Part shown: positions 1-64,000 of the stretch, piece by piece
Layout: each line of letters opens with the position of its first letter
Position numbering within the stretch: position 1 is the first letter of the stretch
Position numbers and translations under genes: made by a program
Origin: Lentisphaeria bacterium
GTDB lineage: Bacteria > Verrucomicrobiota > Lentisphaeria > JABSQK01 > JAWLHB01
NCBI GenBank assembly: GCA_041690595.1
Contig: JAWLHB010000042.1
Span: 1 to 64,000, forward strand
Length of the DNA stretch: 64,000 bases
Reading direction: 5' to 3'
Notes under the pieces: generated by a model
What the model was told of the DNA's origin: nothing
What the model saw: the letters and a program-made list of their open reading frames with translations, nothing else
Databases searched by the model: none

Positions 1-262
1 GTCCACCACTTGCCGGTTCACCACACCCGCAAGCCGTAGAAACGGTGGCCTCGTCAACCAAACTCTGCAAGTCAATGGGCATACATTGCCGTCACGTTGA
101 GGATGGCATGGAGAGGCCCTCGGGGATTGCCAGGGCGGTGGAGGCGAGGCGTGTGGATTTGATCGCGTGTGGGGGAGTAGCACGGGCTTGGACGTATGGG
201 GGGAAACGTCCTTGCGCGGTGGGAGAGGGGCAGCAGTTGGCGGGGCGGTGGTGATCATGAAG

Positions 263-290
263 TTGACTTTCAGCGGGGGGCGTCTATTAT
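263..290 (+). promoter_or_regulatory. sigma70-type promoter of the riboswitch/ECF operon
   Basis: TTGACT (263-268), 16-bp spacer, TATTAT (285-290); implied start at ~296 coincides with the riboswitch P1 5' strand. Confidence 0.7.
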
Positions 291-295
291 TGGCG

Positions 296-449
296 TTGCC
301 GTTGAACCGGAAGACGGTGGGAATCCGTCGCAGACGCGCTGCTGTAACCGGGGATGTTTCGCAAAGGCGACTGCCACTCGTGAATGCCGAAAGGTGGAAC
401 GGGGAAGGCAGTAGCCGGGAAGCCCGGAAGCCAGAAGACCCAATGGCAA
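296..449 (+). promoter_or_regulatory. Cobalamin (B12) riboswitch
   Basis: Conserved blocks CCGGAAGACGGTGGGAATCCGTC, CTGTAAC, GCCACT, GGGAAGG and B12-box AGCCAGAAGACC; closing helix TTGCCGTTG (296-304) with CAATGGCAA (441-449); upstream of a transporter operon. Confidence 0.9.
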
Positions 450-546
450 AAAATGTGCACCACGCATCCCGCGCTACAGGATGTCCGGAGTCTCCGATGA
501 AGTCTTTTCCATGCTCTGTATCACCGCACTCGCCAGGCGGGGTGCC

Positions 547-2385
547 ATGATGTTGGCGCTGAGCAGCTCCCGCCGAGGGCGGATCGTGGCGGTGGCAGCG
601 CTGGTCGTGGCCGTGGCGCTGCTGGTGCTGTTGCGGCGGTCGGAGCCGGTGGCGCTACCGGAGATCGAGGCTCACTTCACGCCATCGGGGCTGCTGCGGG
701 TCGAGCAGGTGGCGGGACGGGATCTGCGGATTCTCGACGAGGCCGGTCGGCTGGTGGCGGTGGTGCCTGCTTTTGGAAAGGAGAGCCTGGAGATCCGGCT
801 TGCGTGGCAGCCGGGGGAAGCGTTCAGGATCGTCCCGGCGAGTGGGGTACCGCTGGCGGTGTCGGCGCCGGAGGCGGTGCCGGCGTTGATGGTGCGGCTG
901 CATGCGCCGCTGGGTCAGCCGTCGCATGTCTGGCGCTTTGCTGAACCGCTGGCGGGCGAGCGGCAAGAGGAGATGGTGGTGACCGCGGAGCCGGGGGAGA
1001 GCCTCGACCTGATGCTGGAAGTGGAGAAGCTGGTGGACGCGGGGAGTTATGCGGTGGCGGTGGAGTCGAGCCTGTCGCTGTCGCCGGAGTCGGCGGAGCT
1101 GGAGTTTGAATTCGACAACCAGGTGTGGCTGACGACGGTGACGCTGGGCGAGGAGCTGCCGGAGGAGCCGCTGGTGCTGCGGCTGCGGGTGGATGCGCTT
1201 GAGGTGGAGCTTTTGCTGCGGGTGATGCCGCGCAACTTGGCGGCGGAGGCGTTGGTGCTGGAGCGGTGGCTGCTGCCGACCAGTCGCGACGGGCACTTCG
1301 AGCCGCGTCATGTGGAGAATCAGCTGACGCTGCCGAATGCGTTGTGGGTGCGCCTGGCCAGGACGGTGGGTTTTCAGGCGGATATGGCGAACTATTTCGA
1401 GCCGTACGCCTACCAGACGCTCTGGTTGCGGAACGGGTCGGAGCAGCCCATGAGTCTGCTTCTGGAAGGGACGGTGGTGGATCCGGAAGGGGGCGAGGTG
1501 CTGAGCTGGTTTCAGTCGCCGCAGATCGAAGCGACGGGTGGTGGTCCGCGCATTCTGGGCTTCGCGCAGATCCCGCCGGGCGAGGTCCGTGGCTGCGTGC
1601 TTCCGGTCTATGTGGATCCGGATACGCCCGCGGGGAGCTACCGGCGGCAGGTGCGCGCGAGTGTGCTGGGGACGGATCGGGAGCTGAAGGTTTATTCGGC
1701 GCCGCTGGGGATCGTGCGCACGCAGTCCCTCTATACCAGTTGGCTGATCGGGATCGCGTTGCTCAGCGGGGTATGGCTGGTGCTGGCGCTGATCTTCTAC
1801 CGTCGTCTGGTCGCGTCGCTGGGGCTGCGTCTGCTGGTGCTGCTGGCGTTGCTGGGGTCGCTGCAATTCTGCCTGCAGTTCGTGGGGGGGATGGTAGCGA
1901 ATCTTTTCTATGCCTTGCTGGGGCCGTTCAACTGCCTGGTGGGGGGGCTGCTGACCGAGGTAATGACCTACCTGATCATCACCTGCATCCTGTATGTGGT
2001 GCCGCGCGTGGGGGCGATGACCCTGGCGGGGATGGTGAGCTACCTGATGGGGGCGATCATGTTCGGCTCGTTCAGCGCGATGGACCTGCTCTTCATCGGC
2101 TCGGCGATTGCGTTTCGCGAGCTGTTTCTGCTGCTCTTCGGGGTGACGCGCTTCAGCGGCCGTGAGACGCGGGCGCCGAAGCTGCTGCCGATGATGCTGG
2201 CGCTGGCGCTGGCGGATGCGTTCAGCACCTTCACCAATCTGGTGCTGCAGGCCATCTTCTATCGGCTCTTCTTCGCGGACTGGTACATCCTCCTTCAGGT
2301 CGTGGTGACGGGCTTCTGCTATACCCTCGTGGGCGTATGGCTGGGGCGGCGACTCGGCCTGAGCCTACGAAAGGTGCACGTATGA
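547..2385 (+). CDS. Membrane protein: N-terminal anchor, ~380-aa extracytoplasmic region, C-terminal ECF S-component-like (MptD-like) multi-TM domain
   Basis: N-terminal hydrophobic helix, long soluble region, then ~6 TM helices with VPRVGAMTLAGMV resembling MptD/Trep_Strep S components; ATGA overlap with the ATPase; start 547 preferred over 481. Confidence 0.7.
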   Translation: MMLALSSSRRGRIVAVAALVVAVALLVLLRRSEPVALPEIEAHFTPSGLLRVEQVAGRDLRILDEAGRLVAVVPAFGKESLEIRLAWQPGEAFRIVPASGVPLAVSAPEAVPALMVRLHAPLGQPSHVWRFAEPLAGERQEEMVVTAEPGESLDLMLEVEKLVDAGSYAVAVESSLSLSPESAELEFEFDNQVWLTTVTLGEELPEEPLVLRLRVDALEVELLLRVMPRNLAAEALVLERWLLPTSRDGHFEPRHVENQLTLPNALWVRLARTVGFQADMANYFEPYAYQTLWLRNGSEQPMSLLLEGTVVDPEGGEVLSWFQSPQIEATGGGPRILGFAQIPPGEVRGCVLPVYVDPDTPAGSYRRQVRASVLGTDRELKVYSAPLGIVRTQSLYTSWLIGIALLSGVWLVLALIFYRRLVASLGLRLLVLLALLGSLQFCLQFVGGMVANLFYALLGPFNCLVGGLLTEVMTYLIITCILYVVPRVGAMTLAGMVSYLMGAIMFGSFSAMDLLFIGSAIAFRELFLLLFGVTRFSGRETRAPKLLPMMLALALADAFSTFTNLVLQAIFYRLFFADWYILLQVVVTGFCYTLVGVWLGRRLGLSLRKVHV

Positions 2386-3986
2386 TACGCGTCGACAAGC
2401 TGCATCTTCAGTACGTGGGCGCGGAGGCTCCGACCCTGACCGACATCAGCTTCACGGTCGCGAGAGGGGAGCTGGTGGTGATCTGCGGGCCGACCGGCTG
2501 CGGCAAATCGACGCTGCTGAACTGCCTGAACGGCACGCTGCACCACGAAAGCAGCGCCCGGATTCAGGGGACGGTAGAGCTGGCGGGGCGGGCGATGGAG
2601 TCGCTCTCGGTGCCGGAGGTTTGCCGGCTGGCAGGCGCGGTCTTCCAGAATCCCGGGTCGCAGCTCACCGCCTCGACTGCCGAGCTGGAGGTGGCATTCG
2701 GAATGGAGAACCAGAATCTGGAGCGGGCTACGATGCGGGAGCGCATTGACACGGCGCTGGCCGCCACGGGGCTGAGCGACTGCCGCCACCAGCGGACGGA
2801 GACTTTGTCGGGCGGGCAGCAGCAGCGTTTGGTGATGGCCTGCGTGCTGGCGCTGCAGCCGCGGATGCTGCTTCTGGACGAGCCGATCAGTCAGCTCGAC
2901 CCCCAGGGAGCGGGAGAGATCCTGCGGCTGCTGGATGAGTTGAAGTCGCAGGGGGGGATGACGATCGTGCTGGTGGAGCATCGGCTGGAGGATGTCCTGC
3001 CGATTGCCGACCGGGTGCTGCTGATGGAGGAAGGCCGGCTGGTGGCGACAATGACGCGGGAGGCGCTTCTGGCCGACCTGAGCCCGTTGCGTCGCCTCGG
3101 CCTGAATCTGCCGCACCTGCCCGATCTCTTTGAACGGCTGGGGCGGGTGGAGCGACCGTTGACCGCGGAGGCGGCGCCGATGCTGAGGGTGCAGCGCGAG
3201 GTGCCCGCGGTGGTCGGCGAGCGGGGGGCGGTGCTGATCGAGGTGCGAGAGGTGACATACGGGTACAGCCGGCGCGGGGCGGCGCTCTTCGAGGGGCTGT
3301 CGTTGAGCCTGCGGCGGGGGGATCGGGTCGCCCTGCTGGGCTCCAACGGGGCCGGGAAGTCGACGCTGCTGCACCTGCTGGCTGGGGCGTTGCGGCCGTG
3401 GAAGGGGAGCGTGGAGCGGCCCGATCCGGCGCCCGGCTGCGGCCTTGTTTTGCAGAACCCCGATCTGATGCTTTTCTGCGAGAGTGTCCGCGAGGAAGTG
3501 GCCTTCGCGCCGCATCATGCGGGCGTGCCGGCGGGCAAGGCGGGGGAGCTGGTGGAGCGCACGCTGGCTCGGTTGGGGATTGCGGAGCTGGGGGATCGGG
3601 CACCTTTCGCGCTGTCGCGGGGTCAGCGGTTGCGGACGGCGGTGGCGAGCGTGGTGTCGCGGGAGCCGGCCTTCCTCCTGCTCGATGAGCCGACCACGGG
3701 GCAGGATCGGGAGCAGATCGACCGGCTGATGGAGGGGCTCGAAGCGGCTTACGACGTGGTTCTCTTTGCCACCCACGATGTCGACACGGCGGCGCGTCAT
3801 GCCAATCGCATCCTGCTCCTGCATCAGGGGCGCGTGCTGGCGGACGGGGCGCCCCATGAGGTGCTGGACAACGCGGAGCTGCTGGCACGGGCGGCGGTGC
3901 GCCAGACGAGCCTGCAGCAGTATGCGCGGCGGCTGGGGGTGCGGGCCTTCACGGTCGAAGCGTTGCAGGAGGTGGTGCGGCCATGA
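2382..3986 (+). CDS. ecfA: ECF transporter ATPase with two fused ABC domains
   Basis: Walker A GPTGCGKS and GSNGAGKS, signatures LSGGQ and LSRGQ, two LLLDEP Walker B, FQNP/LQNP Q-loops. Confidence 0.92.
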   Translation: MIRVDKLHLQYVGAEAPTLTDISFTVARGELVVICGPTGCGKSTLLNCLNGTLHHESSARIQGTVELAGRAMESLSVPEVCRLAGAVFQNPGSQLTASTAELEVAFGMENQNLERATMRERIDTALAATGLSDCRHQRTETLSGGQQQRLVMACVLALQPRMLLLDEPISQLDPQGAGEILRLLDELKSQGGMTIVLVEHRLEDVLPIADRVLLMEEGRLVATMTREALLADLSPLRRLGLNLPHLPDLFERLGRVERPLTAEAAPMLRVQREVPAVVGERGAVLIEVREVTYGYSRRGAALFEGLSLSLRRGDRVALLGSNGAGKSTLLHLLAGALRPWKGSVERPDPAPGCGLVLQNPDLMLFCESVREEVAFAPHHAGVPAGKAGELVERTLARLGIAELGDRAPFALSRGQRLRTAVASVVSREPAFLLLDEPTTGQDREQIDRLMEGLEAAYDVVLFATHDVDTAARHANRILLLHQGRVLADGAPHEVLDNAELLARAAVRQTSLQQYARRLGVRAFTVEALQEVVRP

Positions 3987-4828
3987 GTTCTCCCATGCAC
4001 CGGATGGATGTACGGCTGAAGATGACGATTGGCTTCGCCATGTCGATGGTGGCAATCCTGGTGGACAGCCTCCTGATGCTTGGCGCCGGCGCGGTGATCG
4101 GCGCTCTCCTTTTCGCGGCGTGCCGGCCGACGAGGGGGCAGAGCCGGTTGGTGATCTTTTCGTTTACGCTGCTGGTGTGGGGGATGATCTTCAGCCAGGC
4201 GCTCTTCTATCAGAACTTTCCGCGGCACGCCATCCTGTCGCTGCTGCCGCCGAACGTGCTGATGCCCGAGGGGCTGCAGGTGTACGCCGAGGGTATTCGC
4301 CATGGTCTGGTGCAGTCGCTGCGGCTGATCATGCTGGGATTGACGGGGTATGCGATCTGCTTCTCGACGGAGCCGGGGCACTTCCTGCAGGGGTTGCTGG
4401 CGATCCGGGTGCCCTTCGGCCTGGCTTTCATGGCGGTCACGGCGATACGCTTTCTGCCGATCTTCGCGACGGAGTACCAGGCGGTGCGGCTGGCGATGCG
4501 GCTGAAGGGTTATCGGCCCTTGCGGCGGGGGGTGCGGGATACGATTCGCACGGAGATCTCGAGCCTGCGGCCGGTCCTGCTGGGGGCCATTCGGCGGGCG
4601 CAGGAGATCGCGCTGTCGATCCAGACGCGGGGTTTTGTGCTCGGTGCACCCAGATCCAGCCTGGTGGAGCGACGTTTTGGCGCCGGCCAATGGTTGACGG
4701 TGATGATGGTGGCGCTGCTGATCGGGGCGCTGCTGGTATGCAAGTTGCTATTCTTACTCTATCAGTATCAACTCTTCTACGTTCCGGCATTGCGGCCGCT
4801 CTATGCGTTCGTCCGGGCGTGGCTTTAA
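3983..4828 (+). CDS. ecfT: ECF transporter transmembrane T component (CbiQ/EcfT family)
   Basis: MHRMDVRLK start, TM helices, AIRFLP, coupling motif QTRGF; overlaps ATPase stop. Confidence 0.9.
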   Translation: MSSPMHRMDVRLKMTIGFAMSMVAILVDSLLMLGAGAVIGALLFAACRPTRGQSRLVIFSFTLLVWGMIFSQALFYQNFPRHAILSLLPPNVLMPEGLQVYAEGIRHGLVQSLRLIMLGLTGYAICFSTEPGHFLQGLLAIRVPFGLAFMAVTAIRFLPIFATEYQAVRLAMRLKGYRPLRRGVRDTIRTEISSLRPVLLGAIRRAQEIALSIQTRGFVLGAPRSSLVERRFGAGQWLTVMMVALLIGALLVCKLLFLLYQYQLFYVPALRPLYAFVRAWL

Positions 4829-4843
4829 GTGGAGGTGTCGCGG

Positions 4844-6325
4844 ATGCGCTTTGTTCTGATGATGGTGGTGTGGAGCCTGGTGGCGGCCGCGGAATGGCCG
4901 GCGATTGACGGGGATGTGTCGGGGGCCGTACGGCGTGAGGGGGTGCATGATGGCGGGGCCGTGGTGCCGCAGGTGCTGCACCGGATCCCCTTGGGCGATG
5001 TCAGTTTCTATGCTCGCGGCGGGCTGCCGGCGGATGCCTTCGTGCGCTTCTCGCCGGACGGCAGGTTGCTGGCGATCGGCACGCTTCTCGGCAGGATGAT
5101 GATGGTCGACGTCTATTCGCGCAAGACGATCTGGGAGCGTCAGATCGCGGAAGGGATGGTCAAGAAGATCGACTTCTCTCCCGATGGCCGGACGGTCTAT
5201 TACGGCGAACAGAGCGTCGACGGCTTTGTCTTCGCGGCGGATACGCGGACGGGCGAGACCCGCTGGCGTTTTCGTCTCGCGGACGATCTGGAGAGCAGCG
5301 CACCGCCGGCCAAGGAGGATCTGTTCGGCGTCTTCACGCTGCCGGGAGTCTACCACCTGATGACGGTGGAGAATGGCGACCTGCTGGTGCTGGGGATTCA
5401 CGCCTGGGGCGATTTCAGCAACTACCGCACGATGCGTCGCCTCTCGCGGGTCTACCGTCTGAGCCCCGAGGGTGAGGTGCGCTGGCGATGGCCGGCGGCA
5501 GGGGCGGCGCCGCAGAGTCTGGTCCATCTGCACGCGGATCCGGCGGGCCGGCGCGTCGCGGTTCTGGCGGGAACGCCCGCGGCGGATGCCCACGAGCTGG
5601 CCGCGCCCAACGGTTCCATCGTCATTCTCGATGGGGCGACCGGCGAGGAGACGGGGCGCCATGCGTTCGAACCGCTGCGACCCTTCTTCGAGACGGTGGG
5701 CTTCTGGCAGTCGGTGGCTGTCGATGCAAAGGGGGAGCGGGCGGCCGTGGGGCTTCATGACGGGCGAAGCTTTCTGCTCTCGCTGCCCGAGGCGAAGGTG
5801 GAGCATACCTTCTCCTTCGGCGCACCGATCATGATCAGTGGCGTGCCGGTAAGCGCGCGATCCACCTACACGACGATTGCGCCCGACGGCATGACCTACT
5901 TTCAGACCGCGGCGGCCAGCGTGCCGAATGCCGACAGCATGGAGCACGTGGTGCGCCCGCCGGGGCCGCATCCCAACGCCAACACCATCAATGTGGTTGG
6001 GCCCGACGGCAAGGTGGCGTGGCGCTTCCGCGGCGGTCACACCTACCAGAACTTCTGGACGAGCGCCGACGGGCGCTGGATGCTGACCTGCGCCCAGAAG
6101 GAAGAGGAGAATCTGGGCGTGGAAGCCGGGGCGATGCTCTTCGACACGCATCGCCCCGGAGGTGGTTCCGCCAAGCTGGTCTACATGTACCGGGTCGAGG
6201 GCATGGTCTTCTTCCATGCCGATCTGGCGAGGGACGGCAGCGCTGTCGCCATCGTCGAATGCCCGTATGTCGACCCGCGCACCCGGCAACTGACCGGCAG
6301 CTACCAGGTGCACGTGCTACGCTAG
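4844..6325 (+). CDS. Secreted PQQ-like/WD40 beta-propeller protein
   Basis: Signal peptide [16 protein letters not shown]; blade motifs FSPDGR (x2), [36 protein letters not shown]. Confidence 0.8.
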
Positions 6326-7194
6326 AGGTTGTCCTTGACGGTCTGGCCCATTTCCGCGGGCGATTCGACGACGCTGACGCCGTGCGCCTGCATGATCTTC
6401 ATCTTGGCGGCAGCCGACTCATCGGCACCGGAGACGATGGCGCCCGCGTGGCCCATGCGTCGTCCGGGAGGAGCGGTGCGGCCGGCAATGAAAGCAAAAA
6501 CGGGTTTGGTGACATGACTTTGCGCATACTTAGCTGCTTCGATCTCCATGGTGCCGCCGATCTCGCCGATCATGAGGATGGCATCCGTCTCGGGATCCTT
6601 CTCGAAGAGGGCGAGCAGGTCGACCATCGTGGAGCCGATGACGGGGTCGCCGCCGATGCCGATACAGGTCGACTGACCAAGGCCGGCGGCTACCAGTTGA
6701 TGCACCGCTTCGTAGGTGAGCGTGCCGGACTTGGAGATGACGCCGATGCGGCCGCGCCGGGCGATATGACCCGGCATGATGCCGACTTTGGCTTCGCCGG
6801 GGGTCAGCAGGCCGGGACAGTTCGGCCCGACCAGGCGGACGCCTTGGGCTTTGCAGAAGGCCGTCGCCTTCACCATGTCGTTGACTGGGATCCCTTCGGT
6901 GATGCAGACGACAAGCTCGATGCCCGCCTCGGCCGCTTCCATGACAGCGTCCGCCGCAAAGGAGGCTGGCACGAAGATCAGCGAGACATTGGCCCCGGCT
7001 TCACGACGCGCGTCGGAACAGGAGTTGAAGACGGGGACCCTGCCGTCGAGGGCGGTCTGGCCCCCTTTGCCGGGGGTGACGCCGCCGACCACGTTGTGGC
7101 CATAGTCGTGGCACTGCCCCGCATGAAAGGAGCCTTCCTTGCCGGTGATTCCCTGCACAATGATGCGGGACGATTTATCTACCAGAATTGCCAT
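6322..7194 (-). CDS. sucD: Succinyl-CoA synthetase alpha subunit
   Basis: [23 protein letters not shown], phospho-His motif RMGHAGAI. Confidence 0.97.
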
Positions 7195-7203
7195 GGTTGC
7201 TCC

Positions 7204-8379
7204 TTAACCCTGCGCTGCCTGAACGGTTTTGGCGGCGGCGTCGTCAAGACTGCCTGCCGCAATGAGATCCAGGCCGGACTGCTCGAGGATCTGCTTTGCT
7301 TCTTCCGCGTTGGTACCTTCCAGACGGACTATCACCGGGACGGTCAGGCCGAGTTCGCGGGTCGCTTCGATGATGCCGTTGGCGATGCGGTCGCAGCGCA
7401 CGATGCCGCCGAAGACGTTGATCAGGACCGCTTTCACGGACGGGTCGGAGAGGATGATGCGGAAGCCGTTCTTGACGGTTTCGACGCTGGCCCCGCCGCC
7501 GACATCGAGGAAGTTGGCCGGTTCGCCGCCCTTGAGCTTGATGATGTCCATGGTCGCCATGGCCAGGCCCGCGCCGTTCACCATGCAGCCGACGTTGCCG
7601 TCGAGCTTGATGTAGTTGAGGTCGTATTTGTGTGCCTCGACTTCCGTGGGGTTCTCCTCATGGGAGTCCCGCATGGCGGCGATCTCCTTGTGGCGGAAAA
7701 GGGCATTGTCGTCGAAGGTAAACTTGGCGTCGAGGGCGAGGAGCTGCCCTTGTTCGGTAACGACCAGAGGATTGATCTCGGCGAGGGAGGCATCGGTGCC
7801 GACGTAGGCGCGGTAGAGGTTGCCGAGAAGCTTGGCCGCCTGCTTGGCGAGGTCGTCGGTGAAGCCGAGAGCGGCTGCCATGCGGCGCTGTTGAAAGGGC
7901 TGCAGGCCAAAGGCGGGATCGACCCACTCCTTGACGATGGCGGAGGGATTGCGACGCGCCACCTCTTCGATCTCGACACCGCCTTCCGCCGAACCCATGA
8001 TGACATGCCGTTCGCGGGCACGATCGAGGGTGATCGCCAGATAGTATTCGGAGGCAATGTCGATGCCCTGCGTGATAAGGAGCCGGCGGACAAGCTGCCC
8101 TTCGGGACCAGTCTGCGGAGTCACCAGGTTGGAGCCGAGTATCCGGCGGACATGGCCGAGCGCGGTCTCGAGGTTGGGTGCAACCTTGACGCCGCCTCCC
8201 TTTCCACGGCCGCCCGCATGTATCTGGGCTTTGACGACGACGGTTTCGGTGCCGTACTCCCGCTGCACGTGAGTGATCACGCGCTCGGCATCCTCCAATC
8301 TTTCGAGCACACAGCCGCCGGGAACGGGTATGCCGTGCGATTGCAGGACTTCTCGAGCTTGATACTCGTGAACTTTCAA
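7204..8379 (-). CDS. sucC: Succinyl-CoA synthetase beta subunit
   Basis: [41 protein letters not shown] start with GGAGG RBS. Confidence 0.97.
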
Positions 8380-8991
8380 AGGTTACCTCCATGGATGGTG
8401 AAACGAGCTTGCGGTTGCCTGTCTTAGCTCCGCAGTATAGTGCTTACGCTAAATCAATGTAGGGCCATGTCAATGGCTGGCCGCGAAATCGCCTCCGCAA
8501 AGCGGCTGCGCGTGGGCAGCAACGGGCAAAGCGGGGGCAGGTGAATGTCAAAATTTCTGTGATTCCGGTCGACAACCCTGTTGATGTCGGTTATTGTCTA
8601 TCGCTGTCAGCTCAGACGGTTAGTCCAGATCGTTGACTGGATACCAGAATGTGCTCAGCAGGCAGGGAGCAGGTACTGCTCGCGTGCGCGTCATGGTATG
8701 GCGTAAACACTGATGGGACAGGATCTGAAGATGAAAAGTGAAGCTGGTTGCGCCAAGCATGCGCGCCTGTACAAAAGTCGAACCGGGTGGATGCGGCAGG
8801 CTTCGAGTCCTGGCGCCGCTGATGCACCCGCGCTGTCATCGTGACGGTGCGGAGGCGGGGAAGCCGCGGGTTGTCTGGCGGGCGCGCTCCTGCTTGGTGG
8901 CCTGTGTTATGGATATGGGTGTTAAGTCGCCTCTCCTTTCCTGCCGCTACAGCGTACTTTACCCCTACAAGAGTTTACGAAGCAAAAGCCG

Positions 8992-11900
8992 ATGGATAAA
9001 TACCTGGATCTTTACCGCATTGTCAGTCTGAACCGGAAGCTGGACGACAAACAGGAAGCGCTTGCGCAATCGGGCAAGATACCTTTCTACATACCGACGG
9101 CCGGACATGAGACGAGTGCGGCCCTGGCTCCCCATCTGCGGCCCGATGACTATCTCTTCTGTCATTATCGTGACGTGGCGCTGATGCTGGCGCGTGGGTA
9201 CCTGCCGGAGAATCTGCTGGCGGGTGTGCTTGGCCGTGCCGGCAGTTCCTCGTCGGGGCGACGGATGCCAGGCTTCCCTTGCAGCCCCGAGCTGCGTATC
9301 ATGGATTCCTCGACCCTGGTGGGGAACAACGCGCTGCAGGCGGCCGGCATTGCCCATACCATCAAGACGCGCGAAGGGGATCAGTCGATCGTGCTTTGCA
9401 GCATCGGCGATGGCGGCACCCAGCAGGGTGAATACCTGGAAGCCATCGCGGAAGCGGTTCGCTGGCAGTTGCCCGTCCTCTTCTTTGTCCACAACAACAA
9501 TTACGCCCTTTCGGTACCGACGCCCGGCAAGACCTTCTTTTCCCGTGGCGATGGCTTGGCGCGGGAGTTCTACGGCATCGAGATCGTCCATCTGGAGGGC
9601 AGGAACATTCCCGCCGCGCATGAGCGTCTGGGGCAGGTTGTCGGCGAGATGCGCGAGCGGCGCCATCCGCGGATCGTGGTGCTCAATACGGAGCGCTTGC
9701 GCAGCCATACCTATGCGGATGACCACCGCGTCTATCGGGCCGAAGCCGACCTCAAGCGGCTGAGCGAGGAGATGGATCCGTTGCGCTGCTTCCGTCAGTA
9801 TCTGCTCGATTCCGGTGTTGCGGAGGCGACGCTGGCGGAGATCGAGCAGGCGGGGCAGAAGCAGATCGAGCTTGCGGCCACGACGGCCCTCGCCATGCCC
9901 GTTTCCAAGGGGAAGACGGAGATTCGTTGCCCGTATGTGCCTCTGCGTACCTGCCCGCCCGTCGGGAGTGCCGATGCCGAGCAACTGACCTTGCTGCAGA
10001 CCATTCGGCGGGTCCTGGCACATCGCCTGGAGCACGACGATCGGGTCGTCCTCTATGGTCAGGATATCGAAGATCCCAAGGGTGATGTCTTTGGTCTGAC
10101 GCGCGGCTTGAGCAAGGCGTACCCCGAACGTGTGCGCAATTCGCCCCTCAGCGAATCGACGATCATGGGCGTGGCCGCCGGTCGCGCCTTTGCGGGCGAT
10201 CGGCCCGTGGCCTTTCTGCAGTTTGCCGACTTTTTGCCGCTTGCCTACAACCAGATCCACTCGGAGCTGGGCAGCATCTATTGGCGCAGCAATGGCAATT
10301 TCGAGGCACCGGTGACCGTTCTGACGGTTTCGGGCGCCTACTGCAAGGGGTTGGGACCCTTCCATGCCCAGACTCCCGCCGCGGCGGTAGCCCATGTCCC
10401 CGGGGTGGATGTCTATGTCCCCGGCTGCGCGGCCGATGCGGCGGCGATACTGAACACCGCCATGTCCGGCAACCGTCCGTCGGTCATCCTGCTGCCGAAG
10501 GTGCTGCTCAACAGCCGCGCCCACATGGCGACCCTGCAGGATCTCAACGTGACGATCCGCCCCGGCGAAGCTCGTCGCGTACGTGAGGGCAGCGAGCTGA
10601 CCCTGGTCGGCTATGGCAGCACCATGCTGGTCTGCGAAGAGGCGGCCGACCACCTCGAGCGCGCGGGCATATCTGTCGAGCTGATCGACCTGCGCTGCAT
10701 TTCACCGTGGGACGAAGAGATGATCGTGGAATCCGTCTCGCGGACGGGCGCGCTGCTGATCGTCGACGAAGACAACAAGACCTGCGGTATTGCGGGCGAG
10801 ATCCTCGCCACCGTCGCGGAGCGCATCGACCGCAAGGTGAAGCTGGCGCGTGAGTGCCTGAACGATACTTTCATCCCCTTCGAGTTCGGCCGCCAGCTGG
10901 AGATTCTGCCCACCGTCGATACGGTTCTCGAACGTGTCGCCCGCATGCTCGACCTGCAGGTCGAGTGGGAAGAGGACGAGCAGGCCGCCGCCGGTACTCT
11001 CGTCGTGAAGACCGTCGGCTCCAGTCCGGCGGACGAGACCGTGACGATCATGGCTTACCATGTTGAAGTGGGAGACGTGGTCGAAGAGGACGATCTGCTC
11101 GCCACCGTCGAGGCCGACAAGGCCATCACCGAGATCACTGCCCCAACCGGCGGAACCGTCACCGCCATCTCCCTGGAAGTCGGCGACGAGGTCTCAATCG
11201 GGACGCCGATGCTGGTTCTGGCTACCGGTGTGGACGCCGAGGCCGGGCCGGTGGTGGAGACACCGTCGGAGCGACGCGTACACGCGATCACCCGGAAGAG
11301 CGCGGCGGGAGCGGCGACACGCGCATCCGCCAGTGGCAAGACGGATGTCTACCTCTCGGCCATTGCGGCGGTACCCGGTTCACGACTGGTGCTCAACGAG
11401 GAGTTGATCGAGCACAACCCGGTGTGGAGCGCGAGCGAGATCGAGAAGCGCACGGGGATCCGTCAACGCTACTGGGTTGGAGAGGGAGAGACGACGCTTT
11501 CATTGGCAGAGCGGGCGACGCGGGAAGTGCTGCGTATGCACGATCTGGCGATGGAAGATGTCGATGCCATCATCTGCAGTACCGGAACCGGCGGTCCCGT
11601 CAGTCCATCCATGGCTTGTCGTCTGCTCACGTCATTCGATCTGCCGGATTCCGTTGCGATTCAGGCGCATGACATCAATGCCGCCTGCAGCGGGTACCTG
11701 TATGCGCTTCAGCAGGCCTATGACATCCTGCAGTTTCAGGCGGACGCCGTGATCCTGATTGTGACCTCCGAGACCCTCTCGCAGGTCCTCGATCGCACCG
11801 ATCCGGGAACCTATTTCCTCTTCGGTGACGCGGCGACGGCCTCGCTGGTGACTGGTACGCCGCTGCCCGGCAGCAAGCGTCGCCTGAAGGTCTCCCGGCC

Positions 11901-12312
11901 GGTTCTGTCCTCCGGGGGCGACCCGAAGGAGGCGCTCTTTGTGCCGAACCTGAACATGCCGGAGTTCCTGCGCATGGATGGCCGTCCCGTTTTCCGGGTG
12001 GCGGTCAAGAACATGCTGCAGATGCTGCAGCGGGCCTGCAAGCAGAGCGAGCTGACGGTGGCCGATCTGGATCTGGTCATCCCGCACCAGGCGAATCAGC
12101 GCATCATCGAGGCGGTACAGAAGACAGCCAGCATGGCGCCGGAGCGCGTCTATTCCTGCATTGCCAACTATGGCAACACCTCCTCATCGAGCATTCCGCT
12201 TGCCCTGTCGGAGCTGGCGAAAGGCTCGGAGATGCGCGGTAAGCTCGGGCTGACGGCGTTTGGCGCCGGCTTCGCCTTCGGTGCGGCCCTGCTCGATGCG
12301 TCGGATCTGTAA
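8992..12312 (+). CDS. Fusion: TPP-dependent 2-oxoacid dehydrogenase E1alpha + E1beta + lipoyl domain + beta-ketoacyl-ACP synthase III (FabH)
   Basis: GDGGTQQG...HNNNYA TPP motif; E1beta YGQDI, PLSESTIMG, GPFHAQT, LIDLR; lipoyl VEADKA; KAS III triad NAACSGY, PHQAN, YGNTSSSSIP and GAGF. Confidence 0.92.
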   Translation: MDKYLDLYRIVSLNRKLDDKQEALAQSGKIPFYIPTAGHETSAALAPHLRPDDYLFCHYRDVALMLARGYLPENLLAGVLGRAGSSSSGRRMPGFPCSPELRIMDSSTLVGNNALQAAGIAHTIKTREGDQSIVLCSIGDGGTQQGEYLEAIAEAVRWQLPVLFFVHNNNYALSVPTPGKTFFSRGDGLAREFYGIEIVHLEGRNIPAAHERLGQVVGEMRERRHPRIVVLNTERLRSHTYADDHRVYRAEADLKRLSEEMDPLRCFRQYLLDSGVAEATLAEIEQAGQKQIELAATTALAMPVSKGKTEIRCPYVPLRTCPPVGSADAEQLTLLQTIRRVLAHRLEHDDRVVLYGQDIEDPKGDVFGLTRGLSKAYPERVRNSPLSESTIMGVAAGRAFAGDRPVAFLQFADFLPLAYNQIHSELGSIYWRSNGNFEAPVTVLTVSGAYCKGLGPFHAQTPAAAVAHVPGVDVYVPGCAADAAAILNTAMSGNRPSVILLPKVLLNSRAHMATLQDLNVTIRPGEARRVREGSELTLVGYGSTMLVCEEAADHLERAGISVELIDLRCISPWDEEMIVESVSRTGALLIVDEDNKTCGIAGEILATVAERIDRKVKLARECLNDTFIPFEFGRQLEILPTVDTVLERVARMLDLQVEWEEDEQAAAGTLVVKTVGSSPADETVTIMAYHVEVGDVVEEDDLLATVEADKAITEITAPTGGTVTAISLEVGDEVSIGTPMLVLATGVDAEAGPVVETPSERRVHAITRKSAAGAATRASASGKTDVYLSAIAAVPGSRLVLNEELIEHNPVWSASEIEKRTGIRQRYWVGEGETTLSLAERATREVLRMHDLAMEDVDAIICSTGTGGPVSPSMACRLLTSFDLPDSVAIQAHDINAACSGYLYALQQAYDILQFQADAVILIVTSETLSQVLDRTDPGTYFLFGDAATASLVTGTPLPGSKRRLKVSRPVLSSGGDPKEALFVPNLNMPEFLRMDGRPVFRVAVKNMLQMLQRACKQSELTVADLDLVIPHQANQRIIEAVQKTASMAPERVYSCIANYGNTSSSSIPLALSELAKGSEMRGKLGLTAFGAGFAFGAALLDASDL

Positions 12313-12318
12313 GGCGGG

Positions 12319-13260
12319 TCAGGGAGCGGAGATAGCGTCAGCCGCGGCCTTGGCGTCCGCGTAGGCAGCGCTGTCGACATAACCGGGCGGCGGTTCCCAG
12401 ACGGTGCGGAAGCCCACGTGGAAATAGGTTTCGTCCGGTTTGAAGCCGAACCGTTTAGCGCCGGAATAGGTATGCGTGCCGTGGTAGAAGGAGCCTCCCC
12501 GCAAGACCCCGTTCAGGTGGCCGGTGTACGACAGCAGGCGTTCGGCTTCCGGATTGTTCGGGTAGGGCTCGAACCAGTCTGAGGTCCATTCGTAAACATT
12601 GCCGGCCATGTCCAGCGCGCCATAGGGAGATGCTCCGGCCGGCTTGCTTCCCACAGGTTGCATCGATGTCCGCTTGCGGGTTGTCAGATCGACGAAGACG
12701 CCCAGCTCGGTAGTGAGCGGGCTGTTCCCCCAGGGGTAGATACGCCCGTCCGTTCCGCGTGCCGCCTTCTCCCACTGCTTCTCCGTGGGGAGTTGCTTGC
12801 CGCACCAATTGGCGTACTTCTGCGCTTCCGCCCAGAGCACCCGGGTCACCGGGAAACGGTCGTACATCCCCGGCTCCTCTTCCGCCGGCCATTTTGGCGC
12901 CTCCCATGGCGAGACAAAGCCAGTGGCCTCCACAAAGGCCTTCCAGCGCGCCACGGTCACCTCATGCTTGTCGATGAAGTAGCCTTTGGTAAACTCGCGG
13001 CGTCGCGGAAACCATTCCTCGGCAGCGATCGCATGGTAATCCGCATACCCCAGTGACTTTGCATGGGCATCCGCTTCGTCCGCATCCATGCCCATGATGA
13101 ACCAGCCGCTCGGCACGTAGACCATGAGTGCGCCATCCACGGGATGCACAATGGTCGTTCCCGCGGGCGGTTCAGGGGTGGTCGGTTCCTCCCCCCGGAC
13201 GCCCAACGCGGCGCACTGCAGCAGGAGCAGGAGCAGAATGGTCAGCAGGCGAATGGGCAT
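12319..13260 (-). CDS. Formylglycine-generating enzyme (SUMF1) family domain protein, secreted
   Basis: Signal peptide; FIMG, HEVT, LPTEKQWEKAARG, YPWG, DMAGNVYEW, RGGSF, GFR. Confidence 0.9.
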   Translation of the reverse strand: MPIRLLTILLLLLLQCAALGVRGEEPTTPEPPAGTTIVHPVDGALMVYVPSGWFIMGMDADEADAHAKSLGYADYHAIAAEEWFPRRREFTKGYFIDKHEVTVARWKAFVEATGFVSPWEAPKWPAEEEPGMYDRFPVTRVLWAEAQKYANWCGKQLPTEKQWEKAARGTDGRIYPWGNSPLTTELGVFVDLTTRKRTSMQPVGSKPAGASPYGALDMAGNVYEWTSDWFEPYPNNPEAERLLSYTGHLNGVLRGGSFYHGTHTYSGAKRFGFKPDETYFHVGFRTVWEPPPGYVDSAAYADAKAAADAISAP

Positions 13261-13263
13261 GGT

Positions 13264-14289
13264 CTACTCCCGGGCGGGTGATGCCGGCTGCCGCAAGGCT
13301 GCCCGAAAGCGCTTCAACTGATTCTCGAAGTGCGACTTGTCGCCCTTGGCCTCCGCAAAGGCTTTCTCTTCCAGCTCGATTGCCCGCTGGATCTCGCCAT
13401 TCAGGAAGAGGGCCTCAGCCAGAGTATCGGCGATATGCGGCTCCGGCAGGAGCGCGTAGGCTTTCTCGGCCATCGGCAGCGCGCGTTCCGGGTCACGGAG
13501 TTCTTCCTTGCGGGCCGTTGCCAAGAGCCAGGCAAAGTTGTTGAGAATGCCGGCATCGTCAGGCTGACGGCTGACCCTGTAGGTGTAGATGACCAGCAAT
13601 TCTTCTTCCTGCTGAAGCATCTCGGCCAGGACCTGGTACTCGGTCCACGCTCTCTCGTCAAGAGGCTGCCTGATCGCGCGGCGGCGAATTTTGCCAAGCT
13701 CTCGTGCACTGGCTTGATCGAGGACGACACCCGGATCACTGCGGCCGCTACGGAATTGCAGCATCATCAGGGCGATCTGATCGCTCTGCCAGTAGCCGAC
13801 AAGCATCATGACAATGCTCCAGACCAGCAGCGCCGCGAAGCCCAGGCGCCAGCGCCAGCTCTTGCTCGTGCCGTTCGCCCGCGGCTTGTCATGGCCGGGC
13901 GGAATGTACGGCGGTTCCATGTCCGACGCGTCTGCCGGTGAATCGGCGGGATGATCGTCTTCGGCCATCTGTCGCACCAACTCGTCCCGTTCCGCCTGGC
14001 TCCAGGTGGCCATGGCCGAAAACTCGTGCATCAGTCGCTGGACGATCTGATGCATCACGTCGGCATCCAGATCCCGGGCTGCATAGCGAACTTCCTGATA
14101 GAGCACAAGATAGGCGGATACCGTATGCTTGGAGGCCACGCGGTGAGCGGCCAGACGCTGCATGAACTGCTGCAGAGTCAGGTGTGGCGGCCGATGTATG
14201 CCCATCTGGTCCAACTGATCCAGAGGGCGACGGAGCAGAGCGGCAAAGTCGGCAGGCTCCTCAAAATCGGCGGAATGCACCTTAACCAC
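13264..14289 (-). CDS. Membrane protein with DUF4129-like N-terminus and C-terminal TPR
   Basis: LYQEVRYA, one TM helix, LNNFAWLLAT...DTLAEALF TPR motifs. Confidence 0.7.
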   Translation of the reverse strand: MVKVHSADFEEPADFAALLRRPLDQLDQMGIHRPPHLTLQQFMQRLAAHRVASKHTVSAYLVLYQEVRYAARDLDADVMHQIVQRLMHEFSAMATWSQAERDELVRQMAEDDHPADSPADASDMEPPYIPPGHDKPRANGTSKSWRWRLGFAALLVWSIVMMLVGYWQSDQIALMMLQFRSGRSDPGVVLDQASARELGKIRRRAIRQPLDERAWTEYQVLAEMLQQEEELLVIYTYRVSRQPDDAGILNNFAWLLATARKEELRDPERALPMAEKAYALLPEPHIADTLAEALFLNGEIQRAIELEEKAFAEAKGDKSHFENQLKRFRAALRQPASPARE

Positions 14290-14290
14290 C

Positions 14291-15499
14291 TCAGTAAAGG
14301 GAAGAATTGGCAGGCAGAGTCGAGTTTCCGGTTTGGTTACGCAGCGGCCGGATCGTACCGTACAGCGAATCGACCATGTAAAGCTCCTTCTTGCCGTTGT
14401 AGTCGCGCGAGCATACCACGTGGCGTCCGTCCGCCATCCAGGAGGGCGCTTCCCAATTACCCGCGGCGCGAACGAGCACGTTATACTCGCCCTTGCCGGA
14501 GCCGCTCATGTCGATCATCGCGAGGGTGTACTCCGAACCTTCACGAACCGAGAAGACGATGCGATTGGAGACAGGTGACCAGTCCGGCGAGACAGCTTCG
14601 ACGGATGTCTGGAGGAGCTGCACCGGCCGCCCACCTCCGGCGGGCACCATGTAGAGGGTTGGCCGGCTGCTGTACTCGTCGGTTACGTAGCAGATCCGAC
14701 GACTGTCGGGCGCCCAGGTCGGTGAGGCTTCGACGCCGCTCCCCTTGGTCAGCGCCCGTTGCTTGCCGGTGATCAGGTCCATGACAAACATGTTGACCTC
14801 ACCATCGCGACTCAGGGTCATCGCCACTTCGCGCCCGTTCGGTGCGAAGGCCGCGCCGGAGTTCAGGCCGGGACTGGCGGAGAGGCGCCGGTTGCGCCGC
14901 TGCTCCAGATCGACCATGATGATGCTGGTGCGGGTATTCTCGTAAAGCGTATAGAGAAGGTATCGGTTGGTGGGGCTCCAGTCCGGCTCGACGGAGATGC
15001 TGCGGTTGTGCGTCATCTGTACGGCGTCGCTGCCGTCGAAATCGCTCAGCCAGATCTCCTTGTCGCCATTTCCGCTGGTGCGCGTGAAGGCAATGCGAGA
15101 GGCGCACAAGCCGGGGTTCTTGAAGACATCCAGGATCAGCTGGTCGACCGCGCGATGAACCATCCAGACCCAGGCATCTCCCTTGGCGGTTGCCTTGCGG
15201 TTGGACAACGTATCGTTGCCGCTCTTGAGTTGCAGGTGGAGGCTGGGGCTTTCGCCACCCTCCGCGACCACGCTCAACTGGTACTTGGCATCCTTGTCGG
15301 TGACCACCGTGAACCAATCGGAGTACAAGAGGTCGTTCCGAAGCTGCTGGACGATGGTGTCGGAACCCTTGACGGAGACGATGGACAGCGTCGGGTTCTG
15401 CTTGGTGGGATCCTTCTCGACAATGACCTGAGCGAAGAGAGAGCTGCCGCAGGAAAGGGCAAGAAGGAGGACGGTGAAGCGGGCGAAGAATCGTGGCAT
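14291..15499 (-). CDS. tolB: TolB-like periplasmic beta-propeller
   Basis: Signal peptide; RIAF, DFDG, PD40 repeats PDWSP, AFAPNG, PTWAPD, PSWMADG. Confidence 0.8.
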   Translation of the reverse strand: MPRFFARFTVLLLALSCGSSLFAQVIVEKDPTKQNPTLSIVSVKGSDTIVQQLRNDLLYSDWFTVVTDKDAKYQLSVVAEGGESPSLHLQLKSGNDTLSNRKATAKGDAWVWMVHRAVDQLILDVFKNPGLCASRIAFTRTSGNGDKEIWLSDFDGSDAVQMTHNRSISVEPDWSPTNRYLLYTLYENTRTSIIMVDLEQRRNRRLSASPGLNSGAAFAPNGREVAMTLSRDGEVNMFVMDLITGKQRALTKGSGVEASPTWAPDSRRICYVTDEYSSRPTLYMVPAGGGRPVQLLQTSVEAVSPDWSPVSNRIVFSVREGSEYTLAMIDMSGSGKGEYNVLVRAAGNWEAPSWMADGRHVVCSRDYNGKKELYMVDSLYGTIRPLRNQTGNSTLPANSSLY

Positions 15500-15608
15500 G
15501 ATATGGGTTCGGTCTGAAGGGTTGGATGCTGCGTATGGCGGAGTAGAATAACAGGAGCGACAGGAGGGCCGGTTGTCAAGCGGAAGAGGCCAAAAAGGCC
15601 TCGCCACT

Positions 15609-16709
15609 TCAACTGCTGAAACGGAAGCGCATGACATCGCCATCGGCGACGATATAGTCGCGGCCGTGGGTATGGACAAGGCCGTGCTCGCGTAGCTGAC
15701 GGATCGATCCGTGTGCCATCAGCTCGTTGCAACTGAAGACTTCCGCGCTGATGAAACCGGCCTCGAAATCGGTATGGATGACCCCGGCTGCTCGCGGGGC
15801 GGCGGTCCCCTGGCGAACCGTCCAAGCCCGCACCTCGTTCTCGTTGCCGGAGAAGAAGGTGATCAGGCGCAGCAGACGATAGCCCGCCTGGATGAGCCGC
15901 AGGAGGCCGATCTCCCGCAGGCCGAATTCCTCCATGAAGACGGCGCGTTCCGCCTCGTCCAGCATCGCCAGGTCGGCTTCGAGGCGACCGCACAACGCGA
16001 CGGCCTGGGCGCCTTCGCGGGCAGCCAGATCGAAGACCGCTTGCGTGGCCGCGCTCGGTTCCCCCGTCATCGCTTCTTCTTCCCCCGTATTGGCGACATA
16101 GAGGACCTCCTTGCCGGTCAGCAGACAGAGGCTGTTGAGAAGCTCGCGCTCATTGTCGGTCGCCTGGAAATGACGGACGTGATCGCCCTTCGCCAGATGC
16201 TGCTGCAAGCGCTCGAGAAGCGTCACCTCCTGCCGGACTTTCTTGTCTCCGCTCTTCGCCATTCTGGCGGTATGCGCCAGGCGTTTCTCCACCGTCGCCA
16301 GGTCCCGCAACCCAAGCTCGGTGGAGATGATCTCTATATCGTTCAGCGGATCGACGCTCCCGCTGACATGGCTGACCTGCTCATCGGCGAAACAGCGCAC
16401 CACGTGCACGATCGCATCCACCTCCCCGATGTGCGCCAGAAACTGATTTCCCAGTCCCTCGCCCTGGCTGGCCCCTTTCACGAGGCCGGCGATATCGACG
16501 AACTCGATTACCGTTGGCGTCACCTTCTTTGGGGAAAACTCCTTCGCGACCCGCGGCAGCCGCTCATCCGGCACCTCGACGATTCCCACATTCGGCTCGA
16601 CCGTGCAGAACGGATAGTTCTCCGCCGGCACTGCCGATGTCGTCAGCGCGTTGAAAAGCGTCGATTTGCCGACATTCGGCAGCCCGACGATACCACATTT
16701 GAACCCCAT
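15609..16709 (-). CDS. ychF: Redox-regulated ATPase YchF
   Basis: GIVGLPNVGKSTLFNA, NYPFCT, DIAGLV, AAGVIHTDFE. Confidence 0.97.
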   Translation of the reverse strand: MGFKCGIVGLPNVGKSTLFNALTTSAVPAENYPFCTVEPNVGIVEVPDERLPRVAKEFSPKKVTPTVIEFVDIAGLVKGASQGEGLGNQFLAHIGEVDAIVHVVRCFADEQVSHVSGSVDPLNDIEIISTELGLRDLATVEKRLAHTARMAKSGDKKVRQEVTLLERLQQHLAKGDHVRHFQATDNERELLNSLCLLTGKEVLYVANTGEEEAMTGEPSAATQAVFDLAAREGAQAVALCGRLEADLAMLDEAERAVFMEEFGLREIGLLRLIQAGYRLLRLITFFSGNENEVRAWTVRQGTAAPRAAGVIHTDFEAGFISAEVFSCNELMAHGSIRQLREHGLVHTHGRDYIVADGDVMRFRFSS

Positions 16710-16801
16710 TCAGTCGCTCCGCGTAGACGTTGTACGTTGAGCAGCAATGTACCCTGCGCCAGCCTCCCTGGCAAGCGCTGGGCAACGGGATGGATGAACC
16801 C

Positions 16802-17326
16802 TTACCAGGCGTTGTCGTGAACAGCTTCAGGGCGGTAGCGGGTGCGGGGGGGCGGCGACTGTTGCGGCCAGCCGACGGCGATGGCGGCAATCGGGATGAT
16901 GTGCGCGGGAAGTGAGAAGAGTTCGCTGAGATACTCGATGCGTTCCTGCCGGGGATGGACGCCGAGCCAGACCGCGCCGAGCCCGAGCATACTGGCGGCA
17001 AGAAGCAGGTTCTGGATCGCGGCACTGCAATCCTGGAGCATGAAGGAGAGTTCGCCGCTGTGCGCGCGCTCGAGGTCGCCACACACCACAAAGCCCACGG
17101 GCGCATGCGCGATCATCTTGCCATTGGGGAGCGCCTCCGCAATCGCTTCGCGCAAGCTCTGATCGCGTGCCACGATGAAGTGCCACGGATCCTTGGCCAC
17201 TGCCGAGGGCGCAGCCATGGCGGCCTCCAGAAGATCTCTCACAAGCTCGTTCGATACATCACGTTCCGTGAACTGGCGAATGCTGCGACGGGCAAAGAGC
17301 GGAGCGAGGTCGGGATTCATTGTCAT
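16802..17326 (-). CDS. Nitroreductase family protein
   Basis: RRSIRQF, AAPSA..PWHF, QNLLLAA..LGLGAVW. Confidence 0.9.
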   Translation of the reverse strand: MTMNPDLAPLFARRSIRQFTERDVSNELVRDLLEAAMAAPSAVAKDPWHFIVARDQSLREAIAEALPNGKMIAHAPVGFVVCGDLERAHSGELSFMLQDCSAAIQNLLLAASMLGLGAVWLGVHPRQERIEYLSELFSLPAHIIPIAAIAVGWPQQSPPPRTRYRPEAVHDNAW

Positions 17327-17359
17327 CCTGCTGGTTCAGTGTTGGGTGTGTCGTAACGT

Positions 17360-19255
17360 CTACCATGAATCGGTGCGAAAGGGGGAGGCGGGCAGATCGG
17401 CGCTGTTGGTGAGGCTGCACCCTTCGGGATAGTCCTTCCAGGCGTATCGCACAGCCGTCGGTTCGCTCACCTCTGGACTGGATACGAGGATGGTAGCGCC
17501 ATCGATGACCGCGGCGGCGGGCACAAAGCGGCGATCGCTCCCGGCGATTTCAAAGCCGACCAGGGAACCGTCGCCCCGCGCTCTCAGACCATCGCCGGCA
17601 TGCGTGAAGTGGATGCGGATGGCGCCATCCTCGATCGCCATCCCCGCATAAAGAGGACCGCTGTGGACAATCTCCCGCCCATATGTCTGGGCCAGCGCCC
17701 AGAGCGCGAGTCGTTCACCGACGGCTTCCTTGTTCTTCGGATGGATGTCTCCGGGATCGCCGATGTCGATGGCTACGGCCATGCCGGTACCGGGTACGCG
17801 CAACGAGTGGAGTTGGGATTCCCGCAAGCGTGGCCAGTGGTCGGCCAGATTGGTTCGGAAGGCAGCGAGCTGGACGAAGTAGAACGGCAGCTCCTCCCCC
17901 CAGCCGGAGCGCCAGTCGGCAATCAAGGCAGGGAATATCTCCCGGTAGGTCATGGAGGTGTCGGGGTTGGCATTCGCCTCGCCTTGGTACCAGATGACAC
18001 CACGAAGGGTATACGGCTGAAGAGGGGCAATCATGCCGTTGTAGAGGGAGGTCGCGACGCGTGGCGAAAGGCCCTGCAGCTTCAGCTCTGACGACTTGTA
18101 GAGCCATTCGCCGGCAAGCGAGATAGTTTGCGATTCGTCCTCGGCCAGTCTCAGTTTGAGGTTGTTCGGGGAGCCCATGATGCCGCCCCAGCCGATCTTC
18201 ACGGTCCGAACCGCAATCACGGCCCGCCCCCCCTTCATGAGGTCGGCGGGGATCGCGTAATGTCGCACCGCCTGGCTGTGCCTGATGGTGCGTCCGATCT
18301 CCACGCCATTGAACCAGGTCGTCTCGTAGTCATCCACTGCCAGCGAGAGAATGGCCGGCTTTCCCGTCCATCCTTCCGGAACCTCGATACGCTTCCTCGC
18401 CCAGACGACGCCATCGTATTGCATGGGATGAAAAACATAGTCCCAGAAGAGGGGCAGCTTGATGGGCTCCCAGTCGCCATCGTTCAGTGCTGGCTCCATC
18501 CAGTCGTCATCCCGCAGATGCAGGCTTTCCGGCAGGGATCGAGCCTTGGCTGTATCCGCTGCCAGTTCCGCGACTTTGCCGCTCAATACTGAAGCCGCGG
18601 CAAGGCCCTCGGCGCTGATCCACGACTCCGCTCCCGTTCCACCCCAGGCGGACTCGATCAGCCCAATGGGTACCTGCAGTTCCTCGCGCAGACGCTTCCC
18701 GAAGAAGAAGGCGACGGCGGAAAAGCGCGCGGCACTCTGGGGCGAGGCGGCTTTCCAGGCGCCTCCGGTGGTCGCCAGCGGCGCGAGCGCCGTCGTTCGT
18801 GGCACCGCGAAGAGTCGTATCAGGGGATCGTTGGCGGCCGCGACATGGCGGGGGCCATCGGCGGATTGCGCCAACGTCATGGCCATGTTGGATTGCCCGG
18901 AGCAGAGCCAGAGATCGCCAATCAGAATATCCGTCACCCTCAGCTCCCCTGCGCCTGCTCTGGAGGCAGTGACGACCATCTCCGCCGGTTCCTCCGACGC
19001 CGCCATGGGATCCAGCGTGACCTGCCAGTTACCGGCGGCGTCCGCCACGGCGCTTCGGGTCTGATCCTTGAAGGCGACGCTCACCGTGCTGCCTGAATTC
19101 TCCCAGCCCCAGATGACGACCGGCTTGTCGCGCTGCAGGACCATGCCATCGCCGATGACGGAGGGAAGTAGCAGTTCGCCCCGCGCTTCCGCGAGCATGC
19201 CGAGCAGCAGACAGGCAGAAAAGAGGCGGCTGAAGAGGCGGAGTGATAGTCTCAT
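17360..19255 (-). CDS. Sialate O-acetylesterase family (SGNH) protein with inserted sugar-binding domain
   Basis: Signal peptide; SGQSNM, WGGT, WYQGEAN, DIHP, VRYAW, PFRTD. Confidence 0.9.
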   Translation of the reverse strand: MRLSLRLFSRLFSACLLLGMLAEARGELLLPSVIGDGMVLQRDKPVVIWGWENSGSTVSVAFKDQTRSAVADAAGNWQVTLDPMAASEEPAEMVVTASRAGAGELRVTDILIGDLWLCSGQSNMAMTLAQSADGPRHVAAANDPLIRLFAVPRTTALAPLATTGGAWKAASPQSAARFSAVAFFFGKRLREELQVPIGLIESAWGGTGAESWISAEGLAAASVLSGKVAELAADTAKARSLPESLHLRDDDWMEPALNDGDWEPIKLPLFWDYVFHPMQYDGVVWARKRIEVPEGWTGKPAILSLAVDDYETTWFNGVEIGRTIRHSQAVRHYAIPADLMKGGRAVIAVRTVKIGWGGIMGSPNNLKLRLAEDESQTISLAGEWLYKSSELKLQGLSPRVATSLYNGMIAPLQPYTLRGVIWYQGEANANPDTSMTYREIFPALIADWRSGWGEELPFYFVQLAAFRTNLADHWPRLRESQLHSLRVPGTGMAVAIDIGDPGDIHPKNKEAVGERLALWALAQTYGREIVHSGPLYAGMAIEDGAIRIHFTHAGDGLRARGDGSLVGFEIAGSDRRFVPAAAVIDGATILVSSPEVSEPTAVRYAWKDYPEGCSLTNSADLPASPFRTDSW

Positions 19256-19334
19256 ACGCGAAAATTCCGATTTGGCGGCTACATTTCGATGCTGTTGAAT
19301 CCGCCATACTATAGCTACCCAGGGTCTTCAATCC

Positions 19335-21551
19335 ATGCCAGTTGTCAAATGTGAAACGCTTCTTCTCACCCTTGATGGCCGCGGGCATGCGACTTCGCTG
19401 CTGCACCGCCAATCGGGATGCGAACTGATGTCCTGCGCCAGCCATCCCGTCGGTCTCTGGGAACTGGGACTGAGCCACCCGGTCAGCTATGACGATCCCT
19501 TGCCTGCCATTCAGATTCCCGACGTGCGGTACGAGGGGCATGAATGGATGGCCAACCGCAACGAATACGATGCCGAGCTGATGTTCGACAGCAGCGAGGT
19601 GGAAGCCCCGGTCATCACCGGCGATGATCATGGCCTCAGCCTGAACTGGGAGATCCCGATCTCCGGCGGCAGCATCTCCCTCTCCATCGCGATCAAGGGG
19701 GGCAACCAGGCAGCGCTCGAGTTCTCTTCCCAAGTCACGGTGCCCGCGGAGTGGATGATCCGGTATTTGGCTTGGCCGCGCCTTCGCGGCTTCGGGGATC
19801 TGGCCGACCCAGAAGGGGACGCGTTGCTCTTTCCCTACAACTTTGGTATCCTGCGGCGAAATCCATTGGAGGAGATGGACACGCATATCGGCCAGTATCC
19901 CGGTGGCGGCCAATGGGGACAGTTCATCAGTTGGATGCATGCCGATTCCGGCCTCTACGTCGGCATTCGCGATGGCGAATCGCATCATACCGGGCTGGAA
20001 GCCGCCTATGTCGAAGGTGCCGCCCCGGCGCCGCACAAGGTCATCCACTGGTACCTCGACCAGGATCTTCCTCCCTGGACGACCGCGAATTCGCCACCTC
20101 TGGCTGAGCGCACGGATCCTGCCATGCAGATCACGGCGCGTCACTGGCCGACGCAGGGCAACTCCTGGAACTCGCCATATCCGGTGGTGCTTCAGGGCTT
20201 TGCCGGCGGCTGGTACGAGGCGGCTGCGATACATCGAGAGTGGGCTCTGAAGCAGCGCTGGTGCCGACTTGGCCCACTGGCGGAGCGGGAGACCCAGACG
20301 GCTGCCGCCGATCTCGACCTTTGGGTTTGCCGCTACGGTTTCCCCCCGTGGGAACTCACCCCGTCGGATGCTTCGGCGATGCTCCGTGCCATGCGGGAGC
20401 TGCGCGACTATTTCGGCCGTCCTTTCGGCGTCCATTGGTACCACTGGCACGCCTTCAACTGGCACCGCAACTACCCCTCTCATGCACCGGTTGTCGAGGG
20501 CTTTGCGGAGGCCGTAAAGGAGTTACAGGAACTCGGCATTGTGATCATGCCGTACTGTCAGGGGCGGCTGCTCTATCGTGATCGCGCCGCCATCGATACG
20601 GAGCGCAGCCACGCGTGCATCGAAGCCAATGGTCAGCCCTATCTCGAAATGTACACGAAGCAGGATGACTGGCCGCTGGCACTCTGTCCCCACGATTCGT
20701 GGAGTCGTCAGCAATGGCACGAAGCGGCGCGGCTGCTCTGGCGGCAGTACGGGGTGGAAGGGGTCTACTATGACCAGATCTCCGCCATGATGCCGTCGCT
20801 CTGCTATCACCGCGCGCATGGCCATGCGCTTGGCGGAGGCAATCAGACATGGCAGGGCTACGATGCGGTTCTGGCGAACCTGGAAACCATGAAAGCGGAA
20901 GATCCGCGTCGATTCCTGGCGAGCGAATGCCTCACCGATGCCTATATGGATCGGCTGGACATGTTCCTCTCCTTCGTCCCTCCACTCGAAGATTACGTGC
21001 CGCTCTGGCCGGCCGTCTACAGCGGCTATACCACCACCATGGGACGAAGCACCCCCGAGTCAATCATGGCCGATCCGCAACTCATGGTCATCTGTCAGGG
21101 GGAACAGCTCCTCTTCGGCGCCCAGCTTGGGTGGATGGATGAGCGTATCCTCAAGTATCCAGAGGCGGCTGCCTTTCTGCGCGAGGCGGCAGATCTTCGA
21201 GGGCAGCTTCGCTCTTTCCTCCAGCACGGTACCCTGCTTGCGCCCCTGACCATCAGCACCCCAGGCGAGCCGCTGACGGTGACCCTTCCCGCTGCTCTGT
21301 GCGGTCGCAAACGCGATCTGGTCGTCAGCCGCCCGCAGGTGGCGCATACTGCCTGGCAGGCGCCCGATGGCCGCCGGCTGCTGCTGCTCCTGAACCAGTC
21401 GCGCGAGGACGTGAACATCAGCATTGACCTGCCGGATGCCTGGCGCACGGGGCCCGCCCGATGGGTGGGGCACGGGGAGGCGCCACCACTGGCCTCTTCC
21501 CTGGAGGTGCATGTGCAGCCGCTCTCGCTCCGTGCCCTGGTCGTAGGCTAA
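19335..21551 (+). CDS. DUF6259-like putative glycoside hydrolase
   Basis: HWYHWH, MPYCQGRL, GVYYDQI, C..H.H..GGG, SEC motifs; no signal peptide. Confidence 0.65.
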   Translation: MPVVKCETLLLTLDGRGHATSLLHRQSGCELMSCASHPVGLWELGLSHPVSYDDPLPAIQIPDVRYEGHEWMANRNEYDAELMFDSSEVEAPVITGDDHGLSLNWEIPISGGSISLSIAIKGGNQAALEFSSQVTVPAEWMIRYLAWPRLRGFGDLADPEGDALLFPYNFGILRRNPLEEMDTHIGQYPGGGQWGQFISWMHADSGLYVGIRDGESHHTGLEAAYVEGAAPAPHKVIHWYLDQDLPPWTTANSPPLAERTDPAMQITARHWPTQGNSWNSPYPVVLQGFAGGWYEAAAIHREWALKQRWCRLGPLAERETQTAAADLDLWVCRYGFPPWELTPSDASAMLRAMRELRDYFGRPFGVHWYHWHAFNWHRNYPSHAPVVEGFAEAVKELQELGIVIMPYCQGRLLYRDRAAIDTERSHACIEANGQPYLEMYTKQDDWPLALCPHDSWSRQQWHEAARLLWRQYGVEGVYYDQISAMMPSLCYHRAHGHALGGGNQTWQGYDAVLANLETMKAEDPRRFLASECLTDAYMDRLDMFLSFVPPLEDYVPLWPAVYSGYTTTMGRSTPESIMADPQLMVICQGEQLLFGAQLGWMDERILKYPEAAAFLREAADLRGQLRSFLQHGTLLAPLTISTPGEPLTVTLPAALCGRKRDLVVSRPQVAHTAWQAPDGRRLLLLLNQSREDVNISIDLPDAWRTGPARWVGHGEAPPLASSLEVHVQPLSLRALVVG

Positions 21552-21666
21552 GTGCGATAGCTTCGTTGGCAGCACGTTTAAATTCAGCTCAAGTTCGGTT
21601 GAAAGAGCGGGGCGTTCAACGTATTTTCAAGAGCACCTACTGCAACCCCCAGCTGGATTTTCTGCC

Positions 21667-24600
21667 ATGAAGTTACGTCACGTGAACCTGTCGCTGCTCC
21701 TGCTTCTATTCTGTGGATGGTCTGCAACAGAGGGCGCCGAGCCGGTGCAGGAATTCACCTTGCGGGAACACTTGGGGCACAACTGGCGCCACGAGCTGGT
21801 GATGCTCCCACTCGATGCGGCGGCATCGGCGCAGGAGGCGCTGCGTCTGGTTGGCCCGGATGGTGAGGAGGTGCCCTGCCAGCGCGTGGATTCGGCTCTC
21901 GCCTTCATAGTCGATCTTCCCACCGATGCGGTGCAGCTCTATCGGCTCTTCGCGGAAGCGCCGACGCGTGCGACTCCCTTCGAGCGCGAAGAGAAGGAGG
22001 GCCGGCTCCGCACCTGGAACAGCTTGACAGGTATCGCCGTACCGACGACGCTCGAAACCGCTCTGCAGGGACCGATCCAGGGGCTGATGATGCAGTCGGG
22101 TGAATGGGTGGGCGCCAGTCAGCTGTCGCTCTCTGAGGAGGTTACGGCGTATCGTCTCGAGACGGTTGCTTCCGGCCCTGTCCTTGTCGAGCTTCTTTCT
22201 ACCTATACTCTCGCCAGCGGGGCCACCTGGCAGCTGCGCCACCGCCTGATCGCCGGCGAACCGGTTGTGCGCATCAGTGAAAGCTGGGCGCCGGTGCCGG
22301 GGGGACACTGGCGTCTGCTACTGCATCCCGAGCTGGAGCCGGACACGATTCTCTGGCGCAACAGCTCGCATCAACTCAAACCGCGAAATGGTATGCTCGC
22401 CCGGCGTCTGGACACCGGCAAGGCTTGGAAACCGGTGACGCTCTACCCCTGGCTCGCCTGGTGGGAAGAGGGTGCCGCCTCCTTTGTCAGTCTTTTTCGT
22501 GCCGGCGCTGGGATTACCTTCCTGGCTGAGGAGGAGGGGCTCAAACGTCTGGTCAAACCTCAGCCGCAGGCGCAGCCACGCCAGGATCCTCCGGCGCTGG
22601 ACGAAAAGCAGAGTCATTCCGCGGACGTGCTCTTCCTCGCGGTGGGGCAGGGGGCTGCCTGGGCCGAACCTGGACAGAATGGCATGCAGCACGCCCTGCC
22701 GCTGCGCACCAATGGCAAGGGAGAGACATGGATCGACCTCGCCTTTGCCGGCCCCGGTCGTGAATGGCTCCTCGGTGCCAGTACCTATGATGGTACCATC
22801 ATGCCCAACACGGAGCTCTCGGATGCGCAGCAGAGCCTGATCCGCCACTTGGAGACACCACTGCAGCAGCTCCTCGACATGACCCTCGCCTGGCCACAGG
22901 ATTTCGAGGCCGGCTCCTTTCCCCGCCTCTTTCTCGATCGCGGCGATATTGCCCGTGTCAAAGCCTTCTATGCCGACCAGCGCCCGGAGATCCAGGATCC
23001 GCGGCAGCGCCTGCTCTGGCAAGCTCTCGTGGACGAGGATACCAAGGCACGCGAGGAGGTGACCGCCAAGGCAATGCTGACGCCGTGGGTCTTCACCGGC
23101 CATGTCGAACATGGAGACCCCGCCGCCGGGACCGCGATTCGGCGTCCTTCGGCGAGCGCCTACAGTCATCACGTGACCATGGGGTTGATCCGCAACCTCA
23201 TCTGGGTGGATGCCGCGCTGGCCTGCGGACTGCTCGACGAACCGCAACGGCGCAAGCTGCAGGCTCGGCTCGCCTTCCTCGCCTACAAGCTGGGGAGCCC
23301 CGATTTCTATGACTTGTCCCGCAACTATCGCGCGAATCCGAACATGACGACGGCGCGGCATGCGGTGGTGGGACTTCTCGGTTGCCTGCTGAAGGATCAT
23401 CCGGAGAGCAAGGCGTGGAATGCGCTGGGCGAAGAGGAGATACGGCGTCAACTCGCGGAATGGGTGGGGCCGAATGGTGGCTGGCTGGAATGCCCCCACT
23501 ACCAGACCATCCTCGCGGATGCGCTCTGCTTCCTGCAGGCCGCCCATCGCATCGGCTATTCGGACCTGGCGCTGGACGAGCGTCTCCTGCGCACGATCAC
23601 CTATCTGGCGAAGATCTCGACACCACCCGATCCACGCTTTGCCAACCGCCGCCACTTTCCTGCCGCCGGCAATACCTATCGATTCGAGACGAGCATGATC
23701 TTCAGCGTGCTGGCCCACCTTCATCATGAGGTGACGCCCCAGGCAGCCAACGACCTTCAGTGGATCTGGCAGGAGCAGGGCAGCCCGATGTATATGGCCA
23801 TCGGCGGTGACAATGTCTACAACACCATCAGCGAATTCGCCGTTGCCCGCTTCGAACCAGATAAGCCGCCGAGTTGGGGGAGCGATGTCTTTCCCACCAC
23901 CGGTACCGTCATGCGCCATGGCTTTCCGGGAGACCGCGAATCGCAGCTCTACATCCTCCACGGCCCCTTCGATCAACACTACGACCATGATCGTGGCGCA
24001 CTCTCCTTCTGGGGGCTGGGCCAGCCGCTCATGCTCGACTGGGGGTATGATGGGCGCATGCCGGCCGACATGCATTCCATGATGGGTGGCGGCAACCGCG
24101 GAAAGGTCGACGCGCACGCCTTTCAGCCTCACCTGGACTACCTGAACCTCGATTTCGGAGCCTGGCGCCGCCAGATCCTCTTCAGCAAGCAGCCGTCGGA
24201 CGAGGCTCCGGTGATGGTGCTCGTGCGCGACACCACGGTTGCCGCTCGCCCGCTGCCGTGGAACGCGTGGTTCTATACCGAGGAGGCCATTCGCCGTGCC
24301 GAGGAGGGGCCGCTGCTTCACATGGTCGGACAGGCCGATGTCGATCTGGATCTCTGGTTCAGTGGAGAGTGGCGCGAGGCCTTCCCGCGCATGACGTGGC
24401 AGGAAGTGGAAAACGAGAAGCCGCCGGCTGCCCCGAAGGCGACCCTGAAGGAGGCGGACAATCTGGCTGCCGATGAGGCGGAGGATTTCCTCGCCGGCAC
24501 CGAGCCGCCACCGCCGCCCCATCTGCGCATGCGGGTTGAATCGGTAAGCGTGGTGGAAGGCTACGCCAATCGCCATGGCTGGAACTATGGCGGCATGCGG

Positions 24601-24933
24601 CAACGGGGTTTGAGCCTGACCGTGCCGCCCGGCAAACCGGTGGCCTGGCTTCTCTATCCGCGTCTGAAGCAAAGCAGCCCACCCAAGGTGACGGAGCTGG
24701 CGGACGGGCAGGCCGTGCGGGTCGAAACCAACGCCGGCACCGACCTGCTCATTCTCGCCACGGAGACGATTACCTTCACGGATGGCCCCTGTCGCTTTGC
24801 CGGTACCGCCGGCGCCGTGAAGATTCGCGGCAACTCCCTGCAGCTCACGCTTGCCGCACCCGGCAGCATCGCCTGGGAAGAGCATGAACTGAGTTCCGAC
24901 TCGCCTGCCACCCGGACGATCGAGCTGCGCTGA
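21667..24933 (+). CDS. Large secreted protein, heparinase II/III-like (polysaccharide lyase-like)
   Basis: Signal peptide; NPNM, GGWLECPHY and HYDHDRGALSFWGLGQPLMLDWGY resemble alginate lyase/Hepar_II_III motifs. Confidence 0.55.
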   Translation: MKLRHVNLSLLLLLFCGWSATEGAEPVQEFTLREHLGHNWRHELVMLPLDAAASAQEALRLVGPDGEEVPCQRVDSALAFIVDLPTDAVQLYRLFAEAPTRATPFEREEKEGRLRTWNSLTGIAVPTTLETALQGPIQGLMMQSGEWVGASQLSLSEEVTAYRLETVASGPVLVELLSTYTLASGATWQLRHRLIAGEPVVRISESWAPVPGGHWRLLLHPELEPDTILWRNSSHQLKPRNGMLARRLDTGKAWKPVTLYPWLAWWEEGAASFVSLFRAGAGITFLAEEEGLKRLVKPQPQAQPRQDPPALDEKQSHSADVLFLAVGQGAAWAEPGQNGMQHALPLRTNGKGETWIDLAFAGPGREWLLGASTYDGTIMPNTELSDAQQSLIRHLETPLQQLLDMTLAWPQDFEAGSFPRLFLDRGDIARVKAFYADQRPEIQDPRQRLLWQALVDEDTKAREEVTAKAMLTPWVFTGHVEHGDPAAGTAIRRPSASAYSHHVTMGLIRNLIWVDAALACGLLDEPQRRKLQARLAFLAYKLGSPDFYDLSRNYRANPNMTTARHAVVGLLGCLLKDHPESKAWNALGEEEIRRQLAEWVGPNGGWLECPHYQTILADALCFLQAAHRIGYSDLALDERLLRTITYLAKISTPPDPRFANRRHFPAAGNTYRFETSMIFSVLAHLHHEVTPQAANDLQWIWQEQGSPMYMAIGGDNVYNTISEFAVARFEPDKPPSWGSDVFPTTGTVMRHGFPGDRESQLYILHGPFDQHYDHDRGALSFWGLGQPLMLDWGYDGRMPADMHSMMGGGNRGKVDAHAFQPHLDYLNLDFGAWRRQILFSKQPSDEAPVMVLVRDTTVAARPLPWNAWFYTEEAIRRAEEGPLLHMVGQADVDLDLWFSGEWREAFPRMTWQEVENEKPPAAPKATLKEADNLAADEAEDFLAGTEPPPPPHLRMRVESVSVVEGYANRHGWNYGGMRQRGLSLTVPPGKPVAWLLYPRLKQSSPPKVTELADGQAVRVETNAGTDLLILATETITFTDGPCRFAGTAGAVKIRGNSLQLTLAAPGSIAWEEHELSSDSPATRTIELR

Positions 24934-24935
24934 GG

Positions 24936-27900
24936 TCAGTCCAACTCGTTGAGCAAGTCGTCGAGGACGGGATCGCTGGTGCCTTCGCCTGGCATGCGCA
25001 GGGCGCCGTCGGCCTTGCCGGTGAAGCGAAGATGACCCCACAGATGGGGGGCAAGCTGGGCTTCCGCGGCAATGTCGGAGAGAATGGCCGTGGCCTGATT
25101 GCTCCAGTAGTGCCGGCCGAGCACCTCCCGCCCCTCGTCTCCGGTTCGCAGGATGCCCCAGTCGAAGCGAAGCATCTGGTCGACAATCGGCCGGAGATTC
25201 AGCTCCGCCAGCGGAATCGCTGCTTCCACACGATAGCCATTCTCAGTCGGGACGACCGCCAGCTTGGCGGTGTCCAGCATGCGGACGCGACTGAAGACGG
25301 TCCGGAAGACCTGGGTCTCGAAGACCATGTCGTCTGCTTTATCAGCATCGGGAATCAAGGCTTCGTAGAGCACCGCCACCGGCTTCCCTTTGAGGCGGGT
25401 CATGAGGAGGCGGATGTCGCCGACACCCGCATGGCGCCGTTCCGGTGACGCAGACGGATTCGTGGCGAGTTGCAGATCGACTGCACCACCGGACTTGAAA
25501 AGGCGGCGCCAATCTTCGCCGCTGTTGGCCAGCGGCCCCATGCCGATCGTCTCGTAGAGCAGGTACAGATTCTTGTCGTCATGGGAGGCGCGGAAGGTGG
25601 CGTTGAAGTCGCGCGCGTCGCCATGCAGCGAAGTGGCGGGCACACCATCCCAGTCATCGGCTTCACCATCGACGCGCACCGCCCGCGGGGCTGCCGGGAC
25701 AATGGCCAGCCGGGCCCGTTCGTAAACGTCCCGAGCCTGCAGCTGCTGCTCCCAGGCCAGTGCCCGCTGGAGATCCTCCTCCGTCACCTCGAAGCTGCCC
25801 GTGAGCCGTTGAAAGCGATCCATGCCGTCGATGCGGAAGACATTGGTGGACATCCAGATGCCGTAGACATTACCGTCGGCCGTCTGAGTGACATCGCCCC
25901 AGAAGTGCTCTTGGCCGGCGGTGAGGTTGCGTAGCTCCATGCCGCGATCATGGGTATCCATGTTCCAGCGGCGGGCGTGAGGATGACGCAGATCGAGGAA
26001 GATGTTCCCGGCCAGCAAGCCATCGCCTGTCCAGATATGCCAGATGCCGGTGTTACTGGTGGTGATCAGGTGTTCCCCGAGACCACCCCTGGTCATGACA
26101 TCGCGGGCAACGATGCTGAATTCGGAGACCACCTGTTCCGGCGTGAGAGGTGAGGCTTTGTAGTAGGCGTGGACGCCGGTTCCCTCGGTGCGATAGCGCC
26201 AGAGAAGCTCCCCCTCCTCCGTATAGACGGCGGCTTCGCCGAAGGAGAAAAGGCGGTTGTCCGGCAGTTGATAGTATTGGCCCCGCGCGGGCAGCGGCAG
26301 TACCAGCTGCTCGTACACGGGAACCCCGCTGGGCAGGACCTCCCGTACGCGCCAGACCATGTTGTCGCCGGTGATGCCAAGTCGATCATCGAAGTTGGTG
26401 AGCGTCCGTACCTGCCGGGGCGAGAACTCGATCTCCTGGGGCTGCACGGCTCCATCGCCATCGAGGTCGGACCACAGGAACTGCAGGTTCGCCAGCGCTT
26501 CGGCGCCGATTTTGACAAGAACATCCGGCTTCTTGAGCGGGGGGAACTGATCCGCGGCCCCCATGGCAGCGGCGAGAATGGCCGTGCCGTCATCGTAGCG
26601 ATAGACAATGCCGACCGGCTGCATGAAGAAGCGGTCGCGGGTGACGAGGTATTTGCGCTCGCCCAGGTAGACGGGCTGCTCGCCGGCCGGCGCATCGCCG
26701 ATGGTGGTGAGATTGCGCAGAGCCGTGCGCCCACTCTCCCAGTTCAGCTCGAACTCCAGAGGGCCGTAGTAGAGGAGCGACTTGTCGCGCGGATCGAGTA
26801 CGCCCCCTCCGCCATAGATCGTCCGGTCGAAATGCTCCGCGACGAAGCTGCCGTCGAGGCGCCAGCGGCTCACCCGCTTGGGGAAATGCTGCTTCTCATT
26901 GACCCATAACTGACCGCTTTGGTCGATGGCCAGATCACTGACGCTTCCCATGCGGGTGGGATCCCAGCCACCGGCCTGGAAGCCGCCGGGGGTGCCGATG
27001 CTGCGCAGGTAGCTCCCTTCCGCGCTGTAGACTCGTACCGTTTGGCGTTCGGGGGCGCCGTCGAAGAGATAGAACTGGCCCGTTGCGTCTATGGCCAGTG
27101 CCTTGGGTGCGATCAGGTCGTCGATGACAACCACATGAGCGCCGTCGGCCAGATCGAGGCGCAGAACCCGGCTGCCCGAGAGCGCGAAAAGCTCGCCGCT
27201 TTCGGCGAAGGCCAGGTCGCTGGCGCCATCGAGAGGCATCTCCCCGACCATCTCGCGCTTCTGCCAGTCGAAGGTCTCCAGGCGCTCCGCGATCAGCGGA
27301 TCGACCGGGGGCTCTCCGCCAAGATGGCGAAGGGCGACAACACCATGGACTGCCGCGCGAGTCGGATCGAGGGTCATGCCGCCACGATCCTCACGGATGC
27401 CATAGAGCCCCTCGCGCCCTTGCGCACGCTCCGTCCACTGCGAAATGATGCGCAGGCGCACGGCACGCGTGGTGATGTCCCGCCCGAAATCGACATACTG
27501 GTCCAGGTACCGGGCATCGGCATTCATCTGCCGGCCGGGGTAGAAATAGCGGCGGGAAGGCTGGAGAGAGGCGACCTCCTCCCAGTTGGCGTCATCGGCA
27601 AGCTGGACGGGATCATCCGCGGTGCCGGTAAAGGAATCGACGCGTACCTCGCGTCCATCCACCTCCTTGATGGCGAGACCGCGCATGGTCTCGGGTGCAG
27701 TCCACTGCATCATGTAGACGGCGGGGGCTTCGGGCGAAATCGGCGTCTCCCGTTGCGCCAGCCAGCTGCCATCGGCCTCGACGGTACCGGAAGAGACGTC
27801 AATTGTGGGTGGTGGGCAGGGGGCATAGCGGCGCCGTAGGATCTTGAGCCCCTCCAGACGACCACTCCAGGCCTTGCGGGCGCTTTCTTCTTCGAGCCCT

Positions 27901-30065
27901 TCGAGAAGTCCTGCAAGCTCTTCGTCACCCCCTTGGTGAAAGGTGATGCGCAGCGCGCGAGTGGTCAGCCCTTCCGGCGCCGGGATGACTGTCCAGCCCT
28001 GGCCTTCACCGGTCGCGAAGCGCTGCCAGTGCTCCTCGTTTTCCGGATCGGGTGGGTAGGGGGCGTCATCCTTCATATAGCTGAACTGAAGGGCGGTGCG
28101 CGGCAGGTCGGGCACGGGCAGGACCAGGCTGCCTATGGGCACGGGGCGATTGCAGGCGAGCACGATATGCTGGCGCGGCTCCCGACCCCGGGTCGTCTCC
28201 AGCCACGTCAGGGCTCCATGCTGCCCCGGTGGCGTGCCGCGCAAGCGGAACAGGCGGACAAAATCGTCGGCCGGATCGTGCTCCTCTTCGTCGCGTTCCT
28301 CTGGGCGGGGATAGCGGGGCCAGGAATTGGCCAGGTCCACATCCCCATCGCTGAAGGCATTGACCAGCCAGCTGTTGGCGTCGCTCTTGACGGCCAGGTA
28401 GAGCTTCTCGCCACGCGCCTCGATTCCCTTGATCCCGCTCCGACGACTGGCGCTGCCGGCACGTGTCAGTATTTCGTTCACCTCCCGTGACGCCAGATCG
28501 ATCTGCCAGATATGATCGGTGCCGTCGCGGAAGGCATGGACGAAGAGCTGCTCCTCGGCGGCGGCCATGCGAGTGGGGCCGGTCCATGCCATGAAGTTGT
28601 GGTGCCCCCAGAGTTTCCGCCCCCGCAGGTCCGCTTCCAGCAGAGCGACGCCCCCTTCCGCGACCTCGGATCCGATGTAGATGCGATCGCCGTAAGCCAG
28701 GACGGCGGCGGATGGGGTATGATCGGCCAGCCAGCCGCCAGTGCCGTTATGTCCCGTCAGCCACGGCGCATTCTCGGGCGAGTGATCGCCGATGTTCGGA
28801 AAAGGGGTCATCTCGTAGTGCAGCGTGAGACCGGGATGCCAGATCCCCCGCCACTGGTAGGTGCCGGGGGCAACGTAGCGGCCATCGTCATCCTTCAGGT
28901 TCCAGGGTTCGGCATTCTCACCGCCATCGCGTTCACGGCGTGCCAGCAGATTTCGCCGAGGTTTACCATCTGGGCCATCGATGACCATTGTGAAAATACC
29001 TTTCTCCGGGAGCGCGTAGGCAAGGCGGAATGGCGGCTTGTCTTGGGAAGGGGGTGTCAGGTCGGGCACTGGGGCATCTCCGAGAGATCGCAGTGCCTGG
29101 AGGCTGGTGATGGTGGCAACTGCTCCTCCAGCGGTGCGGGTAATGAGCACGCGCAGCGCGCGCGTGCGAATTGTCTCCTCGAAGTTGAAGGTAAGGCGCT
29201 GACCTTCCCGGTCATAGGCCTGACGCTTTGGCTCGATGCGGAGTGTACGCCACTCCTTGCCGGTGGCAATGGCGGGATTGAGATTGGCAGGCCCCACGAA
29301 GTGCTGAACGGCCACCTCCTGTCCATTGCCTTCGACGAGGAGCGCATCCAGCTCCTGCTCATCCGGCCAGGAGAGCACGATCCAGCTCGGGGCCACATCG
29401 CTGATCAGCGCCCGATGCAGGATCTTTCCCGTTTTGGGGTCCGGCCCCACATTCTGCCAGTGTAGCTTGCCGGTCACCAGATTGGCGGCAGAGAGCGTAA
29501 AGGGGGCGCTCATGCGAGGCTCGACACGATACTCGCTGTCGGCATTCGCCACCGCCAGCGGCGCCAGGTTAGCCAGTCGCTGCCGGTAAGCGGCGAGGAA
29601 GGGTTCCGTCGGTCGCCCCCCTTTGGAAACGATCATGTCCAGGGAAATCGCCGTCACCATGGTTCGCGGAGGCAGTGGCAGGGTCGGCGTGGTCTGATTG
29701 GGCGGCACGTCCGGAGTCACCCACCGCGGCTCTCCCGCCGGCAGATAGCGCACGGTAGCTCCGGCCACGCGCATGGAGCCGATTGCCAGCGGTCGCGTGA
29801 AGTGTAGTTGGAGGCTGTATCGATAATCGGGCGCCATGCCCGGCCGATTGTGCATGGCGATGCGCCAGGCACGCAACGGCCCGTACTCGCGTGGCCACCC
29901 CAGGATCTCGCGAACGACATCCGCGGGTAGCGGCTCCTCTCCCCCGTCGGCTATCAGGAGGCACTCCTCCCAAGCCATGCTCTCCGGCACGATTGCCGGG
30001 GTGACAACGTCGCGCGCCATGACGCCCGCGGCGAGGAGAAATACGAGGGGAAGGAGTCGAAACAT
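24936..30065 (-). CDS. 1709-aa secreted multidomain protein (discoidin-like repeats, FlgD-Ig-like, NHL-like propeller, CBM9-like C-terminus)
   Basis: Signal peptide; WNLKDDDGRYVAPGTY; GWLADH; LRSIGTPGG; VDGEADDW...DDKNLYL...YRVEAAIPLAEL. Confidence 0.7.
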   Translation of the reverse strand: MFRLLPLVFLLAAGVMARDVVTPAIVPESMAWEECLLIADGGEEPLPADVVREILGWPREYGPLRAWRIAMHNRPGMAPDYRYSLQLHFTRPLAIGSMRVAGATVRYLPAGEPRWVTPDVPPNQTTPTLPLPPRTMVTAISLDMIVSKGGRPTEPFLAAYRQRLANLAPLAVANADSEYRVEPRMSAPFTLSAANLVTGKLHWQNVGPDPKTGKILHRALISDVAPSWIVLSWPDEQELDALLVEGNGQEVAVQHFVGPANLNPAIATGKEWRTLRIEPKRQAYDREGQRLTFNFEETIRTRALRVLITRTAGGAVATITSLQALRSLGDAPVPDLTPPSQDKPPFRLAYALPEKGIFTMVIDGPDGKPRRNLLARRERDGGENAEPWNLKDDDGRYVAPGTYQWRGIWHPGLTLHYEMTPFPNIGDHSPENAPWLTGHNGTGGWLADHTPSAAVLAYGDRIYIGSEVAEGGVALLEADLRGRKLWGHHNFMAWTGPTRMAAAEEQLFVHAFRDGTDHIWQIDLASREVNEILTRAGSASRRSGIKGIEARGEKLYLAVKSDANSWLVNAFSDGDVDLANSWPRYPRPEERDEEEHDPADDFVRLFRLRGTPPGQHGALTWLETTRGREPRQHIVLACNRPVPIGSLVLPVPDLPRTALQFSYMKDDAPYPPDPENEEHWQRFATGEGQGWTVIPAPEGLTTRALRITFHQGGDEELAGLLEGLEEESARKAWSGRLEGLKILRRRYAPCPPPTIDVSSGTVEADGSWLAQRETPISPEAPAVYMMQWTAPETMRGLAIKEVDGREVRVDSFTGTADDPVQLADDANWEEVASLQPSRRYFYPGRQMNADARYLDQYVDFGRDITTRAVRLRIISQWTERAQGREGLYGIREDRGGMTLDPTRAAVHGVVALRHLGGEPPVDPLIAERLETFDWQKREMVGEMPLDGASDLAFAESGELFALSGSRVLRLDLADGAHVVVIDDLIAPKALAIDATGQFYLFDGAPERQTVRVYSAEGSYLRSIGTPGGFQAGGWDPTRMGSVSDLAIDQSGQLWVNEKQHFPKRVSRWRLDGSFVAEHFDRTIYGGGGVLDPRDKSLLYYGPLEFELNWESGRTALRNLTTIGDAPAGEQPVYLGERKYLVTRDRFFMQPVGIVYRYDDGTAILAAAMGAADQFPPLKKPDVLVKIGAEALANLQFLWSDLDGDGAVQPQEIEFSPRQVRTLTNFDDRLGITGDNMVWRVREVLPSGVPVYEQLVLPLPARGQYYQLPDNRLFSFGEAAVYTEEGELLWRYRTEGTGVHAYYKASPLTPEQVVSEFSIVARDVMTRGGLGEHLITTSNTGIWHIWTGDGLLAGNIFLDLRHPHARRWNMDTHDRGMELRNLTAGQEHFWGDVTQTADGNVYGIWMSTNVFRIDGMDRFQRLTGSFEVTEEDLQRALAWEQQLQARDVYERARLAIVPAAPRAVRVDGEADDWDGVPATSLHGDARDFNATFRASHDDKNLYLLYETIGMGPLANSGEDWRRLFKSGGAVDLQLATNPSASPERRHAGVGDIRLLMTRLKGKPVAVLYEALIPDADKADDMVFETQVFRTVFSRVRMLDTAKLAVVPTENGYRVEAAIPLAELNLRPIVDQMLRFDWGILRTGDEGREVLGRHYWSNQATAILSDIAAEAQLAPHLWGHLRFTGKADGALRMPGEGTSDPVLDDLLNELD

Positions 30066-30188
30066 GGCAGGCTCGTCTCATGGAGGTGAATGTACGGTAT
30101 GTAAGGCGAGCATACACTACCACTCTTTCCGAGAATGCTCCAGCGGGCGGCTCTCTGATCGCCAGGCGATACCGCGGCCTGAACCGAC

Positions 30189-30539
30189 TTACTGGATCCT
30201 GCCGCCGAACTGGGCGATAAGGACGCCGAGGAAGACGACCAGCATGCCGATCAGCTCGTGGCGCCGGGGCGGCTCGTGCAGGTAGAGCCACGCAAAGCCG
30301 ATGAAGACCGCAATGGTGATGGCCTCCTGCAGGATCTTCAACTGGGAGACCGTATAGGTTCCATGGCCGAGGCGGTTTGCCGGTACCTGAAAGCAGTACT
30401 CGAAAAAGGCAATGCCCCAGCTCAGCAGTACCGCCTGCCAGATGATCATCTCCTTGTGGCGAAGATGGCCGTACCAGGCGGCCGTCATGAAAAGATTCGA
30501 AACAACCAGCAGCAGGATCGGCACCAGGTAACTGATCAT
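30189..30539 (-). CDS. DMT family small membrane protein (DUF486)
   Basis: SNLFMTAAWYGHL, SWGIAFFEYCFQVPANRLG, QLKILQE. Confidence 0.9.
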   Translation of the reverse strand: MISYLVPILLLVVSNLFMTAAWYGHLRHKEMIIWQAVLLSWGIAFFEYCFQVPANRLGHGTYTVSQLKILQEAITIAVFIGFAWLYLHEPPRRHELIGMLVVFLGVLIAQFGGRIQ

Positions 30540-30705
30540 TGCAGTACTCTCCCGTAGAGATCGCAACTATACTGCCGCCGTCTCAGGAAGCGAATGCCAG
30601 CGACCGCCGGCTCGGCAGGTTGTCGAGCACCTTCTCGTCTGGGGCCGTCGTGCCCGGCGACTTATCGCGCCGCTCGCATTGATTTTTGCCGGTGAATTCA
30701 GGATG

Positions 30706-30837
30706 GATGCTCTTTTATTCTACAGCAGATGTCGTATCTTAGCTCATGGAGGCGGCTCACACCAGTGTTGCCTCCTGCCTTGAACTAGACTTGGATGTGT
30801 GAATTGTCACGCTGTAGGAAAACTGTTGCGGAGTCAT
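30706..30837 (+). ncRNA. Candidate rod-shaped structured RNA (possible 6S RNA)
   Basis: Nested complementary segments 30718-26/30811-19, 30737-46/30781-89, 30748-56/30767-75; upstream of rarA-ygfA-rny. Confidence 0.3.
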
Positions 30838-31228
30838 AGGTAACCGGTGAAGAGATTGGCCGCCATCTGGATTTGTCTGCTCAATGTGTTGACATACCCG
30901 CCGTGCCTCGTGGCGCGTCGGTCGCCGAGGCAGACGGTCTGCTCCACCCCGCCTTCCGGAGAATCGAGCATGCTGCGTCCGCGCTGGTTCCGCCAGTCGC
31001 CGGTAGGTGCAGGTGTTGTCGAACTCCCTGCGAGCATGAGGCGCGCAGATCAATGGCTGGGCGGAGGGGCTTTTCTCCGAAATCGACCCATAGGATTACG
31101 AGAAGCCGAGTATACTAGCAAAATCATGCCAGTTATTCAACGACCCTCGTGAGCTGTACCGGCTGGGCCTGAGCGCGTGTGTGGCAATTTACGGCATCCA
31201 TCAATGATTGTTGAATGGATTGCTCGTG

Positions 31229-32620
31229 ATGCTCTTTGAAGATTCCTCCATACAGGCTGCTGACGTGCCCCCGGAAGACCAACCGCTGGCGGCGCGGATG
31301 CGCCCAGCTTCCTTTGCCGAATACGCGGGCCAGCAGCATATCATCGGGCCCGGAAAGATGCTGCGCCGCGCGATCGAGGCGGATACCTTCACCTCCGTGA
31401 TCCTTCACGGGCCGCCGGGCGTCGGCAAGACGACGCTGGCGGAACTGATCTCCACGCTCACCGCGTCCCATTTCGAGCGCCTTTCGGCGGTCACCGCGCG
31501 AGTGGCGGATGTGCGCGAAGCGATCAGCCACGCCGTGCGCCGCCGTCGTCATCCAGGAAAGCGCACGATCCTCTTCATCGACGAGATCCATCGATTCAGT
31601 CGCTCGCAGCAGGATGTCCTTCTGCCCGATGTGGAGAAAGGCGTCATTCGTCTCATCGGCGCGACTACCGAGAATCCATTCTTCCAGATAGTCGGTCCGC
31701 TCATATCCCGAAGCCAGGTTTTTCGGCTGGAGCCGCTTTCAGCCGATGAGCTGCGCGCGGTGGCGGAGCGCGCTATCAGCGATCCACGCGGCTTCCCGGA
31801 TCTCACCATCACCCTGCGGGATGACGCCATGGATTTTCTGGTACAAGTTTGCGAAGGGGATGCCCGGCGACTGCTGACCGCCCTCGAACTGGCCGTCAAC
31901 AGCTCACGACGGACGGGGGCCGACAGCGTCACCATCGACTTGGAAACCGCGGCGGAGTCAATTCAGCAGAAGGCGCTCAACTATGGCGATGATGGCCATT
32001 ATGACACCGCCAGCGCGCTGATCAAGAGCATGCGCGGCAGTGATCCCGACGCAGCGGTCTACTGGCTGGCCAAGATGCTGGAAGCCGGCGAAGATATCCT
32101 CTTTATCGCCCGGCGAATCGTCATTTTTGCGGCTGAAGATGTGGGCAATGCGGATCCGCGGGCTCTTTCCCTGGCAACAAGCGCCATGCAGGCGATCCAC
32201 ATGATCGGCCTTCCGGAGTCCCGGATTATCCTCAGCCAGGCAGTGACCTATTGCGCAACCTGCCCGAAGAGCAATGCGGCGATCAAGGCCATCGACAAGG
32301 CAATCGGCGACATCCGAAAGAACCGGGTTCAGCCAGTGCCGATGCATCTAAGGGATGCGCACTCGTCGGCGGGCCGACAGACGGGCAGCGGAGAAGGCTA
32401 TAAGTATCCGCACGATTTTGCGCACGGCGTCGTCGATCAGGATTACCTGACCGTGCCGGCCATCTATTATGAACCGGCCAACATCGGGTATGAAGCCCGA
32501 TTGGGCGAACGACTTGAACAGTGGCGCGCGTGGCGCCGTCAACAACAAGGGATGCAGGATGCAGGGGGCAAAGAAACAGCTTCGCCTGGACATGAAGCAG
32601 CGCCTGGCCTCGCTGACTGA
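31229..32620 (+). CDS. rarA: Replication-associated recombination protein A
   Basis: [49 protein letters not shown]. Confidence 0.95.
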
Positions 32621-33143
32621 GGCGGCTATCGCTTTGGCCAGTGAGCGCGTCTGTCGCCAGTTGCTCGGCTGCGAGCCGGTGACGGAGGCCGCCTATCTTT
32701 CCGCTTATGCGGCGTCCGGCACGGAGATTGATCTTGCCGCGCTCGTGCGGGCCTGCGTTCAACGCGGGCAGACCGTTTGCTTTCCCCGCTTCAACGGCGC
32801 CACGCGACTTTACGAGATGGTGCCGTGCGATCCGGCCGACCTGGTGAGTGGCCACTGGGGGCTGATGGAGCCGCGAGCCGAACTCCCCGCATTGGCGGAA
32901 GCCCTTCGCCGTGAGGCCCTGGTATGGCTGGTGCCCGGAATCGCCTTCGATGCGGAAGGCGGTCGGCTGGGGCATGGTGGCGGCTACTACGATCGCATGA
33001 TGAGTGGCGCCGATGGATTGCGGATCGGTGTCTGCCATCAGTGCCAGTTGATCGAGAAGGTGCCGACTGGCGAAAACGATTTGAAGATTGACAGGATCGT
33101 GACGGATCAGCGGATGCTGATCTGCCGCGAGACGACGACGTAA
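32559..33143 (+). CDS. ygfA: 5-formyltetrahydrofolate cyclo-ligase
   Basis: KKQLR start, VPGIAFD..GGRLGHGGGYYDR, DRIVT. Confidence 0.92.
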   Translation: MQGAKKQLRLDMKQRLASLTEAAIALASERVCRQLLGCEPVTEAAYLSAYAASGTEIDLAALVRACVQRGQTVCFPRFNGATRLYEMVPCDPADLVSGHWGLMEPRAELPALAEALRREALVWLVPGIAFDAEGGRLGHGGGYYDRMMSGADGLRIGVCHQCQLIEKVPTGENDLKIDRIVTDQRMLICRETTT

Positions 33144-33208
33144 TAACGAAGGCGGCACCGGGTTGGGCCGTGCCGCACCTAACATAGCACACGAAGGGAC
33201 ATGAAAAA

Positions 33209-34759
33209 ATGGATATCATAATGCCAGTACTGGCAGGGGTGATCGGGATCGTCGCGGGTTTCCTGATCGATAGATGGTTGGTTGCCAAGGAACAGAAAAC
33301 CACCGGCCAATCCACGGAGGGCATTCTCAAGAGTGCCCGCGAAGAGGCAGAGACCATCCGCAAGGAGGCAAAGCTCGCGGCCAAGGAGGAGCTCGTTCAT
33401 CTGCGTGAAGAATTCGACAAGTCGACCACCGAACGGCGGCGGGAACTTCAGCATCGCGAGAAGCAGATCGACGACAAGGAACACAACCTCGAGCGCAAGA
33501 TGGATCTGATCCAGACTCGTCTGGATGATGTGGCCAAGCGTGACGAGCGGCTGACGGAAATGGAACGACGTCTGCGAGCCCGCGATACGGAACTTGACGA
33601 GCTGATCCGCAAGGAAGTCATGCAACTGGAGGCCATCGCCTCCCTGACGCGGGATCAGGCCCGGGTCCAGCTGATGCAGCGTCTGGAGGAGGAACTGGCC
33701 AACGAACGCGGTACGCTGGTTCGCCGTCACGTGGAAGAGCTGAAACAGAAGTGCGACCGCGAGGCGCAGCGCATCCTGGTACAGGCGATGCAGCGCTACG
33801 CCGGTGAGTGCGCGTATGACCGTACGACCACGACGGTGCCACTGCCTTCGGACGAGATGAAGGGCCGGATCATCGGTCGCGAAGGGCGCAACATCCGCGT
33901 CTTCGAGGCCATTACCGGGGTCAACGTGCTGATCGACGACACGCCGTCGGCGGTGGTGATATCCTGCTTCGAGCCGGTGCGGCGGGAAGTGGCGCGGCTG
34001 TCGCTGGAACGCCTGGTGGCCGACGGGCGCATCCACCCAACCCGGGTGGAAGAGATTGTCGCCAAGGCGCAGCAGGATATCGAGTCAGAGACCATCAAGG
34101 CGGGCGAAGAGGCCTGCCATGTGCTGCAGATTGGCTCGGTAGCCCCGGAGATCGTCAAGGTCCTCGGACGTCTGCGTTACCGGTACAGCTTCTCGCAGAA
34201 TGTCCTGCAGCACTCCATGGAAGTTGCCAGTTTCATGAGCATGATCGCCGCTCAGCTCAAGCTCGACATCGGAACCGCGAAGCGGATGGGCCTCTTTCAC
34301 GACATCGGCAAGGCGCTCGATCACGATCTGGAAGGAACGCATGCGTTGATCGGGATGGAGTTCCTCAAGCGCTTCGGCGAACGGGACGAAGTGATCAACG
34401 GCGTTGGATGCCACCATGACGAAGTGCCGGCGCTCACGCCGCTTGCGGCCCTGGTCTCCGTCTGCGATGCGTTGAGTGCCAGTCGCCCCGGTGCGCGCTC
34501 GGAGACGACCGAGATCTATATCAAGCGCCTGGAGCAGTTGGAGGCCATTGCCGCGAGCTTCCCGGGCGTCGAGAACTGCTACGCGGTGCAGGCCGGACGG
34601 GAGGTGCGGGTGATTGTCGAGCCCGACGAAATCAACGAGAACGCGGCGTTTCGACTCTCGCGTGATATTGCCAACCGTATCGAGGGCGAGATGCAGTATC
34701 CCGGGCAGATCAAGGTCTGCGTGATCCGGGAGACCCGTTCCGTCGAGTACGCCAAATAG
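33209..34759 (+). CDS. rny: Ribonuclease Y
   Basis: N-terminal TM and coiled coil; KH domain KGRIIGREGRNIR; HD domain HDIGKA; QYPGQIKV. Confidence 0.97.
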   Translation: MDIIMPVLAGVIGIVAGFLIDRWLVAKEQKTTGQSTEGILKSAREEAETIRKEAKLAAKEELVHLREEFDKSTTERRRELQHREKQIDDKEHNLERKMDLIQTRLDDVAKRDERLTEMERRLRARDTELDELIRKEVMQLEAIASLTRDQARVQLMQRLEEELANERGTLVRRHVEELKQKCDREAQRILVQAMQRYAGECAYDRTTTTVPLPSDEMKGRIIGREGRNIRVFEAITGVNVLIDDTPSAVVISCFEPVRREVARLSLERLVADGRIHPTRVEEIVAKAQQDIESETIKAGEEACHVLQIGSVAPEIVKVLGRLRYRYSFSQNVLQHSMEVASFMSMIAAQLKLDIGTAKRMGLFHDIGKALDHDLEGTHALIGMEFLKRFGERDEVINGVGCHHDEVPALTPLAALVSVCDALSASRPGARSETTEIYIKRLEQLEAIAASFPGVENCYAVQAGREVRVIVEPDEINENAAFRLSRDIANRIEGEMQYPGQIKVCVIRETRSVEYAK

Positions 34760-34769
34760 GTTGGTGCGC

Positions 34770-35177
34770 ATGATGATCCGAAAGCTCTTCGCCGATCCGC
34801 ATCGGCGTGCGTTGCTCATTGCCTGCAGCGCCACGATCGTGATGCTGGCATTGCTGGCGATGCCAATTTCCACCGGTGGAATAGGCAAGCAGCTGCCCTG
34901 GGCGGACAAGCTTGTGCATGCGGTCATGTTTGGCACGCTGGCGCTGGCGTGGTGGCGGGTCTACCAGCCGCGTCCCTGGGCTCCGTGGATGGCTTTCGGC
35001 ATCGTGATTGCCTTGAGCATCCTGAGCGAACTCATGCAGACCCTGCTGCCGAAGCGTTCCGCCGAGTGGAGTGACCTGCTTGCGGATGCCATCGGAGCCC
35101 TGATCATGCTGGGTGTGCTGATTCTGCACGGACGGTGCAGACGCGGAAAAGCACCGGAGGAGGGCAACGGCATTTAG
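34770..35177 (+). CDS. VanZ family membrane protein
   Basis: DKLVHAVMFG, ELMQ...R..EWSDLLADAIG. Confidence 0.85.
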   Translation: MMIRKLFADPHRRALLIACSATIVMLALLAMPISTGGIGKQLPWADKLVHAVMFGTLALAWWRVYQPRPWAPWMAFGIVIALSILSELMQTLLPKRSAEWSDLLADAIGALIMLGVLILHGRCRRGKAPEEGNGI

Positions 35178-35271
35178 CCCAAGGGACTTGCAAATGCGGG
35201 CTTGAGTCGTACTGTTCTGTTCCCCCGTGTCAGCAATTCTTCCCGACATTCTTATTGCCTCCACACTTCCT

Positions 35272-36642
35272 ATGTCTGCACGCATTCTGGTAAATGACGA
35301 CGAAACGGCCATCGTACAAGCTCTCAAGACCCTGCTTGCGCGAGAGGGCTACCAGGTAGAGACAACTGGCAGGTGCGAAGACGCCCTGGCTGCCATTGCT
35401 GACCATCACATCGATGTCCTTATCAGCGATATCGTGATGGAACCCATGGATGGTTTGGAGCTGCTGCGGCAGGTCCGCATCCTGCAGCCACATCTCAAAG
35501 TGATCATGATCACTGGCGCCGGCAGCGTGGACAGCGCGGTCACGGCCATGGTACATGGAGCCTTCGACTATATCTGCAAGCCCTTTCGCATTGCCGATCT
35601 GGTGGCCACCGTGCAGCGTGCGTTGAGTTCCGGAGCGGCTGTGGATGTCAAGGCTGGAGGCGCGGTGGAAGTGCGCGTTCATCCCGGAGATCTCGTTGGC
35701 GAATCTCCTGCCATGCACTCGCTGTATCGGCTGATCGAACCACTGGCAGCCACCGACGAGACCGTCCTGGTTCTGAGTGATGAAGGCTGCGAACGGGAGG
35801 CTGTCGCGCGTGCTCTGCACCATGGCAGCCATCGAGCGGATCAACCCTTTGCGGCTATCTCCTGCAGCCAGTACGATGCCGCCGAGTTGAAAAAGATCCT
35901 TCTCGGTAGTGAAGGCAAGCAGGACAAGCTGACCGAACAGAGCTTCTTCTTCCGCTGCGGCGGCGGCACCGCATTCCTGGATGACATTCATGTGCTGCCG
36001 ACCGCTCTTCAGGACAAGCTGATTCCACACTTGCGCAAGCTCACCCCTTTTCTTCCGCCGGGCAGCCCGCGTAAAGAGGAGCTGGATGTGCGCCTGCTGC
36101 TGGGAAGTCGCGAGTTGCTCACCGACAGCGTGCACGCAGGTCGCATTCAGCCAGAGCTCTGCAAGCTTGTCAATCCCCTGACCATTACCCTGCCGCCGCT
36201 GACTCAGCGCCTCGCCGACCTGCCGGTTCTCGTGCGTCACTACCTCAATTTCTACGAATCGCGGCACGGAGCGCGGCTGACCATCAGCGGATCGGCACTT
36301 CAGGCACTCGAGCAGCATTTCTGGCCCGAGAACACGCGCGAGCTGGCGGCTGTCGTGCTTCGCGCGGCGGCGCGCTGCGATGGTGGGACTGTGAAGGTAA
36401 AGGATCTGCCGGATCACCTTCAGCCCATGACCGATGGCGATGCCGAGGAGGGTGTCGCTCCCTCCGCGGAGAGTCATCTGCGATGGCGTTTTCTGCACGA
36501 TTTTCTCGCTGGTCATGAGTCGCAGTGGACGGAGTCCTTTCTGCGACGCCTGAAAGGGGATCATCAACGAGCCGCTGAGATGCTGGGCATTTCCATCGAG
36601 GAGTGGAAGCGAAAACTGCTCAATGTGGGGCGTCGGATATGA
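35272..36642 (+). CDS. NtrC-like response regulator with degenerate AAA+ domain
   Basis: Receiver DDE, SDIVM, KPF; LVGESPAM; WPENTREL; C-terminal AAEMLGIS HTH; Walker A and GAFTGA missing. Confidence 0.85.
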   Translation: MSARILVNDDETAIVQALKTLLAREGYQVETTGRCEDALAAIADHHIDVLISDIVMEPMDGLELLRQVRILQPHLKVIMITGAGSVDSAVTAMVHGAFDYICKPFRIADLVATVQRALSSGAAVDVKAGGAVEVRVHPGDLVGESPAMHSLYRLIEPLAATDETVLVLSDEGCEREAVARALHHGSHRADQPFAAISCSQYDAAELKKILLGSEGKQDKLTEQSFFFRCGGGTAFLDDIHVLPTALQDKLIPHLRKLTPFLPPGSPRKEELDVRLLLGSRELLTDSVHAGRIQPELCKLVNPLTITLPPLTQRLADLPVLVRHYLNFYESRHGARLTISGSALQALEQHFWPENTRELAAVVLRAAARCDGGTVKVKDLPDHLQPMTDGDAEEGVAPSAESHLRWRFLHDFLAGHESQWTESFLRRLKGDHQRAAEMLGISIEEWKRKLLNVGRRI

Positions 36643-37139
36643 GGAACTTCAGGATGCGGATTATCAGTGTGTTCACCGTTCTGCTGTGCCTGACCGCACT
36701 GTGCGGTTGTGGCGCCATGGGTGGCGCCAAGAAGGCGAAGAAGCAGAATCCCATCGGGGGCCGGCTTTCCCTGCACGTTTACCATCCCCAATCGACCAGC
36801 GAAGAGGGCGTAGCCACGGTCTACCACGTGAGCGGCAAACCCGTCAACGTTACTGCCAAGCCTCTCCTGAGCTCTGAGGACGTTCTGGCAATCAAGACGC
36901 TTCCCGTGGATGGGGGCGTGGGGCTGGAGTTATATCTGACGGCGCACGGGCGCAATGTTTGGGCGCAGGCAAGCAGTCAGCACGCCGACCGCAGCCTCGT
37001 ACTCCTGGTGGATGGTGAATTTCGCACCCTCGTGCGCGTTCCCAAGTCTTCCGATTCCGGTGCTTTCCTGCTGCGCGGACCCTTTTATCCTGACGAAGCG
37101 CAGCGCATCGCGGACTTCGTCAACAAACGCGAGAAGTAA
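36639..37139 (+). CDS. Putative lipoprotein, SecDF P1-head-like domain
   Basis: Lipobox-like ALCGC; LTAHG, LVLLVDG, EAQRIA. Confidence 0.6.
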   Translation: MRNFRMRIISVFTVLLCLTALCGCGAMGGAKKAKKQNPIGGRLSLHVYHPQSTSEEGVATVYHVSGKPVNVTAKPLLSSEDVLAIKTLPVDGGVGLELYLTAHGRNVWAQASSQHADRSLVLLVDGEFRTLVRVPKSSDSGAFLLRGPFYPDEAQRIADFVNKREK

Positions 37140-37212
37140 GCTCTCGCAGCACGTCAGCACGGCACACAATCACCCGACATCATACATTCAGAAACCGAAG
37201 CAGACAATTCCT

Positions 37213-39297
37213 ATGGCAGAGCAATCGAAGTCGACTACCGATAAACTAGAAGATGCATTCCTGGCGGTGGCGGAAGAGAGCCCGGGTGCAATGGCGCGCC
37301 TCGGCGAAGTGCTGGACGCCTTGGGTGAAGTTCCGGACAAGAGCGCCGTTGCCGCAATCAACGAGAACCTGCCTGTTTTGGTTGATGACCATGAACGGGT
37401 GGCTACGGACAAGGCGCTGCAGCAGGTGATCCTGCGCATTGCCGGCATGGGGGGCAGGGGCATGCCGTTGCGCGATGCGCTGGCGGTGATCTGCCGGCGA
37501 GTCCACAGCAGCTATCCCGACCCGGCCGGCCTGATTCGGGCTCTCGGCATTCTCGACGCCGATGTGCAGATTCCTGAGGTTTGCCGGCGCTGGGAACGCT
37601 TCGATTGCCTCTGTGAAGGCAACTATGTCTGGCACGACTCCTATGGCCTGGGACGGATTGCTGAGGTGGACGGCTTCAGCGACATGTACGCGATACAGTT
37701 CGCCGGCCGCCAGACCTTCAGCTTGCATGCTTGCCTGACCAGCCTTGGATTCGTGCGCAAGGGATCCATCGCGGAGAAGCTCCTGGCGGAGCCACCGACC
37801 GAGCAACCTCCGCGCGATGCAACATCGCAATTCGTTGACAGTATCCGCAACTCCTTTACACCGGCGCTCAAGGATCCGTGGATTGCCTTGGATGCCATTC
37901 TGGTTCCGCGGCACATCAGCAGCCGGGAGTATGCTGCCTGGCGGCAGAAGACGAAGAGCGCCTCCGGTACCGTCGAGGCGGGCGCGGAGCGCACATGGGA
38001 GCAGTCACGGAGCCTGGACGAACTGCTCGTCTTGCTGCAGGATGCGGAGAATCTCGAGCCCAGTCGCGAAGGAATCGACAACCTGAGCAAGATCTATCGC
38101 TTCTCGGCCACCCGGAGCAATTTCCGTCATGTGCTGGCGGAAACGCTGGCAATGCTCGGAGAGAAGTCGGTCGATGACACTTGGTTGAACGAGATCCTGA
38201 TGGCTCTGCCTGACGAGACCGTGTCGTGGGAACCGCTGGAGACCTTCAGCAAGATCACTAGCAAGTTGAAGGCCAAGCAGCGGGACTCGTGGCTTCGGCT
38301 CGTTGCCAGAGCCAGAGGGAATGATTGGTTTGTAGATGCAACCCTGGCGCTGCCGCACCGCTTCTGGAGCATCTGCGAGGAGATCCTTGGTGTCGATAGC
38401 GAACCGTACGCCCGTCTCGTCGAGCGCGTAAAGGAGCAGGTTCGACGGGGCGAAGCCAGGGCCGACGCTGCTCTCTGGCTGTGGGAGATTCCCGGTGGAA
38501 GGGGGCGCGACGCCTTTGCCAATCCCAATTCCGTCTTCCGCATTCTCAGTCAACCCGTGAGCGGCGACCACATCAAGGCACGCAAGCGCCTGTTCGAGTT
38601 GCTGATGGACGACAACAGCTTCCAGGCGAGCCTGATGCGCGGTGGCTCAGATGAAGGCATCCAGGCCTTTGTCCGCGCCATCAAGACCAGTTCGGTGCTC
38701 CAGAAGGGCGAGCAGCAGAGTCTGCTGGTCAAGATTGTCCGCATCTTCCCGGAAGCGAAGGGTATCGTGGAAGAACGCCAGGAAATCATCGCCAAGCGTC
38801 CGCTTCCCAAGATCACCTCCTTCCGCAACATGAAGCAGCGCTACGAAGAGCTCCAGGAGATCATCAACAAAAAGATTCCTGAAAACAGTGCCGCGATCGC
38901 GCATGCCCGCAGTTACGGCGACCTGCGGGAGAATGCCGAGTTCAAAGCCGCCAAGGATGAACAACGCTTTCTCGCCGCCCGACGCGGGGAGCTGGAGCGT
39001 GACCTCAAGGAGATCACGCCGACCGACTTCAGCGACGTTGTCATTGGCGATGCGGTCATCCCCGGATGCACCGTCGAGCTGGAGGTGGATGGGGCGAGCG
39101 AAATCTATCACATCCTCGGCATCTGGGACAGCATTCCAGAGAAGCACTTCATCTCATACGATACGCCGCTGGGCCGCAAGCTGATTGGCAGAAGCATTGG
39201 CTCGACCATCGAGATCACGGACGATGTCAGTGGCATCATCACGGACATTCGCGCTCTGCCGGAAGAGATCCTCGCGTGGGTCAAGCTGCCCGATTAG
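37213..39297 (+). CDS. greA: GreA/GreB family elongation factor with ~530-aa N-terminal extension
   Basis: C-terminal ARSYGDLRENAEFKAAK and ISYDTPLGRKLIG. Confidence 0.88.
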   Translation: MAEQSKSTTDKLEDAFLAVAEESPGAMARLGEVLDALGEVPDKSAVAAINENLPVLVDDHERVATDKALQQVILRIAGMGGRGMPLRDALAVICRRVHSSYPDPAGLIRALGILDADVQIPEVCRRWERFDCLCEGNYVWHDSYGLGRIAEVDGFSDMYAIQFAGRQTFSLHACLTSLGFVRKGSIAEKLLAEPPTEQPPRDATSQFVDSIRNSFTPALKDPWIALDAILVPRHISSREYAAWRQKTKSASGTVEAGAERTWEQSRSLDELLVLLQDAENLEPSREGIDNLSKIYRFSATRSNFRHVLAETLAMLGEKSVDDTWLNEILMALPDETVSWEPLETFSKITSKLKAKQRDSWLRLVARARGNDWFVDATLALPHRFWSICEEILGVDSEPYARLVERVKEQVRRGEARADAALWLWEIPGGRGRDAFANPNSVFRILSQPVSGDHIKARKRLFELLMDDNSFQASLMRGGSDEGIQAFVRAIKTSSVLQKGEQQSLLVKIVRIFPEAKGIVEERQEIIAKRPLPKITSFRNMKQRYEELQEIINKKIPENSAAIAHARSYGDLRENAEFKAAKDEQRFLAARRGELERDLKEITPTDFSDVVIGDAVIPGCTVELEVDGASEIYHILGIWDSIPEKHFISYDTPLGRKLIGRSIGSTIEITDDVSGIITDIRALPEEILAWVKLPD

Positions 39298-39307
39298 GCG
39301 CCGTTGA

Positions 39308-39973
39308 ATGGACACCATCTGCATCTATGCGAAGCCACCGGTTCCTGGTCGTACCAAGAGCCGGTTGGCTCGCGGCATCGGTGACCGAGCCGCGGCGGAG
39401 CTTGCCGCGGCGATGCTGACGGATCTCTGCAACACTGCCCTGCTGGTGACGCAGGCGCGCGTACAGCTCTGGCATCCCCCGGATGCGACCGCGGAGGATT
39501 TTCGTGGCTGTGTCCCAACGACGATTGCCTTCCACGCGCAGAGCGGGGCGAATCTTGGGGAGCGGATGAGCAACACCTTCCGGCAGGTGCTGGCAGAGGA
39601 GGATGGTCGCGTGCTGCTGGTCGGCAGCGACTGCATGACCTTCACGACGCAGGTTTACGATGCGGCATTTGCCGCGTTGTCATATGTCCCGGTCGTGTTG
39701 CAGCCGGCGAATGACGGCGGCTATGTCCTGGTGGGGCAATCGAGCTGGACCCCCATCATGTTCGAACGGATCCCGTGGGGGACGCGGGATGTGTTGACGC
39801 TCACCTGGCAGCAGCTTCAGAAGGCCAATGTGCGCCATTGTGAACTGCCACCGACCTTTGACGTGGATGAGCCTGAGGACCTTGCCCGTGTGCTGGAAGT
39901 GGAGGATAGTGGGCGCACCCCGTGCATCAGTGACTGGCTGCGCAAGCATCGCGATCTCATCACCACGGCGTGA
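39308..39973 (+). CDS. DUF2064/TIGR04282 family glycosyltransferase-like protein
   Basis: AKPPVPGRTKSRL, QSGANLGERM, GSD, PANDGGYVLVG, DVDEPEDL. Confidence 0.88.
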   Translation: MDTICIYAKPPVPGRTKSRLARGIGDRAAAELAAAMLTDLCNTALLVTQARVQLWHPPDATAEDFRGCVPTTIAFHAQSGANLGERMSNTFRQVLAEEDGRVLLVGSDCMTFTTQVYDAAFAALSYVPVVLQPANDGGYVLVGQSSWTPIMFERIPWGTRDVLTLTWQQLQKANVRHCELPPTFDVDEPEDLARVLEVEDSGRTPCISDWLRKHRDLITTA

Positions 39974-39980
39974 GAGAGAA

Positions 39981-40054
39981 TGGCTACCCCGCCTGGATTC
40001 GAACCAAGACAAACAGGACCAAAACCTGTTGTGCTACCATTACACCACGGGGTA
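39981..40054 (-). tRNA. tRNA-Gln (TTG)
   Basis: Minus strand TACCCCG...ACAGG-TT-TTG-GT-CCTGT...GGTTCGAATCC...CGGGGTAGCCA; 74-nt cloverleaf with encoded CCA. Confidence 0.97.
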
Positions 40055-40155
40055 ATCACCTTGTGTCACGCCTGCCACATGGCAGTGTGAATGGTAAGAT
40101 ACAATGGCGCTCGGAAATCTCAAACGCCGCAGCCAAAATTCCAGGCCGAATTCAT

Positions 40156-40360
40156 GAGAGACATCGATCACCTCAGGTGCCCGATTCGTCCGATCCGTCT
40201 AATCCCGTCCGATCCGTCCGACCTGCGCGGAAAGACTTCCGCCGCGGGGTACTAGCCTGACCGTGAAGCGGCCGTTGCGAGTGTGTCGTAGAGGGAGAGG
40301 GGGATGTGAAGGTTGCCTTTGTCCACGCCGAGTGATATGCCAGGGGAACGGCCGCCATGG
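40156..40360 (-). repeat. Diverged duplicate of the PHP gene 3' end and its downstream flank (match to ~40704-40899)
   Basis: Direct repeat; encodes HGGRSPGISLGVDKGNLHIPLSLYDTLATAASRSG*. Confidence 0.9.
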
Positions 40361-40461
40361 GCATAGCACCCGAGAATGCCCTGAAAGGGCATCGTCCCCC
40401 AGCCCAGGGTTGAACCCTCCAAAGGAGGGAGCTACCTTGGGTTCCTGTCCCCACACGCATC
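40360..40461. repeat. REP-like palindromic element, copy 1
   Basis: Hairpins ATGCCCTGAAAGGGCAT, CCCTCCAAAGGAGGG, CCCAGGGT...ACCTTGGG. Confidence 0.75.
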
Positions 40462-40556
40462 GCCTTTGCCTACGCCGAGTGAGATGCCAGGGGAACGGCC
40501 ACCATGGAAGTCACTGCCGCCACTCACCAGCAAACCGCACTTGCGGGCGGATTCCT
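40462..40556 (-). repeat. Second partial duplicate of the PHP gene 3' region (match to ~40854-40948)
   Basis: Near-identical; encodes ESARKCGLLVSGGSDFHGGRSPGISLGVGKG. Confidence 0.9.
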
Positions 40557-40562
40557 CTCCCT

Positions 40563-40682
40563 GGCATAGCACCCGAGAATGCCCTGAAGGGGCATCGTCC
40601 CCCAGCCCAGGGTTGGACCCTCCAAAGGAGGGAACTACCCTGGGTATCCTGTCCCACACGCATCAACCCCAACGGGGTTGCG
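40563..40682. repeat. REP-like palindromic element, copy 2 (longer)
   Basis: Near-identical to 40360-40461 plus extra hairpin CAACCCCAACGGGGTTG. Confidence 0.75.
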
Positions 40683-40790
40683 TCCGCCGCGCCTCTCTTT
40701 TGCGAGAGACATCGATCACCTCAGGTGCCGATCCGTCCGATCCGTCCGATTCGTCCGACCTGACCGCGGAAAGACTTCCGCCGCGGGGTA

Positions 40791-41639
40791 CTAGTCTGAC
40801 CGGGAAGCGGCCGTTGCGAGTGTGGCGTAGAGGGAGAGGGGGATGTGGAGATTGCCTTTGCCTACGCCGAGTGAGATGCCCGGGGAACGGCCGCCATGGA
40901 AGTCACTGCCGCCACTCACCAGCAAACCGCACTTGCGGGCGGATTCCTGAACCTGGATCACCTGCTCGGCGGTGTAATAGGGATAGTAGGCTTCCAGTCC
41001 ATCCAGACCCATCGCCTTCAGTTGTTGCGCCATGCGGACAAGCTTGGATTTCTGCCGCTTGTTGAGCCCTGTCGGATGTGCCCAGACCGCCAGCCCGCCG
41101 GCGCGGTGAATCGCCTCGATGGCGTGGTTGGCCATTGGCAGGTCGAGCGTGCAATAAGCGGGCTTTCCGCGCCCCAGGTAACGATCGAAAGCTGCTTGCG
41201 GATGATCGCAGATGCCCCGCGCCACCAGCGCCTGAGCGATGTGGCTTCGACAGATCAGCGTACTGTCCGCACACGCTTCCACTTCCTCCATGGACAGCTC
41301 GATTCCCTGACCGGAGAGGTGACGCAGCATCATGCGATTGCGCAGGCGGCGATTGGCGCGGATCTGCCGCAGGAGTGCCAGCAGGTCACTGTCGTGATGA
41401 TCGATGAAGAGCCCCAGAATATGGATCGGCGAAGCATGGAGACGGGTGGAGACTTCGACACCGGCCACCAGCACGATGGAAGCGCCTTCTCCCGCGGCGA
41501 GAAACTCTGGAATCCCTCCCACCGTATCGTGATCCGTCAACGCCAGCACGCTGAGGTCGGCGGCAAGGCCAGCATGCACCAACTCGGCAGGCGTGAAGGT
41601 GCCGTCTGAGGCGGTACTATGCGTGTGGAGATCAACCAT
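40791..41639 (-). CDS. PHP domain metal-dependent phosphoesterase (TrpH/YciV-like)
   Basis: DLHTHSTASDG, LTDHDT, GVEVS, WAHP, GGSDFHG. Confidence 0.93.
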   Translation of the reverse strand: MVDLHTHSTASDGTFTPAELVHAGLAADLSVLALTDHDTVGGIPEFLAAGEGASIVLVAGVEVSTRLHASPIHILGLFIDHHDSDLLALLRQIRANRRLRNRMMLRHLSGQGIELSMEEVEACADSTLICRSHIAQALVARGICDHPQAAFDRYLGRGKPAYCTLDLPMANHAIEAIHRAGGLAVWAHPTGLNKRQKSKLVRMAQQLKAMGLDGLEAYYPYYTAEQVIQVQESARKCGLLVSGGSDFHGGRSPGISLGVGKGNLHIPLSLYATLATAASRSD

Positions 41640-41649
41640 GCCGCGACCG

Positions 41650-42567
41650 TTACTCGGCAGCGGCCGGCTCCTGATTGGGAACTGGGGTGATCTGGAGACC
41701 ACCAGCCGCCGGGGCATTATTGGGGACTGGCGTGATCTGCAGACCACCAGCGGCCGGCTCCTGATTGGGGACCGGGGTGATCTGGAGACCTGAGTCAGCG
41801 TCCGGAGCTTGTGGTTCTTCTTCTGTCGCGATGTCCACCCAGGCTTCCGCTGGCAGGATCTTGATCTGGCTCATCAGCTCCTGAGCGGACTCCTTTGCCT
41901 CTTCCGCGATGGGCGCGGCGAGGATGTCTTCCAGAAGCTTCTTGGCCTCATCCACCTTCTGGAGCGCGAGCGCACAGAGCGCGGCCCGGTACTTGGCCTG
42001 ATTTACAAGAACGGCATCCTGAGTAGTGTCGGCATAGGTCCCGACGGCAAGGAATTTGTCCATGGCCTTCTGGTAATCACCCAGTTCGACCAGAGCATTT
42101 GCTTCGCCGATCATCGCCTGTGCGGCAAAGTCGCGTTGGTCGCCATGCGTCTCCACGAAGGCGGCAAACCGTTGACGCGCCACTTCAAAATTGCCCATCA
42201 TGAACTCCGTGCGGGCGAGATGGAAATCGGCGGCGGCGGCGGCGGGGGAACCTGAATGATCATCGAGAACGGCCAGGAGTTTGGCTTTGCGCTCGTCCAG
42301 CTTCTGTACACGCTCTTCTCCGAACGCATATTCGGCGCCATTGTCGAGGGCGGCCGCCAGAGAGGCGTATCCCTTGGCCTTGGCTTCGCGGGCGGAGCCG
42401 CGCATGTTGGCGATGATGATGAGGGCAACCAGCAAGACCGCAATGACGATCAGGGCCGGCAAGAGCATGCGCTTGATCTTCAAGATGATAGAGATGACAT
42501 GATGCTCTGCCTTGCTCGGCAGCACCGCAGCCTGTTCAATGCGATCCGAAAGCTCTTTCTGTTCCAT
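41650..42567 (-). CDS. Membrane-anchored TPR protein (YfgM-like) with C-terminal tandem repeats
   Basis: Single TM helix, TPR helices, three GLQITPVPN repeats. Confidence 0.8.
   Translation of the reverse strand: MEQKELSDRIEQAAVLPSKAEHHVISIILKIKRMLLPALIVIAVLLVALIIIANMRGSAREAKAKGYASLAAALDNGAEYAFGEERVQKLDERKAKLLAVLDDHSGSPAAAAADFHLARTEFMMGNFEVARQRFAAFVETHGDQRDFAAQAMIGEANALVELGDYQKAMDKFLAVGTYADTTQDAVLVNQAKYRAALCALALQKVDEAKKLLEDILAAPIAEEAKESAQELMSQIKILPAEAWVDIATEEEPQAPDADSGLQITPVPNQEPAAGGLQITPVPNNAPAAGGLQITPVPNQEPAAAE
41656..41790 (-). repeat. 3 x 45-bp coding tandem repeat
   Basis: Units end at 41700, 41745 and 41790 on the + strand; encode GLQITPVPN(QE/NA)PAA(G/A). Confidence 0.92.
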
Positions 42568-42824
42568 CTATATCCTCCTGCGGCGCAGGTAGTCAGTGGT
42601 GAAAAATGTGGGGTCCCTCCGGCACGCGCGCGAGGCAGAGGTGCCAGAAAAGGAAAGATATCGCTTATTCAGTGAAACGCAACGGTGAGCAGGAGCTTTT
42701 TACCGCGACGGCTCCTGATGGATGCCGATGTCAAGGCTCGCCTTTACTACAGAAACACGCTATCGTAATTGGTCATTTATCTTCTATCCTTTTAAGGTTA
42801 ACCTTCTGAGAGGCCAGTAGTTCC

Positions 42825-43655
42825 ATGAGTATCGATCTTGACAAGTTGCCGCGATTGGAGGGTGAGTACAAGCTTTCGTCGGAGGCAATCGAGCAGTACC
42901 AGCGAGATGGCCATGTTCTGCTTCGCGGCGTGTGCAGCCGCGCCGAGATTGAAGCTTATCGTCCCGAAATAGCCCGCATGGTTGAGGCTCATCGGGCGAC
43001 GCGGCCCCCTTTGGACGAGCGCGATACCTATGGCAGGGCCTTCATCCAGGTGAGCAATCTCTGGGAGTTTGACGATGCCTGCGCCAAGTTCGCTCTGGCC
43101 CGTCGCTTCGCGAAGATCGCGGCGGAGTTGATGCAGGTAGATGGCGTACGGATGTACCACGACCAGGCGTTATGCAAGGAACCCGGCGGTGGTCACACGC
43201 CGTGGCATCAGGACCAGCATTACTGGCCGCTGGCGACCGACAATACCATCACCATGTGGATGCCGCTGGTTCCGGTGAGTGAAGAGATGGGGACCATGAA
43301 CTTCGCCAGTGGTTCTCATCAGGAAGGTTATCTGGGAGACATGCCCATCTCTGACGAGTCGGAGCAGAAGTTCCAGGATTTTGTCAAGGCGAAGGGCTTC
43401 ACTGTCGTCAATGCCGGAGAGATGGCTCCGGGCGATGCCACCTTCCATTCCGGGTGGACCCTGCACAGCGCCCCCGGCAATGCCAGCGATCGCGCCCGCG
43501 AAGTGATGACCATTATCTGGTTTGAAAATGGTACACGACTGATGACGCCCGACAACCGTAACCGGGAAAACGACCTCCAGCGCTGGATCCCGGGGCAGCA
43601 CCCGGGTGAAGTGGCTGCCAGCAAGCTGAACCCGCTTCTGTACGCGCGCGATTGA
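42825..43655 (+). CDS. Phytanoyl-CoA dioxygenase (PhyH) family Fe(II)/2OG oxygenase
   Basis: YQRDG, TPWHQD, GSH, FHSGWTLHSA, R. Confidence 0.9.
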   Translation: MSIDLDKLPRLEGEYKLSSEAIEQYQRDGHVLLRGVCSRAEIEAYRPEIARMVEAHRATRPPLDERDTYGRAFIQVSNLWEFDDACAKFALARRFAKIAAELMQVDGVRMYHDQALCKEPGGGHTPWHQDQHYWPLATDNTITMWMPLVPVSEEMGTMNFASGSHQEGYLGDMPISDESEQKFQDFVKAKGFTVVNAGEMAPGDATFHSGWTLHSAPGNASDRAREVMTIIWFENGTRLMTPDNRNRENDLQRWIPGQHPGEVAASKLNPLLYARD

Positions 43656-43747
43656 GGCGATTACGCCACTCGTATCGACTGCTCCAGCCTTGAGTTTTGG
43701 CGTCGCGGCGATATCTTGAACGACATGCAGCCAACGACGGAGCTATC

Positions 43748-45172
43748 ATGAAACGAGAGTTGATCAAATACGTTCTCGCGCGCGGAGACTTCGGGGCGCA
43801 GGTTCGCGTTGCAGGATGGGTTCGCACCCGGCGCGACAGCAAGGGCTTCTCCTTTCTTGAGTTGTATGACGGATCGTGTTTCGCCAGCTTGCAGATCGTC
43901 GCCGATCAAGGATTGGCAAACTATGCCGACGAGGTGCTGCGGCTGACCACGGGCAGCTCCGTGATGGTTGACGGGGAGCTGGTGCAGTCACCCGGCAAGG
44001 GGCAGGCCGTGGAGGTGAAGGCGACGGCGGTGACGGTGCATGGATTTGCCGATCCTGAAAGCTATCCGCTGCAGAAGAAGCGGGTCTCGCTGGAGCGGTT
44101 GCGGGAGATCGCCCACCTGCGCGCGCGCACCAATACCTTCGGCGCGGTCACCCGCATACGCAATGCCCTGGCGACGGCGACCCATTCCTTCTTCCAGAGC
44201 AACGATTTTCTCTACGTGCAGACGCCGATCATCACCGCCAGTGACTGTGAAGGCGCTGGCGAGATGTTTCAGGTGACGACGCTGGATCCCGCCGCACCGC
44301 CGCGAACCGCCGACGGCAATGTCGACTATGGACAGGACTTCTTCTGTCGCCCCGCCTTCCTGACTGTGAGCGGTCAGCTGGAGGGCGAAGCATATGCCTG
44401 TTGCCTTGATCGCATTTATACCTTCGGGCCGACCTTTCGGGCGGAGAACTCCAATACACGACGCCACCTGGCGGAGTTCTGGATGATCGAACCGGAGATG
44501 GCTTTTGCCGACCTCGCTGACGATGCCGATCTCGCTGAGGCTTATATCCGTCACTTGTTTCGCCACGTCCTGTCGAGCTGCGGCGATGACCTGCGGTTCT
44601 GCGATCAGTGGGTGGAAAAGGGGCTGCTGGCGCGGCTCGAGTCCCTGGCTGACTGCGACTTCCATCGGCTGCCGTACACGGAGGCGGTGGCGTTGCTGAT
44701 GAAAGAGGGCCGCGACTTCGAGTTCCCCGTCTCCTGGGGCTGCGATCTCCAGGCGGAACACGAGCGGTATCTGACGGAGAAGCTCTTCGAGAAGCCGGTC
44801 ATCATCACCGATTTTCCCGAAGCGATCAAGGCTTTCTACATGCGCCTCAATGACGACGGCAAAACCGTCGCCGCGATGGACGTGCTGTTGCCGGGGATTG
44901 GCGAGATCATCGGTGGCAGTCAGCGGGAAGATCGCCTGGATGTTCTCCAGCAACGGCTGGTGGCCAAAGATCTGGACCCGGAAGCGTATTGGTGGTATCT
45001 GGATCTGCGGCGATATGGGAGCGTTCCCCACGCCGGTTTTGGCCTCGGATTCGAACGCATGGTTCAGTTCTGCACGGGCATGCAGAATATCCGCGATGTC
45101 ATACCCTTTCCTCGTACGCCGCGGCATGCGGGATTCCAGCGGGGCGGAGCAGCGGAGGATGCCGAGCAGTGA
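43748..45172 (+). CDS. asnS: Asparagine--tRNA ligase
   Basis: [48 protein letters not shown]. Confidence 0.97.
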
Positions 45173-46065
45173 TCCGCCTGAAGAACCTTCCCGTGGTCTG
45201 CAGGCGTGGCCTGCACGAGACGCGTCTGGCGTGGCGCTGCCGTATCGCTCCCGGCAAGGTCGAGCGGCCCGTATTCATTGTCGGTTGCGGCCGGTCGGGA
45301 ACGACGATTCTGGGAAAGTGCCTGAGCCTGCATCCAGACATCACCTATTTGAACGAACCTCGTGACTTGTGGCGCCATGCGCTGGTGACGACAGATTATA
45401 TTTCGTATCGGGCTTGGCGGGACGGGACCTACAAGCTGGATATGTATGCCGCCGATGCGACGGTGCGCAGCGGGCCGCGCCTCCATGCCCTCTTCGCCCA
45501 TGAGGTGCGCCGGCATGGGGGCAGGCAGTTGATCGAAAAGACCCCCATCAATTCGTTGCGGATGGATCTGGTGAAGGCGCTTTTTCCGGACTGCATTTTC
45601 ATCCATATCTGTCGTCATCCACTGGAGGTGGCGAACTCGATTGCGGTGCAGACGGAGCGGGGGCTGTGGTGGGGCAGTCACGACATCAAGAAGCATCAGA
45701 TAAAGCGCTATGCCGAAACGGTTTGGAAGTTGGGAGATGTGGTCTCCAGTTGTACGACCGACCGGGACTTCGCGCTGATCGAGTGGCGCGTCTATACCTC
45801 GGCTGTGCGAGAGGCGTTTGCGGCCATGCCGTCTAGCCGCTATCTGGAGATTTCGTATGATGATCTGCTGGACGATGCAGGTGGCACAATCCATCGGCTG
45901 CTCTCCTTCATGGATCTGCCGGATCACGAGGATACGCTGGCCTATGCACGCAGTGAGGTCAAGCGCCGCACGCGGGCTCTGGGTGCCACCGACTGCACCG
46001 CGCGCGAGCGTTTCCTGGCCGGACCGCTCCTCGACGCGCTCTTTCCGAGCACGGTCGGCCGTTGA
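45169..46065 (+). CDS. PAPS-dependent sulfotransferase family protein
   Basis: 5'[17 protein letters not shown], 3'[14 protein letters not shown] start overlaps asnS stop (GTGA). Confidence 0.88.
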
Positions 46066-46113
46066 TGGTGGATAATCGAGGGCTGCAATGATTACGCACG
46101 AGCGGGGGCACGC

Positions 46114-47658
46114 GTGACAAATAACGGAGGGAGCAATCTGCGACTCCGGGCGATAGCCGGCATCAAATGGGCCATGATCGGGACCATCGGCAATCGCGTG
46201 CTGGGCTTCGGCCTCGGGCTGATCCTGGCAAATATTCTGGCGCCCGAGTATTTTGGGGCTCTGGCGATGATCACGGTCTTCACGGGCTTCGCCGCCCAGG
46301 TGCTTAATTTCGGCCTGCCGAGTGCGCTGATCTGCCGAAAGGAGGTGGATGAGGAGCATTACATGTCGGCCTTCTGGTGCAATATCGTCCTCAGCCTCGG
46401 CATGGGGACGGCTTTCTATCTGGCTGCGCCCGCCATCGCCCGCTTCTACGTGATGCCCGAGGAGGTGCTTGTCTGGCCCGCGCGTGTCATGGCTCTGGTC
46501 TTCCTCTTCGAAGCGCTGCAGTTTGTACCGTGGACCATACTCAACAAGCAGTTGCGGTTTCGCGCGCTGACGATCATCGTGAGCATCTCCACGCTGAGCG
46601 GGACGATCCTTGCCTTGATCATGGCGCTCCGCGGGTTTGGCTTGTGGGCGCTGGTTGCGGAGCAGGTGATCGGCACCGGGGTGAATGCGGCCCTAATGAT
46701 CGGCTTCACGCGCTGGCGGCCCCGCTTTCGCTTCAACTTGAAGAAGCTGAAGGAACTGCTGCGATTCGGAGTGAATGTGACGCTGGGGGCGTTGTTGCTG
46801 CGCTTTGGCGGAAATATCGATACGTTGCTCATCGGCAAGCTGCAGGGGGCCTCGCCGGTAGGTGTCTACAATCGCTGTTTTATGTTGATGATGCTGCCGC
46901 GCAACACCATTGTCGTCAGCCTGGTTCGGGTGATGTCGCCGATGATGGCTGAGCTTCATGAGGAACCGGAGCAGGTTTCGCGTTATTTTCTGCGGATATT
47001 CGGCATCGGCTTCCTGCTGATCTGCCCGCCGATGGTGATGCTGGCGTTGAGCGCGGACCATGTAGTCAACGCGCTCTGGGGGCCGAAATGGGTGGGGATG
47101 ATCCCGCTCCTGCCGGTAATGGCGATGGTGGGGGTGGTGCGTCTTTTCGGCCCGATGTGTCGTTCGGTGCTCTTGACGCAGAATCGTAGCGGCTTGACTC
47201 TGCTGATCAGCGGCATCGTGGTCTTCGGCAACACGGCGGGAATTGTCATTGGACTGCGGTGGGGACTGATCGGGGTTGCCTGGGGGCTGTTGATCAGCGA
47301 AGTTGTGCTGCTGGCGCCGATTGCACGGATTACGCTGCCATTTATGAAGATGCCTCTGCTCCGGCCGCTCCAGGCCATCCAGGGCATCCTTGGTTGCACC
47401 TTGCTGATGGCACTTGCCATGGGGGCGATCAGGCTGGCGCTGCCGGAGGCGTGGCCCTTGCCGCCTTTCGCGTTGCCCGAGGTACTGGCGCGTCGCTGGT
47501 CACCGCTGCTCAATCTGCTGGTGCTCAATGCGAGCGGCGGTTTGCTGCTCCTGGGGCTGTTGTGGCTTTTCCGGGTGGATATGTTTACGTCGCTGGTGCG
47601 CCTGATACGCGGCGGAGGCGGAATGAACATCAGGCAGCGGCTGCGGGAAAACGGGTGA
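46114..47658 (+). CDS. wzx: Polysaccharide flippase (Wzx/WzxC-like)
   Basis: ILAPEYFG, many TM helices, GFGLWALV, DTLLIGK...VGVYNR. Confidence 0.85.
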   Translation: MTNNGGSNLRLRAIAGIKWAMIGTIGNRVLGFGLGLILANILAPEYFGALAMITVFTGFAAQVLNFGLPSALICRKEVDEEHYMSAFWCNIVLSLGMGTAFYLAAPAIARFYVMPEEVLVWPARVMALVFLFEALQFVPWTILNKQLRFRALTIIVSISTLSGTILALIMALRGFGLWALVAEQVIGTGVNAALMIGFTRWRPRFRFNLKKLKELLRFGVNVTLGALLLRFGGNIDTLLIGKLQGASPVGVYNRCFMLMMLPRNTIVVSLVRVMSPMMAELHEEPEQVSRYFLRIFGIGFLLICPPMVMLALSADHVVNALWGPKWVGMIPLLPVMAMVGVVRLFGPMCRSVLLTQNRSGLTLLISGIVVFGNTAGIVIGLRWGLIGVAWGLLISEVVLLAPIARITLPFMKMPLLRPLQAIQGILGCTLLMALAMGAIRLALPEAWPLPPFALPEVLARRWSPLLNLLVLNASGGLLLLGLLWLFRVDMFTSLVRLIRGGGGMNIRQRLRENG

Positions 47659-47662
47659 GCGA

Positions 47663-48997
47663 TCAGATCTGGCGAACATGGCCGTCGATGATCTGACGGG
47701 TAGGGATGACCGTAACGAGGTCCGCGGGAACGCCCGGGACAGGCTTGTCGCTGACGAGAAGGACGCGGGTGCCCATGCCGGTGGCGCGGAGTGCCTGGAC
47801 CAGGGCGAGTCGGTCGTCATTCCATTCCAGCAGGACGATCAGGGAGGCGCTGATCTCGCCGATCTCCCGGATCAGCTCTTCGGGCAGCCCGGGGAAGTCG
47901 CTGGTGCTTTCATGTATGGAAGCGAGCAGGGAGAGGACGGTCTGCAGGTAGCTCTGGCCGCGTCCGCCGCCACCACGCAGCGGGGGCACGCCGAGGGCGA
48001 AGAAGTCGATTCGGTAGTCCATGCGTACCATGTAATCGACCATGGCGGCCGTCAGGGAGATTGCGGCTTCAAACTGGTTGTTGCGGCGACGCAGAGCCTG
48101 GAGCCAGATGGGCCTCGGCTCGGGATAGGTGTCGAGGATGATCGCGATTCGGCACATGTACTCCTCGCGGAACTCCTTGACAATGGGTTGTCTCAGACGC
48201 GCCCACGAGGGGGCATGGATGCGCCGGGGATTATCGCCGTAGCGGTATTCCCGGCAGCCGAAGAACTCCATCGAGCCGCCGCCTTGCTGGATGGGCATCA
48301 TCAACCCCGTTTGATACTTCTGCCCTACCGGCAACTCCACCTTGTTCAGGGGATGGTAGTCGGGATAGATGACGATCGGCTTGTTGGGTTCGCCACACGT
48401 GCCCCAGCGCCACAGGCCAAAGGGAAAGGAGGAATCGGCTCGCGGCTGCGCGAGCTGGTACTCCCCACGCTCATGGGCTTCGACGTAGCCGGCGATACGC
48501 AGCTTTTCGTGAGCCTCCAGGGAGCGGATGAAGGGATAGCCGGCAGGCCGCGTCATGCCGCGGGGAGGGGGGAGCATGTCGAGGTAGATGTTCCAGGCGG
48601 AACACCTTCGCGTATTCTCGACCTGGTAATCGATCCGGATGGGTGTGTGTGCTGGGGCGGACGCCGGGTAATTGCGCACGATCTTCAGCTTCGGACGGAA
48701 GAGGAAACCGATGCAGAAGTTGACGATGTAGAGGCTGATCAGGGCAAAGGCAAAGAGGTAGACGGGCATCAGCGTGGACGTAACGCCGATGAGCGCAATA
48801 ACGCCGGTAAGGAGGAGGAGCAACCCGCCCGCGAGGGTGAAATGGGCATAACAGAAGGCGCGCAGCCAGAGACTCAGCAGGACGTTGGGAGAGCGATAAC
48901 CCTTGATCTTGCGTCCGGGATAATTGAAGAGCGCCGGTCCGTCATAGAAACGCCGGTGCAACAGTCGGTACCACGCGATAGGGTTCAGCTTCGCCAT
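47663..48997 (-). CDS. DUF58 domain protein with N-terminal TM helices
   Basis: RGEY, FPFGL, EFFGCREYRYGD.PRRIHAPSWAR, VKEF; downstream of moxR. Confidence 0.88.
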   Translation of the reverse strand: MAKLNPIAWYRLLHRRFYDGPALFNYPGRKIKGYRSPNVLLSLWLRAFCYAHFTLAGGLLLLLTGVIALIGVTSTLMPVYLFAFALISLYIVNFCIGFLFRPKLKIVRNYPASAPAHTPIRIDYQVENTRRCSAWNIYLDMLPPPRGMTRPAGYPFIRSLEAHEKLRIAGYVEAHERGEYQLAQPRADSSFPFGLWRWGTCGEPNKPIVIYPDYHPLNKVELPVGQKYQTGLMMPIQQGGGSMEFFGCREYRYGDNPRRIHAPSWARLRQPIVKEFREEYMCRIAIILDTYPEPRPIWLQALRRRNNQFEAAISLTAAMVDYMVRMDYRIDFFALGVPPLRGGGGRGQSYLQTVLSLLASIHESTSDFPGLPEELIREIGEISASLIVLLEWNDDRLALVQALRATGMGTRVLLVSDKPVPGVPADLVTVIPTRQIIDGHVRQI

Positions 48998-49016
48998 GGG
49001 CAATGGCGCGGCGGCG

Positions 49017-49997
49017 TCATACAGGCACCGGCACGTTGTCGAGAATTTCTTTGATGACCTGCGCTTTTTCCAGGCCGGAATAGTGAGCCTTGATGTCGAT
49101 GACGATGCGATGTCCGAGGACAACGGGGGCCATGTCGCGTACATCGTCGGGGAGGACGAAGTCCCGGTGGCGCAGGAAGGCGAGTCCCTGGGCGGCGAGG
49201 AAGAGCATGTTGGCGGCACGCGGGCTGGCGCCAAGCTGGAGGCGGCTGTCCATGCGCGTGGCGTGAACAATGGCAATGACGTACTTGCCGACGGATTTTT
49301 CCACGGTGATGTGGCGGATCGAGTGTTGAATCTGCATCCAGGCGTGACAATCGGCCACGGCCTTGACCGCTTCCAGTGGGTGTTTCTGCTTCTGTGCGAA
49401 GAGCATGTTGAGTTCCTGCGCTTCGCTTGGATAGCCGATCTCCAGCCGCATCATGAAGCGATCCAGTTGTGCTTCCGGCAGGGGATAGGTGCCATGGAAC
49501 TCGATCGGGTTCTGAGTGGCGATGACGAGGAACGGCTGGGGAAGCTTGTGGCGGAAGCCTTCCACCGTCGCCTGACCTTCGGTCATGGATTCGAGCAGGG
49601 CCGACTGGGTGCGCGGGGAGGCCCGATTGATCTCGTCGGCGAGCAGGAGGTTGGCGAAGATCGGCCCTTCACGGAAGATGAAGTCACCGGTGGTGGGATT
49701 GTAGATGGAGCCGCCGAGAATATCGGTTGGCAGCATATCCGGCGTGAACTGGATGCGCTTGAACGACGCGTTGAGGGACATGGCGAGAGCTTTGGCAAGC
49801 GTCGTCTTGCCAATTCCCGGCACATCTTCGAGAAGAATGTTGCCGCCACAGAGCAGCCCCACCAGCAGCAGCTCGATCACATCTTCTTTCCCCAGGATGA
49901 CATGGCTGAGGTTGGTGGCGATATCCGCCGCGATGGCACGCAGTGTCTGCCGATCGTGCGCGGGCGCCGTTAAGGGGTCGCTGGCAACTTCGCTCAC
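49017..49997 (-). CDS. moxR: MoxR family AAA+ ATPase
   Basis: EDVPGIGKT, RIQFTPDMLP, DEINRA, ATQNP, PLPEAQLDRF, GASPRA. Confidence 0.95.
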   Translation of the reverse strand: MSEVASDPLTAPAHDRQTLRAIAADIATNLSHVILGKEDVIELLLVGLLCGGNILLEDVPGIGKTTLAKALAMSLNASFKRIQFTPDMLPTDILGGSIYNPTTGDFIFREGPIFANLLLADEINRASPRTQSALLESMTEGQATVEGFRHKLPQPFLVIATQNPIEFHGTYPLPEAQLDRFMMRLEIGYPSEAQELNMLFAQKQKHPLEAVKAVADCHAWMQIQHSIRHITVEKSVGKYVIAIVHATRMDSRLQLGASPRAANMLFLAAQGLAFLRHRDFVLPDDVRDMAPVVLGHRIVIDIKAHYSGLEKAQVIKEILDNVPVPV

Positions 49998-50035
49998 GAG
50001 ATCTCCTGGGGGATGTGTGGTGAGACTGGGACGTC

Positions 50036-50064
50036 TTGACGCTGGGCAGCGCTTGCATTATTAT
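50036..50064 (+). promoter_or_regulatory. sigma70-type promoter upstream of the NUDIX gene
   Basis: TTGACG, 17 bp, TATTAT. Confidence 0.6.
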
Positions 50065-50129
50065 GCAGAGTCCCCAACGTTAGCAAGCAATGTACTTCAA
50101 AACTGGTTGTTTGTCGAGGCTACCGAAGA

Positions 50130-50657
50130 ATGAGTGATCCGGATGAGGTCGTGGAGTTGGTGAATGAAGATGGGGTTGTGATCGGGACGGCCCGTCGCGG
50201 CGACTGCCATGGGAATCCCGAGCTGCTCCATCCGGTGGTACATGTGCTGGTATTCCGAAGCAATGGGGCGCTGATCATGCAGAAGCGCAGCCAGGGCAAG
50301 GATATCTACCCAGGGCTCTGGGACGTTTCCGCCGGCGGTCATCTGCAAGTGGACGAAGAGCCGCGCAAGGGGGCGCCGAGGGAGCTGCGCGAGGAGCTTG
50401 GGATCGACAGTTTTGCGCCGATGCGCTACCTCTACAGTTATATCTGGCGGAGTTCGGTGGAGAGCGAGATGGTCTTCACCTTCAAGTCGTTCTACACGGG
50501 AGGATTTCGTCCCGATCCAGTGGAAGTTGACGAGGTTCGAGAGTTCTCGCGAGAAGAGATTGCGGCCAAGCTGGGCACCGGTTTCTTTACACCGAGCTTC
50601 GAGGGGGAGTGGGAAATGTACACAACGTATGAGCGGGCGAACCCTGAACGCTACTGA
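50130..50657 (+). CDS. NUDIX hydrolase (IDI/YfcD-like)
   Basis: QKRSQGKD.YPG.WD, GGH...RELREELGI. Confidence 0.9.
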   Translation: MSDPDEVVELVNEDGVVIGTARRGDCHGNPELLHPVVHVLVFRSNGALIMQKRSQGKDIYPGLWDVSAGGHLQVDEEPRKGAPRELREELGIDSFAPMRYLYSYIWRSSVESEMVFTFKSFYTGGFRPDPVEVDEVREFSREEIAAKLGTGFFTPSFEGEWEMYTTYERANPERY

Positions 50658-51639
50658 TCCAGTGCCGGCGGCGCGTCCGCGGCCGGATGATGGGGCCTCC
50701 CTGTCGCCGCGGGGACTGCTGGACGCTGCCGCGATCCTGATGCTCGCGGCGGCAATCCTGGGCTTTGCCGGCAGACTCTGGTGGGGGTGTGAGATTCTGG
50801 GGCATTTCCGGCCGCAGTACCTGCTCGGTTTCACGATCCTGGGTGGAATCTACTGCCTTCTGCGTCGCTGGCGGTGGGCGATCCTTTGTGGAGCGATGAT
50901 CATCGTCAACGCCGGCCTCATCGTGCCGCTCTACCTTGGTGGCGAGAGCGCTCCCGAGGGTGTTGTCGTCTATCGTGTCATCCTTGCCAACGTCTATTCG
51001 GGCAACCGGGAGCCGCGGGAGGTGATTGACTTTCTTCGCGCCGAGGATCCGGATATCATCGTACTGGAAGAGGTAACCTCGGCATGGATGCAGCGCCTTT
51101 CGGTGCTGGGGGAGGCTTATCCAGTCAGCATTGCCAAGCCGGCGGAGGGCAACTTCGGCATTCTCCTATTGTCGCGACTACCGCTGGTCGACGGTCGGAT
51201 CGAGGAAATTGGGATGGCTCGGCTGCCTTCCGTAGTGGCGCAAGTGCAGACAGGAGAGGGCGTCTTGAACGTGATCGGGACGCACCCACTTCCGCCGATC
51301 GGCTCGCGGTACACGCAGATGCGCAATGAGCAGATCAAGCAGATCGCCAGGCGGGCGACGGAGCCGCGGGGGCCGATTCTGCTTGTCGGCGATCTGAACA
51401 CCACCTCATGGAGCGGTGTCTTCAGGGGGCTGGTGCGCGAGAGCGGTCTGCGTGACTCGCGCCGCGGTTTCGGCGTGCAACCCACCTGGCCTTCCGGCAA
51501 CCTCCTCCTCCAGACCCCTCTCGACCATATCCTCGTCAGTCCCGAAATCGTCGTCCACGACCGTCGCGTCGGTCCGCACATCGGCTCCGATCACCTGCCG
51601 GTCATTCTGGACTTTTCGATCTCACCCGCGGGAGAGTGA
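50629..51639 (+). CDS. Endonuclease/exonuclease/phosphatase family membrane protein
   Basis: N-terminal TMs, DIIVLEE, GDLN, LDHILV, GSDHLPV; start uncertain. Confidence 0.88.
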   Translation: MSGRTLNATDPVPAARPRPDDGASLSPRGLLDAAAILMLAAAILGFAGRLWWGCEILGHFRPQYLLGFTILGGIYCLLRRWRWAILCGAMIIVNAGLIVPLYLGGESAPEGVVVYRVILANVYSGNREPREVIDFLRAEDPDIIVLEEVTSAWMQRLSVLGEAYPVSIAKPAEGNFGILLLSRLPLVDGRIEEIGMARLPSVVAQVQTGEGVLNVIGTHPLPPIGSRYTQMRNEQIKQIARRATEPRGPILLVGDLNTTSWSGVFRGLVRESGLRDSRRGFGVQPTWPSGNLLLQTPLDHILVSPEIVVHDRRVGPHIGSDHLPVILDFSISPAGE

Positions 51640-51799
51640 GCCTCGACCCACGTGCCGTGTCGAACGGTCAGGACGTCCCGAGCGAAAAGGGCGATACGAT
51701 GGCCAATTGTACCTGACTCTGACAGCGCTTCACTGGGGGTTATTGCGACGTACCTCACATCCAATAGGCCCCCGCCAGAGAAATATCTGAATCGTCAAC

Positions 51800-51828
51800 T
51801 TGACACCGACTGATTGCTGAGCTACCCT
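51800..51828 (+). promoter_or_regulatory. Possible promoter for the FkbM gene
   Basis: TTGACA, 17 bp, TACCCT. Confidence 0.4.
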
Positions 51829-51922
51829 GAACAGGCCTTTCCCCAGAGGATACTGACTGCACAGAATAGAGTTCGCTGTAAATGATAAGATTCTACCTTC
51901 TTCTGATAAAGAGCGAACACAT

Positions 51923-52768
51923 ATGAAAAGACTAATTAAGAAAGCAATCCCGAAGCGGCTGATGCCATTTGCCCAACGACTTCATCGCAGGTTATTTGAT
52001 GATGATACCCCCCAGGTTGATCTTTCAAAAGAGTTTGCGTCGTTGGATGGGATAGATGCATTGAAATGTAGAATTTCATACAACCAATATGGTGGCTATT
52101 GTCTTCCGCTATCTTCCCACCACCGCATTGCAGCGCAGAAAATTCTTTTAAATGATGTCTATGAGCAGAAAACTATTCAGTTCATTTGTAGCAAATGTAA
52201 TGATGGCGATATTGTTCACGCAGGAACATACTTTGGCGACTTTTTGCCCGCATTCTCAAAAGCAGTTGATAAACGCGCAAGAATATGGGCATTCGAACCC
52301 AATCAAGAGAACTATCGCTGCACAAGAATTACACTTGCTCTTAACGATATCTCCAACGTTGTTCTAACGAATGCAGGCCTCGGCGATAAGCAAGAAACGC
52401 TGCTGATTAGAACAAAGGATGATTATGGCCGCGCCCTTGGTGGCGCTAGTCAGATAATCGCCGATAAGTCACACGATTATGCGGGTACAGAGCCTGTTCA
52501 AATTGTCACTATAGATGACATAGTGGATTCAGATAGAAATGTTTCCATAATACAACTTGATGTTGAAGGTCATGAAAAGGAGGCATTAACAGGAGCATTG
52601 GAAACAATCCGAAGATGCCTTCCTATTATCATGGTTGAAGTCTTGGCGAACAGCACGCTTCTTGAAAGTGAATGGTTTGCCGAGAACATTTTGAGCTTCG
52701 GGTATAGAAAAACCAATGACATAGACGCCAATTCGGTTTTTACTTGTGAACCGGAAACTGGCCGTTAA
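51923..52768 (+). CDS. FkbM family methyltransferase (AT-rich, likely acquired)
   Basis: YEQKT, HAGTYFG, WAFEPN, TIDD, LDVEGHE. Confidence 0.9.
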   Translation: MKRLIKKAIPKRLMPFAQRLHRRLFDDDTPQVDLSKEFASLDGIDALKCRISYNQYGGYCLPLSSHHRIAAQKILLNDVYEQKTIQFICSKCNDGDIVHAGTYFGDFLPAFSKAVDKRARIWAFEPNQENYRCTRITLALNDISNVVLTNAGLGDKQETLLIRTKDDYGRALGGASQIIADKSHDYAGTEPVQIVTIDDIVDSDRNVSIIQLDVEGHEKEALTGALETIRRCLPIIMVEVLANSTLLESEWFAENILSFGYRKTNDIDANSVFTCEPETGR

Positions 52769-52812
52769 CAAGAGGCCAGGCAGATAGGGAAAATGATCCT
52801 CGGCCGTTCCCT

Positions 52813-52843
52813 TCCGCCCCCGCGCGGTGGACGCGGGGGCGGA
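52813..52843. terminator. GC-rich hairpin between convergent genes
   Basis: TCCGCCCCCGCG, 7-nt loop, CGCGGGGGCGGA; no clear U-tract. Confidence 0.6.
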
Positions 52844-52858
52844 TGGAAGCAGGAGAGG

Positions 52859-55333
52859 TCAGACGCCGCTGGCGGAACGGCGGAGCATTTCGCCGCAGGT
52901 CTGGGCCGTGCCGGACTGATGACCTTCGAGCGGCAGGATGCGCTCGTTGATGATGTCGAGGAACCACCCAGTCTGCGGGAAGAAGGCTTCTTCCATCTCC
53001 GCGGGAGGGGTGATCCAGTTGCGGGCGCCAAGCACAGCGATGGGCGCATCGAGGTAATCGAAGGCGAGCTGGCCGATGTTGCTGGCGATGTTGTGGAGGA
53101 AGGAGCCGCGGTCGCAGGCATCGCTGCTGAGCAGCAGGCGGCCCGTCTTCTTGACAGATTCGACGATCTTCTCGAGCTTGAGCGGGACGATGAAGCGGGC
53201 GTCGATCACTTCCGCGCTGACGCCGTGCTTCTGCTGGAGGATCTCGGCCGCTTCCATGGCACGATAGAGCGTCGCGCCGACGGTGACGATGGTGATGTCG
53301 TCGCCCTGTCGCCGGATGGCAGGTTCGCCTTCCTCGATCTCGTAGTAGCCTTCCGGCACGCCGCCCTCAACGAATTCCTCGCCGATGTCATAGACCCGCT
53401 GGCTTTCGAAGAAGATGACGGGATCCGTGCCGCGCAGCGCAAGGTTGAGCATGCCCTTGGCGTCGTACGGGGTGACGGGGAAGTAGGCCTTGAGGCCGGG
53501 GATGTGACTGACGATGCTGCTCCAGTCCTGCGAATGCTGAGCGCCGTACTTGCTGCCGACGGAGACGCGCAGGACAGCGGGCATCTTGAGGACGTTGGCG
53601 GACATGCTCTGCCACTTGGAGAGCTGATTGAAGACTTCGTCGCCGGAGCGGCCAAGGAAGTCGCAGTACATGAGTTCGGCGACGACCCGCCCGCCGCAAA
53701 GAGCATAGCCGACTGCCGCGCCGGCGATGGCCCCTTCGGAGATGGGCGAGTTGAAGAGGCGATGGTAGGGGAGCGCCTCGGTCAAGCCGCGGTAGACGGC
53801 GAAGGCGCCGCCCCAGTCGCGATTCTCCTCGCCGAATGCGACCATGGTGGGATCTTCGTAGTAGCGATGCAGCATGGCCTCGAAGAGGGCGTCGCGAAGG
53901 GCGATGACGCGGGCCTTGGGCAGCGCCTTTCCCTGCTCGTCAAAGGCGGAACGCGACTTGCGCTCGTTGGACTTGACGCGGGGATTCTCTTCCTTTGGCA
54001 GGAGCACTTCGGGCTCACGGTCATCGAGCTTGTCGGCGCGGCCGTTGGAGAACATCATGGCGCCGATGGCATCGCTGCGGGAGGCATCGAGGCGCGGAGA
54101 GATTTCCAGCGAACTGGCGAGTCGGTGGGCGCGGGTGACGTAGTCGACGATGCACTCCTGGGTTGCCTTGATGGTGGATTCATCCGTCCACTTGTTGGCG
54201 AGCATGTACTCGCTGAAGGACTTGATGCCGTCGGCTTCTTCCCAGAGGGCAATCTCTTCCTTGGTGCGATAGCTGGAGGCATCGGAGGGCGAGTGGCCGC
54301 TGATACGATAGGTGATGGTGTCGAGGAGGATCGGCCCCTTGCCGGCGAGGGCAAGCTTCTTCTTGCGATTGATGGCGTCAGCAACGGCGAGGGGATTGTA
54401 GCCATCGACGCGCTCGGCGTGCATCTGGTCGGGGTTGACTCCGGCACCGATGCGGGCGAGGGCACCGAAGCCCATGGTTTCGCCTTCGGGCTGACCACCC
54501 ATGCCGTAGAAGTTGTTGATGAACTGGAAGATGATGGGCGGGGCGCCGCCGACTTCCTTGTCCCACATGTGGGTGTACTGATCCATGGCGGCAAAGCAGA
54601 TGGCTTCCCAGACCGGACCGCAGGCGCTGGAGGCATCGCCGATATTGGCGAGGACCACGCCCGGCTTGCGATTGACGCGCTTGAAGAGGGCGGCGCCGAC
54701 CGCAATGTCGGCCGAGCCGCCGACGATGGCGTTGTTGGGCATGCTGCCGAAGGGGGCGAAGAAGGCGTGCATGGAGCCGCCCATGCCGCGGTTGAAGCCG
54801 GCATCGCGCCCGTAGATCTCGGCGAGGGTGCCATAGAGCACGAAGTCGATGGCGAGCTCCTTGATGGAGACGTTGTCGCCTTTGCGCGCCTTCTCGACGA
54901 TGCGCAGCTGAGCGCCATCCATGTAGCTCTCCATGACCTTCTGGACGGCCGCGTCATCGAGCTTTTCAATGGCCGAGAGGCATTTGGCGAGGATCTCGCC
55001 ATGGCTGCGGTGGGAGCCGAAGATGAAGTCGTTGACGTCGAGGTGCATGCAGGCGCCGACGGCGGTGGGTTCCTGCCCGATGGAGAGATGCGCCGGCCCC
55101 TTGTGGTCGTATTCGATGCCGTTGTAGGCTCCCTGCGTCTTGATGGTGTGGAGCATGGTCTCGAACTCACGAATGACCATCATGTCGTGCAGGGCCCGGA
55201 ACAACCCGTCCTTTCCGTAGCTCTTGAGTTCGGCTTTGGCGTCCGGCTTGTAGATGTTGACGGGGATGTCCTTGAACGAGATACTGCCGCTCTGGCGGAC
55301 TTTCTTCGGATCGACGACGACTGACTTAGGCAT
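52859..55333 (-). CDS. Fused E1alpha/E1beta TPP-dependent dehydrogenase (acetoin/2-oxoacid dehydrogenase family)
   Basis: HLSIGQE, HRSHG, GGSMH, IGDAS...NNFYGM, GHSPSD, GEEN, PISE, YGAQHSQ. Confidence 0.92.
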
Positions 55334-55387
55334 GACGAGATGACTCCTTTGGATGAAGAACGGAAAGAGATTGAATGAAGAAAGCGA

Positions 55388-56728
55388 TCAGTGCATTTCC
55401 CAGATGGCGTCGCGCACGACTTCGCCAATGGTGGGGTGGGGGAAGACGATGTCGCGGATATCGCGCACGCGCAGTTCGGCCTCGATCATGGCGGCGGCGC
55501 CATAGACGATCTCGGAGCAGACGGAGCCGATCATGTGCACGCCGAGGAGCACTTGCGTTTCGGCATCGACGAGGACCTTGCAGAAGCCGGGAGCGCGGCT
55601 GTCGTTCTCAGCGAGAAAACGGCCGTTGACCTTCATGGGCAACTTGCTGACGGTGACCTTGCGGCCGGCCTGCAGTGCCTGCCCTTCGGTCATGCCGACT
55701 CCGGCCACTTCGGGATGCGTATAGACGACCCACGGAATGGCATGGTAGCGCATGCGGTCGGCCTGGCCGAACATGACCTTGACGGCGACTTCGCCCATGC
55801 GCGAGGCGGTGTGGGCGAGTTGCATCATGCCGGTGACGTCACCGACGGCATAGATCCCCGGGATATTGGTGCGCATCTGCTCGTCGATGGTGATGCCGCG
55901 GCGGCTGGTGGCGATGCCCAGATTCTCCAGGCCGATCCCCTTTACGTTGGGATAGCGCCCGACGCTCATGAGGACCATGTCGGCATCGATCGCCTGCGCC
56001 TTGCCATCCTTCTCGACGTGGACCTGCTTGTCGTCGATACGGACTACTTTGGCGCCGAGCTCGAACGTGACGGAGGCGAGGGACTTCCGCAGGGTCTGGG
56101 CGATATCCTCGTCGAAGTTGGGGATGATCTCGGGAAGCATCTCGATGACGGTGACGTCGATGCCGAGATCGCTGGCGAAGCTGGCGAACTCCATGCCGAT
56201 GACCCCACCGCCGATGACGGCCAGGCGGCGGGGGAGGCTCTCGATCTGGAGCATTTCGCGGCTGGTGAGGACGTGAGGCAGATCACTCCCCGGGATGGGG
56301 ATGCGGATGGCGGTCGAACCGGTCGCGATGAGGATGTTGGCGGCTTCGTAAACGGTCTCGCCAACGCGTACTTTACCGCGTTCGATCAGCTCGCCAGCGC
56401 CCTCGATGACGTCGATCTTGTAGCGCTTCATCTGGTAGGCGATACCACTGCGCAGAGACTTGATGATCTTCTCCTTGCGCTTCATGACCGTGGGCAGATC
56501 GAAGCGGACGCCCTCGCAGGTGACGCCGAATTCGGCGCCGTGCAGAGCCTGCGCATAGTGCTTGCTGGAGTTGAGCAGGGTCTTGGAGGGGATGCAGCCT
56601 TCGTTGAGGCAGACGCCGCCGAGGTGCGACTTCTCGATGATGGCGACTTTCTTGCCCATGGCGCCGGCACGCTCGGCAGCGACATAGCCGCCGGGTCCGG
56701 CTCCGAGGACGATAAGATCGTATGACAT
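55388..56728 (-). CDS. lpdA: Dihydrolipoyl dehydrogenase (E3)
   Basis: GAGPGGY, GGVCLNEGCIPSK, GGGVIG, HPTIGE. Confidence 0.96.
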   Translation of the reverse strand: MSYDLIVLGAGPGGYVAAERAGAMGKKVAIIEKSHLGGVCLNEGCIPSKTLLNSSKHYAQALHGAEFGVTCEGVRFDLPTVMKRKEKIIKSLRSGIAYQMKRYKIDVIEGAGELIERGKVRVGETVYEAANILIATGSTAIRIPIPGSDLPHVLTSREMLQIESLPRRLAVIGGGVIGMEFASFASDLGIDVTVIEMLPEIIPNFDEDIAQTLRKSLASVTFELGAKVVRIDDKQVHVEKDGKAQAIDADMVLMSVGRYPNVKGIGLENLGIATSRRGITIDEQMRTNIPGIYAVGDVTGMMQLAHTASRMGEVAVKVMFGQADRMRYHAIPWVVYTHPEVAGVGMTEGQALQAGRKVTVSKLPMKVNGRFLAENDSRAPGFCKVLVDAETQVLLGVHMIGSVCSEIVYGAAAMIEAELRVRDIRDIVFPHPTIGEVVRDAIWEMH

Positions 56729-56767
56729 GGGGGTGTATCCTTGTGACGTTCGGATTGAGATCGCGGT

Positions 56768-58129
56768 TCAGCCGGCGAGGAGCAGGTCGATGTTGGCAAG
56801 TGCCTCAGCGACGCGCTGGAGGAAGCGGGCGGCGGGAGCGCCATCCACAACCTGGTGATCGATGGTGATGGAGAGGCCCATGAACTGCCGGTGGACGATC
56901 TCGCTGCCTTGCTGGACAGGCTTCAGTTGGGTGCTGCCGATGCCGAGAATGCCGACCTGGGGCGGGTTGAGCACGGGGGTGAAGCTCTCGATACCGAGGT
57001 TGCCGAGGTTGCTGATGGTGAAGGTGCCGCCGCTGAGTTCATCGGGCGTGATTCCACCTTCGGTGCAGGCGCGGGCCACCCGCTTGGCTTCGGCGGAGAG
57101 CTGCTTCAGCGTGAGTTTGTCCGCGTGGCGGATGACGGGGACCATGAGTCCGCGGGGCGTGTCCACGGCAAAGGCGAGGTGGACGCTCTTGTACTGATGG
57201 AGGGCGTTGTCTTGGTAGAGCGCGTTCATTTCAGGAGAATCCTTGAGGACGCGGGCGACCGCAAAGAGGATCAGATCGTTCACGGTGACCTTCTGCAGGG
57301 CGAACGATTCGGGGCTGTTCTTGAGCTTCTTTCGCAGGGCGAGGAGGCTGGTGGCGTCAGCGGAGCTGTTCATGGTGAGCTGCGCCGTCTTCTGCAGGGA
57401 CGCGTGCATGCGCTCGGCGATGAGCTTCCGTATGCCCTTGATCGGCACCTTGACGATCTCGTCTTCCTGAGAAGCGGCGGCGGGGGCCGCGGGCTGGACC
57501 GGAGCCGCGCTTTTCATGTCAGCGGCCGTGACGCGGCCGCCAATGCCGGAACCGGCGGCGGGTGCGACCTTGCCCGCGGCGGCAAGCTCTCTTGCGGCGG
57601 GGGTGAGGGGCTGTCCGGAAGCCAGGGCCTGCTGGACATCACGCTCGATGACGCGTCCCTGCGGGCCGGTGCCGGTGAGGCCGGTCAGGGCAATGCCCTT
57701 CTCCGCGGCGAGTTTCCGGGCGCGGGGCGATACCCGTTCGGGTTTCTGGCCGGCGGGGGCGGCCTGGGGCTCGGGAATGAGGTCAGCGGCAGCGACGGGT
57801 GCCGGCGCGGCTTCGGCCACTGTTTCCACTTCTGGAGCGGCGGCTGCTGGAGCGGCGGCTTCACCGGGACGGAACTCGTCAGTCGCTTCGCCCGGATTGC
57901 CGATGACCGCCATGTTGACGAGAACGGGCACGTCGTCGCCTTCTTCGAAGAAGCGGGCAATAAGGGTGCCGGCGGCAGGAGCTTCGACTTCGAAGGTCGC
58001 CTTGTCGGTTTCGACTTCGCAGAGGATGTCGCCTTCCGCGACGGAGTCACCGATCGCCTTTTTCCAGGTGAGGATGAGGCAGGTTTCGACGCTTTGACCT
58101 TGCTTTGGCATCAATACGGGTGTGGCCAT
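56768..58129 (-). CDS. Dihydrolipoamide acyltransferase (E2)
   Basis: Lipoyl ETDKA, E3-binding SPRARKLA/GTGPQGR, catalytic DHQVVDGA. Confidence 0.95.
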   Translation of the reverse strand: MATPVLMPKQGQSVETCLILTWKKAIGDSVAEGDILCEVETDKATFEVEAPAAGTLIARFFEEGDDVPVLVNMAVIGNPGEATDEFRPGEAAAPAAAAPEVETVAEAAPAPVAAADLIPEPQAAPAGQKPERVSPRARKLAAEKGIALTGLTGTGPQGRVIERDVQQALASGQPLTPAARELAAAGKVAPAAGSGIGGRVTAADMKSAAPVQPAAPAAASQEDEIVKVPIKGIRKLIAERMHASLQKTAQLTMNSSADATSLLALRKKLKNSPESFALQKVTVNDLILFAVARVLKDSPEMNALYQDNALHQYKSVHLAFAVDTPRGLMVPVIRHADKLTLKQLSAEAKRVARACTEGGITPDELSGGTFTISNLGNLGIESFTPVLNPPQVGILGIGSTQLKPVQQGSEIVHRQFMGLSITIDHQVVDGAPAARFLQRVAEALANIDLLLAG

Positions 58130-58134
58130 GATGA

Positions 58135-58938
58135 TCAGTCCTTTGTTTCGCTGGTCGATGGATTGGAAGGAGGGGCGCCGGCGAGCATGAGGCGAATGCC
58201 CAGTTGCTCGATACCGGCGATGAAATCGGGAGAGGCGTTATCGGTGATGAGGGTGCTGATGTCGTTGATGGTGCCACTGCGGGCAAAGGATGAGGTGCCG
58301 AGCTTACTGCTGTCAGCCAGGAGGAGAACCTGGCCGGCGCGGCTCATGATCAGGGACTTGGTGTGCGCCTCGTTGGGGTCGGTAGTGGTCATGCCCTCGG
58401 CGAGGGTAAAGCCGATGGTGCCCATGAAGGCCTTGTCGACATGTACGGCATTGATCAATTGCGCGGTGAGGGGGCCGACGAGGGTGCGGCTGAGTTTGCG
58501 AAACTCTCCCCCGACCAGGATCAGGCGATGCTCGGTATCAAGGAGGCTGGAGGCTGCCATCAGGGAATTGGTGACGATGACCAGGTTGTGGCGGCGATCG
58601 AGGAGACGCGCCAGCTGGAGGATGGTGCTGCCACCGTCGAGATAGATGGTGTCGCCGTCGTCGATGAGGCTCAAGGCCGCGTGGGCGATGGCTTGCTTGG
58701 CGGCAGTGTTGCGCTCTTCCTTGTCATGGAAGAGCGGTTCGCGGCGCGCAATGCCGGCCAGGGTGGCGCCTCCGTGGACGCGGCTGAGGAGGCCCCGATC
58801 CTCCATGGCCGTCAGATCGCGGCGAATGGTCGCTTCCGAGACATCGAGGATCGTGGCCAGGTCGGCGACCTGGACGATTTCCTGGCCTCGCAGAGCGTCG
58901 AGGATCTGCTGTTCACGGGAGATGGTGCGCGTAATCAT
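58135..58938 (-). CDS. DeoR/GlpR family transcriptional regulator
   Basis: VSEATIRRDL, RVHGGA, LDGGST, VTNS, ADSSK; start 58938 or 58953. Confidence 0.95.
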   Translation of the reverse strand: MITRTISREQQILDALRGQEIVQVADLATILDVSEATIRRDLTAMEDRGLLSRVHGGATLAGIARREPLFHDKEERNTAAKQAIAHAALSLIDDGDTIYLDGGSTILQLARLLDRRHNLVIVTNSLMAASSLLDTEHRLILVGGEFRKLSRTLVGPLTAQLINAVHVDKAFMGTIGFTLAEGMTTTDPNEAHTKSLIMSRAGQVLLLADSSKLGTSSFARSGTINDISTLITDNASPDFIAGIEQLGIRLMLAGAPPSNPSTSETKD

Positions 58939-59050
58939 CTGATCACTATGCATGATCGGATGAGCAGATGCAAGCGCAAATGAAGATTTATTCTGCTCGT
59001 TTATGATCGATGCGAGCGCGAAGCTCGATCACTGATCGCTCTTCCCCCAA

Positions 59051-60172
59051 TCAGTCCTGGCAACCTTGGTTTCGGTAGATGAAAAGGCCGTCCTTGCCCG
59101 GGGCGATGAGGTCGAGGCGGCCGTCGCCATCGAGATCGGCAACGGCGAAGTGGATGCCGCAGCCGTTGCCGCCGGCGCCAATCGCGCCGTAGTCGATGAC
59201 CTGTTTGGCGAAGCCTTCGCCGGTCCACTTGAAGTAGTAGATGCCCAAGTCGTCCCACTCGCCGGCATCGTTGCCGCAGTGTGCGCGGTGGCGTTTGCCG
59301 GTGACCATTTCCGGCTGCCCATCGCCATCGATATCCAGCCACATCAGGTCATGGTATTGGGCGTTGTACGGATCGATTGGATGGTGGCGCCAGACCCTCT
59401 TGCCACCGACGATGCTCTGCTCGCTCCACCACAGGCCATAGCCGTGCGCGTTGCCGGTGATAAGCTCGTTGACGCCGTCGTTGTTGAGATCCACCACCAG
59501 CATGGGCACGCTGGCGGACCATCCCCAGGGCGGCTCGGGGAAGTCGTCATGCCATTGCCAGACGCCCTTCTCCGGATCGGCCGGCGCTTCGAGCCAGCCT
59601 TTGCACAGCACGATGTCCATGCGCCCGTTGCCCGCGATGTCGCCGCAGCCGAGTCCGTGTCCCTGCCCTTTGTCGGCGAAGGTGTGAATCACCACCTTCC
59701 TGAACACTCCCGTTCCCCGGCCATCGGCATCCGTTACCAGTTTGTAGTAGGCGACCTCCGGGTTCGGCGGGGTATTCGGCATGATTTCGACGACGCCATC
59801 GCCGTCGATGTCCCAGGCGCGCGTGGTTTCGACGCTGCCGGTGTGGGCGATGATGTGCTCGGGCCAGGGTTTGGTCGGATCGTCCGGACATTCCCGCCAG
59901 CGCAGGTTTTCGCCGAAGTAGCCGCCGGTGATGAAATCCAGGCGGCCATTGCCGTTGATGTCCAACGCAATGGTCGAGAAATCGTCGAAATACTCGCCTG
60001 CAGCCCGTACGGCGCCGATAAAATGCTTTCGGCGGAAATCCGGGCCCTGGTACCAGAAAGCGCCCGAGACGATGTCGGGAACGCCGTCGCCGTTGACGTC
60101 CCAGACCCCGGCCGACTCGTAGGTTTCATCGCTGATCCACTGCTTTTTCCACTGCAAAGGCATGACTGTCAT
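59051..60172 (-). CDS. FG-GAP/VCBS repeat protein
   Basis: Repeated DxNGDG motifs (DVNGDG, DINGNG, DIDGDG, DLNNDG, DLDGDG); no signal peptide. Confidence 0.88.
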   Translation of the reverse strand: MTVMPLQWKKQWISDETYESAGVWDVNGDGVPDIVSGAFWYQGPDFRRKHFIGAVRAAGEYFDDFSTIALDINGNGRLDFITGGYFGENLRWRECPDDPTKPWPEHIIAHTGSVETTRAWDIDGDGVVEIMPNTPPNPEVAYYKLVTDADGRGTGVFRKVVIHTFADKGQGHGLGCGDIAGNGRMDIVLCKGWLEAPADPEKGVWQWHDDFPEPPWGWSASVPMLVVDLNNDGVNELITGNAHGYGLWWSEQSIVGGKRVWRHHPIDPYNAQYHDLMWLDIDGDGQPEMVTGKRHRAHCGNDAGEWDDLGIYYFKWTGEGFAKQVIDYGAIGAGGNGCGIHFAVADLDGDGRLDLIAPGKDGLFIYRNQGCQD

Positions 60173-60208
60173 CCTTGTTTGTCGATGGCGTTACGAAGTT
60201 TCGCGCAC

Positions 60209-61273
60209 TCAGACCCCGTGTGCTTGCTTGAGGAACTGACGGGCGACCCGCAGGTCTTCGAGCGCCTCCGCTGCTTCGCACGGCGGCTGCATCTCGCCCT
60301 TGATCGCACGGATGAAATGGATCGCCTGTTGGCGCATAGCGTGAATCCAGGGCATTTGCGGTTCGACAAACTCGGGCTGCGCGCCGTTACCTGGATCGCG
60401 GAAGAAGGTAACGCGCCCGGCGCGATTGCTGGCCACCGGCGCCGGAAGCTCGAGGCGAACCCACCCTTTGCGAAAGCAGACCAGCGCCGACTCCTGCCAG
60501 TCCACCGTCGTTTCGTACGGGGTCATTTCGATGGTACATGGGATGCCGCCAAGACTCTTGCCGACGAGCAGGACGCCGGTGGGATCGACATGGGTGACGA
60601 CGTAGTTCTCGCCCAATAGGTGCCGCATCAGGTTGACCTGGTGGATGTAGTAGTTCACGAAGCTGATGTAGGCCTGGTTGTCTTCCTTGCTCAAGCTGTC
60701 GTCAGCCGGATCCCAGTCCATACTCGGTGCCGACTCGTCAGTGCGGATGAAATCAGCGAATCCGCCGGCAATCCAGTCGCCGGCCGGCATGGTGATGCGG
60801 ATATACGTCATCTCGCCCAGCTCGCCGGACTCGCGTAACCGCTCGATCTCGGCCTTGGCGGCCATGGTTGCCGGATCGCTGCGCTTGTGGTAGCCGACCA
60901 TGTGGAAGCTCCCGCTGTTGCGCACGGCTTCGACGATTCTCTCGCCCACGGCGATGCTCCCCGCAATCGGTTTCTCCGTGAAGAGCGGAATGCCCGCCTC
61001 GAGCAGCTCGGGAACCAGAATGCCATGGCGGGTAAAGGGTTGCGACGCCACGATGCCGTCCAGTTCTTCATTGGCAAGCATTTCCGCCGCTGTGGCGTAA
61101 ACGCTGGGCACGAAATAGCGCTGCGCCACCTTCCGCGCCGCCTCCGGCTTGAGTTCCGCCAACGCCACCACCTCGCACAGGTCGCTCAGCGCCGAATAGT
61201 TCTTCAGATGGGCGCACTGTCCCATGGTGCCGACACCGACAAAGCCAATCCTGACCTTTCTCGACTCGTTCAT
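60209..61273 (-). CDS. Gfo/Idh/MocA family oxidoreductase
   Basis: IGFVGVGTMG, TEKPIA, VGYHKR. Confidence 0.9.
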   Translation of the reverse strand: MNESRKVRIGFVGVGTMGQCAHLKNYSALSDLCEVVALAELKPEAARKVAQRYFVPSVYATAAEMLANEELDGIVASQPFTRHGILVPELLEAGIPLFTEKPIAGSIAVGERIVEAVRNSGSFHMVGYHKRSDPATMAAKAEIERLRESGELGEMTYIRITMPAGDWIAGGFADFIRTDESAPSMDWDPADDSLSKEDNQAYISFVNYYIHQVNLMRHLLGENYVVTHVDPTGVLLVGKSLGGIPCTIEMTPYETTVDWQESALVCFRKGWVRLELPAPVASNRAGRVTFFRDPGNGAQPEFVEPQMPWIHAMRQQAIHFIRAIKGEMQPPCEAAEALEDLRVARQFLKQAHGV

Positions 61274-61462
61274 GATTGCTCCATTCCGTTTCCCATGCTT
61301 GCCATTAATTGCTGCGGTCATCACGCGCTCTTCATAATCTATGGATTCACGTCTCGCTGGCAATAGTTGGCGATTGCTCTATGTTGTCCAGAATTGCGCA
61401 TCGCCTGTTTTGAGCGGCAGGAAGAGAGCCAGAAGCAGTTGGAGCAGGGAGGGCGTGGAAGC

Positions 61463-62230
61463 ATGGGTGAGCCGGAGTTGCTGTACGCGGGAACGCTTGC
61501 CACGCGCACGGCATGGCATCTGTCTGAGCACCACCACCACCACCACGAGCTGGTTGTTCTGGTGGAGGGGAAGATGCGGTTGCGTATCGATGACGTGACC
61601 ATTCTGGCGACGGCGGGCGACGCGCTCTTTTACAGAGCGGGGAGGCCCCACGAGGAGAGCACTCTTTCTGGAATGCCGTTTCACACCTACTTCATCGGCT
61701 TCACCGCCAGTACCATGGCTGAGAACGATCTGCCGGTTCGCGTCGTAGATCAAGCGGGACGGCTGCGGCAACTGGTCCGCTGGCTTCACGAGGAGCATGG
61801 CAGCCAGCCAGAGCAACAGGGAAGCATGTCGGCGGCTGCCTGCAAGGCCTTCCTTGCCGCGCTGGTGGCCGAGTTCCATCGGCTGAGCCGGGACGACACG
61901 CCGCCGCTACCGCGGGAAGTGCGCACGTACGTCAACGGGCGCCTGGCCAGCCCGATCGTTGTCGCCGATCTGGCGGCCCATGTCGGCATGTCAAAGTACC
62001 ACTTCATCCGTACCTATCGGAAGTTGGCTGGATGCACGCCCATGGCCACCGTGCGGCACCTGCGCGCGGAAGCAGCTCGCAACCTGATTCTGACTACGGA
62101 TCTGCCACTCAAGCAGATTGCGGAACATTGCGGCCTCGGCAATGCCCAGCATTTCTCCCGCGTTTTCCGCGAAACCTTTGGCAAACCGCCGGGAGAATTC
62201 CGCGGGCAGCGCAAGGCGTTTCGCTCATGA
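61463..62230 (+). CDS. AraC family transcriptional regulator
   Basis: N-terminal cupin; LAAHVGMSKYHF; IAEHCG..NAQHFSRVFR..FGKPP. Confidence 0.93.
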   Translation: MGEPELLYAGTLATRTAWHLSEHHHHHHELVVLVEGKMRLRIDDVTILATAGDALFYRAGRPHEESTLSGMPFHTYFIGFTASTMAENDLPVRVVDQAGRLRQLVRWLHEEHGSQPEQQGSMSAAACKAFLAALVAEFHRLSRDDTPPLPREVRTYVNGRLASPIVVADLAAHVGMSKYHFIRTYRKLAGCTPMATVRHLRAEAARNLILTTDLPLKQIAEHCGLGNAQHFSRVFRETFGKPPGEFRGQRKAFRS

Positions 62231-62233
62231 TCG

Positions 62234-62722
62234 TTAGTCGGGCAGTCGCAGGGGATGGAGATCGTGGGCCTGCCGTTCGGCGTTGACCTTTGCCCAAAGC
62301 TCCTCGTCGGCGGCGAGGATGCGAACGAGCCTGCCGGTGGAGATCCCGAGCGCCTTGGAGGCGTCACCGAGTTGAAAGCCGAAGTGGCTCAGGGCATCGA
62401 GGAGGATGGCCACGAAGAGAGGATAGCGTCGATCCTTGCGCCCGATCTTCAACGGTCCCTTCCAGCCGCGCGGATGCGGATCGCGGACCTGGAGTGCCAG
62501 CTGCAGGCGCAGCTTGCGCAGGGCATCGGAGCGGTTCTCATGCTGGGAACGACTCTCAACGGCGGTGACGCTGACGCCGTACTCGGGCAGAGTCAGGCGC
62601 ACGGCGGAATCGGTCGTGTTGCGGTGCTGACCGCCCGGTCCCGAGGCGCGAAAGTTGTCCATGGTGCAATGACGAAAAAGCTCTTCGTCAGGTTGGAGGA
62701 GGAGGGTATTGCGGTCGGGCAT
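62234..62722 (-). CDS. Peptide chain release factor-like (RF-1 domain) protein
   Basis: FRASGPGGQHRN.TDSAVRL, SRSQHENR. Confidence 0.88.
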   Translation of the reverse strand: MPDRNTLLLQPDEELFRHCTMDNFRASGPGGQHRNTTDSAVRLTLPEYGVSVTAVESRSQHENRSDALRKLRLQLALQVRDPHPRGWKGPLKIGRKDRRYPLFVAILLDALSHFGFQLGDASKALGISTGRLVRILAADEELWAKVNAERQAHDLHPLRLPD

Positions 62723-62895
62723 GGTGAAAAGTGGCCGTGCTTTGGCATGGATCTGGTGGTTCCATGACTATACGTGATGGAAGGCAGTAAGGAAAGGCTC
62801 CCGCGGTGCAGAGGGTTGTCGACGGCCTCTTTCCAAGTGGGGGCACGGTCGACAGTCAGCCGGATGTGGCTTGGCTTGGGCTGCATCCGGCTGTT

Positions 62896-63729
62896 TTACG
62901 CCCAGGGCGACATGTCGAGGAGATCCTTGTAGGGGAGTGTGGTGCGCCGGTAGGCAAGCATCTCCTCCTGATCGTAGAAGACGCGATCGAGGAAGAGACC
63001 TTGGGGTGGAGCGGTTTCGCGGAGCCCGGCGCGGTCGCGGGCGAGGAGAATCGAGGTGGTTGCCTCGGCGGGGGTATAGCCGCGCCCGACGGAGACCAGG
63101 TATCCGGCGATGCGTCGCATCATGCGATAGAGGAAGCTGTTGCCGATGACGGTGATGCGGATCAGCGGGCCGTGTTCGGCGATCTCGATGAGATGAAGCG
63201 TCTTCACCGGGTCGGGCATTTCGGGGCCGCGCGTATTGGTGGAGAAGGCGGTGAAGTCGTGAGTGCCGATCAGTTGCGCGGCAGCCAGGCGCATGGGGGC
63301 GACATCGAGCGTATGGTAGACAGGCCAGCAGTAGCGGCAGTGAAAGGGGCTGGCGAGGTTGCCGCGATGTATGAGGTAGGTGTAGGCCTTGCCGACGGCA
63401 TCGTGGCGCGCGTGAAAGCCGATCGGCATCTCGGTGATGTCGAGGATGCGAATATCGGGTGGGACGCCATGATTGAGGGCCTGGCGAAGGCTTGGAACCG
63501 GGATGGGGGGCGTGGCGGGGGCGTGAACCGTGACGCGCTGATCGAGAGCATGAACGCCGGAGTCGGTTCGACTGACGCCGAAGGTGCGGAGCGGTTGTCC
63601 GTAGAGGCGCTTGAGCCGTCGTTCGAGGATGCCCTGGATGGTGAGGACGCCTGGCCGCTGAACCTGCCAGCCGTTGTAGGCGGTGCCGTCGTAAGCGATG
63701 CGCAGGAGCCAGTTGAGCGTGTCGGCCAT
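62896..63729 (-). CDS. truA: tRNA pseudouridine(38-40) synthase
   Basis: YDGTAYNGWQ, SRTDSGVHA, FHAR, GTHDF, FLYRM.R. Confidence 0.96.
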   Translation of the reverse strand: MADTLNWLLRIAYDGTAYNGWQVQRPGVLTIQGILERRLKRLYGQPLRTFGVSRTDSGVHALDQRVTVHAPATPPIPVPSLRQALNHGVPPDIRILDITEMPIGFHARHDAVGKAYTYLIHRGNLASPFHCRYCWPVYHTLDVAPMRLAAAQLIGTHDFTAFSTNTRGPEMPDPVKTLHLIEIAEHGPLIRITVIGNSFLYRMMRRIAGYLVSVGRGYTPAEATTSILLARDRAGLRETAPPQGLFLDRVFYDQEEMLAYRRTTLPYKDLLDMSPWA

Positions 63730-63739
63730 GGCCGTCTGC

Positions 63740-64000
63740 TCAATCGGCGGCGTAGAGAATGACGCCGCAGTTTTCGCAGGTGACGATGTCGCCCTTGTTC
63801 ACGGAGTGGCGCACCTGGGGCGTCACGGTGAGAAAGCAGCCGCCGCAGTTGTTATCGACCAGCGGGGCAATACCGCGCCGGAAGTTGCCGTCGTCTGTTC
63901 CCTTGCGGGTGAGGCGGGAATAGAGCCGCATCAGCTCAGGCTCGACGGCCTTGGCCATCTCGTCGCGTTCCGCTTTCACCTTCTTCACCTGCTCTTCGCA
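63740..64000 (-). CDS. C4 zinc-ribbon coiled-coil protein (DUF164 family), 5' end outside window
   Basis: CGGC...CENCGVILY at C-terminus. Confidence 0.85.
   Translation of the reverse strand, partial: CEEQVKKVKAERDEMAKAVEPELMRLYSRLTRKGTDDGNFRRGIAPLVDNNCGGCFLTVTPQVRHSVNKGDIVTCENCGVILYAAD

What the first reader, a model, noticed from the sequence alone, without database searches (positions are those of the whole stretch)
8992..12312. Single-chain E1alpha-E1beta-lipoyl-FabH enzyme: candidate CoA-independent fatty-acid primer assembly line
Seen: one uninterrupted 1106-aa ORF holds E1alpha (GDG at aa 139-141 followed by NN), E1beta, a lipoyl domain (DKA, Lys710) and a KAS III domain with an intact Cys899/His1032/Asn1062 triad. 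FabH sits exactly where the E2 acyltransferase core normally follows the lipoyl domain, and no E2 or E3 gene is adjacent. Known: branched-chain 2-oxoacid dehydrogenase makes acyl-CoA primers that a separate FabH condenses with malonyl-ACP. Inference: this protein decarboxylates a 2-oxoacid, loads the acyl group on its own lipoyl arm and passes it directly to the FabH cysteine, bypassing acyl-CoA, to start branched-chain fatty acid or other lipid synthesis. I do not know of a biochemical description of this architecture but cannot exclude one.
Basis: partly seen in the sequence, partly recalled or inferred. Interest (0 to 1): 0.9.

Follow-up and report, generated by a model that had tools for sequence, protein, structure and literature searches.

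The report
Oxoacid decarboxylase fused to FabH starter
One 1106-residue protein joins the decarboxylating part of a 2-oxoacid dehydrogenase and its lipoyl swinging arm to a FabH-type condensing enzyme that has lost its coenzyme-A grip, so it probably starts fatty-acid chains straight from a 2-oxoacid without acyl-CoA, a route that has not been tested at the bench.

Summary
Window 8992-12312 (+) is one open frame of 1106 aa with E1alpha, E1beta, a lipoyl domain (Lys710) and a KAS III domain (Cys899/His1032/Asn1062). No E2 core or E3-binding domain was detected.

It is not an assembly artefact. The 120 best homologues are all full-length with the same domains, and named records from several phyla carry it.

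Three results support a lipoyl-to-cysteine hand-off:
- All three FabH residues that hold the adenine of CoA are replaced in 120 of 120 family members. The catalytic triad and the ACP arginine are kept. Stand-alone FabHs of the same genomes keep all three.
- The nearest non-KAS relatives of the E1 part are single chains with an E2 catalytic domain exactly where KAS III sits here.
- Elsewhere the same parts occur as two adjacent genes: fused E1alpha-beta, then lipoyl-E3-binding-KAS III.

All 6 genomes tested for E2 and E3 have both, and this window holds an E2-E3-E1 operon 40 kb away.

The substrate is open. 2-oxoisovalerate is suggested only by the iso-even fatty acids of three cultured carriers.

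Nothing is shown biochemically. No paper describing it was found. This scan has noted the same architecture before on other genomes.

The parts
8992..12312 (+). Whole gene: single-chain E1alpha-E1beta-lipoyl-KAS III, 1106 aa plus stop
   Evidence: 120 full-length homologues
9016..9900 (+). E1alpha part (E1_dh, residues 9-303), holding the TPP motif GDG139-141...N168-170 at 9406-9501
   Evidence: G139, D140, G141 and N169 invariant
9988..10869 (+). E1beta part (Transket_pyr 333-507, Transketolase_C 525-626)
   Evidence: the closest solved chains are branched-chain 2-oxoacid dehydrogenase E1 beta and alpha of Thermus (1um9) and human (1dtw)
10996..11226 (+). Lipoyl domain (about residues 669-745); lipoyl-lysine Lys710 in the DKA motif, codon 11119-11121
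   Evidence: K710 invariant in 120 sequences and at least 90% kept in 35 diverse representatives
11227..11346 (+). Linker of about 40 residues between the lipoyl domain and KAS III, predicted flexible
   Evidence: AlphaFold2 model: pLDDT under 50 at residues 750-759 and 771-781, while the domains are confident (mean 87.8)
11347..12309 (+). KAS III (FabH-type) domain, residues 786-1106. Cys899 (11686-11688), His1032 (12085-12087), Asn1062 (12175-12177) and Arg1037 (= E. coli R249) are kept. The adenine contacts are replaced: Trp812 (= T28), Glu816 (= W32), Pro938 (= R151). Ser871 stands at the position of E. coli F87.

Best explanation
The protein is a self-contained primer synthase. Proposed cycle: (1) The fused E1alpha-beta part uses thiamine diphosphate to decarboxylate a short 2-oxoacid. 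(2) It reductively acylates the lipoyl-lysine (K710) of its own lipoyl domain. (3) The arm swings on its roughly 40-residue tether to the KAS III domain and hands the acyl group to Cys899 by thioester exchange. In an ordinary complex the E2 core would pass it to CoA at this point. (4) KAS III then condenses the acyl group with malonyl-ACP through His1032/Asn1062 to give a beta-ketoacyl-ACP that enters type II fatty-acid (or related lipid) synthesis. (5) The reduced arm is re-oxidised in trans by a dihydrolipoyl dehydrogenase encoded elsewhere. Shown here: the domain order, the conserved catalytic residues, the loss of the CoA adenine site, the E2-core/KAS III swap among homologues, the split-gene form, and the presence of lipoylation enzymes and E3 in the genome. 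Inferred: every chemical step, the substrate, and the fate of the product. My rough split on the substrate for the Kiritimatiella-like clade that holds this protein: 2-oxoisovalerate giving an isobutyryl primer about 50%, pyruvate or another short 2-oxoacid about 50%.
For: 1) Conservation. The 120 best homologues (1071-1151 aa, 46-52% identical) all carry the same six Pfam domains. A search of 1.84 billion representatives with residues 660-1106 finds the lipoyl-KAS junction in dozens of clusters at 50% identity. 2) CoA site lost, condensing site kept. In E. coli FabH the adenine of CoA bonds Thr28 and stacks between Trp32 and Arg151 (passages in PMC4606726). In 120 of 120 fusion KAS domains position 28 is Trp, position 32 is never Trp and position 151 is never Arg, while C112, H244, N274, R36, N247 and R249 are kept in all 120. 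Six of 6 stand-alone FabHs from this genome and five carrier genomes keep T28, W32 and R151. Among library representatives, W32 is kept in 0 of 61 and R151 in 3 of 61 lipoyl-bearing KAS domains, against 42 of 65 for each residue where no lipoyl domain was detected. 3) Domain swap. Chains of 1015-1076 aa in other families of the phylum are E1_dh-Transket_pyr-Transketolase_C-Biotin_lipoyl-2-oxoacid_dh and match residues 5-770 at 33-37% identity. On a tree of the E1 region the KAS fusions (34 rows, support 99) and the E2-core fusions (11 rows, support 100) group together (support 99), apart from 8 plain fused E1alpha-beta proteins. 4) Split form. A gene for lipoyl-E3_binding-KAS III lies 12-17 nt downstream of a fused E1alpha-beta gene in 3 of 3 metagenome loci scanned. 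5) A 1942-aa relative adds KR and a phosphopantetheine carrier domain after KAS III, as expected if KAS III condenses onto a carrier protein. 6) The genome has LipA, two LplA/LipB-type proteins and E3. E3 is present in 5 of 5 carriers tested. 7) The three cultured carriers make iso-even fatty acids (i-C12, i-C14, i-C16, i-C18) with straight even chains and no odd-numbered or anteiso acids (passages in PMC5148204 and PMC7356697). From general knowledge, that pattern points to an isobutyryl primer alone. 8) The closest solved E1 chains are of the branched-chain type.
Against: There is no biochemical evidence of any kind. Eleven of 11 carriers tested (this genome, five Kiritimatiella-type and five from other phyla) keep a stand-alone FabH. 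The two stand-alone FabH loci whose flanks were read (G023, G278) show plsX-like and fabD-like ORFs beside it, judged by eye from ORF ends without a family search. Six of 6 genomes tested have E2 cores and E3. So nothing forces the bypass, and the cultured strains could make isobutyryl-CoA conventionally. The pantetheine contacts R36 and N247 are kept, so acyl-CoA bound without the adenine clamp, or an acyl-ACP primer, is not excluded. The stand-alone lipoyl-KAS III lineage (P0207, P0210) keeps R151 and has Tyr at position 32. The fusion also occurs in Rhizobium, Pirellulaceae and other taxa for which I recall no bulk iso-branched fatty acids, so substrate and purpose may differ between lineages. 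No E3-binding domain was detected in this protein, so re-oxidation of the arm is unexplained in detail. NCBI's strict fabH model is not reached (212 against 292 bits).
Confidence: 0.55

Rival explanations
1. Co-localisation only. The E1 part and its lipoyl domain work with a separate E2 in trans to make acyl-CoA, and the fused KAS III takes that acyl-CoA (or an acyl-ACP) from solution. The fusion would only bring two consecutive enzymes together.
For: Every carrier tested has E2 cores (6 of 6) and E3. The pantetheine-contact residues R36 and N247 are kept in 120 of 120.
Against: The three adenine contacts of CoA are replaced in 120 of 120, although the same genomes keep them in their stand-alone FabH. 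No E2 gene lies beside the fusion in the window or in any of the 19 carrier loci scanned. In the split form, KAS III itself carries the lipoyl and E3-binding domains of an E2, which is hard to explain if it were only a downstream consumer of acyl-CoA.
Confidence: 0.15
2. KAS III acts as an acyltransferase, not a condensing enzyme. It would replace the E2 core by moving the acyl group from lipoyl to holo-ACP or CoA, as some KAS III-like proteins of natural-product pathways do (recalled), leaving condensation to another synthase.
For: It sits exactly where the E2 acyltransferase core sits in homologues. In the QncN/QncL/QncM system a lipoyl arm hands a C2 unit to an ACP (passages in PMC6335953).
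Against: The full Cys-His-Asn triad is invariant in 120 of 120 family members and in 61 of 61 lipoyl-bearing representatives. The His-Asn pair is, from general knowledge, the pair that decarboxylates malonyl-ACP. The domain passes NCBI's PRK09352 KAS III cut-off.
Confidence: 0.1
3. Same chemistry, different purpose. The product primes a specialised lipid or polyketide-like metabolite rather than bulk membrane fatty acids, and the 2-oxoacid is not a branched-chain one.
For: All 11 carriers tested keep a housekeeping FabH. One relative continues into KR and carrier domains like a polyketide module. In 2 of 2 Rhizobium loci scanned the gene follows olsE, the ornithine-lipid hydroxylase gene. The family occurs in taxa for which I recall no iso-branched fatty acids.
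Against: There is no biosynthetic cluster around the gene in the window or in the 19 carrier loci scanned. In the cultured Kiritimatiella and Pontiella strains the iso-even acids are major membrane components.
Confidence: 0.15

Closest known systems
Branched-chain 2-oxoacid (or pyruvate) dehydrogenase complex feeding FabH through acyl-CoA, as in Bacillus and Staphylococcus (the Bkd route is stated in the abstract of PMC10026030, seen in the listing)
   Same: TPP-dependent E1 of the alpha/beta type, a lipoyl-lysine swinging arm, a KAS III with a Cys-His-Asn triad, and malonyl-ACP as the likely extender.
   Different: All parts are in one chain. No E2 catalytic core or E3-binding domain was detected. 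The KAS III has lost the adenine-binding residues for CoA, so the acyl-CoA intermediate is probably skipped.
Single-chain E1alpha-E1beta-lipoyl-E2core proteins of other families of the same phylum (L027 and L028 confirmed by Pfam; L120-L128 classed only by length and E1 match; I know of no description of them)
   Same: Same order of E1alpha, E1beta and lipoyl domains, 33-37% identity over residues 5-770, and the same branch of the E1 tree.
   Different: Their last domain is the 2-oxoacid_dh acyltransferase core that makes acyl-CoA. Here it is KAS III.
QncN/QncL/QncM of quinocarcin biosynthesis and the SclQ1-4 homologues (passages in PMC6335953)
   Same: A TPP enzyme loads a unit on a lipoyl domain, which passes it to a carrier-protein pathway without CoA.
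   Different: There the donor is a ketose phosphate, the transfer is made by an E2-type acyltransferase domain to a dedicated ACP, and no condensing enzyme is fused.
Actinobacterial OdhA, the 'two-in-one' 2-oxoglutarate dehydrogenase (abstract of PMC10415282, seen in the listing)
   Same: An E1 fused with the next catalytic step in one polypeptide.
   Different: OdhA fuses an E2 succinyltransferase domain to a homodimeric-type E1, makes succinyl-CoA and borrows lipoyl domains from another E2.

Membership tests
2-oxoacid dehydrogenase E1, alpha/beta (heterotetramer) type | E1_dh plus Transket_pyr plus Transketolase_C domains | tested here: met
   solved relatives 1um9, 1dtw and 1w85
2-oxoacid dehydrogenase E1, alpha/beta (heterotetramer) type | TPP-binding motif GDG...NN | tested here: met
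   GDG139-141 and NNN168-170; G139, D140, G141 and N169 invariant
2-oxoacid dehydrogenase E1, alpha/beta (heterotetramer) type | Histidines of alpha and beta that serve reductive acylation of lipoyl | tested here: inconclusive
   H239 (in SHTYADD) and H458 (in FHAQT) are invariant. Equating them with the catalytic histidines of solved E1s is recalled, not aligned here.
2-oxoacid dehydrogenase E1, alpha/beta (heterotetramer) type | Separate alpha and beta subunits | tested here: not met
   One chain. Fused E1alpha-beta also occurs elsewhere in this window.
E2 dihydrolipoyl acyltransferase | Lipoyl domain with the lipoyl-lysine in a DKA motif | tested here: met
   Biotin_lipoyl 682-743; K710 invariant
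E2 dihydrolipoyl acyltransferase | Peripheral-subunit (E3) binding domain | tested here: not met
   No PF02817 hit at E <= 0.01. It is present in the split relative P0210.
E2 dihydrolipoyl acyltransferase | 2-oxoacid_dh catalytic core | tested here: not met
   No PF00198 hit. It is present at this position in L027 and L028.
FabH / KAS III | ACP_syn_III and ACP_syn_III_C domains reaching a curated cut-off | tested here: met
   PRK09352 250.8 bits against 249. The stricter TIGR00747 fabH is not reached: 212 against 292.
FabH / KAS III | Cys-His-Asn catalytic triad | tested here: met
   C899, H1032 and N1062 align with E. coli C112, H244 and N274; kept in 120 of 120
FabH / KAS III | Acyl-CoA primer site: adenine held by Thr28, Trp32 and Arg151 (PMC4606726) | tested here: not met
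   Trp812, Glu816 and Pro938 stand at these positions. In 120 family members Trp is never at 32 and Arg never at 151.
FabH / KAS III | Arginine (E. coli R249) for docking ACP (role recalled) | tested here: met
   R1037; kept in 120 of 120
FabH / KAS III | Condensation of a primer with malonyl-ACP | not testable with these tools
   needs an enzyme assay
QncN/QncL-type lipoyl-to-ACP unit transfer | E2-type acyltransferase domain and a dedicated ACP gene beside it | tested here: not met
   No such domain or ACP gene in or beside the gene

The most novel reading that the evidence does not exclude
A widespread but unstudied class of enzyme in which a protein-bound lipoyl arm, not CoA or ACP, delivers the primer to a ketosynthase. 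It would be a CoA-free '2-oxoacid:malonyl-ACP primer synthase' that arose when KAS III replaced the E2 core of a 2-oxoacid dehydrogenase. It exists as a four-part fusion, as a split operon with an E2-like lipoyl-E3_binding-KAS III protein, and as the loading end of a larger KR-ACP megasynthase. In Kiritimatiella-type bacteria it would set the unusual iso-even-only membrane fatty acids.
Probability: 0.5. Interest if true: 0.85.

Novelty: new variant of a known kind. Interest (0 to 1): 0.8.

Why it matters
In every described route that I recall or found here, type II fatty-acid synthesis starts from acyl-CoA through FabH, from malonyl-ACP decarboxylation, or from FabB (abstracts of PMC8666670 and PMC10869286, listing). 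A lipoyl-to-ketosynthase hand-off would be a new way to load a condensing enzyme. It would link 2-oxoacid metabolism to lipid synthesis without the CoA pool. It would also explain how some bacteria select a single primer. The protein is compact and self-contained, which makes it attractive for engineering branched or unusual chain starters. Cultured, tractable carriers (Rhizobium species, Kiritimatiella, Pontiella) make the question directly testable.

Tried and rejected
1) Complex prediction of two KAS III domains with the lipoyl domain: no verdict (score 0.00, controls not run). It says nothing either way.

The distance from K710 to C899 could not be measured.

3) Sequencing runs.
- No RNA holder is listed.
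- Four metagenome runs hold only low-depth 151-nt contigs, 90-99% alike, filling 7 to 18 of 30 bins. None spans the gene.
- Single pieces bridge 10881-11031 (end of E1beta into lipoyl) and 11111-11312 (lipoyl into the linker) without indels.
- This is too thin to count as support.

4) Conserved gene neighbourhood.
- 52 ORFs around 9 Kiritimatiella-type carriers and 29 ORFs around 10 carriers of other phyla were scanned.
- No E2, E3, ACP or fab gene recurs.
- The only notable neighbours are one LplA/LipB-type gene two genes away (L032) and olsE in the two Rhizobium loci.

5) The idea that the fusion replaces FabH or E2 is rejected.

6) The idea that the window's genome is the only carrier of its lineage is corrected.
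- None of 99 genomes of its class carried it.
- But 4 of 14 other genomes of its order do.

7) Biotinyl rather than lipoyl domain: rejected on the DKA motif (a recalled criterion) and on best matches to E2 lipoyl domains.

8) Literature: ten searches found no paper on this architecture. PMC8204192, which holds both words, does not treat it. Subscription journals and supplements were not searched.
Full report
THE OBSERVATION

Window 8992-12312 (+) is one uninterrupted frame of 1106 codons starting at ATG. Pfam places the domains as follows:
- E1_dh at residues 9-303
- Transket_pyr at 333-507
- Transketolase_C at 525-626
- Biotin_lipoyl at 682-743
- ACP_syn_III at 894-956
- ACP_syn_III_C at 1016-1101

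There is no hit to the E2 catalytic core (PF00198) or the E3-binding domain (PF02817) at E <= 0.01. NCBIfam's PRK09352 (beta-ketoacyl-ACP synthase 3) covers residues 788-1102 at 250.8 bits, just over its cut-off of 249. The stricter TIGR00747 fabH model scores 212 against 292.

All are invariant in an alignment of 120 homologues.

The immediate neighbours are sucD and sucC, divergent upstream, and an FGE-sulfatase-type gene, convergent downstream. So no E2 or E3 is adjacent. The same window does hold a conventional set on the minus strand 40-45 kb away: E2 (56768-58129), dihydrolipoyl dehydrogenase (55388-56728; TIGR01350 at 494 bits) and a fused E1alpha-beta of 824 aa (52859-55333).

IS THE FUSION REAL?

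Yes.
- The 120 best of 1532 matches in the 5.8-billion-protein collection are all 1071-1151 aa, 46-52% identical, and carry the same six Pfam domains. Source names include Kiritimatiella glycovorans, Pontiella desulfatans and Pontiella sulfatireligans.
- A search of 1.84 billion cluster representatives with residues 660-1106 (lipoyl plus KAS III) gives 652 hits below 1e-30. They include dozens of full-length clusters of 1087-1207 aa.
- A scan of species-representative genomes returns 80 loci, most of them full-length. Their record titles name Planctomycetota (Pirellulaceae and others), Verrucomicrobiota, Spirochaetota, Rhizobium (rhizogenes, lusitanum, freirei, leucaenae), Devosia, Rhodocyclaceae, Nitrospirales, Syntrophobacteraceae and Actinomycetota. 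Isolate genomes and chromosome-level assemblies are among them.

An assembly or frameshift artefact is therefore excluded without needing reads. The read data I could get were too thin to add anything.

WHERE IT OCCURS AROUND THIS GENOME

Among 300 other genomes of the phylum, 25 have a full-length match and 2 more have it split over contig ends. All 27 are among the 201 genomes of other classes. One is a 2.95-Mb single-contig genome whose contig length equals that of the contig holding the K. glycovorans protein P0003. None of the 99 genomes of the window's own class had it.

A closer sample changes the picture. Of 14 other genomes of the window's order, 4 carry it at 40-48% identity. None of 16 further genomes of the class do.

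On a tree of the E1 region the window's protein sits on a long branch, best identity 53%. It lies inside a well-supported group with proteins that sources name Kiritimatiellia, K. glycovorans and Pontiella. Two of the three own-order copies fall in a different subgroup. The distribution is patchy. Transfer between lineages is likely, but I did not test it formally.

WHAT THE KAS III DOMAIN HAS KEPT AND LOST

I aligned three sets:
- the last 335 residues of all 120 homologues;
- E. coli FabH, taken from the annotated K-12 record;
- six stand-alone FabHs, one from this genome and five from carrier genomes.

Results in E. coli numbering:

| Residue | Role | Fusion family (120) | Stand-alone FabH (6) |
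|---|---|---|---|
| C112, H244, N274 | catalytic triad | kept in 120 | kept |
| R36, N247 | pantetheine contacts | kept in 120 | kept |
| R249 | ACP docking (recalled) | kept in 120 | kept |
| T28 | bonds adenine of CoA | Trp in 120 | Thr in 6 |
| W32 | stacks adenine | never Trp (A 84, D 24, G 7, E 2, Y 2, one other; Glu816 here) | Trp in 6 |
| R151 | stacks adenine | never Arg (Q 65, P 46, A 6, L 2, T 1; Pro938 here) | Arg in 6 |
| F87 | blocks acyl channel | Thr in 119, Ser here | Phe in 6 |

The roles of T28, W32, R151, R36 and the Asn contact come from passages in PMC4606726. They describe adenine hydrogen-bonded to Thr28 and stacked between Trp32 and Arg151, with the pantetheine held by Arg36 and two asparagines. 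Passages in PMC12625853 say that Phe87 blocks the acyl channel of E. coli FabH and that Thr at this position opens it in the mycobacterial enzyme.

The pattern holds more widely. Of 149 library representatives, 126 had a KAS match long enough to align and 23 were dropped.
- Among the 61 with a detectable lipoyl domain, W32 is kept in 0 and R151 in 3, and the triad is kept in all 61.
- Among the 65 without a detected lipoyl domain, W32 and R151 are each kept in 42. Several of the rest look like N-terminally truncated fragments of fusions.

So the domain reads as a working condensing enzyme that still admits a pantetheine arm, as it must for malonyl-ACP, but no longer grips the nucleotide end of CoA.

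KAS III STANDS WHERE AN E2 CORE STANDS IN HOMOLOGUES

The best non-KAS matches to this protein in the phylum are open frames of 1010-1140 aa that match residues 5-770 at 33-37% identity. Two that I scanned are E1_dh, Transket_pyr, Transketolase_C, Biotin_lipoyl and then 2-oxoacid_dh, the E2 core, in one chain.

I built a tree of the E1 region with 54 rows (IQ-TREE quick search, LG+G4, SH-aLRT support). One plain E1alpha-beta, L133, dropped out at the extraction step. The tree shows:
- the 34 KAS fusions as one group (support 99);
- the 11 chains taken as E2-core fusions as one group (support 100). Nine of them were classed by length over 1000 aa and E1 match only, not by a family scan;
- both groups, plus an unfused E1alpha-beta that lies next to an ORF that I took for an E2 from its lipoyl-like N-terminus (not scanned), together (support 99), apart from 8 ordinary fused E1alpha-beta proteins, including the one in this window.

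The order of branching among the three lineages is not resolved, so I cannot say which architecture came first.

A SPLIT FORM AND A LONGER FORM

Some representatives are stand-alone lipoyl-KAS III proteins.
- P0210 (511 aa) is Biotin_lipoyl, E3_binding, ACP_syn_III, ACP_syn_III_C. That is an E2 whose core is replaced by KAS III.
- Its relatives lie 12-17 nt downstream of a fused E1alpha-beta gene of 657-659 aa on the same strand in 3 of 3 metagenome loci scanned. A fourth locus has the same ORF layout.
- P0139 (1942 aa) continues after KAS III with a KR domain and a phosphopantetheine-binding domain.

Fusion in one lineage and tight adjacency in another is the classic sign that the parts work together.

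WHAT THE GENOMES SAY ABOUT NEED

It does not.
- This genome has three E2 cores and a stand-alone FabH with the full CoA site.
- It also has LipA and two LplA/LipB-type proteins.
- Five of 5 Kiritimatiella-type carriers have a stand-alone FabH, at least one E2 core and an E3. In the two of these loci whose flanks I read (G023, G278), the ORFs beside FabH look like plsX and fabD by their ends, without a family search.
- Five of 5 carriers from other phyla (Pirellulaceae, two Spirochaetia, Nitrospirales, Rhizobium rhizogenes) also have a stand-alone FabH.

The fusion is therefore an additional initiator, not a replacement. Its gene has no conserved neighbours in the 19 carrier loci scanned, which fits a self-contained enzyme.

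SUBSTRATE

The closest solved E1 chains are the branched-chain 2-oxoacid dehydrogenase E1 of Thermus (beta 188.7 bits, alpha 108.7) and human BCKDH. The pyruvate enzymes score a little lower. This is only a mild lean.

The three cultured carriers share a striking profile. Their major fatty acids are i-C14:0, i-C18:0, i-C12:0, i-C16:0 and C18:0. K. glycovorans has no odd-numbered acids and no anteiso-C15:0 (passages in PMC5148204 and PMC7356697). By general knowledge of branched-chain synthesis, iso-even acids come from an isobutyryl primer (valine, 2-oxoisovalerate). The usual Bkd plus FabH route also gives iso-odd and anteiso acids. A dedicated 2-oxoisovalerate-specific primer synthase would explain the selectivity.

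This is a correlation across three related strains that also own conventional enzymes. The family's presence in Rhizobium and planctomycetes, for which I recall no bulk iso-branched acids, warns against generalising. For the window's own organism no lipid data are known to me.

MECHANISM I COMMIT TO (confidence 0.55)

1. E1 decarboxylates a short 2-oxoacid and acylates K710.
2. The arm, held by a short link to E1beta and a roughly 40-residue low-confidence linker to KAS III, delivers the acyl group to Cys899.
3. KAS III condenses it with malonyl-ACP.
4. A free E3 re-oxidises the arm.

All chemical steps are inferred. The rivals are a mere co-localisation using a separate E2 and CoA (0.15), KAS III acting only as an acyltransferase (0.10), and the same chemistry serving a specialised lipid rather than bulk fatty acids (0.15).

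KNOWN RELATIVES AND NOVELTY

It works like a 2-oxoacid dehydrogenase front end joined to FabH. It meets the defining sequence features of an alpha/beta-type E1 and of a lipoyl domain. It is not an E2, because no core or E3-binding domain was detected. It is a KAS III by fold and triad, but it fails the acyl-CoA-site test.

The nearest described precedent for a lipoyl arm feeding a carrier-protein pathway without CoA is QncN/QncL/QncM (passages in PMC6335953). That system uses an E2-type transferase and no ketosynthase.

Ten literature searches found no description of this architecture. Subscription journals were not covered.

Earlier agents of this scan noted the same architecture on at least eight other genomes and reached a similar reading. 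Two of those notes are marked 'part of it fell', without saying which part. My scores rest on the tests above.

I rate it a new variant of a known kind, of high interest, with the biochemistry still to be done.

Noticed in passing
window 52859-58129 (-): Conventional 2-oxoacid dehydrogenase set: E2 (56768-58129), dihydrolipoyl dehydrogenase (55388-56728) and a fused E1alpha-beta of 824 aa (52859-55333) whose E1alpha match begins only near residue 166. A DeoR-type regulator gene lies upstream (58135-58953). This E3 is a candidate to re-oxidise the fusion's lipoyl arm in trans.
   Followed up: partly
L027:1097-4144 (-), L028:1306-4536 (+); L120-L128: Single chains of 1014-1129 aa. Pfam shows E1alpha-E1beta-lipoyl-E2core, with no E3-binding domain detected at E <= 1e-5, for L027 and L028. 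L120-L128 were classed only by length and E1 match. They come from several families of the phylum. This all-in-one E1-E2 architecture may itself be undescribed; I did not search the literature for it.
   Followed up: partly
P0139 (1942 aa, library representative): E1alpha-E1beta-lipoyl-KAS III continues into a KR domain (1337-1518) and a phosphopantetheine-binding domain (1625-1683), with about 260 further residues unassigned. It looks like a polyketide-like module loaded from a 2-oxoacid.
   Followed up: no
L141:1575-5096, L144:3009-6551, L145:1188-4798: Two-gene form: a fused E1alpha-beta (657-659 aa), then 12-17 nt later a lipoyl-(E3_binding)-KAS III protein (511-537 aa). This lineage keeps Arg at the E. 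coli R151 position and has Tyr at the W32 position. In L141 an amidohydrolase-family gene overlaps the 3' end.
   Followed up: partly
L065:1714-2712 and L084:1629-2753: In Rhizobium rhizogenes NBRC 13257 and Rhizobium freirei PRF 81 the fusion gene lies about 230-270 nt downstream of olsE (ornithine lipid hydroxylase; NF052566 at 566-568 bits) on the same strand. This hints at a link to membrane-lipid remodelling in that lineage.
   Followed up: no
window 21667-24933 (+) and 24936-30065 (-): Two very long ORFs (1088 and 1709 aa) with no Pfam family at E <= 0.001. Likewise 481-2385 (+), 634 aa.
   Followed up: no
window 11347-12309 (KAS III domain): The window's own protein departs from its family at two pocket positions. 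It has Ser871 where 119 of 120 have Thr (E. coli F87), and Ala where 117 of 120 have Gly (E. coli G306). PMC12625853 names the BioZ residues at these two positions among those that set primer size. The window's copy also sits on a long branch (0.72).
   Followed up: no
G000:C54:25164-26435: A 694-aa open frame in the same genome gives two separate ACP_syn_III_C matches (36.7 and 40.9 bits). This is a tandem KAS III-like protein of unknown role.
   Followed up: no
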